A DNA stretch of 64,000 nucleotides, from NCBI GenBank assembly GCA_963817915.1, contig CAWFQL010000012.1:96001-160000 (forward strand), read 5' to 3'. Made by a program: the position numbers and the translations under genes. Below are positions 1 to 64,000 of the stretch, in pieces. Origin of the DNA: an uncultured candidate division Zixibacteria bacterium (lineage in GTDB: Bacteria > Zixibacteria > MSB-5A5 > UBA10806). Under the pieces are notes generated by a model. The model did no database searches. It was not told where the DNA came from and saw nothing but the letters and a program-made list of their open reading frames with translations. Each line of letters begins with the position of its first letter. The first letter of the stretch is position 1.

Positions 1-1408
1 TTCTGCCGGTGAATTCATCGACAATCAAGACTTTGCCTTCCTGCACGACATACTCGACATCTTTTTCGAATAGCTGGTAGGCACGCAGAAGCTGATTGAT
101 GGCGTGATTTTTCTCCGACTTTTCACCATTGAGCGTATAGAGCTCTTCTTTTTTCTGATTTTTTTGAGCGTCAGTGAGTTCGGGATCGGAATCGATTTGC
201 ACTAATCCTTCGTTGATATCAGGGATTTCGAAAAGCTTCTGGTCGTCGGGGGCCATCATCTTCAATCCGATATCATTGAGATAGACCGTATGCTCTCGCT
301 CATCGATTGTGAAATAGAGCTTTTCATCAATCGTATGGAGAATTTTGTCGCGGCGAAGGACAAGCTCTCTTTGCTCGACATACTGCCTAACGCCTTTTTC
401 TTTATACAGTTTTATCAATCTCTTATTTCTCGGCGCGCCTCGATGGGCCAAGAGCAATTTTTCTGAGGCTTCCTCAACATTGCCTTCTTCGAGAAGCTTT
501 TCGGCATCGCCGATTAATTGCGCGACCATCTGGTTCTGCTTCTTGACTACATTGGCGACCAACGGCCTCATCTCATCGAATCTGAAATTGAGCGTCGATT
601 CCACCGGGCCCGATATGATAAGCGGGGTACGGGCTTCGTCTATAAGCACCGAATCGACTTCATCGACTATGGCATATGCGAAACCGCGCTGGACCTGATC
701 GATCGATCGTACCGACATATTATCGCGCAAGTAATCAAATCCGAATTCGTTATTGGTCCCGTAGGTAATATCGCAGGCGTATTGCACCCGGCGTTCCTCG
801 TTGTTCATCTCATTTTGGATACATCCGACTGTCAGGCCGAGGAATTCGTAGACTTTGCCCATCCACTGAGCGTCACGGCGGGCGAGGTAGTCGTTGACTG
901 TAACAAGATGCGCGCCGCGGCCAACAAGCGCGTTTAGATATAATGGCATGGTCGCCACGAGGGTCTTGCCTTCGCCGGTCGCCATCTCAGCGATTTTGCC
1001 CTGATGAAGCACAATCCCGCCGATAAGCTGGACATCGTACGGCACCATCTCCCATCTATATTCGATTCCGCTGACATCCCAGGTTTTACCTACCAGGCGG
1101 CGGCAGGCCTCTTTGACCATCGCGAACGCTTCCGGCAGGACTTCGTTAATTTTGACATCTAATCTTTGCTGATGCTCTTTTCTATATATCGCGGACTCCA
1201 TGGTTTCTTTGTCGAGCTCGGTGTCGAGCTGATCGAGGAGCGATTTGAATTCGGCCTTGAATTCTCCTGAACGCTGAGGAAACCACTCATCCGGCTTGTC
1301 ATGGAGCGTTTCGAAGATTTCGTTGATCTCATCGACTATGGGCCGGAGCTTTTTGACGTCTCTATCTGATTTATTTCCGAATATTTTTTCTAATGCATTC
1401 CCAAACAT
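1..1408 (-). CDS. secA: Preprotein translocase subunit SecA (5' part, runs off the window start)
   Basis: Manual minus-strand translation from ATG at 1408 ([20 protein letters not shown]) gives [16 protein letters not shown] and [20 protein letters not shown]. Start and window end are in the same frame. Absent from the ORF track because no stop is reached. Confidence 0.97.
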
Positions 1409-1534
1409 GGTTAAGACTCCCTTGCTATGATCGAAGTATATGGAGATGTATATTCTGATTCAAGCGAAAAGTTGCAGGGCGGAAAACGGGGGATTACTCG
1501 CGCGGCCGATGGACTCACGCGGACGATGCTTTGC

Positions 1535-1554
1535 GTCGGGTAAGGCGACCCGAC
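1535..1554. repeat. Short GC-rich inverted repeat (REP-like or terminator-like hairpin)
   Basis: GTCGGGT-AAGGCG-ACCCGAC lies between the secreted-protein gene and secA. Confidence 0.5.
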
Positions 1555-1590
1555 ACCGTGAAAATATTATCCACTCCTTTTGTAATTAAT

Positions 1591-3102
1591 TTAGTATTCG
1601 CACCAGCCCGGTTCCGGGGCTGGGCCTCGTCCTTTGTAATAGTTGACCATGAAAGTAACATCCAAGAGATTCACAAGACAATCACCATTGGCGTCCGCCC
1701 GCAGGCGAGGTTCAGGAATTGGATCGGGATGGTATTTTATGTAGTTTACCAAATAGATCATGTCCAATCCGTTGGTCACGCCGTCTGCGTTAACATCGCC
1801 CGGGTAATAGCTTGAAGCTACTCTTAAGACATCGGTCAACACTTGTGTAGAGGTTTTAGGGTTTAGTATAATATCACGGCTGCCGGGGGTTTTGAATTTT
1901 CTAATATATGAATAATTATTTGATGCCCTGAATCTTAATATTTCATCCCAGGTATTATTCGCCGATGATCTCAAAATTACTACGTCGGAACCGATACATA
2001 ACGCTATTTCGGAATCGCTTTCCCCCGTAAAATTACCTACCACCATATCGTCATCGGAAAACCCAAAACCGCTAAATTCTTGCCTATAAACCAACTCAAA
2101 TCGGTTATCTCCCGTAGCTTCAAATATTGAGAAAGCCTTGCCTTCCATACCACCTGACGCGACCATAAATTCATTAATGCCGTCATGATCAGTGTCGCCG
2201 ATAAATTCGGTGGAATAGGCGCTTGGCCCCCCAGCATAATCCTGCCAGACGAAATCATATAAATCATTACCGATATTTTCGAATATGATAATTTCTCCAT
2301 GAATTCCCCCGGCAAATATCTCAATTCTGCCGTCTCCATCGAGATCACCCCAGCTTGGCTCGCCTACATAGTCATTAACATAATCACCGAATCTAATCGC
2401 GGCCTTATATTCAAATTCATGTTGGTCATTAATGCCGTAAATTTGATATCCAACCCATGTTCGGCCATTAGGATAAAACATTATTTCGTCTAAACCATTA
2501 TTGTCTATATCGCCTAATTTCTGGTTAATGATGCAATAGCAGTTCTGATTAATAAACCATATTAAGGAATCGGGATAACCGTAATAATTTGAGCTCTCAA
2601 AAAGAGATAATCCCGATTCACTATAAGTTAATAATTCCATAAAATTGTCACCATCAGTATCTCCAAATCCTCGGGGTACTACAGCGCCGATCGGGCCCAA
2701 ATTGATAATTTCAAAATTCCAAGGCGACGTAAGAGTGTCCAAATATAAATTCCCCATGTACCATCCATAAATCTCTTCAGTACCGGAGTGATTCAAATCG
2801 CCAGTTTCTATATCCGCGTACCAGGGCAAGGTTGTTAATCTTTCAAAATAATACCAGGGTCTTATGGAATCTTCAGTGGCAATTTCTGGCGGAGCAGGTT
2901 GATCATTATCCCGGCCGGATGGCCCTATCCAATAAGGCCTAATATACCCTGTTCTTAGGTCTTTAATCTCTATTCTATTGTTGTCCTGGCTGACAATCTC
3001 AAATCCCGGGGGGAAATCAATCGCCATCGCCATGACAGGAATCAGCCATATTATCAGAGCTTTCAGAAAGCCTCCAGTTGTCCGGGAAGTGATTTTATCC
3101 AT
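1591..3102 (-). CDS. Secreted FG-GAP-like repeat protein with C-terminal dockerin-like domain
   Basis: Signal peptide (KALIIWLIPVMAMA), repeated GDxDxDG Ca-binding loops, and a duplicated C-terminal motif GDVNADGVTNGLDMIYLVNY...ADANGDCLVNLLDVTFMVNY. The true start may be CTG at 3066. Confidence 0.8.
   Translation of the reverse strand: MDKITSRTTGGFLKALIIWLIPVMAMAIDFPPGFEIVSQDNNRIEIKDLRTGYIRPYWIGPSGRDNDQPAPPEIATEDSIRPWYYFERLTTLPWYADIETGDLNHSGTEEIYGWYMGNLYLDTLTSPWNFEIINLGPIGAVVPRGFGDTDGDNFMELLTYSESGLSLFESSNYYGYPDSLIWFINQNCYCIINQKLGDIDNNGLDEIMFYPNGRTWVGYQIYGINDQHEFEYKAAIRFGDYVNDYVGEPSWGDLDGDGRIEIFAGGIHGEIIIFENIGNDLYDFVWQDYAGGPSAYSTEFIGDTDHDGINEFMVASGGMEGKAFSIFEATGDNRFELVYRQEFSGFGFSDDDMVVGNFTGESDSEIALCIGSDVVILRSSANNTWDEILRFRASNNYSYIRKFKTPGSRDIILNPKTSTQVLTDVLRVASSYYPGDVNADGVTNGLDMIYLVNYIKYHPDPIPEPRLRADANGDCLVNLLDVTFMVNYYKGRGPAPEPGWCEY
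2993..3081. repeat. 89-nt direct repeat, copy 1 (copy 2 at 4519-4607)
   Basis: Three mismatches over 89 nt. Covers the GGAGG, the signal peptide and the first mature residues of both paralogues. Confidence 0.9.
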
Positions 3103-4688
3103 CTAAATCGTTTTGACACCAGCCTGGTTGCGGGAGCGGTCCAACGCCTTTTATGTAATTAACCAGAAAAGTGACATCTAAAAAATTAATTGTGCAATCG
3201 CCATTGGCATCCCCGCGCGCAAAAGGCCCAGGCAGACTCTGTATTCTTCCTTTCAAGTAATTGACCAGATAGACAACATCAAGACCGTTGACTTTGCCGT
3301 TGTCATTAACATCCCCAGGCAAAAATTCATCGGAAGTCTTTAAAATGCGGGTTTTCCAAGGAGGGCCTGAAACCGTATTTATTATAAAATCATTATAATT
3401 TTGATTAAACTTGCAGGGGAATAATTCTAGATATAAATCGATGTTTCTATAACGTGCGATCTCTCGCCAGTCATTATCTCCAAATGCCCTGATAATTGTA
3501 ATATTCCATCCCGTGCAAAGAGCAATTTCCCTATAGCCATTGCCGGTAAAATCGCCAACTACAATATCGCCATCTGAAGCCCAATATCTATTTATCCCCT
3601 GCCGCCAGGCTAATTGAAATTGGTTATCCGCTGCCAGTCGCCTCATAGATGGAAAAAACAATTCCCCCATATCCCCATATATCATTTCCTGCGACCATGA
3701 ACTCGTTTAATCCGTCTCCATCGGTATCGACAAGATATTCGGTGGAATAGGCATTGGGAGCCCCGGCGCTATCTTGCCAGACAAACTCAAAGGAATCATC
3801 TGCCACATTCTCATACATGATGATTTCGCCGTGAATTCCTCCCGCGAAGACCTCGTTTCTGCCGTCGCTATCTATATCCCCCCAACTCGGCTCACCGGTA
3901 TAATCATAAACATGATCGAAAAACCTGATCGCCGTCTTCCATTCGTAACTGCTGTCGCCATCAAATTCATATATCTGGTAGCCATAAGCCCTCTGACCGA
4001 AGTAAAGAAGAATTTCTCCAAGACCATCAGTATCTAAATCGCCTAATTTTTCATTCCTAAGGCAATGACAATCTTCATTTATACAAAAAAGCCTTCTTGA
4101 AAGGGGATAATCGTAGTATGCATCGCTCTCATATAAAATTATAGATGTATCCTGAACCGCAAGTAACTCCATTAGCCCATTGTTATTAGTATCACCAAAA
4201 TATTTTGGGCGGCCGATGTCTCCTAAATTACGCTCATTAAAAATCCATTCACCTGATAGAGTATCTAGGTATGTATTCATATCTGCCCACCCATAGATTT
4301 CCGCAATCCCCGAATGGTTTAGATCGCCGGCTACAGCATATCGATACCAGGGCAATTCCGCGACCTGGTTGAAGTAATACCATGGCCTGACAGTATCTTC
4401 GTCGTCCATCTGATCCAGCGTTATAGAATTTATATCGAAATTTGAGGGGCCGATCCAATATGGCTTAATATATCCAGTAAGCGTATCTCTCACCTCAATA
4501 CGATTGCCATCCTGTTTTACAATCTCAAATCCCGGCGGGATATCAATCGCCATCGCCATGACAGGAATCAGCCATATTAACAGAGCTTTCAGAAAGCCTC
4601 CAGTTGTTTGTATAAATTTAATAATCGACTCCCAAATTGTCAATATAAATAAAAGGAGCCCGGCAACCATACGCTGCAAGGCTCCCAC
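3095..4688 (-). CDS. Paralogous secreted FG-GAP-like/dockerin protein, frameshifted near 3635 (ORFs 3624-4688 and 3095-3685)
   Basis: The two ORFs align end to end with the 503-aa neighbour: FSIYEATG | DNQFQLAWRQ versus FSIFEATGDNRFELVYRQ. The true start may be CTG at 4592. Confidence 0.8.
4519..4607. repeat. 89-nt direct repeat, copy 2
   Basis: Matches 2993-3081 with three mismatches. Confidence 0.9.
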
Positions 4689-4707
4689 CTTTATCTTGAA
4701 AAAATAA

Positions 4708-6984
4708 CTATATCAATTTTCGCAGGATTTCGGCGATATCCCTGGCCTTCTGGAAACGAAGCTCCGGGTCTTTCACGATTGCCTTAGTAACAATCTTATC
4801 GAAAATCCGCGGGATATCGAGATTTATCTCTGATGGCAACGGCGGATTGGTATGCAATATAGAATATATCAAGGCCGATATGGTTTCGCCCTTGAATGGT
4901 CTCTCCATCGTGAGCAATTCATAAAATACAACACCAAGCGAGAATATATCGGAACGTCTATCTACCGGCATTCCCTTAAGCTGTTCGGGGGAGATGTAGT
5001 TGGGAGTGCCTAATGTCGTACCGGTCTGAGTCATCGACGCTGATTTATCGACTCTGGCTATGCCGAAATCCATGACCTTGATCTTGTTGGCTTCGAGTAC
5101 CATGATATTTGCGGGCTTGATGTCGCGATGGACAATGCCGTTCTCATGGGCGTAGTCGAGGCCGTCGCAGACCTGTATCATAATTTTCGATAATGTCCTG
5201 TAATCCCAGTCGGCTCTTCTCCTGATAATGCTTTCCAGAGTCTCGCCTTCCAGATACTCCATAGCGATATATTGGATAGGGCCTTCTTCGCCGGCATCGT
5301 AGATAGTAACGATATTGGGATGAGAAAGCTTTCCCGCAGCCTTGGCTTCGCGCGTCAACCGTTCTTTTAATTCACCAACATCGATTGAATCTGCTATCTG
5401 GTCAACACGAATAGTCTTCAATGCTACCAACCGATCGATTGCCGGATCAAGACCCTTATAGACCATGCCCATGGCGCCTTTGCCGATCGGGCCTATAACC
5501 TGATATCTTCCGAAATGATCCAATTCCTCCTCGGGCGCGACCGCTACGGATGAGCTCCGCTGAGATAATGGGCGAGTGGACTGGCCGCGATCTTGGCCTC
5601 TCTTTCCCGGCGTATTACCCGAATTACCTTTGAAATTTTTTGATTTTTGCCCTCGTGAATCTCCTTCGATCTCGAAAGCCGAATTATTCGATGACAACAA
5701 GGTTTCATAATCCACTTCCTCGTCATCTTCTTCATCCGCTTTTTTGTGGAATGATATCCTGCCGTCCATTCTAACAATAGGAGCGGCTATCATGAAGATC
5801 ACGATTTCAATAACCGGATACAAAGTCTTGGTTACGATATTGAATGATGAAAACAGTACATAATTGAGATTCACTATAACGATCATGAAAATTACCAACG
5901 CGGCGACTCGTAATAATAATGATATCTTGGGCAATACAAATGCCCCGAAAAGACCTATGATAAGTATTATCGCCAGGTTGATATTGATATTTCCGCTGGC
6001 TCCCTTTAATAAATTGCCATGTATGATATTTTCGATAATATTCGCCGAGATTTCAGCGCCGTTTATTCTCTTCGACGATGGCGATGAAAAAAGATCCGGC
6101 GTGCCAAATGCGGTATAGCCAACGATGACAAGCCTGCCGCTCAACTCGTTGGGAGCGGTCCTTTTATTCATGATATCGGAAGCCGAATAATATTTGAATG
6201 TGTTCTCGGGCCCGTTGAAATTGATTCTGATTCGTCCCTTTGAATCTGTCGGGATTTCTCGTTGTCCCAATACCAACCCTTTGCCAACCTTAATTCTCAG
6301 TTCAGATTGCCTGAGATTATAGAAATGAGCGACAGCTTCTACTTGAGCCGATGGGAAAAATTCGCCTCTATAACCGATAATTAATGGTTGCCAGCGGATA
6401 ATCTGGTCAGGGTCTGGATCGTGATTGTTAAAACCCAATCCGGCGGCAGAATCGACAATGCCTGCCTCGGGAATATTAATCATTGACGCCGCTTCGGGAG
6501 GGTATTTGGCAAATAATGAAGGGTCATCAATTGATGAGATAACATTCTCCGCGAAACCTGCCGGCAAAAATCGTCCGGCGCCCGGTGTCGCATTTTTCGA
6601 ATAATCATATCCGAGAACAACATTCCCGGCGGCGGCCAGGGCGTGGGGAAGAGAATCAATTTCCGTAGAATCAGATTCGATTTTGCTTGATGGTAATGGT
6701 AAATCGAGAAGAATTGTTTTTGGATTCTGCGCCGCAATGGCATCGATCAGTCCCGCGATTTTATCATTTTTCCAGGGCCAGATACCGAATTTATTCAGGC
6801 TGGGGTCATCAACCGCGACTATAACTATATCCTGCGGAGTTGGGCCCTGCCCTCGCAAACGGAACATATAATCCTGAATCGCCAATTCGACTTTTTCAAA
6901 GTTGTTATGATGGTCGAGATATAGGCTTAAAACCAGAACTGTAATCAATATATATAGAATGAAGCCTGAATATTTTTTCAACAT
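4708..6984 (-). CDS. CHASE2 sensor domain plus membrane-anchored Hanks-type Ser/Thr protein kinase
   Basis: CHASE2 motifs (IVIVAVDD..L..G.WPW, D.D.IIR, INF.GP), three TM helices, then kinase motifs GKGAMG, VALK, HRDIKPAN, DFG and GTPNYISPE. Likely start is ATG 6984; the ORF extends to 7062. Confidence 0.93.
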   Translation of the reverse strand: MLKKYSGFILYILITVLVLSLYLDHHNNFEKVELAIQDYMFRLRGQGPTPQDIVIVAVDDPSLNKFGIWPWKNDKIAGLIDAIAAQNPKTILLDLPLPSSKIESDSTEIDSLPHALAAAGNVVLGYDYSKNATPGAGRFLPAGFAENVISSIDDPSLFAKYPPEAASMINIPEAGIVDSAAGLGFNNHDPDPDQIIRWQPLIIGYRGEFFPSAQVEAVAHFYNLRQSELRIKVGKGLVLGQREIPTDSKGRIRINFNGPENTFKYYSASDIMNKRTAPNELSGRLVIVGYTAFGTPDLFSSPSSKRINGAEISANIIENIIHGNLLKGASGNININLAIILIIGLFGAFVLPKISLLLRVAALVIFMIVIVNLNYVLFSSFNIVTKTLYPVIEIVIFMIAAPIVRMDGRISFHKKADEEDDEEVDYETLLSSNNSAFEIEGDSRGQKSKNFKGNSGNTPGKRGQDRGQSTRPLSQRSSSVAVAPEEELDHFGRYQVIGPIGKGAMGMVYKGLDPAIDRLVALKTIRVDQIADSIDVGELKERLTREAKAAGKLSHPNIVTIYDAGEEGPIQYIAMEYLEGETLESIIRRRADWDYRTLSKIMIQVCDGLDYAHENGIVHRDIKPANIMVLEANKIKVMDFGIARVDKSASMTQTGTTLGTPNYISPEQLKGMPVDRRSDIFSLGVVFYELLTMERPFKGETISALIYSILHTNPPLPSEINLDIPRIFDKIVTKAIVKDPELRFQKARDIAEILRKLI

Positions 6985-7189
6985 AAATCCAAAACATCCC
7001 CTCCCATCAAGGGCACGGAATAATTTTCGGTGTCTGCGCCTGTCAGCAACGTTCTTCCCCACTAATTAAATCGTCATAAATGCTCAAAGATTTAGCAATT
7101 AAGGCAACTATTTTGCCTTATTATTAAGGCGAGAGATGATTATAAAAAATAAGTGGTTGTATTAGATTAATATAAAGGAATATCAGGGA

Positions 7190-7918
7190 TTATCTGCCTA
7201 CCGCAAGCCTATCAATCAGGTATTCGGGCAGGCCGATTTTAGCCATGCTTTGCTGAGTGGATTTAATATCGTAAGCGACTCTCTTGAGCGTGACCGTATT
7301 TAGCTTATTGTCATAAATAAGATAACAGCTTCTGGGATCGCCATCGCGGGGCTGTCCCACTGACCCAATATTTATCAGATATCGACGTTCGGGCTTGATC
7401 GGTTCAACTGTCTCTTTTGAGAGATCGGCGGCCTGGTTTTCATCAACCGAGACTATATATGGCCTGTGTGTATGGCCTACTATACATATTTTTTGTTTGA
7501 AAAATTCGAAGTTTTCCTTGGCATCTTCCATATCGAGAATATAATGCCACCGCTCTGGTTCTTTCGGAGACGCGTGAACCAATAGCATATCGCCGAGTTC
7601 GTAAGAAATCTCGAAATTGGACATTACTTCAATGGTCTTTTTGGAAATTGAATTTTTGGTCCAGCCCATCGATTCGGCGGCGTATTGATTGAAGAAATCC
7701 GTATCCATAAGTCCAAGCGCCGCATAATCATGATTGCCCATCAATTTGATCTCGGCAATATCCTTGATCAGGCGAACACACTCGTCTGGATTGGGGCCAT
7801 AACCGACAGCATCACCCAGAAAAAATAATTTATCAATTTTTTCGGAACGGAAATCTATGATGCAGGCCTTTAGGGCCTCCAAGTTGGCGTGAACATCAGA
7901 AAAAAAGCCGTATTTCAT
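7190..7918 (-). CDS. Calcineurin-like metallophosphoesterase
   Basis: Motifs SDVHAN, LGDAVGYG, GNHD, GHTH and NIGSVGQPRD. Confidence 0.92.
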   Translation of the reverse strand: MKYGFFSDVHANLEALKACIIDFRSEKIDKLFFLGDAVGYGPNPDECVRLIKDIAEIKLMGNHDYAALGLMDTDFFNQYAAESMGWTKNSISKKTIEVMSNFEISYELGDMLLVHASPKEPERWHYILDMEDAKENFEFFKQKICIVGHTHRPYIVSVDENQAADLSKETVEPIKPERRYLINIGSVGQPRDGDPRSCYLIYDNKLNTVTLKRVAYDIKSTQQSMAKIGLPEYLIDRLAVGR

Positions 7919-8610
7919 TATGCTCTATTTTCTATAAACCTGTAAAACGTCTTTCCTACCTGGATGATATCATCATTCCTAAGCATGCGGCGATCGATAT
8001 CCTCGCCATTTACCTTGGTTTTGCCTTTCTTGCCCAAATTGACCACCCAAAAGCCATCGTCTTCCTGCATAATCTTAGTCTGAATGCCGGATATAAACAT
8101 TCCCTTGGCCTTGATATTCGCCAATGATGATTTTCCGATAGTAACTACGTTTTTGTCGAGGACAAATTGCTCGACCTCTGAGCCTGCTTCGCCCAAAAGC
8201 AGCGAGGTCCCGACTTTGCCGGTAAGCTCTTTATTGCGCTGATCTTTTTCAATCAATTCTCGTTGCTTGCGAGTCTGAAGAACCATGGTACCATCCATCT
8301 CAAATGGCGCATTTTGTTTTTCAGGTATCGGGTGATACACTAGTGTGTATTTTCCGATATTAATTGAATCGTTTTCCTTAAGGATCTCTTCTGAAATACG
8401 GCGAGAATTTACGAATGTGCCATTTAGACTTTCGTTATCGATTATGACCGCCTGATTGTCATTAAATTCAATCTGGGCATGTCTCCGAGATACGCCGCGG
8501 TTATCAAGAGTGATGTCATTATCAGGAGTGCGCCCGATTGTCACCCTTTTCTTTTCAGTGATAAATTTCTCGATGATTTTGTCTTCATATTTGACTATTA
8601 TTTCAGGCAT
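7918..8610 (-). CDS. Tandem FHA domain protein
   Basis: First FHA: IGR...VSRRHA...SLNGTFVN. Second, degenerate FHA: TIGKS...KTKVNG...LRNDDIIQVG. GGAGGAG SD precedes ATG 8610. Confidence 0.92.
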   Translation of the reverse strand: MPEIIVKYEDKIIEKFITEKKRVTIGRTPDNDITLDNRGVSRRHAQIEFNDNQAVIIDNESLNGTFVNSRRISEEILKENDSINIGKYTLVYHPIPEKQNAPFEMDGTMVLQTRKQRELIEKDQRNKELTGKVGTSLLLGEAGSEVEQFVLDKNVVTIGKSSLANIKAKGMFISGIQTKIMQEDDGFWVVNLGKKGKTKVNGEDIDRRMLRNDDIIQVGKTFYRFIENRA

Positions 8611-8716
8611 AGACTCCTCCCCCAATAGGGCGCGATAGAAATTTGGGCAAACTAACCTTAATTGTCAATCAAATGTTTCTTGAAGCCAGAATCGTCTTGC
8701 TGGTCATCCGAGCTTC

Positions 8717-9736
8717 ATGTATATTGTCGGAATGATGCAGCCAAACTTTAAGGATTCCCGGGCAATCATATATGCCCCAATGGCAGGCATAAGCGACTCA
8801 CCGGCAAGAAGAATCGCTCGAAAATTTGGTGCTGATTTCACTTTTTCCGAACTTATTTCGGCAGAAGGTTTTATAAGGGGTGGGCGACAATCCATTAACC
8901 TCGCCAAATTTGATTATACTGAGAGACCAATCGGATTGCAGATTTTTGGTTCCAATCCGGAATCTATGTCTTTGGCAGCCAGAATCTTAGCTCAGCAGAA
9001 CCCGACTTTTATCGATATAAACTTTGGCTGTCCGGCCCGCAAAGTGGTCGATAAAAATGGCGGCAGTTCAGTTTTGAAAAATCTAGAACTCCTGAAAGAG
9101 ATAGTAGACAAGGTAATTTCGGCGGTCAAAATCCCCGTAACTGTTAAAATGCGTGCGGGTTGGGATGACGATTCGATCGTTCACCTAAAGGCTGGGGAGA
9201 TAATTGAATCGTGTGGGGCATCGGCAATTGCTCTTCACCCAAGAACCAGGGCGCAGGGATTTTCAGGGAAAGCCGATTGGTCGTTGATTAGAGAATTGAA
9301 GAATGCGGTCAAAATCCCTGTAATCGGAAATGGCGATATTGCAGGCCCGGAAGATGCATTAAGGATGTTCAATGAGACCGGATGCGACGCCGTCATGATT
9401 GGACGGGCTTCTATTGGCAATCCATGGATCTTCAATCAGATAAAATTCTATCTAAAGAATGGTGAATTACTTCCTGCGCCCAGTCCCAGAGAGAGGATTG
9501 AAATGGCGTTCGAGCATCTCGAAATGCTGATAGATGAAATCGGTATCATGCCGGCTATTTATAAAATGAGAACTCATTTTTGCTGGTATATGAAGGGCTT
9601 GCCGCAGATTTCCTCGGTACGAGCCAAGCTGGTGCGTTTGAATGAAGCCAACGAGATCAGGAGTCTTTTATTGGAATATCTCGATAAGCTTGAAACCATA
9701 GCAAGCTCAGAAGATCAAGAACTTGTCGCCGGATAA
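8717..9736 (+). CDS. dusB: tRNA-dihydrouridine synthase DusB
   Basis: APMAGISD, IDINFGCP, VTVKMRAGW, HPRT, GNGDI and VMIGRA.IGNPW. Confidence 0.93.
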   Translation: MYIVGMMQPNFKDSRAIIYAPMAGISDSPARRIARKFGADFTFSELISAEGFIRGGRQSINLAKFDYTERPIGLQIFGSNPESMSLAARILAQQNPTFIDINFGCPARKVVDKNGGSSVLKNLELLKEIVDKVISAVKIPVTVKMRAGWDDDSIVHLKAGEIIESCGASAIALHPRTRAQGFSGKADWSLIRELKNAVKIPVIGNGDIAGPEDALRMFNETGCDAVMIGRASIGNPWIFNQIKFYLKNGELLPAPSPRERIEMAFEHLEMLIDEIGIMPAIYKMRTHFCWYMKGLPQISSVRAKLVRLNEANEIRSLLLEYLDKLETIASSEDQELVAG

Positions 9737-9767
9737 ATCATAGATACTGCCAGAGACCAACTATATA

Positions 9768-10520
9768 ATGAATCAAAACAATGTGAAAAAAATTCTCGAT
9801 AGTGTTGCCAATGGCAAATTGTCAGTGGAAAATGCTATCAAGAAATTATCGATAATATCATTTGATGATATAGGTTTTGCCAAGCTCGACCATCACAGGC
9901 TTATGAGAACAGGTATCCCGGAAGTCATTTTTGCCCCGGGGAAGACCGACGATCAGATCGTAAAAATCGTGGGGAAGATGATCGATGCCGGTTCTGATAT
10001 TATTATTTCGAGGGCCGAAAAATCGATATTCATCAAACTTCGCACCAAATTCAAAGGATTATCGTATAACGAGACAGCAAAAATGATTCTGAGAATGCCG
10101 AAGAAAAAGAAGCAATTGGATAAGCATATTGTTGCTGTTATAACGGCAGGGACGTCTGATATAAGGGTGGCGGAAGAGGCCGCGGTGACATTGGACGCGT
10201 TCGGCGCGAGAGTGGAAAGGATTTTCGATGTTGGAGTCGCGGGTATTCATAGGCTTTTCGCGCAGAGCGATAAAATCCGCGAGGCCGATGTTATTATTGT
10301 TGTCGCTGGCATGGAGGGCGCGTTGGCTTCGGTTGTTGGCGGGCTGGTTACCGCACCTGTTATCGCGGTGCCGACATCGGTAGGCTACGGGGCATCTTTC
10401 GGGGGGCTGGCGGCGCTTTTGGCAATGCTGAATTCGTGCGCGCCTGGTGTAACAGTGGTCAATATCGATAATGGATTCGGGGCTGCCATGGCTGCATTGA
10501 AAATGGCTAAGATTAGATAA
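9768..10520 (+). CDS. larB: Nickel pincer cofactor biosynthesis protein LarB
   Basis: AKLDHHR..RTG.PEV.F..GKT, AGTSD..VAEEA, DVGVAGIHRL, VAGMEGAL and VVNIDNGFGAA. Confidence 0.95.
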   Translation: MNQNNVKKILDSVANGKLSVENAIKKLSIISFDDIGFAKLDHHRLMRTGIPEVIFAPGKTDDQIVKIVGKMIDAGSDIIISRAEKSIFIKLRTKFKGLSYNETAKMILRMPKKKKQLDKHIVAVITAGTSDIRVAEEAAVTLDAFGARVERIFDVGVAGIHRLFAQSDKIREADVIIVVAGMEGALASVVGGLVTAPVIAVPTSVGYGASFGGLAALLAMLNSCAPGVTVVNIDNGFGAAMAALKMAKIR

Positions 10521-10521
10521 T

Positions 10522-11682
10522 ATGAAGATCGCGTATTTCGATTGTTTCTCAGGGATAGCGGGCGATATGATAATCGGCGCCTTGCTTGACTCCGGCCTGC
10601 CATTCGATGATTTCAAATTGCAAATCTCCAAATTAAATCTAAGCGGATATGAATTATCCAGCCAGAAAGTGACTCGCAATCATATTTCAGCGACCCAATT
10701 CAATGTGAAGGTCATAGAAAAACAGCCGCATCGCAGCCTTGCCGAAATCGAAGATATAATATCTAAATCCAAGTTGGAGGATGCCGTTAAAGCGGATTCA
10801 ATCAAAATATTCCAACGTCTCGGCGAAGCGGAAGCAAAAGCGCACGGGGAGCCAATCGATAAAGTTCATTTCCATGAGGTTGGCGCTGTAGACGCCATAA
10901 TCGATATTTGCGGGGCAGTTTTGGGTTTGCGAAAGCTCGGGATCGAAAAGATATATTCATCGCCATTATCATTGGGAAGCGGCATGATAAATACCGATCA
11001 CGGCTTGATGCCTATCCCTGCGCCGGCGACTGCGGAATTAATAAAGGGCATACCCTCGAAGATAACCGATATAACAGGCGAATTAACCACGCCGACCGGT
11101 GCGGCGATTATAACGACATTAGCGAAATTCGAAGACCCCGGCGTTTTCAATATTCAAAGTACCGGATATGGAGCCGGAGGCAGGGAGCTGAAAGAAATTC
11201 CGAATCTCTTGAGAGTTAATATCGGCGAAAGTTTAGCCGATTTTGAATATGATTCCGTAACGATGATGGAGACAAATCTTGACCGGGTTACTGCCGAAAA
11301 TCTTGGGGGATTGATAAGTGAGCTGATGCGCGCCGGGGCTCTCGATGTCTATATTACCCCTATAGTAATGAAAAAAAACCGGCCGGGTCATCTTCTTTCA
11401 GTCTTGTGCGAGAACGATAAAAAAGATAAATTGGCCAAAATGATTTTTCATTCGGGCAAGACACTCGGAATAAGGACAGATTCGACAAACAGGATAAAAT
11501 TGGCACGGCAGGAAAGATCAGTCAATATTAATGGCGCTGAAATAAATATTAAAATTGCAAAATTAGATTCACAATCAATAATATTCGCGGAATATGACGA
11601 TATGGTAAAGGCAATGGAAAAACTTAGTAAAAGTTATGATGAAATTTATTGTGAGATACTACGCTCCGTGGGAAAGGATTAA
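10522..11682 (+). CDS. larC: Nickel pincer cofactor biosynthesis protein LarC (nickel insertase)
   Basis: YFDCFSGIAGDM, VHFHEVGAVDAIID, PAPAT, ELTTPTGAA and MKKNRPG. Confidence 0.95.
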   Translation: MKIAYFDCFSGIAGDMIIGALLDSGLPFDDFKLQISKLNLSGYELSSQKVTRNHISATQFNVKVIEKQPHRSLAEIEDIISKSKLEDAVKADSIKIFQRLGEAEAKAHGEPIDKVHFHEVGAVDAIIDICGAVLGLRKLGIEKIYSSPLSLGSGMINTDHGLMPIPAPATAELIKGIPSKITDITGELTTPTGAAIITTLAKFEDPGVFNIQSTGYGAGGRELKEIPNLLRVNIGESLADFEYDSVTMMETNLDRVTAENLGGLISELMRAGALDVYITPIVMKKNRPGHLLSVLCENDKKDKLAKMIFHSGKTLGIRTDSTNRIKLARQERSVNINGAEINIKIAKLDSQSIIFAEYDDMVKAMEKLSKSYDEIYCEILRSVGKD

Positions 11683-11685
11683 GGA

Positions 11686-12678
11686 ATGGCTAACGGGATA
11701 AGGATTTTGACATTTGCGGAGATAAAGGATGGCAAATTAGCGCCGGTTTCCAGAGAGGCTGTTGGAATCGCGCGAAAGATGGCGGATGAAAAATCAGGAA
11801 TGGTAATTTCGGTTTTAATTGGCGATCGTATAGCGTCCATGGCCGACAACTTGATAAGGCTCGGCGCTGATAAGGTAATAATTTGCGAATCACTGCAATT
11901 GGCGGATTTTGTAGATGAGTCTTACTGCAAGATAATGGAAGATGCCATAGCAACCGAAAATGCCACTGTAATTCTCGGCGGGGCGACATTCACCGGGAAA
12001 TTCCTGTTTGGCCGTCTCGCCGCGAGACTATCATCTGGGCTGGCCGCCGATATTACGGCATTGGAGTGGGATAACAATAACATACTCGCGACCCGGCCCG
12101 CATATGGGGGCAAGGCGATCCTGAAAGTTTCGCCGGTTGGCCCCGGCCCGCAAATGGCAACCTTAAGACCCAAGGCATTCCCGGAGCCCGCATCGGAACC
12201 ATCGAGGACAGGGGAGAAGGTCAATTTGGTATTCGACGAGACCAAGTTCGGAGCAAGAACCAAAATCCTTCAAAGCGTTTCCGAGCAGGGAAACGAAATC
12301 AGTTTGACCGATGCCGATATAATTGTATCCGGCGGACGGGGCCTGCGCGCGCCCGAAAATTTCAAATTGGTTCGTGATCTTGCAAACGCGCTTGGCGCCG
12401 CGGTAGGAGCATCGAGAGCCACGGTCGATGCCGGCTGGATTCCTTACGCGTACCAGGTAGGACAAACAGGTAAAACAGTTAACCCCAAGCTGTATGTCGC
12501 CTGCGGTATTTCCGGAGCGATTCAACATCTGGTGGGTATGCAATCATCCAAAACTATCGTGGCAATCAATCGTGATGAAGAAGCGCCGATTTTTAAAGTA
12601 GCGACTTACGGAATTGTCGGGGATATATTTGAAATCCTGCCGAAGCTGACTGAAAAAATCAGACAGAAATCGGCATAG
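11686..12678 (+). CDS. etfA: Electron transfer flavoprotein alpha subunit
   Basis: VSGGRGL, GASRA.VDAGW, QVGQTGKTV.PKLY.ACGISGAIQHLVGM. Confidence 0.95.
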   Translation: MANGIRILTFAEIKDGKLAPVSREAVGIARKMADEKSGMVISVLIGDRIASMADNLIRLGADKVIICESLQLADFVDESYCKIMEDAIATENATVILGGATFTGKFLFGRLAARLSSGLAADITALEWDNNNILATRPAYGGKAILKVSPVGPGPQMATLRPKAFPEPASEPSRTGEKVNLVFDETKFGARTKILQSVSEQGNEISLTDADIIVSGGRGLRAPENFKLVRDLANALGAAVGASRATVDAGWIPYAYQVGQTGKTVNPKLYVACGISGAIQHLVGMQSSKTIVAINRDEEAPIFKVATYGIVGDIFEILPKLTEKIRQKSA

Positions 12679-12710
12679 ATTTTCATCGCTCATATTAATA
12701 GGAGTTAAAT

Positions 12711-13376
12711 ATGCCCGAAGCGACATTAGCGATTCTCCTCTGGACAGCGGTATCGATAGGGTTTATTCACACTCTTATTGGCCCCGACCATTATTTGCCG
12801 TTTATAGTGATCGGCAAGGCGCGTAATTGGACCATAACCAAGACTTTGTTTATAACATTCTTATGTGGTATCGGTCATGTGCTATCATCGGTGCTGATTG
12901 GCGCGATCGGTATCGCCATTGGGAGCGCCATCGGCGATCTCCAATCTATAGAGAAAGTCCGCGGAGATATTGCCAGCTATTCGCTGATCGGTTTTGGAAT
13001 TGCCTACGGAATTTGGGGATTGTGGAGAGCGCGAAAAAGCCACGGTCACAGCCATCTGCCCGGCGGTAAACATTTGAATCAGGAAAATGCGCGATCAGTC
13101 ACTTTTTGGACATTGTTTATTGTTTTTGTTCTCGGACCATGCGAGCCATTGATACCGTTGCTGATGTTTCCGGCGGTCAAACATGACTGGCATGGTGTTG
13201 TCGTGGTTACGTTGGCGTTCGGCATAGTCACTATTGGCACAATGTGCGTAATTGTTTATTCGGCGGCCAGGGGACTCGCGACGTTAAAAACACAACTGAT
13301 GGAAAAATATGTACATGCCATGGCAGGCGGTATAATCGCTCTTTCCGGGATGGCGATAAAAATATTTGGGATTTAG
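12711..13376 (+). CDS. Putative Ni/Co transporter (UreH/NicO/DsbD_2-like membrane protein)
   Basis: H...GPDH motif, GIGHV, His-rich loop HGHSH, GPCE, about six TM segments; lies downstream of larBC. Confidence 0.75.
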   Translation: MPEATLAILLWTAVSIGFIHTLIGPDHYLPFIVIGKARNWTITKTLFITFLCGIGHVLSSVLIGAIGIAIGSAIGDLQSIEKVRGDIASYSLIGFGIAYGIWGLWRARKSHGHSHLPGGKHLNQENARSVTFWTLFIVFVLGPCEPLIPLLMFPAVKHDWHGVVVVTLAFGIVTIGTMCVIVYSAARGLATLKTQLMEKYVHAMAGGIIALSGMAIKIFGI

Positions 13377-13460
13377 AAATTATTTCGAAATGAATAAATG
13401 AATAGACAATTATATCGAGGATTATGCATTATCAGAGTAAATGATAATGAAAGGGATTAG

Positions 13461-14927
13461 ATGAAATCAAGAATATCGGTATTATGTGCCTCTCTTATTT
13501 TAGTAATATCATTGTCAATTTCGGCGGCCCCGAATATTGATTCTACGAGATTCGATCCGCTGATTAAGACACAATGGTACGGCATGTATATGCAAGGGGG
13601 TAAGGTTGGATATGTTCAGATAGGTCTTGATAAGATTAATTCTCCGATAAGCGGTTGGTGTTATAAAACCATTATGACGATTGAAACCAAAATGGGAGAT
13701 ACATCGGTCAAAATGGTCACCAACGACTCCAGGTTCTATCGATCGCCCGGCGGAGAACTCGACTCGTCCTACCTCATTATTTCCAGCCCCACTGGAGATA
13801 ATAATGTTATTGGAAGGAGAGATGGCGAATCATTTAAAGTCGTTTCGAATATCGGGGGGCAGACAAAAGAAAAATCATTTAATTATCCGATGGATTTCCT
13901 CGATAGCACCACATTCCTGGAATTGAAAATCCTTAACGGCCAGATATCGGTCGGCGATAGTTTTAGTTTCTCGAACTTCGAGCCCACGCCGCCATTGACT
14001 GGAATTATTCATCAGAAAGCTAAGGTAAAATCCAGGGATGAATTTGTATTTAACGGCGTTCCGACGGAGGTTTTGACAATCTCCGGGTACATTCCTGAAT
14101 TGGGAGTAACCGTCGAGACAAAAGTTGATCGAAACGGCAATCAGCTGGAAAATACTTTGGGCCAGGGAATCATGCTAAAACTTGAATCAGAGACGCAAGC
14201 AAAACAACTGGATAATACATTCGATTTGCTATCCAATAGTCTCGTTAAAGCGGATAAGAAAATTGATGATCCGAAGGCGCTTAAATCTATGAGAATAAAA
14301 CTCAGCGGGATTTCGTCGAACGATATAATTCAAACGGACATGCAAAAGAAGAGAACTGATAAATCAGGCGGTCTGATATTGACAATTAAAGCTCGTCAAC
14401 TGCCGCCCAGCGCTATCAAAATACCGATTAAATCAAAAGTGTTTTTGCCTGATTTAGCAGCGGATCCCCTGATTCAATCTGATGATCCCCAGATTATCGC
14501 TCTGGCCAAGCAAATTATCGGCGACGAAACGAATGCATGGCATGTCGCCCAAATGATAAACAAATGGGTTTTTGAAAATATCGACAAGCAGTTCACTCCG
14601 GATTTCTCCAACGCACTTCAGACATTGCATTCCAAACGAGGCGATTGCGGAGAGCATTCAGCATTAATGGTTGCTCTGTTGAGGGCAGTAGGCATTCCCT
14701 CCCATGTTGTTGCGGGGTTGATCTATTGGCCGCCAGGAAATGGTTTCGGATATCATGCCTGGGTCGAGGCTTATGTCGGTCACTGGAGGCAACTGGATCC
14801 AACATGGAATGAGGATTTTCCGAATCCCACTCATATCGCATTGGCCCGCGGCGATATCATAAATCAAGCTATGGTCATTGGAAAGGCCATGGGTAATTTG
14901 AAAATAGAAATTCTGGGAACGGAATAA
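13461..14927 (+). CDS. Secreted transglutaminase-like domain protein
   Basis: Signal peptide and catalytic triad motifs GDCGEH, YHAWVE and LDPTW. Confidence 0.88.
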   Translation: MKSRISVLCASLILVISLSISAAPNIDSTRFDPLIKTQWYGMYMQGGKVGYVQIGLDKINSPISGWCYKTIMTIETKMGDTSVKMVTNDSRFYRSPGGELDSSYLIISSPTGDNNVIGRRDGESFKVVSNIGGQTKEKSFNYPMDFLDSTTFLELKILNGQISVGDSFSFSNFEPTPPLTGIIHQKAKVKSRDEFVFNGVPTEVLTISGYIPELGVTVETKVDRNGNQLENTLGQGIMLKLESETQAKQLDNTFDLLSNSLVKADKKIDDPKALKSMRIKLSGISSNDIIQTDMQKKRTDKSGGLILTIKARQLPPSAIKIPIKSKVFLPDLAADPLIQSDDPQIIALAKQIIGDETNAWHVAQMINKWVFENIDKQFTPDFSNALQTLHSKRGDCGEHSALMVALLRAVGIPSHVVAGLIYWPPGNGFGYHAWVEAYVGHWRQLDPTWNEDFPNPTHIALARGDIINQAMVIGKAMGNLKIEILGTE

Positions 14928-14951
14928 TACAGGTTTTAAATATTAAAAAGC

Positions 14952-14983
14952 AAAGGCGGCATTCATGAATGCCGCCTTTTTTT
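14952..14983. terminator. Bidirectional rho-independent terminator
   Basis: Perfect palindrome AAAGGCGGCATTCA|TGAATGCCGCCTTT with a T tract, between convergent genes. Confidence 0.85.
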
Positions 14984-15004
14984 CATTTATCTTCTGAATT
15001 CTGT

Positions 15005-16378
15005 CTACTTATCGTCGACACTTTTTACAGTCACCGGCCCAATAGTTTTCAGCGCTTCTTGTATATCCGACGCCTTTGACACGATACAGAAATCCATGTT
15101 GTCGGGATCGATATATTTTTGAGCGGCCGCAAGAATATCTTTTTTAGTTACCTTCTTGATATTCGCGGTAAAATCCTGAATGTAGGAAACAGGCAAACCA
15201 TAGAGCTTGATTTTCACTATTTCCGATGCCACCCTTGACGGAGTTTCTAGCGACATTGGATAATACCCCGACCAGAAATTGACAGCCTCATTGAATTCCT
15301 GATCCGTTACCTCTGCGGTTCGCATATTCTTGATGACCTCGATGGCCATTTTAATCGCCTTGAGAGTCGAATCGTTTTCTGTGAAGGTATTGCAGTAATA
15401 GGCCGCGGGTAATTTATTCCATTCATTTGTGGTACGGATATCGTAAGTCAGGCCGCCTTCAACACGCACTTTTTCCGTAAGGCGTGAGGTGAATGACGAA
15501 CCCAGAATATAATTCATAAGGAGCAAGCTGTAATAATCAGGACTATTGCGAGTAATCCCGAAATGGCCAAAACGAATATTTGCCTGAGACGCGTCAGGTT
15601 TGTTTATCAATAGAATCTTGTACCCTTTAGGCGCTTCAGTGGAAGGGAAATTGACTGTAGGGATATCGCTTTTGGACCAGTTCTTGAAGGCAGAATTGGC
15701 TTTTTTAATGATATCATCCGGTTTCACGTCACCAGCGACAATAAACATGGCGTTATTGGGATGATAATAATCCTTATAGAATTTCACGATATCGTCGCGC
15801 GTGATTGAATTGACTGTCGCTTCGGTGCCTTCCTGCGGCAGACCGTAGGGATGAGCGCCAAAGAGCATCGAATTAAAACCATTCTCTACGAGGCTGTTAG
15901 CGTCATCCTTCGCCTGGACAATGCCGCTGAGGATTTGATTGCGCAATCTGGAAATTTCCGTCGTATCGAAAACAGGGTTTTGAACAATATCCGCAAGTAG
16001 ACTAAGGCCAACATCAAAGTGCTTCAATAACACACTTGCGCTGGCGGCAGTGTAGTCGCGATTCGATGAAGCGTCGAGCGAGCCGCCGACAAAATCGATT
16101 GCCTCGGATATTTCCACGGCGTTTTTGGTTTTCGTACCTTTGCGCAGCATTCCGGCAGTGAAATCCGCCAATCCCGCCTTGCCTGCAGGATTGAATGACG
16201 AACCGGATTTTATTACTACCTGCATTGCCACGATCGGCAATTCATGATTTTCGATTATGATTACGTTAAGACCATTATCAAGAGTCTTTTCCGTAATCGG
16301 GGGGAGTTTGAGATCGCCAGCAAGAGCCAGAGAAAATCCGAAGGCGATCATTATCATGATAATAATATTCTTCTTCAT
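15005..16378 (-). CDS. M16 family peptidase, non-catalytic subunit (exported)
   Basis: M16-like sequence (LDNGL.V, GLA..TA.ML..GT, SRL...VR...GL.Y) lacking HXXEH; signal peptide present. Confidence 0.9.
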   Translation of the reverse strand: MKKNIIIMIMIAFGFSLALAGDLKLPPITEKTLDNGLNVIIIENHELPIVAMQVVIKSGSSFNPAGKAGLADFTAGMLRKGTKTKNAVEISEAIDFVGGSLDASSNRDYTAASASVLLKHFDVGLSLLADIVQNPVFDTTEISRLRNQILSGIVQAKDDANSLVENGFNSMLFGAHPYGLPQEGTEATVNSITRDDIVKFYKDYYHPNNAMFIVAGDVKPDDIIKKANSAFKNWSKSDIPTVNFPSTEAPKGYKILLINKPDASQANIRFGHFGITRNSPDYYSLLLMNYILGSSFTSRLTEKVRVEGGLTYDIRTTNEWNKLPAAYYCNTFTENDSTLKAIKMAIEVIKNMRTAEVTDQEFNEAVNFWSGYYPMSLETPSRVASEIVKIKLYGLPVSYIQDFTANIKKVTKKDILAAAQKYIDPDNMDFCIVSKASDIQEALKTIGPVTVKSVDDK

Positions 16379-16391
16379 ATTGCCATTCTCC

Positions 16392-17732
16392 TTAATTCTG
16401 GCTGGTAGGCGGTTGCTGTTTGGGTTTCTCCGGAATCAAATTTATCACGGTGCGATTCCAGTCAGAAAGATACTTATTCGCCGCCTTCATTACATCCTGT
16501 GCGGTTACGGCCTGAATTTTATCGGGATAATTATAGATATTCATATAATCTTCGGTATCTATCTGGAACGATCCCACGGAGCTTGCGCGATCTTCATTGG
16601 ACTGCAGACCCATAATGAATTCCGCTTCCATCTGGTTTTTCGCTTTTTGAAGTTCATTTTCGGAAATCGGCTCTGTCTTAAGCTTGTCTATCTCTTCGAA
16701 CATTTCCTTTTTGATATCATCCATGCTTACGCCGGGATTGGCTTGAGACATCACATAAAACAACGCCGGGTCATGATGTTCAGCAGCTTCGCCTTCTACG
16801 AATAAGGCTTTTTGCTCTTGATATACAAGACGATGGTAGAGTCTCGATGATTCGCCGTTAAAAAGCACTCTGGCAGCAATCTTCAATGGCACGATATCCG
16901 GATCGGTAGCCGCTGGAATCTTATAACCGGCAATCACGGCAGGCAATTGAGCAGTTCTGTGAAAATCGATTCTCTTTTCGCCCTTTTGTTCTGGCTCGAC
17001 TGTTTTCACGGTCGGCAGCGGAGTTGTAGTTTTGATTGAGGCATAGTATTTCTTAACAATATTCATTGTTTCTTTAGGATCGATATCGCCTGCGATCACG
17101 AGGAAGCTATTGTTGGGCGAGTATTGCGTATTGTAGTAATTTAAACAATCGGCCAACGAAAGATTTTTAATGTCGGACAAAAATCCGATTGGCAGCCATC
17201 TATATGGCTGTGCAACGAATGCATTATTGAAAAGCATCTCGTACATCGCGCCGAATGGCGAATTCTCGAAACGCCAGAGCCTTTCGTTGACAACAACATT
17301 TCGCTCGGAGGTTACATTCTCCTCATTGATCTTAAGGTTTCTGGAACGATCGGCCTCAAGTGATAGCGCGATTTCAAGTTTGTCACTCGGCATCACTTCG
17401 TAGAATGTCGTATTGTCGAATGAAGTCCAGGCGTTGTTAATTCCGCCATTGCCATTGACGAGACGATCGAAGACATCTTTAGGATATTTTTCTGTTCCCT
17501 TGAACATCATGTGCTCGAATAGATGAGAAATGCCGGTAATTCCCGGGCGTTCATTGCGGCTCCCGGTCTTATACCATACTTGCACAGTTACCGACGGGCA
17601 GGAATGGTCCGGAATCATAACGACCATCAGGCCGTTATCGAGCTGCTGTTTCTCTATCGGGAACGCCAGCTCGCCCGCGAATGCCGTCGCTGTAATCAAA
17701 AGCAATGCTAACATCACGGTACAATATTTCAT
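16392..17732 (-). CDS. M16 family zinc peptidase, catalytic subunit (exported)
   Basis: GISHLFEHMMFKG and NAWTSFDNT. GGAGG SD precedes ATG 17732; signal peptide present. Confidence 0.93.
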   Translation of the reverse strand: MKYCTVMLALLLITATAFAGELAFPIEKQQLDNGLMVVMIPDHSCPSVTVQVWYKTGSRNERPGITGISHLFEHMMFKGTEKYPKDVFDRLVNGNGGINNAWTSFDNTTFYEVMPSDKLEIALSLEADRSRNLKINEENVTSERNVVVNERLWRFENSPFGAMYEMLFNNAFVAQPYRWLPIGFLSDIKNLSLADCLNYYNTQYSPNNSFLVIAGDIDPKETMNIVKKYYASIKTTTPLPTVKTVEPEQKGEKRIDFHRTAQLPAVIAGYKIPAATDPDIVPLKIAARVLFNGESSRLYHRLVYQEQKALFVEGEAAEHHDPALFYVMSQANPGVSMDDIKKEMFEEIDKLKTEPISENELQKAKNQMEAEFIMGLQSNEDRASSVGSFQIDTEDYMNIYNYPDKIQAVTAQDVMKAANKYLSDWNRTVINLIPEKPKQQPPTSQN

Positions 17733-17795
17733 TGTTCCTCCAAACAAAATCTAATGGTTTCATATTTCCGCTGCGATTTCATTCGTCTAATCCGA

Positions 17796-19688
17796 TCATT
17801 TTTGCAGGTATTTCGCCAGGAATTTTTCCATGGCATCATAAAATTCAAATCTGTTTTCCTCGTTGTGAAATCCATGGCCTTCATCATTTTTGACAATATA
17901 AGTGACGTCGATACCCTTTTTCTTTAAGGCATCGACAATCTGGTTGGATTCATTGATATTTACTCGAGGGTCATTGGCTCCCTGCGCGACCAACATCGGT
18001 ACTTTAATATTGTCCGCGTGAAAGACCGGCGATGTTTCGGCCAATTGAGTGCTGTCCTTTTGAGGATCGCCTACCATTTCATAAAACATATCGAGGTATG
18101 GCTTCCAGTATGGAGGTATCGATTTCATGAATGTAAACAAATTGGAAACTCCAACATAATCAACACCACAGACATATAGATCAGGCGTGAATGTCACACC
18201 TGCCAGTGTTGCATAGCCGCCATAGCTGCCGCCGTAAATTGCGATATGCTTGGGATCGGCAATTCCCTGATCGATAAGCCATTTAACTCCATCGCTGATA
18301 TCATTCTGCATGGTTTTGCCCCATTGCTTGAATGACGCTTCCCAGAATTTCTTTCCATAACCGGTCGAACCCCTGAAATTCATCTGCAAAACCGCATATC
18401 CTCGATTAGCAAGGAATTGGATTTCAGGATTGAATGTCCAACTATCTCTATACCAGGGGCCGCCATGGGGATTTACAACTACGGGCAGATTTTTGGGGTC
18501 TTTGCCCTTAGGCAATGTCAGATAGCCATTGATGGTGAGGCCATCTCTTGATTTATAAGTAATTGGTTTCATCTCTGCCATGTCATCGGCATTTAGCCAG
18601 GGATTTCTGTCAGCCAATTTCGTCAACTTGCCGGTTTTAGTTTCATATAGATAGTAGGAGCCCATAGTCCGGTCATTGTAATTGCGGATAGTGAAGACAT
18701 CTTCGCTTTTATTGTTTGAGGTAATAAGCACTATCATACCCGGAAGTTGTTTTTCGATTTTGGCGTAGATATCGCCGGTTTCTTTATCGAGAATTTTTCG
18801 TTGCGGTTTCCAGGTCGTATAGTCTATTTCTGTCAAAACCTTTCTTTTTTTCGAGTACGACATCGATTCTACATCGACATCGGGGTTTTCGTAAATGACT
18901 TCCAATTCTTTATTGCTGGCCAAATCATATTTTACAATTGCCACTTTGTCGCGTCCCAGATTTGATGCCGCGTAGATATTTTTATTGTCAAAAGTAAAGA
19001 ACAACGGGGAGAATGATTCTTTAAAATTGGTGCTTAGGATAGTCCGGAATGAATCCTGTTCGGTCGCCCTATATAATATGCTGGTATTAACACCGTCGGT
19101 TGTTGTCGCAATTCTGATCTTGCCTTCATGATCGGTCCTCCAGCTTGTGATATTACCGGGATTCTCCGCGATCATCTTGAGCTCCCCCGTAACTACATTA
19201 AGCCGGTAGGCGTCAAAAACCTGAGGATTTCGTTTGTTCATTTCGATGATGATATCGGTATCGTTATCCTCCAGATCGTCTACAATAGTTACCCTTGCTG
19301 AATCGAAAGGAGTAAGATCGGATTCTTTGGTACCATCCGTATTTACCGCGAATACGTGGAAATTCTCGTTACCGCCGAAATCTTTTAAATAAAGAATAGT
19401 ATTATTACCCTTCCAATAATATTCGGAGATGTCGCGATCGGTTATTGTGGTGACTCTTTTAGCCTCAGACGAGCCCATGGGCCGGACAAATATATTCATG
19501 CGATTTTCGAACGGCTGAATGAATGCCATAGACTTGCCGTCGGGCGAGATCTGAAAATAGGCGATTTCCGGATTTTTGAAAAAATCTCTCATAGGGATTA
19601 ATTTCGCAGTCTGCGCGAATACTGCTGAGATAGAGAACAATAGCAAAAATGCCAGTCCAAAATTAAATGTCATCATTGAGTGCTTCAT
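17796..19688 (-). CDS. S9 family peptidase (prolyl oligopeptidase/acylaminoacyl peptidase)
   Basis: HGGP, GGSYGG, NDPRV and EGHGF triad motifs. AGGAGG SD precedes ATG 19688. Confidence 0.94.
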   Translation of the reverse strand: MKHSMMTFNFGLAFLLLFSISAVFAQTAKLIPMRDFFKNPEIAYFQISPDGKSMAFIQPFENRMNIFVRPMGSSEAKRVTTITDRDISEYYWKGNNTILYLKDFGGNENFHVFAVNTDGTKESDLTPFDSARVTIVDDLEDNDTDIIIEMNKRNPQVFDAYRLNVVTGELKMIAENPGNITSWRTDHEGKIRIATTTDGVNTSILYRATEQDSFRTILSTNFKESFSPLFFTFDNKNIYAASNLGRDKVAIVKYDLASNKELEVIYENPDVDVESMSYSKKRKVLTEIDYTTWKPQRKILDKETGDIYAKIEKQLPGMIVLITSNNKSEDVFTIRNYNDRTMGSYYLYETKTGKLTKLADRNPWLNADDMAEMKPITYKSRDGLTINGYLTLPKGKDPKNLPVVVNPHGGPWYRDSWTFNPEIQFLANRGYAVLQMNFRGSTGYGKKFWEASFKQWGKTMQNDISDGVKWLIDQGIADPKHIAIYGGSYGGYATLAGVTFTPDLYVCGVDYVGVSNLFTFMKSIPPYWKPYLDMFYEMVGDPQKDSTQLAETSPVFHADNIKVPMLVAQGANDPRVNINESNQIVDALKKKGIDVTYIVKNDEGHGFHNEENRFEFYDAMEKFLAKYLQK

Positions 19689-19751
19689 TTTTAACCTCCT
19701 GTCAAATTTTATGTCATTAGAAAACGCGTTGGTCATGATGATAGTTCCAAA

Positions 19752-22124
19752 TTACTTGATATCCAGATCAAATGGCATTTTATAGGCAATTGATTCATTG
19801 TCCCGGCCTTCAATCAGTTCGGCCACTTGCCATCCGATACTTGGGAATTCGAAAAGCTGCCGTATGGAGAATGGATATTTGGGATAAGAATCAATAATGA
19901 TATGATCTTCGGAATCAATTCCGGCTTTGGTTCGCGCCAGATTTATGGCGTCCCAAATTCCACCATAGGAATCGACCAATCCTTTTTGAAGTGCCTGGTG
20001 ACCTGTCCATACTCTGCCCTGTCCGATGGCATCAACGGAATCATATGGAATTTTGCGCCATGTAGAGACTTTATCCACAAAGCTTTCGTAAAATTGATTT
20101 ATCATTTTTTTTGCCTTCGAGATTTCTTCATCTGTCAAGCCGCGAGTAGATGATCTAATATCGGCATGGATGCCACGTTTGAGGGTTTGCTTGTTTATGC
20201 CGATTTTTTCATAAAAACCGGATAAATCCATTTTCCCTTCGATAACCCCAATCGATCCGGTTATGGTAGCGGGAGAAACCAGGATGTCATCGCCTATACA
20301 TGAAATATAATATCCTCCCGACGCTGCCACTCCGCCCATCGAAATTATCAATGGCTTCTTGCCTTTTATTAATTCCAGTTCACGAAAAATTTCATCCGAC
20401 GCGAATCCGTCGCCCCCGGGCGAATTAACTCTGAGCACGATGGCCATGATATTTTTGTCATTTCTGATCTTTTTCAGCGCGTCGGATACGGTAGTCGATC
20501 CCATCGTTTTGCCCATAAAAAGGTCTTGACCGCTCCGGCCCGTCTTTATGGCGCCATCGGCGTATACAATGGCGATATGCTGCGGCTCTTTCCAGCGAGT
20601 GTTGGAATAATCCTTTTTGTAAAATTCGCAAATATCAACCGGACCGGCCATATTTAGGTCTTTGGTCTTAATAATTTCGTCGTAATGTTTTAGCCCGTCA
20701 ATAAGGCCGGAGTCGTAAGCGTCCTTTGGCGTATATGGTCCGGCATCAATAATTTTCTTAACGTCTTCTGATAATATTTTCCTGCTTGCGGAGATTCCCT
20801 CGACAAATTGCGCGTAGAGATCGTCAAGCAACCAATCCAATTGTTCTCTGGCTTCTTTGGACAATTCTGTTTGAGTAAATGCGTCTCCGAATGTTTTGTG
20901 GGGGCCGGTATGTATCATCTGGGCCTTAATTCCCAATTTGTCCATAGTGCCTTTGTAATATGTCGCGGTGGCCGAAAGCCCATCGAGCTCAAGCAGCCCG
21001 GTTGGATTCATATAAATCTTGTCAGCTACTGTTGCCAAATAATAATCAAGATTCCCGCCGTTATCGATATAGGCGATAATCGGTTTACCTGTTTTCCTAA
21101 AATCGATCAGCGAATTTTTCAATTCTTCGGCTGAGGCGAAACTTGTTTTTACGGCGTCAAATCGCAATATCAGGCTATTGATATTTTTATCGTTAGCGGC
21201 CTCATGAATAGCATCGATAATATCAAAAAATGAAGTTCCCCTTGAACCCAAAAAGCCTTGAGGGGGCTCTTCCTTGATCGGGCCGGTTAGATTTAATATA
21301 CCGGTCTTTCCCTGGTCGGCCATCGATTCCTGATTCCGTTTCCCGGTAATTTCGACAAAATAGCTGCCGCCGCTATATTTATTCGAGCTATTTATATTTC
21401 CCTGAACGCCTGTGCGATATTGATCAAAGAGGAATGTCACTCCTACACGCCACTGTCCTTCGGTTCGGTATTCGGAATTAAACATAACGCCCTTGAATGG
21501 CCCGATCTTTAAGCCGAAATTCCCCTGGCTCCTGGATATTTCATCCCCCTCATTCCAGCGGCCGTCAGCCCATATCGTTAACTTTTCGCCGATTGGACGA
21601 AGGGCTATTCCCGGTCTATAAAGACGCCATTGCTTGCGCCCGCCGAATCTCGGCTCATTGAGCCTGTCGACAACCAAACCCAATGATGCAAATGGCTTGG
21701 GATGATACAGCATGCCTATTTTCCAATCTTTGCGATTTTTATAAAACGCGTTATCACCGTTAAACATGCTATAAGAAATGCCCAGGTAAAAATTGGGAAA
21801 TATTCTATCGCTCAACGCGAACGTAAATTTTCTTCGGAATATATTGTCGTCACGTTTTAGCCATTCGATCGAGAAAAACCCGCCCTGAGAACTCGCCAAA
21901 AAGGCGTCGTCACCTTTATAGGTTGTCGAGTGGAAATTGTGAGTATAATGAATCCCGATATCGTCCCAGAACGCCAGCCCCGCGGGATTGATGAGGCCCG
22001 CTGTGATTTGATCCGCTGTGGCTACTGATTCGGATTGATAATCCACGCCGTCAACCGGATTTGAAAAGGCCGAGCCCAACGGAACTAAAATCATAATGAA
22101 AATCGCAATAGTTATAAATTTCAT
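19752..22124 (-). CDS. sppA: Signal peptide peptidase SppA (S49) with an N-terminal beta-barrel-like extension
   Basis: Two S49 domains (YYLATVADKIY; LRVNSPGG, SMGGVAASGGYY, TGSIGV, GRVWTG). The N-terminal ~270 aa contain NPAGLA and amphipathic strands. Confidence 0.9.
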   Translation of the reverse strand: MKFITIAIFIMILVPLGSAFSNPVDGVDYQSESVATADQITAGLINPAGLAFWDDIGIHYTHNFHSTTYKGDDAFLASSQGGFFSIEWLKRDDNIFRRKFTFALSDRIFPNFYLGISYSMFNGDNAFYKNRKDWKIGMLYHPKPFASLGLVVDRLNEPRFGGRKQWRLYRPGIALRPIGEKLTIWADGRWNEGDEISRSQGNFGLKIGPFKGVMFNSEYRTEGQWRVGVTFLFDQYRTGVQGNINSSNKYSGGSYFVEITGKRNQESMADQGKTGILNLTGPIKEEPPQGFLGSRGTSFFDIIDAIHEAANDKNINSLILRFDAVKTSFASAEELKNSLIDFRKTGKPIIAYIDNGGNLDYYLATVADKIYMNPTGLLELDGLSATATYYKGTMDKLGIKAQMIHTGPHKTFGDAFTQTELSKEAREQLDWLLDDLYAQFVEGISASRKILSEDVKKIIDAGPYTPKDAYDSGLIDGLKHYDEIIKTKDLNMAGPVDICEFYKKDYSNTRWKEPQHIAIVYADGAIKTGRSGQDLFMGKTMGSTTVSDALKKIRNDKNIMAIVLRVNSPGGDGFASDEIFRELELIKGKKPLIISMGGVAASGGYYISCIGDDILVSPATITGSIGVIEGKMDLSGFYEKIGINKQTLKRGIHADIRSSTRGLTDEEISKAKKMINQFYESFVDKVSTWRKIPYDSVDAIGQGRVWTGHQALQKGLVDSYGGIWDAINLARTKAGIDSEDHIIIDSYPKYPFSIRQLFEFPSIGWQVAELIEGRDNESIAYKMPFDLDIK

Positions 22125-22188
22125 TTCCTCTCCTATAAAGATGAACTAAGCTGGGTACATTTAAATAATAATGTGGAAAATCCAGAAA

Positions 22189-23331
22189 TCATTGGCCTCT
22201 CAAATCGATTACACCGATGCCGCTGATTTTTAATTCAATCCGTGAATCGCCGCCACCAATCGTTCCTTCCAGCCGAGTTAAATCCAATAATGTCGGCTTA
22301 ATTGAAAGATTTTTGGTATGAATACGACCGCCTTCATCGACAGACGCGATGATAGATGCCGAAGTATTGGTCGGGATGGAAAGATTGATATTATTGTATG
22401 TATCCGAGATGAAAAGCTCACAATTTGAAATGGCATTCAGTGCGGCGTCGATGGATGAGTAACTTGTTTCAATCTTCGAATGTCCGTGTGTCAACCTGCT
22501 GTCGCTAACATGAATGGTATTGAATGATGTTTCGCAGACCAATTCGCCTGAAATATTATCCGCCCATATAGCGCCGTAGTTTGTTCTCAGAACCACGGAT
22601 CCATCGGCGGTCCGAATATTTTTGGCGGTAATCTCCGAAAAATTAGTATACGCCTCGACCGCCCCGCGAATATCCTCTAAAAGTATGCTTCCGCCGCCGC
22701 CCCTGAAAATTGCGCTTCCATTGGGTATGTCTATATCACGGGCGCCAATAGCACCATGCTCATTCGACGCCTCGATTGATCCCCTGATTGATCTAAGGTT
22801 TATAGTTTCAAATGAGGTGGAAACATTCACGGGACCGGTTATATTTTCAACATTGATTGGAGAAAAGGCCGATTCTAATGACACCCCACTAAACGGCCCG
22901 ATTACCGATAGCTTCATAAATTTCAGATTGCCTTCAATGGTCATATTTTCAGGCACTTCAATTGATATTTCTAATCTTACGCTGTAATTACTACCCTGCC
23001 AGGGCGCGTCGATCGGAGTCAAGATTTTCAATATAGCCCTGTCGTCGGTGGGCGTAAATAATCTGAGATCGATCAAATCGAGGAAACGACGCCCCTGGGA
23101 TTCTTCCAGGGCCGACGCTGATTTCGAAAAAACCACTTTTATATTCTTTTCAGTACCTGAACTTATGGCAATAGAGCCGCTCAAATTATTGCTGCCCTGT
23201 ATCTCGAAGACTGTCTGGTCTGTTAAAAGGATATTGAGATTGCCGGTTTCCTTAGCCGGCTCGCCCGCAAAAGAATACGCAAAATACCCAAAAATTGCGA
23301 TGATTAAGGCATATTTCGAGAACCGCTTCAT
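22189..23331 (-). CDS. DUF4097-like beta-strand repeat (putative adhesin) protein
   Basis: Signal peptide and repeated 'T..G.I.l.nI.G.v.v' beta-solenoid units. Confidence 0.7.
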   Translation of the reverse strand: MKRFSKYALIIAIFGYFAYSFAGEPAKETGNLNILLTDQTVFEIQGSNNLSGSIAISSGTEKNIKVVFSKSASALEESQGRRFLDLIDLRLFTPTDDRAILKILTPIDAPWQGSNYSVRLEISIEVPENMTIEGNLKFMKLSVIGPFSGVSLESAFSPINVENITGPVNVSTSFETINLRSIRGSIEASNEHGAIGARDIDIPNGSAIFRGGGGSILLEDIRGAVEAYTNFSEITAKNIRTADGSVVLRTNYGAIWADNISGELVCETSFNTIHVSDSRLTHGHSKIETSYSSIDAALNAISNCELFISDTYNNINLSIPTNTSASIIASVDEGGRIHTKNLSIKPTLLDLTRLEGTIGGGDSRIELKISGIGVIDLRGQ

Positions 23332-23381
23332 ATCTTCACCATTCCACTTTAGTATACGATGACTTATAGGTACTGTTGCAA

Positions 23382-24296
23382 CTAAAACTTTGTAATTCTT
23401 TTATCAAAAATTGCAGTAAGTATTACCCTGCCAACCTTTGCCAATGAAGATGGTGTGCATTTATCCGGCGTGTCGTCATGAGTGTGCCAGTATGGGTAAT
23501 CAAAATCAATAATGTCAATGGCGCGCAGGCCGCGCGAAATCAAGGGCACATGATCATCGGAAATAGTGTATTTTACCGAATCGCTGAAATTGGTTACCCC
23601 TATTTCATTCGCGATATTCCAGATGTAGTCATTAATATCCTTGGAATATCTTTCCGAATATCCTTCACGATAAATTTGAAGGCTTGAATCTCCGACCATG
23701 TCCAATAATAACGCGAACCTTGGTCGATAAAGGCCGAGGTTTTCGCTAAAATATGTAGACCCCAAAAACCAACCTTCCTTTTCTTTACTCAGCCCATAAT
23801 CCTCGCCATCGAAAAGCACGATATCTACTCCAATTGGAGGCTTGCGGATTTTCAGAAGGCGGCCGATTTCCAGTAAAATCGCCACACCCGACGCGCCATC
23901 ATTGGCCCCCATTAAAGGCGTATGCCAATAGCTCGAATCGGGGTCCTGGTCGCAGCGAGGGCGACTATCCCAATGTGCGCATAACATGATTCGCCTGGTA
24001 TCTTCAGGCCTGAAGGACGCGATTAAATTGAAGAGCTTCAATTCCTTCGACGCGGAAGAATCATAGTACGTGAATTTTTGTATTCGGCAATAATCAGTCG
24101 ATAATTTAAGGCTATTATATAGAAATTCACCGGCTTTCGAATGCGCCTCGGATTCGGGAACCCTCGGTCCAAAATCGCACTGCTTTATAAGATCTTCATA
24201 TGCCCGCTGAGAATTAAACTCGGGCGGCTTGCCGCAATTAGAAAAGAATGCAACGATAATTGATAATAAAATGAATTTATGACTGAATATTCTCAG
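23382..24296 (-). CDS. M28 family lipoprotein, glutaminyl-peptide cyclotransferase-like
   Basis: HWDSRP, GANDGASG, DGEDYG, LLDMVG, DDH and WHT motifs. The frame stays open 85 codons upstream of the ORF-track start, to CTG 24296, adding a signal peptide with lipobox-like FSNC and QCDFGPRVP. Confidence 0.88.
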   Translation of the reverse strand: MRIFSHKFILLSIIVAFFSNCGKPPEFNSQRAYEDLIKQCDFGPRVPESEAHSKAGEFLYNSLKLSTDYCRIQKFTYYDSSASKELKLFNLIASFRPEDTRRIMLCAHWDSRPRCDQDPDSSYWHTPLMGANDGASGVAILLEIGRLLKIRKPPIGVDIVLFDGEDYGLSKEKEGWFLGSTYFSENLGLYRPRFALLLDMVGDSSLQIYREGYSERYSKDINDYIWNIANEIGVTNFSDSVKYTISDDHVPLISRGLRAIDIIDFDYPYWHTHDDTPDKCTPSSLAKVGRVILTAIFDKRITKF

Positions 24297-27200
24297 AATC
24301 TAATCTCCGTCCAGATGCCCAGTCGTCTGATATGATGCTTGCGCTGCGTTATTTTATTGTTGGTATCAGTCCAGGCGCCATTTAGTCCCCCGGTAATTGC
24401 CCTTGAAAATTGATACGATAGTTTGGGTTCAATCGTTAAATCAACCGTCTTGGAAGTGGGAGTCCTGACTGACTCGACTAAATTCTCGGCAATCGTATTT
24501 CTGATAGTTATATCGAGAGCCATTGAAAGCTGACTGTCGAATTTGATCTTCTTCAAAAGCGGCAATTTTATTCCCTTGGGGGCGCTTAGGCTGTACGAAA
24601 AACTTATCTTGAGCGTGTTATCCGAATTTTCCGTATTCACCTTTGACTGCCCCTCTCCTCTAAGATTTTCGGTCTTGCCAGTTTTGCGATCATAGCGAAT
24701 TGAGGCCGAAACATTATTTTTAAATATAAATTTGAGAGACATTAAAGGATAAAAATTCTTTACAGTTTCTCTATTACGAACTTCTTTGGTATCAGCTTGG
24801 CCTTTGGTTGTGACAATCTTTTGAAATGCTGTCTGTAAATTCACGCTGCTCGATAATTTTGTCAGGAACGACAGCTTTTCGAGGCCGTTCAAAGTAAAAT
24901 TGAGGTCGGGGAACGTTGCCGATTTGTCGAATAGAGGTTCATTGGAAGATCGGGTCACGGTATATTTATATTGGTATCCGGTCGTGACGCTTAAACTGGT
25001 GAAGGGCTGGAGGCCCGAAGAAATTTCGATATTGTTGGAAGTTGTCGATTGATTGGGAAGCTGGAGATTGGGCGTATCCTTTACTAAAGCATGGGGATTT
25101 TGCGAAAACCCGAATATGTACGCCATCGATGGACGATTCACCAGGCCCCGAAGCGAAAGATCCTTATTCTTTTGATAATTAGCCTGTATCGGCTGGATCA
25201 TGCTAAGGGCGCCAACCATTTTTTTGAGTATCCATTTGGGCGATCCTTTTGAGGGCTGGCCATTATTGTCGTCTTTAGGCTTGTCGTCAGATTGACCCGG
25301 TTCAGTGCCTTCGTCTGATTTATTATCATTGCCCTTATCCGGGGGAGGAGCCATCTGAGACTTGCCCCTGTCTTTGGGAATGAGCATCGGAACATTTAAT
25401 CGAGTCTCGATCCTTATCCCGTTTTGGGCGCGAGTGCTTCTGGTGCCGTCGCTATTTTGGCGGATATCGGTATTTTCATCATAGCTTGAGTTGAATGTAA
25501 ATTTGGTATCAAATAATTTAGATAATTTAGGTATGAAATTTGTATCAAATCTCTGGTTCAGGGTTTTTTCTTTCCCCAGTTTTATTTTCGAAGGATTTAT
25601 GCTCATTTTGAATGAGGCAGGATCGCTGATATCTCTTGTCGAACCCATACTGTAATTGGTTCTTGTCGAGGAAAAAAGATTAAGCCCGGTCGAGGCGGTT
25701 AGTGTCAGGTCTTTGACCCTCGAGTATGTCTGAATGCTTGAGGGCAGCCTTTCTGTTTTATTCGAGCCATCAAGATTCGCGGTAAATTTAAATTGCGTGG
25801 GGAGGGGGAAGCAATCGGCCCCAGATATAACTTTCGGCATCAATAAATATTTCGTCCAGACCAAAGGTTTAAACGATGGCTTTGCTTTCGGAGTAAGATC
25901 ATATGCTCCAGTCATCTTGTAACTCAGAAGCCTGCTCAACGGCAGGGCCGGGGAATTATTTTGCGAAATACTATAAAAATAGCTGGTGTTAATTCTGTTT
26001 AATGTCAAATTCCATAGCCAATTATTTGTATTTCGGTTAAATGCTTCCGAGAAACTGTAACTTGCTGATCTTGTTAAAGATTTTTCTATCTGCTGGGATT
26101 CTCGATTCAGAATAATATCTGATCCTGGTTTTAGTCGGGGTAATGATATTTGTGTCGAGTATGTAAAAGTAGCCGGCAGAGCTAAGCCTAAATCGGGGGA
26201 AAAGAATTTATCGAGTTTCGTTGATAATCTGATCGATTTGTTTGTCGTGGCCATCCCGCTTGGGATTTTTGAAGAAAGCATGACAAAATCCGAACCTGTT
26301 TTATTATATGCCAGCGTAAGGTCCAAAAAGTCCGCGAATTTGGCGTTGACTTGAAGCTTTCCCGCAAAATCTGTTTTCTTTCTGACATTTGAGACACGCA
26401 TTTCATCGAGCCAGACTTCTCCAGTATAGGTCCCGGTTGCCGAAGTATCGATTTCTACGCCTGCCCAAAAACCGCTGATTTGTGATAGCGCGGGATTGCC
26501 GTGTACGCGATAATGACCGTCAGTGGTATCTGCGTATAGCAGTGATTCTGGCCGAACCCGCTTCATCATCTCGTATTTCAATGCTGTCATTTTATTGAAA
26601 TCAATTTCCACCCAGTTATTTTCATTCCAGTCCGGCTGAAGGACGGTGCGGTATTCGTAATAGTTTTCGGTGTTCTTTGTGCCAAGCCTGAAGAAAAAGG
26701 TCACTTTGCCGGATGAAGAACTGGAATCGCCATGAACGTACATTTTGAGGGTTTGATAAAGCGTATAATTCTCTGATTGGTAAAGATCCCAGTACACCTG
26801 GCCTGCGTGTCCCGCCGTCATTTCCTGATAAGATAGCACCAGCGATTGCTCTTTTTCCCTAATTCCAGTGGCTCGATCAAGATTTCCGGCAATTCCGGGC
26901 GGCGGATAATAGCTTGAATTTTCCTGGGTATTCTTGACTGTAACCTCTAATTTCTCGTTTGGCCCCAATGGCGCGCCATATGTAGCTCGGACAGTATCTT
27001 CCTGCCATTTATTTCCCACCAATTCAAATGACGCCATCTTCATGAAATAAGGCTCGCTCGCTCCCGAAAACCACAAACGTGCGTAATTCAACTTGGTGAA
27101 ATCCGCGGATGCTCGCGCTCCCATAACGTTATAAGCATTAGGGTCCTGCAACGGTATTCTCAACAATTTCCAGGTGCCGCTGGGAGCGACAGATTGATCG

Positions 27201-30200
27201 ACAACAAACAGAGTATCTTTTAAATGAACCGTATATTCGAAATACCCATTTTGCATATTCAGCGAGCCACTATTATCAATATCCTCAGTATCGAATCTTC
27301 CCCTGCGATCAGGGTCATTGTTGTTGTTCTTTGTGCCGTTGATATGAGAATAATCTTCGCGTCTGTCGGCGCTATAACTCCATTCGTCATCTCGAAGTAT
27401 GCCAAGCCCGGTGTCTTCGTTTAGAGTGAAAACATTATCATGGTTTGAATCTTCCGAATCCAATTCCGTGTTGTCATTGAGATCCTCGGAGATTTGACCG
27501 AAATCAATATGCAAAGTTGGATCGTCGGTTCTGCTTGCGCTATTCGGATCGGGGAGATACCATATTTCGATAAACTTGGTCAATGACTGGTCGGCCATCC
27601 CCGAATAAATTGATCTCATGATGCCGCCCCAGCGCAAATCCGGACTGGTAGAAGTCGATTCCGGAGTTGATGCCGACGAATCAGGATTGAAATTGAAATA
27701 TAAAACGTCCTGGCGGTCGTCTTCAGAGCGGACTTGCCTATTGGGCCATATTGATTTAATCGAAACAACGTCATATGGATTGTACCACCAGAAGAAGCCC
27801 CTCCTGGTCAGATTGGCCTTCTGATTGGCAGAATCAACAGGCGGCGAACATATAGTCCATATAGAACGGCGCATGCCCAAATCGGTTGCTGTCTTGGTTC
27901 CTTCGAAATCATCAATGAAAGCTTCATTTTTCGTATTTGGATTTGGCAAGCTCTGCGCTATCTCGCCTGTTATTTCCAATGAAGATTGAGCGTCGGATTC
28001 CACAAGCGGCAAAGCATCAACCATCTTGGTCATCAGGTCCGGCTGGAATCTAAATGAGAAATTGCTATCCCATACAAATCCTTTGGTGGGCTCTCTGCCG
28101 ACTCGAGGCCGGGGATCAGATGCCGCTTCCGAACGATACATGGCTGCAATTGAGATATTCGAATTTTCCAAAAGCTGATATTGACCCGCGATTCCGAATA
28201 ACGTTTTCTTTTCCGGCATGAAGAATGGCGCGTAAGCAAAATCAACCGAGACATTAGCGGCAGGATTCATAGCTTCTTCGCTCAGGAATGTAATCTGCCC
28301 AATATCATAGACTATATTATAATCAACCCCGCGTCTTAATACCGTTCCATCTCCAAGCTTAACAACCTCACTGCCTTCGATAATATTCGCTCTTCCAAGA
28401 GGATAAGACGATGATCTTTGTGAAGTCTTAATCCTCAAATAATATTTGCTGAATTCCGAAAGACGGGAGCTGCCGGGTGTGTATTGATAAATCTCCGGTG
28501 TCCTGACAGTCAAGTTAGGACTATCAAATGGATGTCTTTCCGGGAAAATTAGATGCCCTTTGCTGGCATCTATGACCGTATTGTTAAAATCAAAAATACA
28601 ATCCGGAGTACGTACCGACGGATTGTTGTTATTCAGAGAATCAAGCCCGAGTAAGGTAATAAAGCAGACGGAATTCTGATTGTCGACATCGTTGATTTGG
28701 CCGCCCTGTCCTCCCTGCCCCATATAAATCTTAAGATCAAATCCTTCGCTGGAAATATTCCTCGAACCGAGATCGTATACATTACGCCACATTAAATTCC
28801 AGGTCGCGTACGTTGGGTTTGAGTTGGTGAGCTTAAGCAATTTTAGAACCAACGTCGTATCGGGGCTGGTATTAGGTCTGTAGCTCAAACTTCCGACTGT
28901 CATTGTATCAATTATATTCCCTCTATAGCGAACATATTTTATATAAGCGCCCAAGGAAATATTTTCATCAAGTTGCTGATCCAATACCACAAAGCCTGAT
29001 GCCTTATAAAGCTCATATTGCGTCTGATCGATTTGCTCGAAATATGTAGAAAGATATTCTCCTCCTCTTGCGGAATCTGCCGAGCTGACAAATGGCAAAC
29101 TATCAAGCGGCGTAACACAGGCTAACCCGCGTGGATACGATTCACCCTGCTGGGGCTGGCCATGGCTCTTATATAATTCAACGGACCTTATGGAAATAGA
29201 ATCTGACAACGCTCTTAAAGAGTCAATGCCTAACCAAAAGTAGGTGTTTGGCAAATATTGCCAATCCTTAAGTTCGTTCTCGGTTCCCCTTGCACCCGCA
29301 TTAAATGTGGCTTTTTCGGACGATCCCTTTTCCTGGCTGGTGATCATTGTCAGGTCCAAATTCCCGACCCGACCGGTAGCCTTTATTCCGAAGAGCCCCT
29401 GAACATTCTGCGAGTACCCGATGAAAGTAGCGTTGGGCAGGGATAAATTAGTATTTCCGGCTTCGACCGATTGGACTATATCGTTTTCATCGCCTTTATA
29501 TCGAAGTTTAATCGTGTTGGCCAGGTCGACATCTCGCTGGGAATCCTGATCAACTTCAACTGTAATCTTTGATCCGATGGTGCCGGTAACTTTGAATCGT
29601 GATTTTTGCTCCATCTGGAGCGATGGAAATTTCGATTGTTTGAATGTACCGGTATTTTCAAGGCCATCTTCCCATTCGCTCTTACCCGAAAAGCTGATTG
29701 AACGATATCCGCTTACTTGAATATTTGATTTGCCTTCGCCGATAATGCTGGAGATGACTTTAGGAGTTTCAATTGGAATTGTAAATTTTACTCCGCCCTG
29801 GTCTGTGCTTTTATCGATCTTCCCCAATGAAGTTTTTAGATCGTCCTGCCAGGTTTCATTGAATGTATATTGCCTGCGGTATCCGAGGAATTCTTTAAAT
29901 GAATAAGTCTGAGATTCCGAAAGATCGTAATCGCCGGCCGAATCGGTTATATAGACGTAATCACGGTTTTTGGAGAATGATATATCGCGGCTATATCTTA
30001 TTTTATTGAACTTAAATAGATAGCAGGCGGCGTAACGATTGAGGCCTGTCCTGTCTGAAGGCGGTCCAACCTCATTCCTGACAACAAAATCGCTCTTGAT
30101 CTGAAGCGGAACCTTTATATCAGCAAAGTCACCACCGTAGGCGGCTGAATACAGGCCCAAAAACAAGAGCGCGAATTTTATTTTAGTCAAAAAAGACACT

Positions 30201-30217
30201 ACCCACCATGTCCACAA
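24293..30217 (-). CDS. sprA: T9SS outer-membrane translocon SprA/Sov homologue
   Basis: 1974 aa. V.G.IG.K...D....LANTIKLRYKGDENDIVQSVEAGNTNLSLP, FIDDFEG, WGGIMR, G.ISED, EQSL.L, VWLDEMR, long amphipathic beta strands and a C-terminal Phe. Confidence 0.9.
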   Translation of the reverse strand: MWTWWVVSFLTKIKFALLFLGLYSAAYGGDFADIKVPLQIKSDFVVRNEVGPPSDRTGLNRYAACYLFKFNKIRYSRDISFSKNRDYVYITDSAGDYDLSESQTYSFKEFLGYRRQYTFNETWQDDLKTSLGKIDKSTDQGGVKFTIPIETPKVISSIIGEGKSNIQVSGYRSISFSGKSEWEDGLENTGTFKQSKFPSLQMEQKSRFKVTGTIGSKITVEVDQDSQRDVDLANTIKLRYKGDENDIVQSVEAGNTNLSLPNATFIGYSQNVQGLFGIKATGRVGNLDLTMITSQEKGSSEKATFNAGARGTENELKDWQYLPNTYFWLGIDSLRALSDSISIRSVELYKSHGQPQQGESYPRGLACVTPLDSLPFVSSADSARGGEYLSTYFEQIDQTQYELYKASGFVVLDQQLDENISLGAYIKYVRYRGNIIDTMTVGSLSYRPNTSPDTTLVLKLLKLTNSNPTYATWNLMWRNVYDLGSRNISSEGFDLKIYMGQGGQGGQINDVDNQNSVCFITLLGLDSLNNNNPSVRTPDCIFDFNNTVIDASKGHLIFPERHPFDSPNLTVRTPEIYQYTPGSSRLSEFSKYYLRIKTSQRSSSYPLGRANIIEGSEVVKLGDGTVLRRGVDYNIVYDIGQITFLSEEAMNPAANVSVDFAYAPFFMPEKKTLFGIAGQYQLLENSNISIAAMYRSEAASDPRPRVGREPTKGFVWDSNFSFRFQPDLMTKMVDALPLVESDAQSSLEITGEIAQSLPNPNTKNEAFIDDFEGTKTATDLGMRRSIWTICSPPVDSANQKANLTRRGFFWWYNPYDVVSIKSIWPNRQVRSEDDRQDVLYFNFNPDSSASTPESTSTSPDLRWGGIMRSIYSGMADQSLTKFIEIWYLPDPNSASRTDDPTLHIDFGQISEDLNDNTELDSEDSNHDNVFTLNEDTGLGILRDDEWSYSADRREDYSHINGTKNNNNDPDRRGRFDTEDIDNSGSLNMQNGYFEYTVHLKDTLFVVDQSVAPSGTWKLLRIPLQDPNAYNVMGARASADFTKLNYARLWFSGASEPYFMKMASFELVGNKWQEDTVRATYGAPLGPNEKLEVTVKNTQENSSYYPPPGIAGNLDRATGIREKEQSLVLSYQEMTAGHAGQVYWDLYQSENYTLYQTLKMYVHGDSSSSSGKVTFFFRLGTKNTENYYEYRTVLQPDWNENNWVEIDFNKMTALKYEMMKRVRPESLLYADTTDGHYRVHGNPALSQISGFWAGVEIDTSATGTYTGEVWLDEMRVSNVRKKTDFAGKLQVNAKFADFLDLTLAYNKTGSDFVMLSSKIPSGMATTNKSIRLSTKLDKFFSPDLGLALPATFTYSTQISLPRLKPGSDIILNRESQQIEKSLTRSASYSFSEAFNRNTNNWLWNLTLNRINTSYFYSISQNNSPALPLSRLLSYKMTGAYDLTPKAKPSFKPLVWTKYLLMPKVISGADCFPLPTQFKFTANLDGSNKTERLPSSIQTYSRVKDLTLTASTGLNLFSSTRTNYSMGSTRDISDPASFKMSINPSKIKLGKEKTLNQRFDTNFIPKLSKLFDTKFTFNSSYDENTDIRQNSDGTRSTRAQNGIRIETRLNVPMLIPKDRGKSQMAPPPDKGNDNKSDEGTEPGQSDDKPKDDNNGQPSKGSPKWILKKMVGALSMIQPIQANYQKNKDLSLRGLVNRPSMAYIFGFSQNPHALVKDTPNLQLPNQSTTSNNIEISSGLQPFTSLSVTTGYQYKYTVTRSSNEPLFDKSATFPDLNFTLNGLEKLSFLTKLSSSVNLQTAFQKIVTTKGQADTKEVRNRETVKNFYPLMSLKFIFKNNVSASIRYDRKTGKTENLRGEGQSKVNTENSDNTLKISFSYSLSAPKGIKLPLLKKIKFDSQLSMALDITIRNTIAENLVESVRTPTSKTVDLTIEPKLSYQFSRAITGGLNGAWTDTNNKITQRKHHIRRLGIWTEIRF

Positions 30218-30290
30218 AAAGCGGACCCTTAGTATCTCATATTTTAATCATTAGCAATATTCCCTAAAGCCTCCTTTTGTACGGGTTTCA

Positions 30291-31202
30291 TTACGGCCCA
30301 ATATACAAAATTTCCCTTTTCAAGTCCACACCAAATTTATCCAAAACAGCTTTATTCATATTGCCTATTAATGTCTTTACATCGCTTGAAGTTGCGTGGC
30401 CCATATTTACGACAATATTACAATGTTTGTCAAAGATAGCCGCGTCTCCAATTCTCATATCCTTTACTCCAGCTTCCTCAAGTAGTTTTCCCGCCGGTAT
30501 AACATTCTTGGGGTCTTCCAGAGTTCTTAAATTTTTAAACACCGATCCGGCAGACCCTAATCCCACCGGATGCCTATCCTGTCGGAATTTCCTTCTCTCA
30601 TTTACTATTTCGGCTAATTTATTCTGGTCTGCAGGATTAAGCCTAAGGTAGACCGAAAGCACTACATCGCCGCAATCCGATAAAAGCGACTTTCTATAAG
30701 CGAATTTAAAATAATTATTATCCACAATGACGATTTTGTCCTCGTGATTATAGATTACGCCCTTCTCCAGAATTTCATTGATTGCATGCCCGAATGCGCC
30801 GGCATTGCCATATACAGCGCCACCGATAGTACCGCGAATACCCGCCGCGTATTCAAGTCCGCCCAATGATCTTTCGACCGCGACATCGACCATGCTATCG
30901 ACAAGCGCACCGGACTGGGCCGCGGCTCCCGTAGAATCGAATTGGAAATGCCTGCACTCATCTTTAATTATCATGCCGTCGAATCCCTGATCATCAATAA
31001 GGATATTCGATCCGCCGCCAAGAATAAAATATTTGATATCATTTTTGCGCGCGGCTCTTATTGCCCGGATAATTTCTGTTGGAGTTTGAGCCGTGATAAA
31101 ATACCTGGCAGGGCCGCCGATCCCGAATGATGTATATGGCGCCAGGATTACATTTTCCTGCAGAGCAATGCCCAGTGTTTTAATTGGTGTATTATTATTC
31201 AT
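30291..31202 (-). CDS. murB: UDP-N-acetylmuramate dehydrogenase MurB
   Basis: YTSFGIGGPA, LGGGSN, GTIGGAVYGNAGA, SAGSVFKN and KHCN..VN. Start uncertain (31202 or 31238). Confidence 0.94.
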   Translation of the reverse strand: MNNNTPIKTLGIALQENVILAPYTSFGIGGPARYFITAQTPTEIIRAIRAARKNDIKYFILGGGSNILIDDQGFDGMIIKDECRHFQFDSTGAAAQSGALVDSMVDVAVERSLGGLEYAAGIRGTIGGAVYGNAGAFGHAINEILEKGVIYNHEDKIVIVDNNYFKFAYRKSLLSDCGDVVLSVYLRLNPADQNKLAEIVNERRKFRQDRHPVGLGSAGSVFKNLRTLEDPKNVIPAGKLLEEAGVKDMRIGDAAIFDKHCNIVVNMGHATSSDVKTLIGNMNKAVLDKFGVDLKREILYIGP

Positions 31203-31219
31203 AATGAGATTCTGATGTC

Positions 31220-32809
31220 CTATTGACCGGGGTTCCATTCCATATTTTTAATTTTCCACATTGAAATTGACAACGACATAATCATGAATATTCCGGCGAT
31301 AACAAAAATTGGGAATATTGGAGAGATTCCGTTGGAAAATAGAATCTTTGGCATAAATGAGGCCAGATATAAGAGCGCCACCGTGAAAAATGTCAAGATA
31401 ATATACAAAAAACCGCCAAAGCCTTTTAGTATTTTATTTGATTTTTCCCATTTGAAATCGCCGTAAAATATCCCCATTGGTAACCCGGCGGCAAATCCTG
31501 CCCAGGAAAAGCTTACCATAATAAATAGATACGATATTTCATTTGCTTTTCCAAAGATCAAATGAATAATGGAGATCATTGTTGCGCCGAGAGTAATAAA
31601 TAATAACCCTAAGAGCGATTTGCTGATCAGAGTCTGTCTTTGTCCGTCGGGGATAGCGATATTCCACCAGAATGCTTTTCTCTCCATAAGGACGATACGA
31701 CTTCCGACCTGTCCTCCAAATAATGCGGCAAACATGCCGCTGACGGGGGAAATAGTTCCTGAAAAGAAATTCGTAGAATCATTTCCTGTAAATGCGATAA
31801 ATGGAAACAACAAGAGAAATATCATTATGACGACATTGGACATCATGATTTCGGTTTCTCTAAAAAATAAAATAAAATCTCGTTTAAAATGCGCCACAAT
31901 AGGAGAAGTCCCGACATTAATATTCGCCGTTTTTTCTGAAGCCAATTCCGGTATCTCTTGAATAATTCCGCTGAGATAATGACGCGCGGTTATTTTATAT
32001 GAAATATAGGCCATAACTAATGCGCATCCCACTAATGCGACAAATGGTAAGAGGAATAGCGACCATTGGCCCGAGGCGCTATCTGCTGAGGCCTTTGATG
32101 CCCATCCCGGAGGAAGCCAGCTGAAAATTGGAGAATTGACAAAGCTTTTGGATGTAGAACTCCAAAAAGCGCCGGTATTTTGATTGTCGAGCGTTCTTCG
32201 GTTGATAAGATTCATAGTTGCCCAAATTGCGACCCCCATGAGGCTTCCGACCACCGTCAGCAACACCTTGAGTCTGTTTTTCGATACTATCCGCGACAAA
32301 AATGCGGCAAGAATAATTCCAATTGATCCGGGAATCGACGCCATTAGAATTGTTATTATTACTGCCAAAATGTAGAACCACAACGAAGCATTATAGAATA
32401 TTCCGAGTAAGATAAGAGTGGGTACCAAAAAAAATATCGATAACTGAGTATTCAATAATGTGGCCTCAATAATTTTATAAATGAATATGCTCGATGATTT
32501 AATTGGCAGTGTCAGCAACAGCTCAATCTCATTACCATAAAATATTGTTAACACTGCTTTAGATAGTCCGGTGTATAATAGGACAATAAAAACCGCGTAG
32601 AATGCTATTGATGTCAGATGCTCGATTATAATGCCGCCACTGGACGGCTGATGTCGGGCATATTGATATATGGAGAAGGAAATACTGAACATGATAACGG
32701 CGATAGCCAGAAATGCCAGTATCAACAAAATAAGTTTGCCCACCTTAGCGCCCTCTTTGAACATCGAAAGCGAATTTTTTAGCCTATATTTGAAAAGAGT
32801 TAATATCAT
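31220..32809 (-). CDS. Putative ABC exporter permease subunit
   Basis: About 12-14 TM segments and E.ELLLTLPI motif; coupled to the ABC ATPase gene. Confidence 0.82.
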   Translation of the reverse strand: MILTLFKYRLKNSLSMFKEGAKVGKLILLILAFLAIAVIMFSISFSIYQYARHQPSSGGIIIEHLTSIAFYAVFIVLLYTGLSKAVLTIFYGNEIELLLTLPIKSSSIFIYKIIEATLLNTQLSIFFLVPTLILLGIFYNASLWFYILAVIITILMASIPGSIGIILAAFLSRIVSKNRLKVLLTVVGSLMGVAIWATMNLINRRTLDNQNTGAFWSSTSKSFVNSPIFSWLPPGWASKASADSASGQWSLFLLPFVALVGCALVMAYISYKITARHYLSGIIQEIPELASEKTANINVGTSPIVAHFKRDFILFFRETEIMMSNVVIMIFLLLFPFIAFTGNDSTNFFSGTISPVSGMFAALFGGQVGSRIVLMERKAFWWNIAIPDGQRQTLISKSLLGLLFITLGATMISIIHLIFGKANEISYLFIMVSFSWAGFAAGLPMGIFYGDFKWEKSNKILKGFGGFLYIILTFFTVALLYLASFMPKILFSNGISPIFPIFVIAGIFMIMSLSISMWKIKNMEWNPGQ

Positions 32810-33573
32810 TATTGATTTTTAAGGTATTTTACAACTTCGTCGTATTCCGATCCACCGGTTAGCTCTATAAAAAGCTCTTCCAAAGTCGACTTCTGATTTG
32901 CATTATCTCTTAGCTCATTGATTGATCCCTGCGCTGCAATTTTGCCTTTGTTGATTATATAAAGTCTGTCGCACATACTTTCGGCAATCTCGAGAATATG
33001 TGTAGAAAACAGGATGGCACAGCCGTTCCGGGCCAATTCGATCATCACATCTTTAATCTTGCGGGTCGCTCTGGGATCGAGGCCGCCGGTCGGCTCATCG
33101 AGAAGCAATACATCCGGTCGATGCAGGACTGCGGCTGCCAGTGAAACCTTTTGCTTGGTTCCATGCGATAATGAGGAAATCAGTTTTTTTTTGCTTTCTC
33201 CCAAGTCGAATAGATCAATCAAGTCAGTAATTCTTTTTTCACCGACCGCCTTTTCAAGCCTGAAAACCTCGGAGATGAAGTTGAAAAATTCAATCGGGGT
33301 GAGTTTTTCGTAGAGATTCGGGATATCAGGCACAAAACCGATTTTGGCCTTGGCGGCTACTGGATCTTTGGAAATATCAAATCCGCAAATGGAAATTTGA
33401 CCCTTATCCGGTTTTAGAAGCCCGATAAGCATTTTCAAAGTTGTAGTTTTCCCGGCTCCATTTGGGCCAAGAAATCCGACTATCTGGCCTGCCTCAACTT
33501 TGATAGTAATATCATCGACAGCTATTTTTTTGTCATAGCTTTTGCTTAAGTTGTCCGCTGATAGCTTTATCAT
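32809..33573 (-). CDS. ABC transporter ATP-binding protein
   Basis: GPNGAGKTT, LSHGTKQK, LLLDEP and STH. Confidence 0.95.
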   Translation of the reverse strand: MIKLSADNLSKSYDKKIAVDDITIKVEAGQIVGFLGPNGAGKTTTLKMLIGLLKPDKGQISICGFDISKDPVAAKAKIGFVPDIPNLYEKLTPIEFFNFISEVFRLEKAVGEKRITDLIDLFDLGESKKKLISSLSHGTKQKVSLAAAVLHRPDVLLLDEPTGGLDPRATRKIKDVMIELARNGCAILFSTHILEIAESMCDRLYIINKGKIAAQGSINELRDNANQKSTLEELFIELTGGSEYDEVVKYLKNQ

Positions 33574-33597
33574 AAATTATAGACTATTCCGTTTGAA

Positions 33598-33963
33598 TTA
33601 ATCTTTTGGTTGGTTTGGTATATCAGAATCGGGCGGTTTTTCTCCAGATTCTTTAGGGCTGTCATCCGCCTTATCAGGTCCCTTTTTTATTTCATCCAGA
33701 TAATTCATTCGAAGCTCGTAAATTGAATGTTGAAGATATTTCGCTTCGTTTTCTGAGAGATTCCCCTTGGTCTTTTCTTCCAGCATGGCCAGCATATCTA
33801 TGGTATGGCGGGCCATCTCGATATCTCGTTCTATTTTTCCGGAAACAATACTCGGCACCTTACCCATCTGCTGCCATGCCGCCGCCTGAAATGACAGGAT
33901 TAATTGCGTGAATAGAAATTCATTGTCGTATTGAATCGGATTAGGATCGTCAGGATTATTCAT
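33598..33963 (-). CDS. DUF1844 family protein
   Basis: A...MGK.P......ERD...A...IDML.ML.EKTKGNL...E...L.....LR..Y pattern. Confidence 0.85.
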   Translation of the reverse strand: MNNPDDPNPIQYDNEFLFTQLILSFQAAAWQQMGKVPSIVSGKIERDIEMARHTIDMLAMLEEKTKGNLSENEAKYLQHSIYELRMNYLDEIKKGPDKADDSPKESGEKPPDSDIPNQPKD

Positions 33964-34147
33964 CTATCCTATCCTCCGGCGAAAGCTTGACCGCCATGGA
34001 AAGCTTATGCTGAAGATCCATAATGTCGGCTTCTATCTGTTTAAGCAATCTTTCAAGGTCGAAGTCTTTGGCATATGGAATCAAGCCGTGTATGATAGCG
34101 GCAACCTCGTCGGTCTTATCCAATGCTATTTTTGCGGATGCTTTCAT
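33956..34147 (-). CDS. Small hypothetical helical protein
   Basis: Fills the recG-DUF1844 gap, overlaps the next gene start, and has a GGGAG SD before ATG 34147. Confidence 0.65.
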   Translation of the reverse strand: MKASAKIALDKTDEVAAIIHGLIPYAKDFDLERLLKQIEADIMDLQHKLSMAVKLSPEDRIDE

Positions 34148-34192
34148 ATAATTTGCTCCCTTGTTTATGGCAAACCCGGCCAATAAATGTAA

Positions 34193-36323
34193 TTATCCAA
34201 TTTTCGCATATTTAATTTTCTTCCCCAATCTTCTTTTCAGGATCGTCTTTATCTGGCTGTTCTCAGACTTATTTAACGTAGGGTCGTCCTCAACCATATC
34301 GAATGCCAGCTGTCTTGCCAATGACACTAATCGAGTGTCGGTAATTCGGGCTACTTTTAAATCCGGAAGCCCATGTTGTCTGGTCCCAAGAACTTCACCC
34401 GGTCCCCTGATATCAAGGTCTGACTCGGCAATTTTAAATCCATCGTTGGTTGACGTCAAGACATCAATTCGTTTTTGAGCCTCCTCGCCAGGTTCTTTTC
34501 CCACGAGCAGGAAACAATATGATTTTATTCCGGCTCGGCCAACTCTCCCGCGCAACTGATGAAGCTGTGAAAGACCGAACCTTTCGGCATGTTCGATAAT
34601 CATGATAGTCGCGGAGGGAATATCAAGGCCGACTTCGACTATGGTTGTGGCGATTAAAATATCGATTTCCCTATTCTTGAATGATAACATGACCGCATTT
34701 TTTTCGGCGCTTTTCATCTGGCCATGCAATAATCCTAGCCTGAAATCCGAAAATTCGCCGTTTTTCAATTTCTCAAATGATTGTGTCGCGGCTTTCAAAT
34801 CCGATTTTTCGGTTTCTTCAACCAATGGAAACACTAAAAATGCCGAGTTGCCATCACGAATAGAGCTTTTGACAAAATCATACATATCTTGTCGCTTGTC
34901 TTCCGGAACGAATTTTGTTGAAACAGGGATTCTGCCCGGCGGCAATTCATCGATTATAGAAACATCGAGATCGCCGTAGATTGTCATTGCCAGCGAACGG
35001 GGGATTGGGGTGGCGGTCATTACAAGGATATCGGGACTAATTCCCTTGCTTTGCAGCGCGCCTCTCTGGGTTACGCCGAATCTGTGTTGTTCATCTATAA
35101 CCGCGAAGCCGAGCTTCTTAAATACAATGCCTTCCTGAATTAAGGCATGTGTGCCGATTGTCAATTTCGCCTTCCCTGACGATATCGATTCCATGACCGC
35201 TTTCCGTTCTTTATTCTTAATCGAACTGGTCAGAGAGCACTGTTTCTATCCCAAGCGGCGCCAAAAGCTCATTAATTAAGTAATAATGTTGCTCGGCCAA
35301 AATTTCGGTCGGCGCCATCAATGCCGCTTGATATCCGGACTCAATAGCGCCTAAAATTGCCAGTACGGCAACAATAGTCTTTCCGCTGCCGACATCGCCC
35401 TGAACAAGTCGGCTCATCTGATATTTGGCTCCCATATCGGCATATATCTCATTGAGAACTTTTATCTGTGCCTTAGTCAATTTGAATCCCAGGTTATTTA
35501 GAAGCTTACGGCCATTTATTTTGGGCGGAAGCAGGACTATGCCGTTGGCCTTTTCGCGACGTTTCTTATGCCGTCCAGCCATGATGAGTTCGAGATAAAA
35601 AAGCTCCTCAAATGCTAATCTCTGTCGTCCGGAGTCGGCCGCTTCGTATGTCTCAGGGAAATGAACCTGGCTGATAGATCGGGTTAAATCGGGAAGACCA
35701 TATTCGCGGCGCCATTTCTCAGGAATCGTCTCGCAAGGTGATTCAGCCAGTCGATCCAATGCTGGCTTGATTATTCGCCGAAGTCCTCTGGAGTGAAGCC
35801 CCATATTTTTCAATAATGAATTTTCGGGATAAATCGGTATGATTCGTCCCGAATGAATAGTCTCATCTTCGCTGGAACCGACTATTTCGAATTCGGGATG
35901 CGGCAAATACAAACGGCCGTATTCTCTGATTGTGCCTGATACGAACAAGATATCGCCGATCTCAAATGCTTGCTCTAAATACTTATATCCCGAAAACCAT
36001 ACCAATTCGAGGCTGCCGGTTCGATCTTCAAGCATCACGACAAAACGCAATTTTCGTCCACGAGTCATTCCAAATGCCGCAACTGTCCCAAGAATCGTCA
36101 CGCTCATTCCTGGGGCAATATCATTAATGGTAGATATCAGCGTCCTATCCAAGTATTTGCGTGGAACATAGTAGAAAAGATCAAGAACCGTAAAAATGCC
36201 GCATTTATTGAGGACCTCGGCTTTTTTAGGGCCGACACCTTTGAGATATTTAACATCCGAAAAAAGATAATCAAGCCCGACCGGGGCTCGATTTGACGAT
36301 TTTACGATATTTTTTTCAGGCAC
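34193..36323 (-). CDS. recG: ATP-dependent DNA helicase RecG, split by a +1 frameshift near 35235
   Basis: N-part has QGDVGSGKT and APTEILAEQH; C-part has IDEQHRFG, MTATPIPR and QLHQLRGRVGR. Removing one base restores ETVLLTSSIKNKERKAVMESISSG. Confidence 0.95.
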
Positions 36324-36464
36324 ATTTAATCATAAAGTTGTAATCATTTAAAGTCAAGCCGGATAAACGATTTTCGGCTTTTTCAAATATTATCTGATGA
36401 CCTGATTAAAATACTTGCCATATTTACCAAATTGACTATATTGGCGCAGATTTTGGAGGAGACT

Positions 36465-36650
36465 ATGGCGCAAGTATGTGAAATATGCGGAAAAAAACCG
36501 GGCTACGGTTCAACTGTAAGCCATGCACACAATGTTTCCAAACGGCGATTCAATATTAATTTGAAATCCGTTAATGCTCGTGTGAATGGCAAACCGACAA
36601 AATTACGAGTTTGTACAGGCTGCCTGAAGGCCGGCAAGGTTATGAAATAA
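36465..36650 (+). CDS. rpmB: 50S ribosomal protein L28 (Zn-ribbon form, CxxC...CxxC)
   Basis: MAQVCEICGKKPGYGSTVSHAHNVSKRRFNINL...VCTGCLK with a GGAGGAG SD. Confidence 0.97.
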   Translation: MAQVCEICGKKPGYGSTVSHAHNVSKRRFNINLKSVNARVNGKPTKLRVCTGCLKAGKVMK

Positions 36651-36674
36651 CCTAATTCCGCATCGAATGAATCT

Positions 36675-36706
36675 GCCCCAATTGCTTGCTCGGTTGGGGT
36701 TTTTTT
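36675..36706 (+). terminator. Rho-independent terminator after rpmB
   Basis: GCCCCAATTG-cttgct-CGGTTGGGGT followed by a T tract. Confidence 0.75.
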
Positions 36707-36867
36707 ATTGTTTTTTTTGCCTATCAGCGGCGTGCGATTGCCGCGTCCGGCATCCGCCGGACCACAATAGCAGGCGAGATTTCGTAAAATCATCCTAAAT
36801 ATCTTCAAATTAATATTTCAATAATCAATTCTTCTTTTGAGCCAATAGTTCTCCCGGCGCTATTGTG

Positions 36868-36890
36868 CTCCCGACCCAGGGGGTCGGGAG
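36868..36890. repeat. Perfect 10-bp inverted repeat
   Basis: CTCCCGACCC-AGG-GGGTCGGGAG in the intergenic region, with no T tract. Confidence 0.6.
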
Positions 36891-36910
36891 GCGGCAATCG
36901 CTTGGTGACG

Positions 36911-37016
36911 TGTCAAATTTGCCACAGTTTAGAGCTTTCGACACATTTAGCGGCCTGTCCATACTATCTTAATCCATTGCCTTATAAGGGCTTGCGTGTG
37001 CGGCACGATAATTGAT
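36911..37016 (+). promoter_or_regulatory. Candidate sigma54 promoter with upstream activator site
   Basis: CGGCACGATAATTGAT (GG-N10-GA) at 37001-37016 and TGT-N10-ACA at 36911-36926. Confidence 0.45.
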
Positions 37017-37064
37017 TTAATATCGGCCGTGAACAGGAATAGAAACCAAATTCAGGAGGAGAAA

Positions 37065-38150
37065 ATGAAGAATTCAGGATCGATAGCGGCGATAATCGCG
37101 ATAGTATCAATAATGTTTGCGGTAGTGATGGTTGGCGGTCTCAGGCATATCCCGGAGGCAATTGAAGGCCCGAATATAAATGCCAATCCTGCAAATGCTT
37201 CTTATGCGAAGGATTCAGCTCATGCCAATTGCCCGGAAATTTATACCATAATTTCCGATCAGGGCAGGTTAGTAATCGGCGCTGATGATGGCATTTACAA
37301 AATGGAATCGCTGAAAAAGGGCAATGTCCCAGAAAAATGCGAACCTGGAATTGAGCTCATGCAACTCAATATCATCATGGCAAAGGATGATGTTCGCTAT
37401 GTCGGCGGCGAGGGGCTTTTTGAGCTTGATAAGGACTATTCGACAATGCTGGCACGATACAATTACGGCGAACAGGTCAATGCGCTTATCCCATACGGCA
37501 ATGGTGTCATGGTTGGCACAGAGCAGGGGCTATGGTTTCATTGCGATGATCCATTGTCTGAAACCGGTTGCGCGGATACATTGCTGAAACCAGGCGTAAT
37601 CGTCACTTCGCTGGCCAAAGATCGCGACGGTCTCTGGGTCGGGACTTATGGCGATGGGCTTTACTATTATGATGGCAATACATTTCACGAACGGACATTG
37701 AAACGCGACCCGATGGCATTAGCTACTGTCAATGCGCTCGAATATTCGTACCCGTTTCTATGGGTTGGAACTGACTACGCGTTGTTTCGTTACGATGGCG
37801 GCAAATGGAGCCAGATGTTTGTCGAGGATTCATCGGAGACATACAATGTAACATCAATAATGAGCACACCGGCCGCGACATATATCGGAACATCGGATTG
37901 CCTGATGAAATTCGCCGATGACAACTTGAAGATGATCGATGGTTTCGATGGCATGCTGATAGCGGGATTTTGCAAAAGCGAAAGGGGGGTATTGGTGGCC
38001 ACAAGATATGATGGAATATTCACATTTAATGGAAAGGAGGAAGTCGTTTCGCCGGACCAGCTGAAGCTCCGTCAATTAACAGGCGATGAGGTAGATGAAA
38101 AGATCTTGGCCGAGATTGAATCAAAATTATTCGCCCAGGGAGCCAAATAA
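37065..38150 (+). CDS. Membrane-anchored or secreted beta-propeller protein (two-component regulator propeller-like repeats)
   Basis: N-terminal hydrophobic helix and repeats LWVGTYGDGLYYYDG / LWVGTDYALFRYDG. AGGAGG SD precedes ATG 37065. Confidence 0.78.
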   Translation: MKNSGSIAAIIAIVSIMFAVVMVGGLRHIPEAIEGPNINANPANASYAKDSAHANCPEIYTIISDQGRLVIGADDGIYKMESLKKGNVPEKCEPGIELMQLNIIMAKDDVRYVGGEGLFELDKDYSTMLARYNYGEQVNALIPYGNGVMVGTEQGLWFHCDDPLSETGCADTLLKPGVIVTSLAKDRDGLWVGTYGDGLYYYDGNTFHERTLKRDPMALATVNALEYSYPFLWVGTDYALFRYDGGKWSQMFVEDSSETYNVTSIMSTPAATYIGTSDCLMKFADDNLKMIDGFDGMLIAGFCKSERGVLVATRYDGIFTFNGKEEVVSPDQLKLRQLTGDEVDEKILAEIESKLFAQGAK

Positions 38151-38189
38151 ATTTAGAGTGTCTTAAACTAATGCTTATTGGTCACCAAT

Positions 38190-38218
38190 AGCCGTCCGGT
38201 GCAAGCCGGGCGGCTTTT
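38190..38218 (+). terminator. Rho-independent terminator
   Basis: AGCCGTCCGGT-gcaa-GCCGGGCGGCT followed by TTT. Confidence 0.75.
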
Positions 38219-38309
38219 ATTATCAGAAATAACTTGACTAAACTCTCTATTATTATTAATTATTACGTAAATAGACTTAGTTCTCAACCCATGACATGGG
38301 GGAGTAAAG

Positions 38310-39127
38310 ATGAGAAAATCAATTATAGTCTTTTTTCTATTATCCGGGATTTACCCTTTATTGGCATTTGCTCAGGACCCGGGGATGCCGGATTCGGTCA
38401 TTTTCGGCAATCTGGATGGTTCCCCGATCTATTCTGATAGAGTAGTCCATTTGCCCCTTTGGTTTAAAAATGATGAAGACCTAACGTTCATGACATTATC
38501 CGTTGGAATAGACAGGGCATTTGGACATTTCGGAGCACAAATACTATACAATTACCCATTAAATTCATGGGATGTCTGCTGGGACACACTTTATTCCTCG
38601 TCACCGTTTCCGGAATTTCCCGATTATTTATTTATGACATTGGTACTAATGAGTGACACCGGCGGGGAGCCAAATCCGCCATTAAATACCGATTCCAGTT
38701 GGCAACAAATATTGTCGATTAGGTTAATTCTAAATTCGGATTCGTCTCTGATTGGAGATACGACTTGTATCGCCGCTTTCTGGCCCGGAATATCCTCAGT
38801 CAGCGCTGGATGCATTATTATCGCCAGTCCCACTGAAGTTTCTGATAGGCTAATGATCCCGATCGCTCCGTCTCTTCTTCAAAACTACCCCAACCCCTTC
38901 AACGCCCAGACCACTATCAGCTATAGCTTGCCGACCGCCAGCGATGTCACTATCGATATCTTCGATATCCTTGGCCGAAAAATCACTTCGATGAATCAAG
39001 GCCGTTCAGTCCAGCGGGATCACATTCGGTAACATGGGATGCCAGCGATGCGGCTTCGGGAATCTATTTTTATCGGATCGATGCTAATGGATTTAACGAG
39101 ACAAGGCAGATGGTGCTGCTGAAATAA
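38310..39127 (+). CDS. T9SS type A CTD protein with a cohesin-like beta-sandwich; CTD frameshifted near 39007-39012
   Basis: Signal peptide AFA|Q and QNYPNPFN CTD. The CTD continues in another frame to ...RQMVLLK* at 39127; this copy is 2 nt longer than intact ones. Confidence 0.75.
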
Positions 39128-39151
39128 TACCTAGGGAGAGAAGTTGAAACC

Positions 39152-40598
39152 GTGAAATACTTTTCAGGATTTATTTTTATTTTAACCATATTGTTTTTTA
39201 GTAGAGCATCGGCCACGGATGTCTCCGGTGATGTCTGGGGCGAATGGAATTCCGAAAACAATCCCTATAATGTTGTCGGCGACCTGCATGTCCCGAGAGA
39301 TTCGACACTAATAATCAATCCCGGTTGTGAGATCATCTTTCAGGGACGTTATTCCTTATTGGTGGATACCTCGGCTACTTTTCGGGCTATAGGCACAGCA
39401 ACGGATTCTATTCTATTTACTGCCAGTGATATTGCGATAGGCTGGGGTGGTGCTATGTTCTTGGATTCCAGTTTACTATCAATGAAATATTGCATATCGG
39501 AGTATATGGTGAGCGCATGGCCTGGATGGCTTAATTCCTTTGATATTCAGTCTCTGACCGCAATAATTGATAGCTGTCTATTCCGCAATAATAATCATCG
39601 TTTCTCCCTTATTAGCGGTTTTAGATCTCAGCAATTATCCATCAGAAACAGTCGGTTTATAAATAATCGGTCTTCCAATGGACAGATAATAAGGTTAGGA
39701 GGAAGAGGCCCTTATTACATTGAAAACTGCGTGATCGAAAACAATGACATGATTTACATTTATTTTGTTTGGGGAGAAGGCGTAACGATAAGAAAAAATA
39801 CAATTAGAAATAACAGCTGCATGATCTTGAGCGTCTATCTTACTCAAATGATGATATTTGACCAAAATCTTATAATTAATAATACTTGCAACGAAACTGA
39901 CCGTTATGCCGGTTCAATTTTTTATGTTGAAGATGGCGGCATACGGGCCACCAGTAACACTATTGTAAACAATGTCTCCAGCCAGATTCCAATTGGAAGC
40001 CTGGGAAGTGAGCACGGACTTGGATCGGTGACTCTGAAAAATAATATTATCTGGGGCAACACGGTAACAGGCCCAAATTCATTCTATATTGTTCAAATTC
40101 CAACCACAATCGATTACAATGATATTCAGGGCTGGGTTAGCGGTAGTCATGGCATCGATAGTGACCCGATGTTCGTAGATAGCATCTCTGGCGATTATCA
40201 TCTTTTGCCTGGCTCGCCTTGTATTGATACTGGTGATTCAACCTTACCAAACGACCCCGACGGCAGCAGATCGGATATGGGCGCTTTTCCCTACGACCAC
40301 ATGGTAGATATCCAGGATATGATATTCCAATTCCATTCAATTATGCCTTAAAACAAAACTACCCTAACCCCTTCAACGCCCAGACCACTATCAGCTATAG
40401 CCTGCCGACCGCAAGCGATGTGACAATCGATATCTTCGATATCCTCGGGCGAAAAATAACTTCATTCAATCAGGGCCGTCACCTGCTGGATCGCATTCTG
40501 TAATCTGGGATGCCAGCGATGCGGCGTCGGGAATCTATTTTTATCGAATTAATGCCAATGACCATGTCGCTGCAAGGCAGATGGTGCTGCTGAAATAA
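39152..40598 (+). CDS. Right-handed beta-helix protein with T9SS CTD, frameshifted near 40318 and 40481
   Basis: Asn-rich beta-helix repeats, DP.FVD...DYHL..SPCID.G and DPDGSRSDMGAF motifs. The CTD follows out of frame and ends at 40598. Confidence 0.78.
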
Positions 40599-40619
40599 TA
40601 TTTTCTGGAAATTTTAATA

Positions 40620-41870
40620 ATGATTCAGGCAGGGTCTATGCAAAAAAAAATAATTATTTTAACGGGAATACTGATTTTTGGGAGACTTCTTTTGCCTTCG
40701 CCTGCAATTTCGCAAAATGTGGAATTGGTCGGCAGTTTTGCAACGAATTTTTCTCATGGTGTTCAGGTCATTGCAAATTACGCCTATATAGCTGATTATG
40801 ACTTAGGTCTGCGAGTTGTTAATGTTACAGATCCGTCCCACCCGACTCAGATCGGGTCGTTACGGCTTCCATTGCTTAGGACTCTCCATTATTCGAATGG
40901 CCTTATTGCAGGTTGCGCTGTCGATATCTATACGATAAATGCCGAAAACCCAACATACCCGTTTTTGCTTGGCAGCGCAATGGTCGACGGATGGGCGCAA
41001 CAAGCTTATATTATGGGGGATTATATTTATATTGGGTCGGGCAGTCATGGTCTCACCGTAGCTAATATTACCGATCCAACGAATCCAGTCATCCTGGGGA
41101 ATTACTTTACGCCAGGCGCGGGCGAAGAAGTTCAAATAATCGGCGATTATGCATATCTTGCGGATTATGACCGCGGTCTTCAAATTATCAATGTTACCGA
41201 TCCTGCTAATCCTGAAACTGTCGGAAGCTTCGATACTCCCGGTTTGGCAATAGGAGTATTTGTTTCGGACCAATATGCTTATCTGGCGAATATGTCTGCC
41301 GGTCTTCAAATTATCGATATATTGGACCCCGCTCATCCATTCGTGGCCGGGCATTACGACACTCCCGATGAAGCTCAAGATGTGTTTGTTCAAGGGAATT
41401 ACGTTTATATCGCTGATCGATATTCAGGTTTGCAAATTCTCAATGCCGTTGACCCGGCCCATCCGATTCTAATTGGAAGTTATGATACACCTGGTTTAGC
41501 TACGAGCGTTTGGGTCCAGGGTAAATATATATATTTGACCGATGGCGCTTCTATGATGATCTTCATCTTTGGCACTTCCGGGACAGATGATGAATTGGAT
41601 TCGCCGACTCAATTTTCCCTCTCCCAAAACTACCCCAACCCCTTCAACGCTCAGACGACAATCAGCTATAGCATGCCAACCGCAAGCGATGTGACTATCG
41701 ATATCTTCGATATCCTTGGGCGAAGAATAACTTCGATAAATCAAGGCCATAAGTCTACTGGATCGCATTCAGTTATTTGGGATGCCAGCGATGCGGCTTC
41801 GGGAATATATTTTTATCGGATCAATGCCAACGGATATAAAAAAACGAAGCAGATGGCGCTGATGAAATAA
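40620..41870 (+). CDS. LVIVD-repeat protein with T9SS type A CTD
   Basis: Repeats YAY.AD...GLQII.V.DP..P...G..DTPG and a QNYPNPFN CTD. Confidence 0.88.
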   Translation: MIQAGSMQKKIIILTGILIFGRLLLPSPAISQNVELVGSFATNFSHGVQVIANYAYIADYDLGLRVVNVTDPSHPTQIGSLRLPLLRTLHYSNGLIAGCAVDIYTINAENPTYPFLLGSAMVDGWAQQAYIMGDYIYIGSGSHGLTVANITDPTNPVILGNYFTPGAGEEVQIIGDYAYLADYDRGLQIINVTDPANPETVGSFDTPGLAIGVFVSDQYAYLANMSAGLQIIDILDPAHPFVAGHYDTPDEAQDVFVQGNYVYIADRYSGLQILNAVDPAHPILIGSYDTPGLATSVWVQGKYIYLTDGASMMIFIFGTSGTDDELDSPTQFSLSQNYPNPFNAQTTISYSMPTASDVTIDIFDILGRRITSINQGHKSTGSHSVIWDASDAASGIYFYRINANGYKKTKQMALMK

Positions 41871-41893
41871 AGAGATCAACAATGGAGGAATAA

Positions 41894-43162
41894 ATGTGGC
41901 AATTTGTTAGAATTATTCATTGCAAGTATATTATTACCTTGGCGTCAATCTTGATTGTTGCGATATCGGCCAATGCGCAAATAGAGCTTGTAAGCCGATT
42001 CGATCCAAGCGATGCGATAACTTCCATTTATGTGAAAGATAATTACGTTTATTTGTGTGTTTATAGACGGGCTCTTGAGATTGTCGATGTTACCGATCCC
42101 GCCAATCCTATTCAGGCTTCAAGAATTCCTTTGTATGGTCGGGCCGACGACATAGTGGTAGGCGGGTCTTTCGCTTATTTGGGATGCTACGGGGCGGGAC
42201 TGCAAATCGTAGATATATCGGATCCATATAACCCGTCGCTTGTTGGACAGTACTATCATGAGGCGTATTGCCATGGGCTATCATTAAGCGGCGATTATAT
42301 CTATGGGGCGTTTTGCAACTATTTTGATATTATAAATGTCTCTGATCCTCATAATCCCACGCTCGCGGACAGCCTTCATGTCCCGATGACTGAGTTTACT
42401 TCATCATTCCTCAACGGTCAATATGCCTATTTGCCGGATTTTATTTATCAACAATTATTCACTTTTAATATCGCTGATCCGGGTAATATTTCAATAACGG
42501 ACACGTTATCAATGTCGGGTCGATATTTGGGCGATCTAATTATACAGGGAAATTATGCCTATGCCGCGGCCTTTGCTAATGGAATTTACATATTAGATAT
42601 CTCAGACCCGGCTTCTCCCGAACTTATAAGAACTTATGGATATGGAAATATCTGGAATTTGACGTTTGAAGGAAACCTCCTTTTAGCAACGATCGAAAAT
42701 TTTGGACTACGATTAATTAATATTGAAGATCCATCCCATCCAAGGATGGGGGCATTTTATCGATTTACTCCTATAAGTGGCGGCTTAATTGTTTCAGGGA
42801 ATTATATTTTTGCAAGCGGAGTTTACCAAAATCATACACAGCTTTTTATTTTCAGCTATCAAACTACAGGAGTCAATGATGACAATGGCGATATTCCATC
42901 TGATTTTCAAATTTTCCAAAACTACCCCAACCCCTTCAATGCTCAGACTACTATCAGCTACAGCCTGCCGACCGCGAGTGATGTGACAATCGATATCTTC
43001 GATATCCTCGGGCGAAAAATCTCGATATTGGAGCAAGGCAATCAACAGGCGGGCGTACATTCAATGATCTGGGATGCCGGCGATGCGGCTTCAGGAATAT
43101 ATTTTTATCGAATAAACGCTAATGAATATAATGAAACAAGACAGATGATGTTGCTGAAATAA
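41894..43162 (+). CDS. LVIVD-repeat protein with T9SS type A CTD
   Basis: L.IVDV.DP.NP repeats and an intact CTD. Confidence 0.88.
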   Translation: MWQFVRIIHCKYIITLASILIVAISANAQIELVSRFDPSDAITSIYVKDNYVYLCVYRRALEIVDVTDPANPIQASRIPLYGRADDIVVGGSFAYLGCYGAGLQIVDISDPYNPSLVGQYYHEAYCHGLSLSGDYIYGAFCNYFDIINVSDPHNPTLADSLHVPMTEFTSSFLNGQYAYLPDFIYQQLFTFNIADPGNISITDTLSMSGRYLGDLIIQGNYAYAAAFANGIYILDISDPASPELIRTYGYGNIWNLTFEGNLLLATIENFGLRLINIEDPSHPRMGAFYRFTPISGGLIVSGNYIFASGVYQNHTQLFIFSYQTTGVNDDNGDIPSDFQIFQNYPNPFNAQTTISYSLPTASDVTIDIFDILGRKISILEQGNQQAGVHSMIWDAGDAASGIYFYRINANEYNETRQMMLLK

Positions 43163-43199
43163 ATGAATTCGAATCTTATCAATTTAAAGGGGTTTACTC

Positions 43200-45312
43200 A
43201 TGAATAAATTGTTATTGATTTTGATCGTCGGCATAACCGCCTTAATGCCGGCCATTTCTTTCGGACAAGATATCGAGTACGTCGGTTCGGCATTAGGCTT
43301 TCATGTCGTTAGCGCCTGCGTAGACGGAAATACAGCTTATTGCGCCATTCAAGAGGGTTTATTAGTTTTGGATATTTCCAATTATGATAATCCCCCAATT
43401 GTTGGCAGGTATTTGATCGCAGGGAAGTGCAAAAGATATTGCTAAATCAGGGGATTATATTTATTTGGTTGATGATTCACCGCGGTTAAATGTAATAGAT
43501 ATTTCCGAACCATCTACTCCCGCCCTTGTAGGCGTGCTAAATACTGTCGGATTCCCCAACAGAATATGTATTTCCAACAATTATGCCTATGTTGCTGAAA
43601 ATTCTGGACTGGAAATCATAGGAATTTCAAATCCATCGGCTCCAATATCGCTGAGTTATATAAATACGGTTGTCGGTAAAGCAGTTTGTTTGAGCGGTCA
43701 TTTCGCCTATATGGCCTGCGGGACAGATGGTATGAAGATAATCAGTGTAGCCGACCCTTTGAACCCTCGAATTTTGTCGATGTATAGACTGAATTCAAAT
43801 TTTGTTGATGTAAAGGTAGCCGGATTATATGCTTATTTGGTTGAACCGTCAGAGCTAAGCATCATGAATGTCTCTGATTCATTGTATCCTGATTATGTCG
43901 GACATTATCAGGATGCCGGCAATGGTTATAGCATATCAATTTCTGGCAGCAAAGCTTATCTAAGTTATCGAAGCAGTGAGTTGCAGATTTTGAATCTCAG
44001 AACCCCTACAAATATTGTATTGTTGGGGAATTATCCTCACGCCGGACTAATGACCGGCCAGATTCTGTCAAATCAATTTATTTTCCAGGCTGGCGGCCAG
44101 CATGGATTTGATATAGTGGACGTCCGTGATCCGTCAAATCCGATATTAGCAGGATATTTTGGAAATAACTATACCTCGAAAGCAATTACCGCCGTTGGCA
44201 ATATTGCCTATCTGTATTCAAGTGACAGATTAGTCATAATGGATATTTCCAATCCAGCGATTCCAAATTTTGTGGCAGAGAGCGAGGTTATTCCAAATTC
44301 TTATGAGCCAAAAATTATTGTATCTGATTCAATTGCGTTTTTGCTGACTGGAAGGCAGTTTGTGTATTTATACAACATTTCCGATCCGAATCATCCTGCT
44401 CGCATTGGCATTTATCAGTCTCCAGATTATTCCTGCACAGATGTTTACGTTCAAGATAATTATGCTTATTTCACCAATAATGGTAACGGACTACAGATCG
44501 TGAATTTCAGCGATCCGGCAAATCCCGTAATAATTGACCATGACACTCCAATCGGAGACGCCAGCAGTATATTTGTATCAGGCGATTATGCTTATATCGG
44601 CGGTCATTTTGGCCTAAAATTAGTATATATTAGCGATCCGTCAAATCCAAACGTAGTATCGAGTCTATCTTTATCTAGTGATGTTGCTGATATAATCGTA
44701 AGAGATAATTATGCATATCTGGCAGGTGGATCCTCTGGCCTGAATGTAGTGGATGTATCAAACCCGTACGAACCCGATAGTTTCCCGCGCTTTCATACAT
44801 TAGGGGCGGCGCAAAGATTATCCCTTTCGGGCAATTATATCTTTATAGCCGAGCATCTAACGGGTATTGAGGCAGTTGATGTTTCAGACCCGGCAGATTT
44901 AATATTAGCGGATTACTATGATACCCCCGGCAATTCCGTTGATATATCGAATATTGGCGAATATATTTATGTCGCTGATGGCTCATCAATGTTGGTCCTC
45001 CGATTCAATCCGCGGACTGGGCTGATGGACGATATTCAGGATTTACCCCGGAATTTCTCCCTCTCCCAAAACTACCCCAACCCCTTCAACGCCCAGACCA
45101 CAATCAATTATAGCCTGCCGCAGGCAGGCGACGTGACAATCGATATCTTCGATATCCTCGGACGAAAGATAGCTTCGATAAATCAAGGACATCAGTCTAC
45201 TGGATCGCATTTTATAACATGGGATGCCAGCGATGCGGCTTCGGGAATCTATTTTTATCGGATCAATGCTAATGGATTTAGCGAGACAAGGCAGATGGTG
45301 CTGCTAAAATAG
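43200..45312 (+). CDS. Large LVIVD-repeat protein with T9SS CTD, +1 frameshift near 43424 (ORFs 43200-43445 and 43465-45312)
   Basis: The signal peptide is in the first ORF. Removing one base gives ...IAGSAKDIAKSGDYIYLVDD, continuing into the second ORF. Confidence 0.85.
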
Positions 45313-45349
45313 AGTGATTTTAATAATATTAATTTAAAGGGGAATACTT

Positions 45350-47794
45350 ATGAAAAGATCGCTATTAATTCTAATATTTGGCATCTTATTAACTTCAAAT
45401 TCATACGCTATTGAGCCGCTTTTCGATACTCGAATTGATTATCCGGTGAATGATTCGGCCAATTTTGTCTATTGCGCGGAATTAAATGGCGATAATTCCA
45501 TCGATATGGTCGTAGTACCATCGAATTCAGACAGCATCTTGATTTTCATAAATAGGGGCGATGGCACATTTTTTCCGCCAACTAAATTTCTGGTTGGACC
45601 TCGGATGAAGTCAGCTTATGCCTCTGATCTGGATAATGACGGAAGCAGTGATCTTGCGATAATCAACAATTCAACCGGAAGTCGATTGCATATTTTTTGG
45701 AATAATGGATTTGGTGAATTCGAGGCTGGCCCCACTTTTTCATTTGAAAGTACTTCATGGCTTTCGGCGGTACATTGCGCCGACCTCAATGGTGATAATC
45801 ATAACGATATTCTTGCGACAGATTTTGTGTTAGGCCGCGTTTACGTCTTTTTATATGATGGCTATCGTCATTTCGCGCATTATGTGATTTATTACCCTGG
45901 TTCAGAACCCGCATCAGTGGTCGCGTTCGATTTGGATAATGATGGAGATAAGGATATCGCAACCGCCAATCAGGGAGCAGGCCAATATGGGATAAGCATT
46001 TTAAAAAATGATGGCAACGGCATTTTCGGTCCTGATACTTTATATCGTTACAATAACAGCACAAATTTTATTCGGGCCGCTGATTTTAACAATGATGGTT
46101 TTATGGATCTAACCTGTATTGCCGATACTGGCGTAGTCGTAATGCTCAATGATGGCAACGGTGTATTCGCTTCCAGGTCCATGATTGGAGGATCAATAGG
46201 GATGAGAGCCGTATATCCTTCTGATCTGAACGGTGATAACTTTATAGACCTTGCCGCAGTAAATTACAATCGGAGCACGATGACAACCTATTCGAACAAT
46301 GGCGACGGGACATTTACTAATATTGCAATATATAGCGCTGGCGATCAGCCACGTTCAGTCTTCTGTGCTGATTTAGACGAAGATGGCGCCAATGATATCG
46401 CGGTATCTAATCAGGATGGGAAAAGCGTTTCAATTTATAAGAACAAAGGTGATGGAACATTCTTTAACCCGTCATTACTCGATATTGCATATCTTCCCGT
46501 CCAGATAATCTGTCCCGATATTGATGGAAATGGATTTAGCGATATCGTGGCATTAGGCCCCTTAGCTACAACCTCAATCTATTTAAGCAATGGTAGCGGA
46601 TTTTCGGAGCCTATTAATTTAGATCGAGATTTTCCCGCTGATGGAATAAATTCGGCTGATTTCAATCGAGATGGTTTCACGGATCTAGCCATTTGGACTA
46701 ATGAATTTAATCAATTTCTCGAAATTCGCATTTTGAACGGCAATGGCGATGGTTCATTTCAATCTCCGCATTTATTATATGTTGAGTCACCAATCCAATT
46801 TAATTCATTATCTTGTTTTGATTTAAATCGCGATTCATACGACGATCTTATTATCGGAGGGGATTATGATACGATTTGGGTCAAGTTTAACGACGGTACC
46901 GGCGATTTTGGGAATAGTATTCCAATTGCTTTGGATGAACAGGATACGCGCGCGTTAGCTATAGGCGATATCAACAATGATGGCATTAGCGATATTGTTA
47001 CCGGTTATATTGGTAAATTCACAATTATAGAAAATAATGGCGATGGCACATTTGGCGATATCACATCATATACCGACACTACTAATTTTAACAGCATTTT
47101 GGTTATAGATTTCGATCAAGATGATACTCTTGACATTGTGCTGGCTGGCAATCATTACTTATCACTTTGGCATCAGGTGGGCGACGGGGGCTTTGAAAAT
47201 TCCAGTGTAATTAGCATTTCTTCGACAATGTACGGAACCGGGTTTTGGAACGCAGATATAGATGGAGATGGGATTTCAGACATTCTTCATTTTTCAAATC
47301 CTGGAAATTTATTAAATATTTATGCCAAGCAGGGAGAATTGCAATTTCAGCCTACATTTGGATATGGCATTGGCGGCCGCGCAAATTCAGGCGCCAGCGG
47401 CGATTTTGACGGAAACGGTACTGCCGATGTCGCAGCATCGGTTGTTTTTCAATATAATCCCCAAATAGCAGTATTGTATAATCGCAGAATTCCAACAGGA
47501 ATTAATGACGATGAATTCATTCCATTACCAGTCAAAAGTGTTCTTTCCCAAAACTTTCCCAATCCTTTCAATGCCCAGACGACAATTAAATACAGCCTGC
47601 CGATCGCTAGCCATGTTACTATTGATATCTTCGATATCCTTGGGCGGAAAATCTCAACTCTGGCGCAAGGCCGTCAACTCGCAGGATCACATGCGGTCAT
47701 CTGGGACGCCAGCGGGACAGCGTCAGGAATATATTTTTACCGAATCGATGCCAATGGATATAAAGAAACAAGACAGATGGTATTGCTGAAATAA
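45350..47794 (+). CDS. FG-GAP/VCBS repeat protein with T9SS type A CTD
   Basis: Many DLDNDG..D.A / NNGDGTF repeats, a signal peptide and a QNFPNPFN CTD. Confidence 0.9.
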   Translation: MKRSLLILIFGILLTSNSYAIEPLFDTRIDYPVNDSANFVYCAELNGDNSIDMVVVPSNSDSILIFINRGDGTFFPPTKFLVGPRMKSAYASDLDNDGSSDLAIINNSTGSRLHIFWNNGFGEFEAGPTFSFESTSWLSAVHCADLNGDNHNDILATDFVLGRVYVFLYDGYRHFAHYVIYYPGSEPASVVAFDLDNDGDKDIATANQGAGQYGISILKNDGNGIFGPDTLYRYNNSTNFIRAADFNNDGFMDLTCIADTGVVVMLNDGNGVFASRSMIGGSIGMRAVYPSDLNGDNFIDLAAVNYNRSTMTTYSNNGDGTFTNIAIYSAGDQPRSVFCADLDEDGANDIAVSNQDGKSVSIYKNKGDGTFFNPSLLDIAYLPVQIICPDIDGNGFSDIVALGPLATTSIYLSNGSGFSEPINLDRDFPADGINSADFNRDGFTDLAIWTNEFNQFLEIRILNGNGDGSFQSPHLLYVESPIQFNSLSCFDLNRDSYDDLIIGGDYDTIWVKFNDGTGDFGNSIPIALDEQDTRALAIGDINNDGISDIVTGYIGKFTIIENNGDGTFGDITSYTDTTNFNSILVIDFDQDDTLDIVLAGNHYLSLWHQVGDGGFENSSVISISSTMYGTGFWNADIDGDGISDILHFSNPGNLLNIYAKQGELQFQPTFGYGIGGRANSGASGDFDGNGTADVAASVVFQYNPQIAVLYNRRIPTGINDDEFIPLPVKSVLSQNFPNPFNAQTTIKYSLPIASHVTIDIFDILGRKISTLAQGRQLAGSHAVIWDASGTASGIYFYRIDANGYKETRQMVLLK

Positions 47795-47839
47795 CATGAC
47801 AGATCATTTTTGCGCTACTCAAGTTGCCTGGAGGACTCA

Positions 47840-49506
47840 ATGAAAAGTATTGCTACAGCGTTGCTCATATTGCTCTCGCTTTGGTGCTCGTCGGCTGTTT
47901 TAGCTCCAAGATTCATTATTTGCGCCGCCGATCAACTATCCCGCTGGAGCATGCCCTCTGGCTGTTGTTGCCTGTGATTTTAACGGCGACGGCATCGGCG
48001 ACCTGGCCACTTTAGTTGGATGCGGATCAGGAGTATCTGTATTGATAAATAATGGCGATGGAACTTTTCGGCCGGCGGTTGGTTATGCTGCCGGTTCGTA
48101 CTCTGTTTCGATATTTGCCTGCGATCTCAATGGGGACGGGGACAACGATATTGCTGTATCCAATTTATATTCCAATACTGTAACTATTTTAATAAACAAT
48201 GGCAATGGAACTTTTCAGACGGCAGTAAGCTATCCTACCGGTACGGGCCCTACGACTGTTTTTGCGTGTGATCTTGACGGAGATGGAGATAATGACCTGG
48301 CTATATCGAATGCCGGCGCCAGCGACATATCCATATTAAGAAACAACGGCGATGGAACTTTTCAGGCGGCGTATTACATCCCTGTGTGGGAAAATCCCGA
48401 GTGGCTTTATGCCTGCGATATTGATGGCGATGGGGACAATGACTTGGTTGTACAACATTATTTAACCAGTTATATTTCTATATTAAAGAACAACGGCGAT
48501 GCTACTTTTCAGCCGAGGGTTGACATAGACTTACCACTTTGCAACAGCAAAGATCTTATTGCAGGTGATTTTGACCTCGATGGAGATAATAGATCTTGCC
48601 GCATTATGTATTGACGATTGGGTTTATATATTAATTAACAATGGCGATGGGACTTTTCATGCAGGCGGCAATTGTGGAATGGATTATTGGGTAAATGATA
48701 TTTTTGCGTCCGATCTTAATTGCGATGGGTTTAAAGATTTGGTAGTGACATATTGGGAATCAGGTTCCATCTCTATAGCGCTTAATAACGGTGATGGTAC
48801 TTTTCAAGCGCATGACGACTATGTTGTAGGCGGGCGGCCTTTTGCCGCCGCCGCCGCGGATTTTGATGTTGATGGCGATAATGACCTGGCCCTTGCCAAT
48901 ATAAATATAGATAGCGTCTCAATACTACTTAATAGAACATTGACTTTGCCCGGTGAGATTGACGGAGCTGTGACCGAAATCGACGGCACGACACCGATTG
49001 ATAATGTTATAGTGAAGGCCCTGCAAAGCTATTTGGAGGTCAAACGTGATACCACAGATACAAACGGCCAATATTCTCTGACTAATCTTTCGCCTGGGCT
49101 TTATGAAGTTCGCGCTTCGAAGGATGGATACGAAACCCAGACTCAACAAAATATCGAGGTGATCAGCGGGCAGGCATTGACTTTAAATATCCAATTGAGT
49201 CAATGGATGCCGCCATGCGCTTACGTTCCAGGTGATGTCAATGGCAGTAATACCTTTAATGGACTAGATGTGACCTACGGGGTTAATTACTTCAATGGGG
49301 GAGCAATACCACCATATTTTTGCGAATGTGCGCCAGACAATACCTGGTTTGTTTCCGGAGATGTCAATGGCAGCTGCAGCTTTAATGGTCTCGATGTTAC
49401 CTATATGGTCAATTATTTCAGAGGGGGAACGGCTCCAATACCTTGTGCTGATTGTCCGCCGCCAGGATTGTCGTCTCCTATGCCGAAAGCTGAGATGGAT
49501 GATTGA
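47840..49506 (+). CDS. FG-GAP repeat + carboxypeptidase-regulatory-like + dockerin-like protein, +1 frameshifts near 47905 and 48589
   Basis: ATG 47840 follows GGAGG. The reconstruction MKSIATALLILLSLWCSSAVLA-QDSLFAPPINYPAG matches the intact paralogue at 49565. C-terminal GDVNGS..FNGLDV.Y.VNY occurs twice. Confidence 0.82.
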
Positions 49507-49564
49507 AGTTGTGATACGAAGCAGAAAATCAATTTTAGGTTAGCGCAAATAACGGGAGGACTCG

Positions 49565-51217
49565 ATGAGAAGTATTGTTGCCGCGTTGTTTATATTGATC
49601 TGGCTATTGCCAGCCTCGGCAGTCTTTGCTCAAGACTCGCTTTTTGCTCCTGTAGTCCAATACCCCGCAGGAATCCTTCCCGCGGCGATATTTGCAGGTG
49701 ATCTTGATGGGGATGGGATTAATGATCTGGCGGTTGCAAACGTTGCTTCCAACGACATCTCAATTCTAAGAGGCAACGGCGACGGCACATTTCAAACCGC
49801 AATAAATTATTTTGCTGATTACCAGCCAAAGCTGATATCTGGTGATGACTTTGACGGGGACGGGGATATTGATCTGGCGGCCGCAAATGTTGATTCTAAT
49901 CAGATCTCAATATTAAAGAATAATGGTGATGGCACATTTCAGGCCCCATCTAGCTATAGCCTGAGGGGAAATCCTATGTCAATGTTTGCCGCCGATTTTG
50001 ACGGAGATGGGCATTGCGATCTGGTAACTGCAAACGCCTATACGGACAACCTTTCAATATTGATGAATAATGGCGATGGTACTTTTCAAGCCCCAGTCAT
50101 ATACACCACCGGGGACTATCCTTCAGCGATTACAGCTTGTGATTTCGACTTGGATGGGGATATTGATTTGGCTGTAGCCGAAGGCCCCGATACTATATCA
50201 ATAATGATGAATGACGGCCATGGGGTATTTCAGCCTCCAGTCCAATACACTGCCGGTTTATACTCGAACTCAATTGTCGCCAGTGATCTTGATGGTGATG
50301 GAGACGCGGATCTGGCTATCGTGGCTACCGAACAAAATAGAGTATGTGTACTTTTGAATAATGGCGATGGCACATTTCAAAATGGCGGCGACTATCCTGC
50401 GGGGACCATTCCAATGGCTGTTACTTCCGCAGATTACGACAATGACGGAGACAATGATCTGGCTGTTTCTTATACTGGAGAAGGCACTGTCTTAATCTAC
50501 CTGAACAATGGAAATGGTGTTTTTGGGGAGCCAAACAGTTTTTTTGTAGGAGGTTTTCCTCTTTCTATCATTTCTTCTGATCTTGACGCTGACGGTGATA
50601 TTGACCTGGCCATGGCTAGTTTTTCCACAGTCTCCATATTGCTCAACCAACATGTTGGCGCCTTTGGCGAAGTTATTGGTACTGTGACTGAACTCGATCA
50701 AATGACTCCGATTGACAGTGTTCTGGTTAGAGCATTCCAAAACGATATTGAAATTGCCAGAGACATAGCCAATGCCCAGGGCTATTACAATCTTGAGGCC
50801 CTCACTCCCGGGATATATGATATCGCGGCTTCAAAAACCGGATATGAAAGTCAGATTCTGCAGGAAATCGAAATTGTTTCCGGGCGAACAATGAACATAG
50901 ATTTTATACTGCTTACCGGGGATTCGCCCTGCTCTTATATCGCAGGCGATATTAATAACAGCGGTCAGTCAAACGGTCTTGATGTTGTTTACGGCGTGAA
51001 CTACTTCAAGGGTGATACGCCGCCGCCATATTCTTGTGAATGCACAACAGGTGAAACCTGGTATGTCGCGGGCGATGTCAATGGCAGTTGCAATTTCAAT
51101 GGCCTCGATATTTCATATTTCGTGAACTACCTTAAAGGCGGACCATCCATGATACCATGCCCATTATGTGCTCCGGCAACATTGTCTTCCCATGCCCTGG
51201 AGGATCTAGCACAATAG
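49565..51217 (+). CDS. FG-GAP repeat + carboxypeptidase-regulatory-like + dockerin-like protein
   Basis: Signal peptide VFA|Q, DLDGDG..DLA repeats, L.PG.Y...ASK.GY, and a duplicated dockerin motif with Cys pairs. No T9SS CTD. Confidence 0.88.
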   Translation: MRSIVAALFILIWLLPASAVFAQDSLFAPVVQYPAGILPAAIFAGDLDGDGINDLAVANVASNDISILRGNGDGTFQTAINYFADYQPKLISGDDFDGDGDIDLAAANVDSNQISILKNNGDGTFQAPSSYSLRGNPMSMFAADFDGDGHCDLVTANAYTDNLSILMNNGDGTFQAPVIYTTGDYPSAITACDFDLDGDIDLAVAEGPDTISIMMNDGHGVFQPPVQYTAGLYSNSIVASDLDGDGDADLAIVATEQNRVCVLLNNGDGTFQNGGDYPAGTIPMAVTSADYDNDGDNDLAVSYTGEGTVLIYLNNGNGVFGEPNSFFVGGFPLSIISSDLDADGDIDLAMASFSTVSILLNQHVGAFGEVIGTVTELDQMTPIDSVLVRAFQNDIEIARDIANAQGYYNLEALTPGIYDIAASKTGYESQILQEIEIVSGRTMNIDFILLTGDSPCSYIAGDINNSGQSNGLDVVYGVNYFKGDTPPPYSCECTTGETWYVAGDVNGSCNFNGLDISYFVNYLKGGPSMIPCPLCAPATLSSHALEDLAQ

Positions 51218-51258
51218 ATAAAATGCTTAAATAAAAAATTGAGTTATTTAGTAATCAT

Positions 51259-51288
51259 TCGCTGTCGGGTTTTCTCGCCCGACAGCGA
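51259..51288. terminator. Hairpin between convergent genes (terminator or REP-like)
   Basis: TCGCTGTCGGGT-tttctc-GCCCGACAGCGA. Confidence 0.65.
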
Positions 51289-51331
51289 TATTTATTTGAT
51301 GAATTAAGTGGCCCGAATTATAGGCCATCAT

Positions 51332-52120
51332 TTATTTAAATATCTCTGCGAAAAATTGCTTCATGGCTTCCCATGAACGTTTGTCGGCTTTTTCATTATA
51401 AGCCGAGCCTGTGGATGGATCACTGCCTGCAGTTGGTATCGTAAAGCTATGCACGGCGCCGCTGTATAATACCAATTGCCAATCGACATTAGCCTTGTTC
51501 ATCTCGTCCTCGAAACCGGCAATTTTCTCAGCATTAGAATAGGGGTCGTTCGCGCCGTGAAGGATCAGCACCTTGCATCTGATATTCTTGGCATCGGCCG
51601 GATTTGGCGTATCAAGCGTGCCATGAAAGCTGACCACTCCGGCGATATCGGCCCCGCTTCGAGCCAATTCCAAAACTGCCCCGCCGCCAAAGCAATACCC
51701 GATCGCTGCGATTTTTTCGGGATTAACAAATTTATTGCTTTTTAGCAAATCCAAGGCGGCGTTAATCCGTGCTCGCAGCAGTTGACGATCTTTATAGTAT
51801 ATTCCGGCCTGGGCCGATGCGTCTTGAGGGTTTTGTGGTCTGATTCCCTTGCCATAAATATCAGCCGCGAATGCGATATAACCGAGTCCCGCCAATTGTT
51901 CAGCTCGCATTTTCTCGTAAGACGTCAATCCCATCCATTGATGCGCGATCAAGATGCCGGGACGTTTACCGGTTAAAGAATCATCATACGCTAGATATCC
52001 TTCGAGAGTTGTCCCGCCCTGCATGTATTCCACGGTCTCGGTGCGAATGCGGGCGGATGAATTGCCGTAAACAACGGCTGTTATGATAATGACCATTGAT
52101 AGAAATCCAATAAACCTCAT
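51332..52120 (-). CDS. Dienelactone hydrolase family protein (exported)
   Basis: GYCFGG nucleophile elbow, HGANDP, HSFT and a signal peptide. Confidence 0.93.
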   Translation of the reverse strand: MRFIGFLSMVIIITAVVYGNSSARIRTETVEYMQGGTTLEGYLAYDDSLTGKRPGILIAHQWMGLTSYEKMRAEQLAGLGYIAFAADIYGKGIRPQNPQDASAQAGIYYKDRQLLRARINAALDLLKSNKFVNPEKIAAIGYCFGGGAVLELARSGADIAGVVSFHGTLDTPNPADAKNIRCKVLILHGANDPYSNAEKIAGFEDEMNKANVDWQLVLYSGAVHSFTIPTAGSDPSTGSAYNEKADKRSWEAMKQFFAEIFK

Positions 52121-52286
52121 TATGTCCTCCTTTAGACATTCCTACACCCGTTTGAAACGACATTAATGGTGCGTAAGTTTCTGCCACACAATAAAAAAAA
52201 CAGCCTTTTCGAAACATTTATCCGTATATATTCATTGTATGGGTATGCTAATAAAATCGGGCAGTTCAAAACATAAGGAGACTGAT

Positions 52287-54167
52287 ATGGCCAGAAAACT
52301 CTTGTTGGCAGGCGTTTTACTTTCAATTGCAATTCTAATGCTATCAAATACTGTTTTTGCGCAGAGCGGCAAGTTGCCCGAAAGGTCACAAATAGCTGAT
52401 AAATACAGATGGCATTTGCAGGATATTTATACTGATACAACAACGTGGAAAATCGATCTCGATAAATTTATCGCTCGGCTTCCCGAATTCGAAAAATATA
52501 AAGGCAAATTGGGAGGATCCGCTGATATACTCTATAGATGCCTTTCGTTGAAGGATAGCCTCGGGATCGTTTTTGGGAAGCTGTATGTCTATGCCGGCAT
52601 GAAACTCGATGAAGATACCAGGGTATCGCAGCAGCAGGAAATGCAAAGAAAAATCGGCGGAGTAAGTTCGCAGTTCGACGAAGTAACTTCATTCATAAGC
52701 CCCGAAATATTATCAATTCCGAATGATAAGATCGAAGGATTTCTAATATCCGATTCAAGGCTGAAATTATATGCGTTTTATATCGAAAATTTGATTAGGA
52801 CTAAAGCCCATATACTTTCACCCTCCGAAGAATCGATTCTGGCGCTCGCTGGAATTGCGACTCGAGGACCTGAGAATATTTTCAACATGATTGATAATGC
52901 CGATATCAAATATCCGACTGTCACCGATTCCAAAGGCGAAAAAATTCAGCTTTCCAAAGAACGATATTATGAAGTAATGGAATCCAGCGATCGCAAATTG
53001 CGCGCAGATGCCGCCAAGGCGTACAACGAAGCCTACACCGCTTATTTCAACGCATTAGGGGCGACTCTAACAAGTTCGGTTAATGACGATTGGTTTTACG
53101 CCCAGGCTCGCAAATATAAAACTTGCCTGGAGCACTCCCTTGATAATGATAATATCCCTGCATCCGTCTTCATGAATCTTATCTCTGCGGTCGATTCCAA
53201 TCTCGCCCCGCTGCATAAATGGGTTTCAATCAGAAAACGCATGATGGGCATTAGCGATATGCATTCTTATGACCTATGGGTGCCGCTGGTTCCAGAAGCC
53301 AAAGAGAAAATTCCGTATGATCAGGCCGCTGAGACTATCCAGAAAGGTCTAAAGCCTCTCGGAAGCGATTATCTTAAAAATGTCAATACCGCGCTTGCAT
53401 CCAATTGGATAGATGTCTACGAAACCGAAGGCAAGACAAGCGGCGGGTATTCATGGGGCTCCTATGCTACCCATCCCTATATATTGATGAATTATAACGA
53501 CAATATGACCAGCCTGTTCACATTGGCGCATGAGATGGGACATACCATGCACGCCTTTTACTCGGATCGGACGCAGCCGTATATTTATTCTGACCCTTCG
53601 CTGTTCGTCGCTGAAGTGGCCTCGACCACTAATGAAGCTCTTCTTATTAAGTACCTTTTGGATAATACCAAAGATAAAAAGAAAAAAATGTATCTCTTGA
53701 CCTACTATATCGAACAGATAATCGGCTCGTTCTATACGCAAGTGATGTTTTCTGAATTCGAAAAAAAGATACATGAAGTGGTCGAACAGGGCGGGGCGTT
53801 ATCATCGGAATCGATGAAAAATATGTATCGTGAAATCTATCAAAAATACTGGGGCCCGGAATTGGTATTGGATGATTGGTCAGGTATCGGCGGCATGACG
53901 ATCCCGCATTTCTACAGAAGCTATTATGTCTATGTGTACGCTACCAGCTACGCCGCCGCTCAGACTGTTTCGCAAAAAATCCTCAACGGCGACAAAAATG
54001 AACTCAAAAATTACATGACATTTTTGTCATCCGGCGGCAACGATTACCCCGTAGAGGAGTTGAAAAAGGCGGGGGTCGATTTGACCACATCTCAGCCGGT
54101 CGATGCCACGATAAAGCTTTTTTCTGACCTCGTAAATCAGATGGACAAACTTTTGAGCGAAAAATAA
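52287..54167 (+). CDS. pepF: Oligoendopeptidase F (M3B) with signal peptide
   Basis: WIDVYE..GK.SGGYS, HPYILMNY, TLAHEMGH.MH, FVAEVAST.NE and IPHFY. AAGGAG SD precedes ATG 52287. Confidence 0.94.
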   Translation: MARKLLLAGVLLSIAILMLSNTVFAQSGKLPERSQIADKYRWHLQDIYTDTTTWKIDLDKFIARLPEFEKYKGKLGGSADILYRCLSLKDSLGIVFGKLYVYAGMKLDEDTRVSQQQEMQRKIGGVSSQFDEVTSFISPEILSIPNDKIEGFLISDSRLKLYAFYIENLIRTKAHILSPSEESILALAGIATRGPENIFNMIDNADIKYPTVTDSKGEKIQLSKERYYEVMESSDRKLRADAAKAYNEAYTAYFNALGATLTSSVNDDWFYAQARKYKTCLEHSLDNDNIPASVFMNLISAVDSNLAPLHKWVSIRKRMMGISDMHSYDLWVPLVPEAKEKIPYDQAAETIQKGLKPLGSDYLKNVNTALASNWIDVYETEGKTSGGYSWGSYATHPYILMNYNDNMTSLFTLAHEMGHTMHAFYSDRTQPYIYSDPSLFVAEVASTTNEALLIKYLLDNTKDKKKKMYLLTYYIEQIIGSFYTQVMFSEFEKKIHEVVEQGGALSSESMKNMYREIYQKYWGPELVLDDWSGIGGMTIPHFYRSYYVYVYATSYAAAQTVSQKILNGDKNELKNYMTFLSSGGNDYPVEELKKAGVDLTTSQPVDATIKLFSDLVNQMDKLLSEK

Positions 54168-54191
54168 AGTCGGTAGATTGCCGTACATCTT

Positions 54192-54226
54192 GCGGGGGCT
54201 TGATTTTCAAGTCCCCGTTTGTTTTT
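54192..54226 (+). terminator. Rho-independent terminator after pepF
   Basis: GCGGGGGCTTGA-ttt-TCAAGTCCCCGT followed by a T-rich tail. Confidence 0.75.
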
Positions 54227-54325
54227 GTTAAATCATAAAATCCTGAACGGAACTTAATACGAATGATTTGATTTAATCATTTTAATAGAGTAATTTGGAA
54301 ATTACTTTATGATAAGGAAGTATTT

Positions 54326-56953
54326 ATGCCCGAAATAGATCCCGTATGCGGAATGGAAGTTGAACCGGAAACCGCCGAATTCAAAACCAAATACAAAGGC
54401 AAAGAGTATTATTTCTGTGCCAAGTCTTGTCTTGAAAATTTCACGGCGGAGCCCGAGCAATATCTTCATCCCAATGTCATAGTCGATGATGGATTGCATA
54501 GTTCGGCATCCAGCACTCACAAGGGCCATTTGGTTCAGTATGCTATTCCTATTTTCAAATTTAATCCCGATAACGTGCTTGCCCAGATGGTCGAATTTAA
54601 TAATCGGATCGGCGATGGCATCGATATCTCCCTCAACGAACGCAAAACCGAAATTATTCTAAAATACGATTCGTCAAAAACTGATCCAGGAAAGCTTTTT
54701 GAGCATCTGGCCAAAATGGGAGTCGAAATCCCCATGCAAAAAACCGAACTGGATATTTCCGGCATGAGCTGCGCTTCATGCGTGCTTAAGATCGAAACCA
54801 GCCTTCGCGGCACCGATGGTGTCTTGTCGGCGGCTGTAAATTTCGGCATGGAAAAAGCCTTTGTTACTCACCTGCCCAAACTTGGATTTGATAATCTAAA
54901 GAAGGTGGTTGAGGACGCGGGATATAAAGTTATTGAGACCTCTCAAATTCCAGGTATTGATTCCGAAAGAGAAGCGCGCGAAAAGGATTATAAAAAGCTC
55001 AAATCCAAATTTATTTTATCAGCCATTGGCGCCGGTGTTGTGATGTTTCTGGCGATGACTATGATTTTGGAGCCAAATGTTAGTCATATAATTCAATTGT
55101 TTATGACCATTCCTGTTATTGTCTGGGGAGGTTCGCAGTTTTATCGTGGATTCTGGTCATCATTGAAACATAAATCGGCGGATATGAATACGCTCGTAGC
55201 TGTCGGAACTGGGGCGGCATTTATCTACAGCCTGGTAGCGACTATTTCGCCCGACCTGTTTGTTTCGACAGGTCATGAAGTAAATGTCTATTACGATACG
55301 GCGGCCGTTATTATAGCGTTGATATTGTTGGGAAAGGTGCTCGAAGCGAGGGCTAAAGGTAAGACATCGGAAGCTATTAAAAAATTAATAGGCTTACAGC
55401 CGAAAACCGCGAGAGTCATCAGGGATGATATCGAAAAAGATATCGAAATCGCGCAGGTAGTTATCGGCGATATTGTAATAGTTCGCCCCGGTGAAAAAAT
55501 ACCGGTCGATGGTAAAGTAATCGATGGCTATTCCAGTATCGATGAATCCATGCTTACAGGCGAAAGCCTTCCTGTGGAGAAAAAAGCTGGAGATAATATA
55601 ATCGGTGCTACCATCAATAAAGTCGGCAGCCTTAGATTCAAAGCCACAAAAATCGGCAAAGATACTGTCCTGGCTCAGATTATAAAAATGGTACAAGAAG
55701 CGCAGGGCTCTAAAGCGCCAATTCAAAGATACGCCGATAAAATTGCGAGCATTTTTGTCCCGATTGTAATCGGTATCGCCGTATTGACATTCGCCATCTG
55801 GATAATGTTGGGCCCGCAACCTTCATTCATAATGGCGCTGATGAACTTTGTTGCTGTTTTGATAATCGCCTGCCCCTGCGCGCTCGGTCTCGCCACACCT
55901 ACGGCAATTATGGTTGGCGCCGGCCTGGGCGCGGAGAATGGTATACTGATTAAAGGCGGGGAAAGCCTTGAGAAAATACATAGTATAGACACCGTCGTAT
56001 TCGATAAAACAGGCACCCTGACGTTGGGCAAGCCGGAAGTCACGGATATTCTAGCATTTCCGCCATTCGATAAGGACCAGGTACTGCTATATGCCGTATC
56101 GCTTGAGAAACTTTCCGAGCACCCGCTTGCCGAAGCTGTCATTAATAAGGCTGCAGAAAAAAACATTGCTCCAATGTATGTCGATAAATTCGCCGCTCTT
56201 CCGGGGTTTGGCATAGAAGGATTCATTGGAAGCAGGAAGATACTTCTGGGCAATACACGGTTAATGAGCGAGGCCGGCATAAATTTGACTGAAAGTATCG
56301 GCGCGTTAGAGAAATTTTCCCTCGAAGGTAAAACTCCGGTAATTCTGGCGATTGACCGGGAGATTGCCGGAATAATCGCGGTATCGGATACAATAAAACC
56401 CGAGGCTATTTCGGTTGTGGAAAAACTCCACCAACGAAAAATCTCGGTTGCGATGATTACCGGTGACAACGAATTTTCCGCAAAGGCGATCGCGGATAAA
56501 ATTCAAATTGACCATGTTTATGCTAATGTTCTTCCCGATCAGAAAGCCAGTCGAATCAATAAACTCCAGGAAACAGGATCGGTCGTAGCAATGGTTGGAG
56601 ACGGTATCAATGACGCGGTCGCCCTGGTTCAGGCAGATGTCGGAATCGCAATCGGCTCAGGGACAGATATCGCTATGGAAGCATCCGATATCACTTTGAT
56701 GAAAAATGATCTCAACGGAGTTATTAAATCGATTGAACTTTCAAAGAAAACATTAAGCACGATAAAATGGAATCTCTTCTGGGCCTTCATTTACAATATT
56801 ATCGGAATCCCGATCGCCGCCGGAATCCTTTTTCCATTGATGGGCACTAAAGGCCTGCTAAATCCGATGATAGCCGCCGGAGCGATGGCGTTTTCATCGG
56901 TTTTTGTAGTCACCAATTCTCTACGGCTCAAAAAGGCAAAATTGAAAGTATAA
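54326..56953 (+). CDS. copA: Copper-translocating P1B-type ATPase with N-terminal YHS and HMA domains
   Basis: DPVCGM..YYFC..SC (YHS), GMSCASC, TGES, CPC, DKTGT, HP, GDGIND, YN and MAFSS. Confidence 0.95.
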
Positions 56954-56981
56954 ATAATCGAAAGCTTTATAAGGAGGTTTT

Positions 56982-57128
56982 ATGTCAATAGATCCAGTCT
57001 GCAAAATGAAGGTTGAAGAGAGCAAGGCCGCCGCCAAAAGCGACTACAAAGGCAAAACCTATTATTTCTGCGCCAAATCTTGTAAGGAAAAATTCGATAG
57101 GGAACCAGAAAAATATTTGGGCAAATAG
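56982..57128 (+). CDS. Stand-alone YHS domain protein (48 aa)
   Basis: Manual translation: [48 protein letters not shown], with an AAGGAGG SD. Too short for the ORF track. Confidence 0.92.
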   Translation: MSIDPVCKMKVEESKAAAKSDYKGKTYYFCAKSCKEKFDREPEKYLGK

Positions 57129-57166
57129 GCGCTTCGATTTCCGCATAGACGATCAAATGTCAATTG

Positions 57167-57192
57167 TGGGCATCATTTGGATGCCCATTTTA
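57167..57192 (+). terminator. Probable terminator after the copA-YHS pair
   Basis: TGGGCATC-atttg-GATGCCCA followed by TTTT. Confidence 0.55.
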
Positions 57193-57457
57193 ATGATAAT
57201 AGATTCACATTAACTCCCGTTATCCCCAAAATTATTGTTTCCATCTTAGACCGATTTTAGTATTATAGCCGCATGGTTTTGACTCGCTCGAGCCCGCTAA
57301 CTAATTTTCCCAATTTTTCATTGATAGATACTATCCCCATTAGATTTAATTCAAGTTGTCCCCAAAATTACTCACCCATTTATTTAAAGGAAATATAATA
57401 AGAATCAAAATGAGATATTGATGTAAGCGCGAATAATTTACCGAGTAAGGAGGCCCG

Positions 57458-58681
57458 ATGGCAAAAAAATTATTATTGATGCTATTGTTTCTAACATTCC
57501 TAACGGCGACATGCTTTGCCCTGGAGGTAATTCAGGACACTACCGCCGGACCTCCGGCTCCAGCGCCGCCGACCAATGTGCGGGTGGCTGATAAGCCAAA
57601 CGACGCCGGACATGGCCTGATCGTAAAATGGGATTTGTCCATTGATGACTCCAATGGTCTTGGCAACGTAGTAGCATATGATATTCAACGATCAGCCAGC
57701 GCGGACGGCCCCTTTATATCAAGAGGAGTTGTGGCCAAAGGGATGAATTCCTATGCCGATGTCGATGAAACAGTGCCATCAGCGGATAACCCAAGCCTCA
57801 ATTACATGGCCCCCAATAGCACATGGTACTATAAAGTCGTATCGATCTCGGACAAGAATGTCCGTTCGAATCCCAGCGAAGTTATTTCAGGCACGACAGT
57901 TGAAAATTGGATTCATACGGGTAAGATCCCTATTTTTGTAGCCGCCATACTTTTTACTGTATTCATTTTGATTTTCATTCAGGTTGCAAAGAAGGGCAAA
58001 AACCTTTACGTCAGGCCGATCGCCGGTATCAATGCTGTCGATGATGCCATCGGCAGAGCTACCGAGATGGGCAAGCCTATTCTTTTCATTCTTGGACTTG
58101 GTACAGCCGGTGATATCGCGACTATCGCAGGGTTTACGATTCTTTCGCGCGTAGCCAAACGAACCGCGGAATATCAAACGAAAGTAATTGTGCCTGTTCA
58201 AGACCCCGTCGTGCTTGCTGTCGCGCAAGAAACAGTTAGAACAGCTTATCTTGAGGTTGGCCGTCCCGATCAATACAATCCTGACAATATCTTTTTCCTT
58301 ACATCGATGCAATTCCCGTATGTGGCGGCTGTCAATGGCATCATGCTTCGCGAACGGCCCGCGACAAATTTTTATATGGGCACATTCTATGCCGAATCGT
58401 TGATTCTCGCTGAAACCGGCAATATCGCGGGTTCTATTCAGATAGCGGGTACTGATCAAATCGCTCAGCTGCCGTTTTTTGTCGCGGCCACCGACTATAC
58501 ACTTATCGGCGAAGAGCTTTACGCGGCCTCGGCTTATCTTTCTCAAGAACCGGTCCAGCTCGGTACCCTTAAAGCTCAGGATTATACTAAAGCAGTTGTC
58601 ATGGCTATAATAGTTTTGGGCGCAATCGCAATCACCCTCGGATGGACCTTCATTCGAGATATGGTAACTATAACCCTGTAA
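57458..58681 (+). CDS. Fibronectin type III domain plus DUF6754-like membrane protein
   Basis: Signal peptide, FN3 (PPTNVRV...VKW...YDIQRS...YYKVVS), a TM helix, R.IAG..A.DDA.GRATEMGKP, LIGEELYAASAYLS and a C-terminal TM. The DUF assignment is from recollection. Confidence 0.75.
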   Translation: MAKKLLLMLLFLTFLTATCFALEVIQDTTAGPPAPAPPTNVRVADKPNDAGHGLIVKWDLSIDDSNGLGNVVAYDIQRSASADGPFISRGVVAKGMNSYADVDETVPSADNPSLNYMAPNSTWYYKVVSISDKNVRSNPSEVISGTTVENWIHTGKIPIFVAAILFTVFILIFIQVAKKGKNLYVRPIAGINAVDDAIGRATEMGKPILFILGLGTAGDIATIAGFTILSRVAKRTAEYQTKVIVPVQDPVVLAVAQETVRTAYLEVGRPDQYNPDNIFFLTSMQFPYVAAVNGIMLRERPATNFYMGTFYAESLILAETGNIAGSIQIAGTDQIAQLPFFVAATDYTLIGEELYAASAYLSQEPVQLGTLKAQDYTKAVVMAIIVLGAIAITLGWTFIRDMVTITL

Positions 58682-58693
58682 CCTGGAGACACT

Positions 58694-59314
58694 ATGAAAA
58701 GAGAAATTCCATTATTGATTGTCATGGTTACAGGAATACTGATGTTTTTTCAGTATTTTATACCAAGCAATCTTTCCGAGAGAACATTTACCTTTTTGAA
58801 TGATTGGGTAATGGTAATCGGTATTCTTTCGTTGCCATTAGGAATCTGGAGTCTGGTTAAGGCCAATATTCAAAAATTATCTATTAAAGATGAATGGTTC
58901 TATTCGGCGGTCTTGCTCGCTGGCTTTTTTGTCATGGTCATAAGCGGCTTAAAGCCTAACTGGAGAACTGGTAGCGATATGCTGCATGTCACACTTTTCA
59001 ATAATATCCTTATCCCCATCCAGTCTACTATTTTTTCGCTGCTGGCATTTTTTGTCGCCAGCGCGGCTTATAGAGCATTTCGAGCGCGCTCAGTGCTCGC
59101 GACTATTCTCTTGGTCACCGCTTTGATTATCATGTTCCGTTTAATCCCACTCGGTCCGATCTCGGACGTCAACAATTGGCTTGTCGAAAAAATATTAACT
59201 GTTCCCAATATGGCGGCTAAACGGGCCATCGCGATGGGTATCGCGCTCGGCGCGACCGCAACGGCCATCAAGATCATCATGGGAATCGAACGAACCTATA
59301 TGGGTCGGGATTAG
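58694..59314 (+). CDS. Conserved hypothetical integral membrane protein
   Basis: About six TM segments, FSLLAFF.ASAAYRAFR motif, GGAG SD, operonic spacing. Confidence 0.85.
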   Translation: MKREIPLLIVMVTGILMFFQYFIPSNLSERTFTFLNDWVMVIGILSLPLGIWSLVKANIQKLSIKDEWFYSAVLLAGFFVMVISGLKPNWRTGSDMLHVTLFNNILIPIQSTIFSLLAFFVASAAYRAFRARSVLATILLVTALIIMFRLIPLGPISDVNNWLVEKILTVPNMAAKRAIAMGIALGATATAIKIIMGIERTYMGRD

Positions 59315-59320
59315 GAGGCG

Positions 59321-60166
59321 ATGGTAATGGAATTCTTACACAGAATGATGCAAATCGACCGTCGCTGGATTTACCTGGCAATAGGTCTCGCAGTTATTAT
59401 ACCCGCGATGATACCATTTACGGTGCCGGTTTCTGTTTCCACTGAAGTAAAAAAGATTTACGACTTCGTGGAAAATCTTGGGCCGAATGATTACGTAATG
59501 GTTGCTCTAGATTATGATCCATCCTCAATGGCCGAGCTAAATCCCATGGCAGAGGCAGTGCTTAAACACGCGTTCTCGCTTAATAGAAAAGTCGTCATCG
59601 TAACCCTGGCGCAATTCGGTCCCGGGATGGTAGAAGAGATAGTTACCCGACTCGGCAATGAATACAAGAAGGTTCGCGGAGTGGATTACACATTCCTCGG
59701 CTATCGGCCTTATCCGGCCATCACAATCATGCTGATGGGCACCGATTTCCGCGTACCGTTCCCGCAAGATTATTATGGGACGCCGCTTGATTCACTTCCA
59801 ATGATGCGCGGTATCAAGAATTTTTCGAATGTTAAAGGTGTTATTGATCTCACCGCCGGCAATACGGCCGATTTCTGGATCACCTACGGTAATGGTCGCT
59901 ACGATGTGCCTCTTGCCATCGGGATTACAGGCGTTATGGCCGCCGACTATTATCAATACCTTCAGTCCAATCAGATATTTGGGATTATTCCTGGCGTTAA
60001 GGGAGCCGCGGAGTACGAACGGCTTATCGATAAGCCGGGTCAGGGAATGCAGCAGGCTTCATATCAGGTTGTCGCCCACTCAGTTATTATTCTATTCATC
60101 CTGCTCTCAAATATCGCATTCTTTGTCACCCGCAACCAGAAATCAAAGACGGGAGGTGTGAAATGA
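59321..60166 (+). CDS. Conserved hypothetical membrane protein (TM - soluble alpha/beta domain - TM)
   Basis: IDRRWIY, DYDPS..AEL.PM, YLQSNQ..G...G.KGAAEYE and an AGGAGG SD. Confidence 0.85.
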   Translation: MVMEFLHRMMQIDRRWIYLAIGLAVIIPAMIPFTVPVSVSTEVKKIYDFVENLGPNDYVMVALDYDPSSMAELNPMAEAVLKHAFSLNRKVVIVTLAQFGPGMVEEIVTRLGNEYKKVRGVDYTFLGYRPYPAITIMLMGTDFRVPFPQDYYGTPLDSLPMMRGIKNFSNVKGVIDLTAGNTADFWITYGNGRYDVPLAIGITGVMAADYYQYLQSNQIFGIIPGVKGAAEYERLIDKPGQGMQQASYQVVAHSVIILFILLSNIAFFVTRNQKSKTGGVK

Positions 60167-60786
60167 CATCTCAATTATTATGGAACACTGTCGCCGCCTT
60201 CCTTACCCTTTGCATATTCAGTTTTCTATACAAGGATAACCCCTTCTATAAATTCGCGGAGCGGCTCGTGGCCGGTATCGCTACTGGCTATTGGACTATG
60301 CTTTTGTTTCACACCAACTTTGTGCCGATAGTCTGGAACCGTCTGGTTCATGAACACAATTATTGGTATATTATTCCCACATTTCTCGGGCTTTTGATGT
60401 GGACTCGTTTTTCAAAAAAATGGTCGTGGCTATCCCGTTATTCGATCGCCTTCTATATAGGTATCTCGTCCGGTATTTCAATTACCCTGGCGCTTTACGC
60501 GTCGCTTTTCAGACAGTTAGAGGCGACAGTCAAATATCCCCTAACAATGGATGCGGCGGGATTGTCTGCATTGCTGATCATCATCGGAGTAATATCCGCT
60601 CTCATATACTTCTTCTTCTCAGCCGCACATAAAGGCGCGATGGGATTTGGTTCGAAACTTGGAATTTATATCATTATGATCGGATTCGGTGCCGGTTTTG
60701 GCCTTACGGTAATGGGACGTATAGCCTTGCTGGTTCAAAGAGTTATCTTCCTGAAGGGGTATGTTCAATCCTTTTTTGGGATGTAG
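60163..60786 (+). CDS. Conserved hypothetical integral membrane protein
   Basis: About five to six TM segments, SFLYKDNP.YK.AE and MIGFGA.FG.TVMGR motifs; ATGA overlap with the upstream gene. Confidence 0.85.
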   Translation: MTSQLLWNTVAAFLTLCIFSFLYKDNPFYKFAERLVAGIATGYWTMLLFHTNFVPIVWNRLVHEHNYWYIIPTFLGLLMWTRFSKKWSWLSRYSIAFYIGISSGISITLALYASLFRQLEATVKYPLTMDAAGLSALLIIIGVISALIYFFFSAAHKGAMGFGSKLGIYIIMIGFGAGFGLTVMGRIALLVQRVIFLKGYVQSFFGM

Positions 60787-60812
60787 CTAAAGGACTATTA
60801 AATTGTCCGCAT

Positions 60813-60842
60813 AGGGGCCGGCTATCCGGCCTCTTTGCTTTT
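60813..60842 (+). terminator. Rho-independent terminator after the membrane-protein operon
   Basis: AGGGGCCGG-ctat-CCGGCCTCT followed by a T-rich tail. Confidence 0.7.
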
Positions 60843-60905
60843 CTATTCGCGAGCATCAGATTTTATTTGGAACCTATACGATAAAAACATATATATTACT
60901 TTAGT

Positions 60906-63606
60906 ATGTCATCAAGTCGTGCCAGGGTTTATTTTGTAGTCTTAATAACGGTTTCATTCGGCCTGTCATGTGTCTATTTCAATACTATGTTCACGGCTGA
61001 AAAGAAATTTAAGCAGGCGGAAAAAAGCCAGTTCGCCGAAAAGATCCAAGACCAAAATATGAATGCTCCGCCGCAAAGTATCCCCAAGCCGAAGCAAGGC
61101 AATAAGCGATCCAGATTTGAGGAAGGCGTGACCGTAGCAGATCCTCAGGAAAAAGCGCTTTACGATGATGTTATTAAGAAAGCCGGAACAGTCCTGAAAT
61201 ATCATCCTAATTCAAAATGGATAGATGAAGCCCTCTGGCTCATAGGCAAATCATATTTTAATACCGGCGAATATACTCTGGCCGATAGAAAATTCAAGGA
61301 ATTGGTAACCAATCATCCGGAATCAAAATACGCCGATGACTCCTACTACTATATGGGACTCTGCGAAATAATTCTGGGGCATAGCGATGCCGCCTTGACA
61401 GCATTCAGCGAAATCGAGCACTCCAAGAAAAAAAGCCCATACATGGATGATGTTTATTTCACGGGCGGAGTAATGGCCATGAACTCTGATAACTATTCGG
61501 AGGCCGTAGAGCTTTTCAAAAAATATCTTACTGAATTTTCCGGCGAGGATTCCTCCGCGCAAGCCTCGTTCATGATAGGTAAGAGCCAAGAAAAATTGGG
61601 CAATTACATGGACGCCTACCATGCCTACAAAAATGTCGAAAAATACAAACCATCAAAGCAGCTTTATTTCGATGCTACCATTGCGGCCGCCTCGGCAATC
61701 TTAAGAACCGATTCGATTGCGGTAGGAATGGCGGTCCTTCTGGATCTTGCCGATAATCAAAAATATTTCAGCAGATCCGGCGAAATTCGAATGAAGATAG
61801 CCGAAGGATATTACCTCGAAAAACAATTCGATAAGGCAATTGAAATTTATAAAGTCGTTACGGAAAAATATCCTCGAACCAATGATGCCGCTGAAGCTTA
61901 TTATCGCCTGGGAATTATTTATCAAAATGATTTATTTGACATTAAATCCGCAAAGGAATCCTTCACGAAGGCGCAAGGCGAATATCCTCAATCGGAATAC
62001 CGCAATTTGGCCGCAGCGAGACTTGCTCAGATAGCAAAACTCGAGACCTATCAGACGCAGATTCAACGAGCCGATTCACTTGAATTAGCTATCGCGAACG
62101 AAAAGAATACGCCGGTTTCGAATCGATTCGGCAAAATCTACAGGCGACTCGCTACATGTTGCGAGCCTCGATTCCTCAAAATCGATTTCGCCCGATACCG
62201 CTATCGCCTTACAGAGGGTTGATTCGACGCAATCGTCCGATACACCAAAAATGCTAGTCGATAGTACTGTTTCACCGAAGCAAGACAAAAAGCCTGATTC
62301 CTTGATGACGCTGGCCGACAGCTCTGTATCAACGAACCCAAACAAAATGCCTGATTCCCTAAAAACACCGGCCGATAGCTCTGTCTCACAAAAACAAAAC
62401 AAAAAGCCTGATTCCCTGGCGATCAATTATCCAACGCTTGGGCCATATCTCCGGGACATGATCAAGAATATAAATTCATCCGCAATCGCCCCCGAGGACT
62501 CATCCCTTAAATCGAATACACAGGACAGCTCCAAAGCGACTGTTTACGGTCCGAATCCGGAAAAATCGGCAAAAGCGCCTGCACTTAGCCCGGTGGATTC
62601 TATCGGATTCGCCGAAATCAAGGCAAGACAGGATAGCATTCGATTGGATATTTCCACTGCCGGGATTGATGCGCGTTACCAGCTCGCGGAGCTTTACGCC
62701 TATGAATTGAATCGTCCGGATTCCGCCCTGAATGCGTATAAGAATTTGTTAGAAAAATTCCCCAATTCCCGCTATGCCGCCAAATCTCTTTTAGCCTCTG
62801 CTTATATCGAAATGAACCGCGGCGATTCGATCAGCGCCAATACTTATTTGAAGGATCTAGTAGACAAATATCCTCGTAGCGTCCAGGCCGCCGAGGCCGC
62901 GGATCTGCTGAATTTCAAGATCAATCTTTCAGACAACGCTGTCGGCCTTTATGCCGTCGCTGAAAGTCTGGTGTTCCAAGGTAATAATCCCGACTCTGCG
63001 ATTGCATTATATAAATATATTGCCAGTGAATTTCCCGATCTTGCGCCTAATGCCTCATTTGCGGTCGCCTGGATATTAGACCAGGTTGAAGGAACGACTG
63101 ACAGCTCGGCTTATTTCGCGTATTCTCTGGTAAATGAAAAATACCCGCAGACCGAGTTTGCCGAGGCGGCCAAAATCCGCATAGGTTTAATCAAAAAAGA
63201 AGAGACAAAACGAATTCCTAAACGGGAGCAGCCACAACAAACCGATGAAAACATTCCTGACACATCCAGTCAGATTTCTGGTAATATTCCGATGGCGCCC
63301 CCCATCAAAACCGCAGGCGATTTCGTATATCCTCAAGCGCTCTTTGGCCGTGACCTAAAAGGAAATGTGATCTTTAAAATTAAGATGGACATTAGCGGCA
63401 AGGTCCAGGATTATGAGATTATCGGACCGTCCGGTGAAACCGCAATTGATTCATCCGCCACCGCCGCCTTACTAAAAACGGTTTTCGATACATCCAAGCT
63501 CGATCTGGCACAACTTGACAATTATTTTCAGTATTCGATACATTTCAAACGACCACAAGTAGATATTTATAATAATCCTTATGATAGTCTTAATTGGAGG
63601 CGATAA
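60906..63606 (+). CDS. TPR lipoprotein (SprE/PorW-like N-terminus) with C-terminal TonB_C-like domain, +1 frameshift near 62121
   Basis: Lipobox GLSC, YFNT, HPNSKWIDEALWLIGKSY and many TPRs. The shifted frame IDSAKSTGDSL... runs open into ORF 62251. The C-terminus reads YPQALFGRDLKGNVIFKIKMDISGKV...SG..AID..A. Confidence 0.8.
62257..62427 (+). repeat. Three imperfect 57-nt (19-aa) tandem repeats within the CDS
   Basis: VDSTVSPKQDKKPDSLMTL / ADSSVSTNPNKMPDSLKTP / ADSSVSQKQNKKPDSLAIN. Confidence 0.85.
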
Positions 63607-64000
63607 TAAAATATTCTAACTGCTACCCAATTATTAACAAAGAATATTTATCTTCCTCGGTTATAAAATTTAAAATTAAGGCAGATGAGATCGCGTCGAT
63701 TTCCAGACCTGGCCAATTTGTCCAAATCCGTACCAGCGATGACTATTTTCCTCTGTGGCCGAGACCGTTCTCCATCCATGACGCCGATTCTCAAAAAGGC
63801 GTTATCGACATCATTTTTAGGATTTCGGGGCTTGGCACATCTAAGCTCGCCCAAATGAATATTGAACAAAAATTGCATGTTTTCGGGCCGTTGGGCAACG
63901 GATTTCCCAATCTCGATAAAAATTCCAATTCATTGCTTGTCGCCGGTGGGGTTGGTTTGCCCCCATTATATTTCCTTGCAAAAAGGGCAATAAGAAATGG
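63594..64000 (+). CDS. pyrK: Dihydroorotate dehydrogenase electron transfer subunit (partial, runs off the window end)
   Basis: Manual translation gives RPGQFVQI...LWPRPFSI...G.GT..L...GPLGNGF...LLVAGGVGLPPLYFLAK. The first possible start is TTG 63594. Confidence 0.88.
   Translation, partial: MEAIIKYSNCYPIINKEYLSSSVIKFKIKADEIASISRPGQFVQIRTSDDYFPLWPRPFSIHDADSQKGVIDIIFRISGLGTSKLAQMNIEQKLHVFGPLGNGFPNLDKNSNSLLVAGGVGLPPLYFLAKRAIRN

What the first reader, a model, noticed from the sequence alone, without database searches (positions are those of the whole stretch)
57458..60786. Self-contained four-gene operon for an uncharacterised membrane complex
Seen: four genes with gaps of 12, 6 and -4 nt, good SD sequences, their own upstream region and a terminator. 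Two are TM-alpha/beta-TM proteins (one with an extracytoplasmic FN3 domain) and two are 5-6 TM proteins with conserved-looking motifs (ASAAYRAFR, KDNPFYKFAE, GRATEMGKP, GAAEYE). No ATPase, redox-cofactor or known transporter motif is visible. The 2+2 architecture hints at a pseudo-symmetric heterotetramer with soluble domains possibly on opposite membrane faces. From recollection, similar quartets (DUF6754) occur in diverse anaerobic bacteria and archaea; this needs confirming. Inference: a new class of transporter (peptides or amino acids) or an ion-coupled membrane machine.
Basis: partly seen in the sequence, partly recalled or inferred. Interest (0 to 1): 0.76.

Follow-up and report, generated by a model that had tools for sequence, protein, structure and literature searches.

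The report
Uncharacterised four-subunit membrane complex operon
A compact four-gene operon encodes membrane proteins of unknown function that keep the same gene order across many little-studied bacterial phyla and resemble no characterised transporter, motor, enzyme or defence system.

Summary
Four co-directional genes lie at the stated coordinates: A 57458-58681, B 58694-59314, C 59321-60166 and D 60163-60786. The gaps are 12, 6 and -4 nt, each gene has an SD sequence, there is a 329-nt leader, and a hairpin terminator sits at 60813-60834. A carries Pfam DUF6754 (E 1e-117). B, C and D match no Pfam, NCBIfam, PADLOC or PDB entry. In 80 related loci from at least 12 bacterial phyla, 109 of 112 A genes with enough downstream DNA are followed by B, C and D in that order. 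Twenty-three loci hold two or three tandem quartets, which are ancient paralogue classes. AlphaFold models (pLDDT 91 and 95.5) give A's domain and C the same plan, TM-alpha0-(beta-alpha)x6-TM. Charge bias and natural insertion variants place A's domain in the cytoplasm and C's in the periplasm. They also make B (N-in, 6 TM) the topological inverse of D (N-out, 6 TM). My best reading is a hetero-oligomeric inner-membrane translocator built from two inverted halves (confidence 0.4). Function is unproven. The claim of archaeal members and the Pfam-level FN3 call were not confirmed. No paper mentions the family.

The parts
57166..57196 (+). Hairpin (9-bp stem, 5-nt loop) plus TTTTAATG after the upstream YHS gene. 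It is the likely terminator that separates the operon from the copper-ATPase/YHS unit.
   Evidence: MFE and centroid fold; sequence. The consensus scan did not flag it.
57210..57370 (+). Leader with two copies of a 25-nt direct repeat (57210-57234 and 57346-57370, 84% identical, 136 nt apart). Each ends in TCCCCAAAATTA. It is a possible regulator or promoter element; function unknown.
   Evidence: The 12-mer occurs only at these two places in the window, but 23 of 100 shuffles give at least 2 matches. Rfam finds no match at E<=1 in 56900-61000, and the leader fold has z-score 0.70.
57458..58681 (+). Gene A, 407 aa. It has a Sec-type signal peptide (aa 1-22), a periplasmic FN3-like module (aa 23-148), TM1 (about aa 156-177), a cytoplasmic six-stranded Rossmann-like domain (about aa 178-374) and TM2 (about aa 378-400). 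From TM1 onward it is DUF6754.
   Evidence: PF20539, E 1e-117; AF2 pLDDT 91, pTM 0.83; K+R 5.9 vs D+E 2.2 flanking the domain. The N-terminal module recurs in 147 of 265 A N-termini.
58694..59314 (+). Gene B, 206 aa. It is a 6-TM protein, N-in/C-in. The conserved motif SLLAF..ASAAYRAFRAR lies at the cytoplasmic end of TM4. The periplasmic TM3-TM4 loop (aa 91-106) is a hotspot for domain insertion in relatives.
   Evidence: K+R 8.5 on the 'in' loops vs 3.8 on the 'out' loops; 24 of 28 long B relatives carry an insertion at this loop. No Pfam or NCBIfam family.
59321..60166 (+). Gene C, 281 aa (279 if it starts at 59327). It has an N-terminal amphipathic helix with DRR, TM1 (aa 14-30), a periplasmic six-stranded Rossmann-like domain (aa 41-236) and TM2 (aa 241-276) with invariant H253 and N264.
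   Evidence: (AF2 pLDDT 95.5, pTM 0.89). No family or PDB match.
60163..60786 (+). Gene D, 207 aa. Its start overlaps C's stop (ATGA). It is a 6-TM protein, inferred N-out/C-out. The conserved motifs YKDNPFYKFAE and YFFFSxxHKG lie in cytoplasmic loops, and the last TM is glycine-rich (G158, G167, G176, G180, T182, R186).
   Evidence: variants with extra TMs fix the orientation. 2709 homologue clusters exist; none of the 120 listed has a Pfam domain, and the only source name shown is 'hypothetical protein'. The Atlas finds no named fold with TM above 0.30.
60813..60844 (+). Intrinsic-terminator-like hairpin AGGGGCCGG-CTAT-CCGGCCTCT followed by TTGCTTTTCT.

Best explanation
The four genes encode the subunits of one obligate inner-membrane complex of a kind not yet described. 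It is built from two topologically inverted halves. The first half is A (signal peptide, periplasmic FN3-like module, TM, cytoplasmic Rossmann-like domain, TM) plus B (6 TM, N-in). The second half is C (TM, periplasmic Rossmann-like domain, TM) plus D (6 TM, N-out).

I read it as a translocator (transporter or channel-like device). B and D would form the membrane pathway. The two Rossmann-like domains would act as ligand-binding or gating modules on the two faces. The variable periplasmic add-ons (A's N-terminal module, and propellers inserted in B in other lineages) would capture or dock the substrate or a partner.

Shown: the genes, their strict co-occurrence and order, the folds of A's domain and of C, the lack of any known family, and the sequence-based topology. 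Inferred: physical assembly, an origin by inverted duplication of a two-gene cassette, and translocation as the activity. The substrate is unknown.
For: 1) Tight coupling: gaps of 12, 6 and -4 nt with SD sequences.
2) Synteny: B, C and D homologues are found in 79, 74 and 73 of 80 loci fetched through A. 109 of 112 A genes with at least 2400 nt downstream are followed by B, C and D in order. 15 further A genes lay too close to a locus end to be counted.
3) Spread over at least 12 named phyla with high conservation: A domain 48-64% identity, and mean column identity of 41-47% for B, C and D.
4) Whole quartets duplicate together. Loci with 0, 1, 2 and 3 complete quartets number 8, 49, 9 and 14, and copies cluster by position across genomes rather than within a genome.
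5) A natural variant (L061) has a C-like soluble domain (iE 4e-48) inserted in B's TM3-TM4 loop, which places that loop and C's domain on the same side and next to each other.
6) A's domain and C share the element order TM-alpha0-(beta-alpha)x6-TM, and both hit the same generic Rossmann chains, e.g. 7f67_D.
7) Opposite orientation. A has a signal peptide and a K/R-rich flank on its domain. C has a conserved DRR N-terminus and a K/R tail. B is N-in. The D core is N-out/C-out: 2 of 2 copy-2-type D variants examined add an N-terminal TM that begins MSR or MNR, and 4 of 6 copy-3-type variants show a C-terminal TM followed by a K/R tail. In the other 2 the HMM alignment ran to the end, so no extension was printed.
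8) Inverted two-fold architecture is, from general knowledge, typical of transporters and channels.
9) No ATPase, cofactor or enzyme signature in any subunit.
Against: No subunit matches any transporter family or solved structure. B/D and A/C show no profile homology, so the duplication is conjecture. (beta-alpha)x6 domains look alike in element order whether or not they are related.

No conserved acidic residue lies in any TM core, which is unusual for ion-coupled devices. The periplasmic add-ons are protein-interaction modules (FN3-like, FG-GAP, WD40, PQQ-type propellers, HEAT), which fits a scaffold or relay better than small-molecule uptake.

Cross-phylum identity of 50-65% is higher than I would expect for ordinary secondary transporters (my judgement). 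B and D were not folded here, and I had no coordinates, so no pathway or interface was seen. Topology rests on charge bias and variant architecture, not on experiment.
Confidence: 0.4

Rival explanations
1. The complex is an envelope scaffold or trans-membrane relay, not a transporter. It holds or senses periplasmic partners through the FN3-like, propeller and C modules. It couples them to the conserved cytoplasmic domain of A, in some lineages with help from a cytoplasmic GlmL-like ASKHA ATPase. This would resemble FtsEX/MacB-type mechanotransmission or Tol-like tethering in logic.
For: The periplasmic decorations are protein-binding modules. Of 16 long A homologues, fn3 occurs in 2, HEAT in 1, a PQQ_2 propeller in 1, and 12 have no Pfam hit in the extension. 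FG-GAP propellers occur in 9 and a WD40-type propeller in 1 of 28 long B relatives.

Extra solo A paralogues sit beside a single BCD set in Cloacimonadota and Fermentibacterota, as if A were an exchangeable adaptor. A GlmL-like ATPase (M) and a 375-aa barrel-sandwich protein (U) lie directly upstream on the same strand in 12 of 44 loci that have more than 3.5 kb upstream, in several phyla. An M23 peptidase lies upstream in 5 Cloacimonadota loci. The TM cores have no conserved charge.
Against: A lacks any periplasmic module in some single-copy lineages (Poribacteria A of 292-293 aa) and in copy 3 of triple loci, so the core function does not need it. No universally conserved neighbour exists: the most frequent flank family is in 12 of 80 loci. 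M and U are absent from this window. There is no similarity to FtsX, MacB, Tol or Exb families.
Confidence: 0.3
2. It is a membrane-bound enzyme system. The Rossmann-like domains would be catalytic (for example a glycosyl, phosphoryl or lipid-carrier reaction started in the cytoplasm by A and completed in the periplasm by C), and B and D would flip the lipid-linked intermediate.
For: Invariant residues of A's domain sit just after strands, where Rossmann-like folds usually bind ligands: G74 after beta1, G169 and E174 after beta4, T193 at the end of beta5 with Q198 after it, and G212, E213 and E214 after beta6, in domain numbering. Invariant acidic residues occur in C's domain: E72, D150 and E233. 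GT-B glycosyltransferases and sugar-phosphate-binding eIF2B-type domains are among the nearest folds of both models.
Against: All fold matches are weak and generic: 0 hits at E<=0.001 and query-normalised TM <=0.38. No conserved nucleotide-binding motif exists. The GLGTAG after beta1 in this protein is not conserved, since only the first G is invariant. GRATEMGKP does not fit the Walker A pattern GxxxxGK[ST], as read from the sequence. No sugar, lipid or cell-wall gene is a constant neighbour.
Confidence: 0.15
3. It is an Rnf/Nqr-like ion-translocating redox complex, with two roughly 200-aa 6-TM subunits of opposite topology plus anchored soluble subunits.
For: The size and topology pattern of B and D recalls RnfA/RnfE and NqrD/NqrE (recalled, not tested by structure). 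The linked protein U has an RnfC_N barrel-sandwich domain in one member (28.8 bits against a cut-off of 25.6).
Against: No Rnf-Nqr Pfam or NCBIfam hit for any of 47 B or 42 D sequences at E<=1. No invariant or nearly invariant Cys or His pair in B or D. No flavin or Fe-S motif. U is absent from the window and from most loci.
Confidence: 0.03
4. The four genes are merely neighbours with unrelated functions, or the system is a mobile or defence island.
For: None beyond the lack of a direct binding test.
Against: Order is conserved in 109 of 112 cases across phyla, and whole quartets duplicate together. PADLOC gives 0 hits for all four proteins. tblastn of A's domain finds no match in 72,556 plasmid or 50,697 phage records. 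GC content is like the surroundings.
Confidence: 0.02

Closest known systems
Pfam DUF6754 (PF20539)
   Same: Gene A is a full-length member (aa 149-401 against profile positions 3-255 of 257, E 1e-117).
   Different: The Pfam entry covers only A's TM-Rossmann-TM part and carries no function. It does not record the three partner families, the operon, or the topology.
RnfA/RnfE and NqrD/NqrE pairs in Rnf/Na+-NQR complexes (comparison from general knowledge)
   Same: Two roughly 200-aa 6-TM subunits of opposite membrane orientation are encoded in one operon with membrane-anchored subunits that carry soluble domains.
   Different: No sequence or profile similarity. No cofactor-binding residues. 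B and D are not detectably homologous to each other. No electron-input subunit is present.
Inverted-repeat or dual-topology transporters such as paired SMR proteins (general knowledge)
   Same: The architecture has two halves of opposite orientation, here (A+B) against (C+D).
   Different: Each half here is two polypeptides and includes a roughly 190-aa Rossmann-like domain, so homologous-looking soluble domains end up on opposite faces. I know of no described transporter with that feature.
BatA/BatB-type TM-VWA-TM proteins of FCB-group 'aerotolerance' operons (recalled, not tested)
   Same: An alpha/beta domain is anchored by a TM helix at each end, within multi-gene membrane operons of the same bacterial groups.
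   Different: No VWA Pfam hit at E<=1. No VWA or integrin I-domain appears among the listed Foldseek hits. No MoxR ATPase is present.
Generic Rossmann-like domains (eIF2B alpha/beta/delta C-terminal domains, GT-B halves, UbiX, Moco carrier protein)
   Same: A three-layer alpha/beta/alpha sandwich with six beta-alpha units.
   Different: Best E-values are 1.7e-3 to 2.7e-3, query-normalised TM <=0.38 and identity 7-17%. This is fold class only, not family membership.

Membership tests
DUF6754 (PF20539) | Match to the Pfam HMM above the gathering score (27 bits) over the full domain | tested here: met
   392.3 bits, E 1e-117, aa 149-401 on profile positions 3-255 of 257. The same holds for all 16 long homologues scanned.
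Fibronectin type III (PF00041) for A aa 23-148 | Pfam fn3 match | tested here: not met
   0 families at E<=10. BLASTP to the fn3-bearing homologue P0161 gives E 0.008. The region was not folded, so an FN3-like fold remains plausible but unshown.
Rnf/Nqr 6-TM subunits (RnfA/E, NqrD/E) | Match to the Rnf-Nqr family models | tested here: not met
   No hit at E<=1 for the window's B and D or among the 25 commonest families matched by 47 B members and the 16 families matched by 42 D members.
Rnf/Nqr 6-TM subunits (RnfA/E, NqrD/E) | The two subunits are paralogues of each other | tested here: not met
   hhalign B vs D: probability 0.3%.
Rnf/Nqr 6-TM subunits (RnfA/E, NqrD/E) | Conserved cysteines that hold an Fe-S centre at the subunit interface (recalled feature) | tested here: not met
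   No Cys among the invariant or nearly invariant columns of B or D.
MotA/TolQ/ExbB-MotB/TolR/ExbD stator-type motors | Family HMM match | tested here: not met
   No such Pfam or NCBIfam hit.
MotA/TolQ/ExbB-MotB/TolR/ExbD stator-type motors | Conserved intramembrane Asp (recalled feature) | tested here: not met
   No conserved D or E in any TM core. The only conserved intramembrane polar residues are C's Q249, H253 and N264.
ABC, ECF or TRAP-type multi-subunit transporters | Walker-type ATPase or a substrate-binding-protein family match | tested here: not met
   No ATPase gene in the operon. GRATEMGKP does not fit GxxxxGK[ST]. No SBP or permease family hit; the TMD0_ABC hits in 10 of 47 B members have best E 0.0018, which I take as noise.
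Dinucleotide-binding Rossmann domains (e.g. RCK/KTN) | Conserved GxGxxG after beta1 | tested here: not met
   The window's A has GLGTAG, but only the first G is invariant in 40 sequences. No RCK or Trk chain is among the listed Foldseek hits.
Known anti-phage defence systems | Match to a PADLOC model | tested here: not met
   0 hits at E<=0.01 for A, B, C and D and for M and U.
GlmL/MutL accessory ATPase (for the linked protein M, which is not in the window) | Pfam PF13941 match | tested here: met
   PF13941, E 9e-131.
GlmL/MutL accessory ATPase (for the linked protein M, which is not in the window) | NCBIfam equivalog or subfamily cut-offs | tested here: not met
   NCBIfam scores fall below the cut-offs: 247 vs 475, 220 vs 600 and 184 vs 204. 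M is a relative, not an equivalog.

The most novel reading that the evidence does not exclude
ABCD founds a new superfamily of membrane translocators. It arose by an ancient inverted duplication of a two-gene cassette (a TM-Rossmann-TM protein plus a 6-TM protein). Related Rossmann-like domains therefore sit on opposite faces of the membrane and gate a B-D pathway. In some lineages a GlmL-like ASKHA ATPase and a barrel-sandwich protein energise or regulate it. The two or three ancient paralogous quartets per genome would be distinct specificities.
Probability: 0.3. Interest if true: 0.85.

Novelty: categorically new. Interest (0 to 1): 0.72.

Why it matters
The module is large and conserved. 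A's domain has 2225 clusters at 50% identity. D has 2709 clusters at 90% identity.

It is widespread in Zixibacteria, Ignavibacteria, Cloacimonadota, Poribacteria, anammox Planctomycetota and related candidate phyla, which dominate many sediments, digesters and sponges and have few cultured members. Three of its four subunits have no family entry at all, and no paper in the searched library mentions the one that has.

Such conservation points to an important membrane function that current annotation misses entirely. A complex with look-alike soluble domains on both faces of the membrane would also be a new architectural principle worth a structure.

Tried and rejected
1) Complex prediction of A(140-407)+B+C+D returned 'no answer'. 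The control in which C was replaced scored nearly as high as the real set, so it counts neither for nor against binding.

2) Folding the in-frame C-D ORF of L030 to get two subunits in one job. The mixed alignment A5 was misaligned in 93 of 93 rows and was discarded unfolded. The 'fusion' itself keeps D's own SD and ATG. Its 15-aa linker is topologically inconsistent with an N-out D. I therefore do not use it as evidence.

3) BLASTP and hhalign for A/C and B/D paralogy found nothing.

4) PDB sequence profiles for A, B, C, D and M gave 0 hits at E<=1. U gave only noise, with E>=0.021.

5) Member-wise Pfam scans of the B, C and D alignments at E<=1 showed no consistent family.

6) The flank survey found no universal neighbour. 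PPDK, aroK-aroB, an M23 peptidase, transketolase and Wzi are lineage-specific.

7) Riboswitch search: Rfam gave 0 matches at E<=1, and the leader has no unusual folding energy.

8) Defence, plasmid and phage rival: no hits.

9) Literature: the terms DUF6754, PF20539 and PF13941 occur in 0 papers. Two broader searches gave only irrelevant listings; I saw titles and abstract starts only.

10) A link between U and archaeal-lipid GGGP synthase (PDB hit E 0.021) was rejected as a generic phosphate-binding-loop match.


Full report
OBSERVATION

The gaps are 12, 6 and -4 nt.

Each start has a Shine-Dalgarno sequence. C's first ATG is only 2 nt from its TAGGAGG, and a second ATG at 59327 is better spaced. 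C's stop and D's start overlap as ATGA.

Upstream lies a 329-nt leader. It opens with a hairpin plus T-run after the 48-aa YHS gene (not flagged by the scan). Downstream, a 9-bp G+C-rich hairpin with a T-rich tail sits at 60813-60834. GC content does not differ from the surroundings. The operon description is therefore confirmed.

FAMILIES

B, C and D have no Pfam or NCBIfam family.

Scanning all 47, 45 and 42 members of their alignments one by one at E<=1 gave no consistent family. Profiles of all four found nothing in the PDB sequence set at E<=1. PADLOC gave nothing. tblastn of A's domain found nothing in the plasmid or phage collections.

The terms DUF6754 and PF20539 occur in no paper of the searched library. 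In the two protein searches whose rows carry source names, the only names shown besides one 'DUF6754 domain-containing protein' are 'hypothetical protein'.

DISTRIBUTION AND SYNTENY

A's domain has 2225 relatives among 50%-identity cluster representatives (820 at E<=1e-30).

The best 80 loci were fetched. By record title they are all bacterial:
- Zixibacteria 15
- Cloacimonadota 11
- Ignavibacteriota 10
- Poribacteria 9
- WOR-3 (listed as Caldifarciminota) 4
- Planctomycetota, including Scalindua and Brocadiaceae, 4
- Eisenbacteria 3
- Fermentibacterota 3
- Stahlbacteria 3
- Edwardsbacteria 1
- Gemmatimonadota 1
- CSSED10-310 1
- unassigned 15

HMMs seeded with the window's proteins found A, B, C and D in 80, 79, 74 and 73 of the 80 loci. 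Of 127 A genes, 15 lay too near a locus end to be counted. Of the other 112, 109 are followed by B, C and D in order.

The three exceptions are extra 'solo' A genes: directly after D in Cloacimonadota (L040, L069), and about 1.9 kb downstream of D in a Fermentibacteria locus (L045). The window holds one quartet only.

PARALOGY

Loci with 0, 1, 2 and 3 complete quartets number 8, 49, 9 and 14. In a FastTree of 127 A domains, the tandem copies group by position across genomes, not within genomes, so they are old paralogue classes.

The window's A is sister to copy 2 of L001 (83% identity, support 99*). It lies in a starred 14-row clade with the middle copies of the triple loci. The solo A genes are recent lineage-specific duplicates. 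That whole quartets duplicate and persist as units is strong evidence that the four products work together.

STRUCTURES AND TOPOLOGY

AlphaFold2 models were made with 40 and 45 homologues. A's domain scored pLDDT 91 and pTM 0.83. C scored pLDDT 95.5 and pTM 0.89.

Both show a long TM helix, a helix alpha0, six beta-alpha units and a second long TM helix. C has an extra loop of about 30 aa after alpha3.

Foldseek against the PDB gave no hit at E<=0.001 for either model. The best hits are generic Rossmann-like domains with query-normalised TM <=0.38. The same eIF2B chains and GT-B enzymes appear in both lists. Same element order is expected of any (beta-alpha)x6 domain, so this is consistent with common origin but does not prove it. 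hhalign sees no A/C or B/D homology.

Orientation of each subunit:
- A has a Sec-type signal peptide, so its N-terminal module is periplasmic. The residues flanking its Rossmann-like domain are K/R-rich (5.9 vs 2.2 D+E), which puts the domain in the cytoplasm.
- C has a 97%-conserved DRR before TM1 and a K/R-rich tail (4.6), with an acidic flank on its domain. This makes it N-in with a periplasmic domain.
- B has six TM segments, with 8.5 K+R on the N-in loops against 3.8 on the others.
- D is ambiguous by charge alone, but natural variants settle it. Both copy-2-type D proteins examined carry an extra N-terminal hydrophobic segment that starts MSR or MNR. Four of six copy-3-type D proteins show an extra C-terminal TM followed by a K/R-rich tail; in the other two the HMM alignment ran to the end and no extension was printed. 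The D core is therefore N-out/C-out with an even number of TMs, the inverse of B.

The (A+B) half is thus the topological mirror of the (C+D) half.

VARIATION

A's periplasmic part ranges from absent to about 1070 aa: Poribacteria A is 292-293 aa, and the copy-3 A of triple loci is also short. The window's module (aa 23-148) recurs in 147 of 265 A N-termini. It is FN3-like by pattern only.

Of 16 long A proteins, Pfam found fn3 in 2, HEAT in 1, a PQQ_2 propeller in 1 and nothing in the extension of 12.

Of 28 long B relatives, 24 have an insertion of 150-460 aa at one place, the TM3-TM4 loop. FG-GAP propellers account for 9 and a WD40-type propeller for 1.

In L061 (Planctomycetota) the insert is a C-like soluble domain (iE 4e-48). 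This places that loop and C's domain on the same, periplasmic side and suggests they are neighbours in the complex. The periplasmic face is therefore plastic, while the membrane and cytoplasmic parts are rigidly conserved.

CONTEXT

In the window the neighbours are an M3 oligoendopeptidase, a copper P-type ATPase and a YHS protein upstream. Two TPR proteins lie downstream, one YfiO-like and one with a TonB_C domain. None of these is conserved next to the quartet elsewhere, and no flank family occurs in more than 12 of 80 loci.

The one recurring cross-phylum neighbour is a pair directly upstream on the same strand. It occurs in 12 of 44 loci with more than 3.5 kb upstream (13 loci in all). These are Zixibacteria, Ignavibacteria, Eisenbacteria, Gemmatimonas, Scalindua and unassigned bins.
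- M is a soluble ASKHA ATPase of about 610 aa in the GlmL/'MutL' family: PF13941 at E 1e-128 to 1e-131, but below the NCBIfam GlmL cut-offs.
- U is a soluble protein of about 375 aa. Its only family signal is an RnfC_N barrel-sandwich domain, above cut-off in 1 of the 7 U proteins scanned.
- Both are very conserved, with mean column identity 70% and 64%.
- Neither is in this window.

No riboswitch or other Rfam family lies in 56900-61000.

MECHANISM

No subunit has an ATPase, flavin, Fe-S, haem or nucleotide-binding signature. GRATEMGKP does not fit a Walker A motif, and the GLGTAG after beta1 of this A is not conserved.

The TM cores hold no conserved acidic residue. They are rich in invariant Gly, Pro, Ser and aromatic residues. 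The only conserved polar positions are C's Q249, H253 and N264. This argues against a Mot/Tol/Exb-type stator and against an Rnf/Nqr-type redox pump.

The inverted two-half plan is, from general knowledge, the hallmark of transporters and channels. I therefore commit to a hetero-oligomeric translocator with B-D as the pathway and the two Rossmann-like domains as face-specific binding or gating modules (confidence 0.4).

The main rival is a scaffold or relay that couples periplasmic protein partners to the cytoplasm, possibly with the M ATPase (0.3). It is favoured by the protein-interaction nature of the add-on modules and by the exchangeable solo A genes. A membrane enzyme system is third (0.15).

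That the four proteins form one functional unit I hold at about 0.85, on synteny, co-duplication and the B::C-domain insertion.

COMPARISON AND NOVELTY

A is a member of DUF6754. Beyond that, every membership test failed: fn3, Rnf/Nqr, stator motors, ABC/ECF/TRAP, dinucleotide-binding Rossmann domains and defence systems. The nearest analogies are architectural only: RnfA/E-type inverted 6-TM pairs, dual-topology transporters and TM-VWA-TM Bat proteins. The last two are recalled, not tested.

I rate the system categorically new, with the caveat that function and assembly are inferred.

LEFT UNCHECKED

- B and D were not folded; the only model seen is the Atlas's own of a D homologue (pLDDT 0.79), with no named neighbour above TM 0.30.
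- No coordinates were available for superposition.
- Archaeal or monoderm members are only an Atlas lead.
- The genome-wide co-occurrence of M and U with ABCD could not be measured.
- The complex-prediction job gave no verdict.

Noticed in passing
L003, L006, L027, L034, L038, L051, L052, L053, L067, L072, L077, L080 (e.g. L027:4380-7511): A GlmL/'MutL'-family ASKHA ATPase (~610 aa) and an unannotated ~375-aa soluble protein with an RnfC_N-like barrel-sandwich domain lie directly upstream of ABCD on the same strand. The pair occurs in 12 of 44 loci with enough upstream DNA, in several phyla. Both are 64-70% conserved. Neither is in this window.
   Followed up: partly
L061:1255-2595; L009:8803-10578; proteins P0271-P0294: B relatives carry large insertions at one periplasmic loop (TM3-TM4). 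L061 has a C-like domain, L009 and 9 clusters have FG-GAP propellers, and P0281 has a WD40-type propeller.
   Followed up: yes
L040:6266-9148, L069:7017-9872, L073:9648-12098, L045:7638-8801, L039:8721-9887, L044:14629-15789: Extra 'solo' A (DUF6754) genes without their own B, C and D lie next to a complete quartet in Cloacimonadota and Fermentibacterota/Aegiribacteria. They are recent lineage-specific duplicates in the tree.
   Followed up: partly
L030:9619-11331: C and D are read as one 571-aa ORF in a Zixibacteria chromosome. D's own SD (GGAGGAGGGAGG) and ATG are intact, and the 15-aa linker does not fit an N-out D. It is probably a lost stop codon or an assembly error rather than a working fusion.
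   Followed up: partly
window 57210-57234 and 57346-57370: A 25-nt direct repeat (84% identical, 136 nt apart) lies in the operon leader, each copy ending in TCCCCAAAATTA. The 12-mer occurs nowhere else in the window, but chance gives at least 2 matches in 23 of 100 shuffles.
   Followed up: partly
window 59321 vs 59327: C's first ATG is only 2 nt from the SD sequence. The in-frame ATG two codons later (59327) has an 8-nt spacing and may be the real start.
   Followed up: no
window 54326-57128: A copper-type P1B ATPase has an N-terminal YHS domain plus an HMA domain. It is followed by a separate 48-aa YHS-domain gene (56982-57128) that the 50-aa ORF list missed.
   Followed up: partly
window 43465-51217: A run of secreted repeat proteins (LVIVD and FG-GAP, two with T9SS C-terminal sorting domains). 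The overlapping ORFs 48042-48614 and 48559-49506 both carry FG-GAP repeats and may be one gene split by a frameshift.
   Followed up: no
window 60906-63606: Two TPR proteins lie downstream of the terminator: a YfiO/BamD-like one with a lipoprotein-like N-terminus, and one ending in a TonB_C domain. They are not conserved next to the quartet in other loci.
   Followed up: partly
L072:9411-11182; L051:7287-8108: Extra C genes: two tandem C copies in a Gemmatimonas locus, and a second C after D in L051.
   Followed up: no
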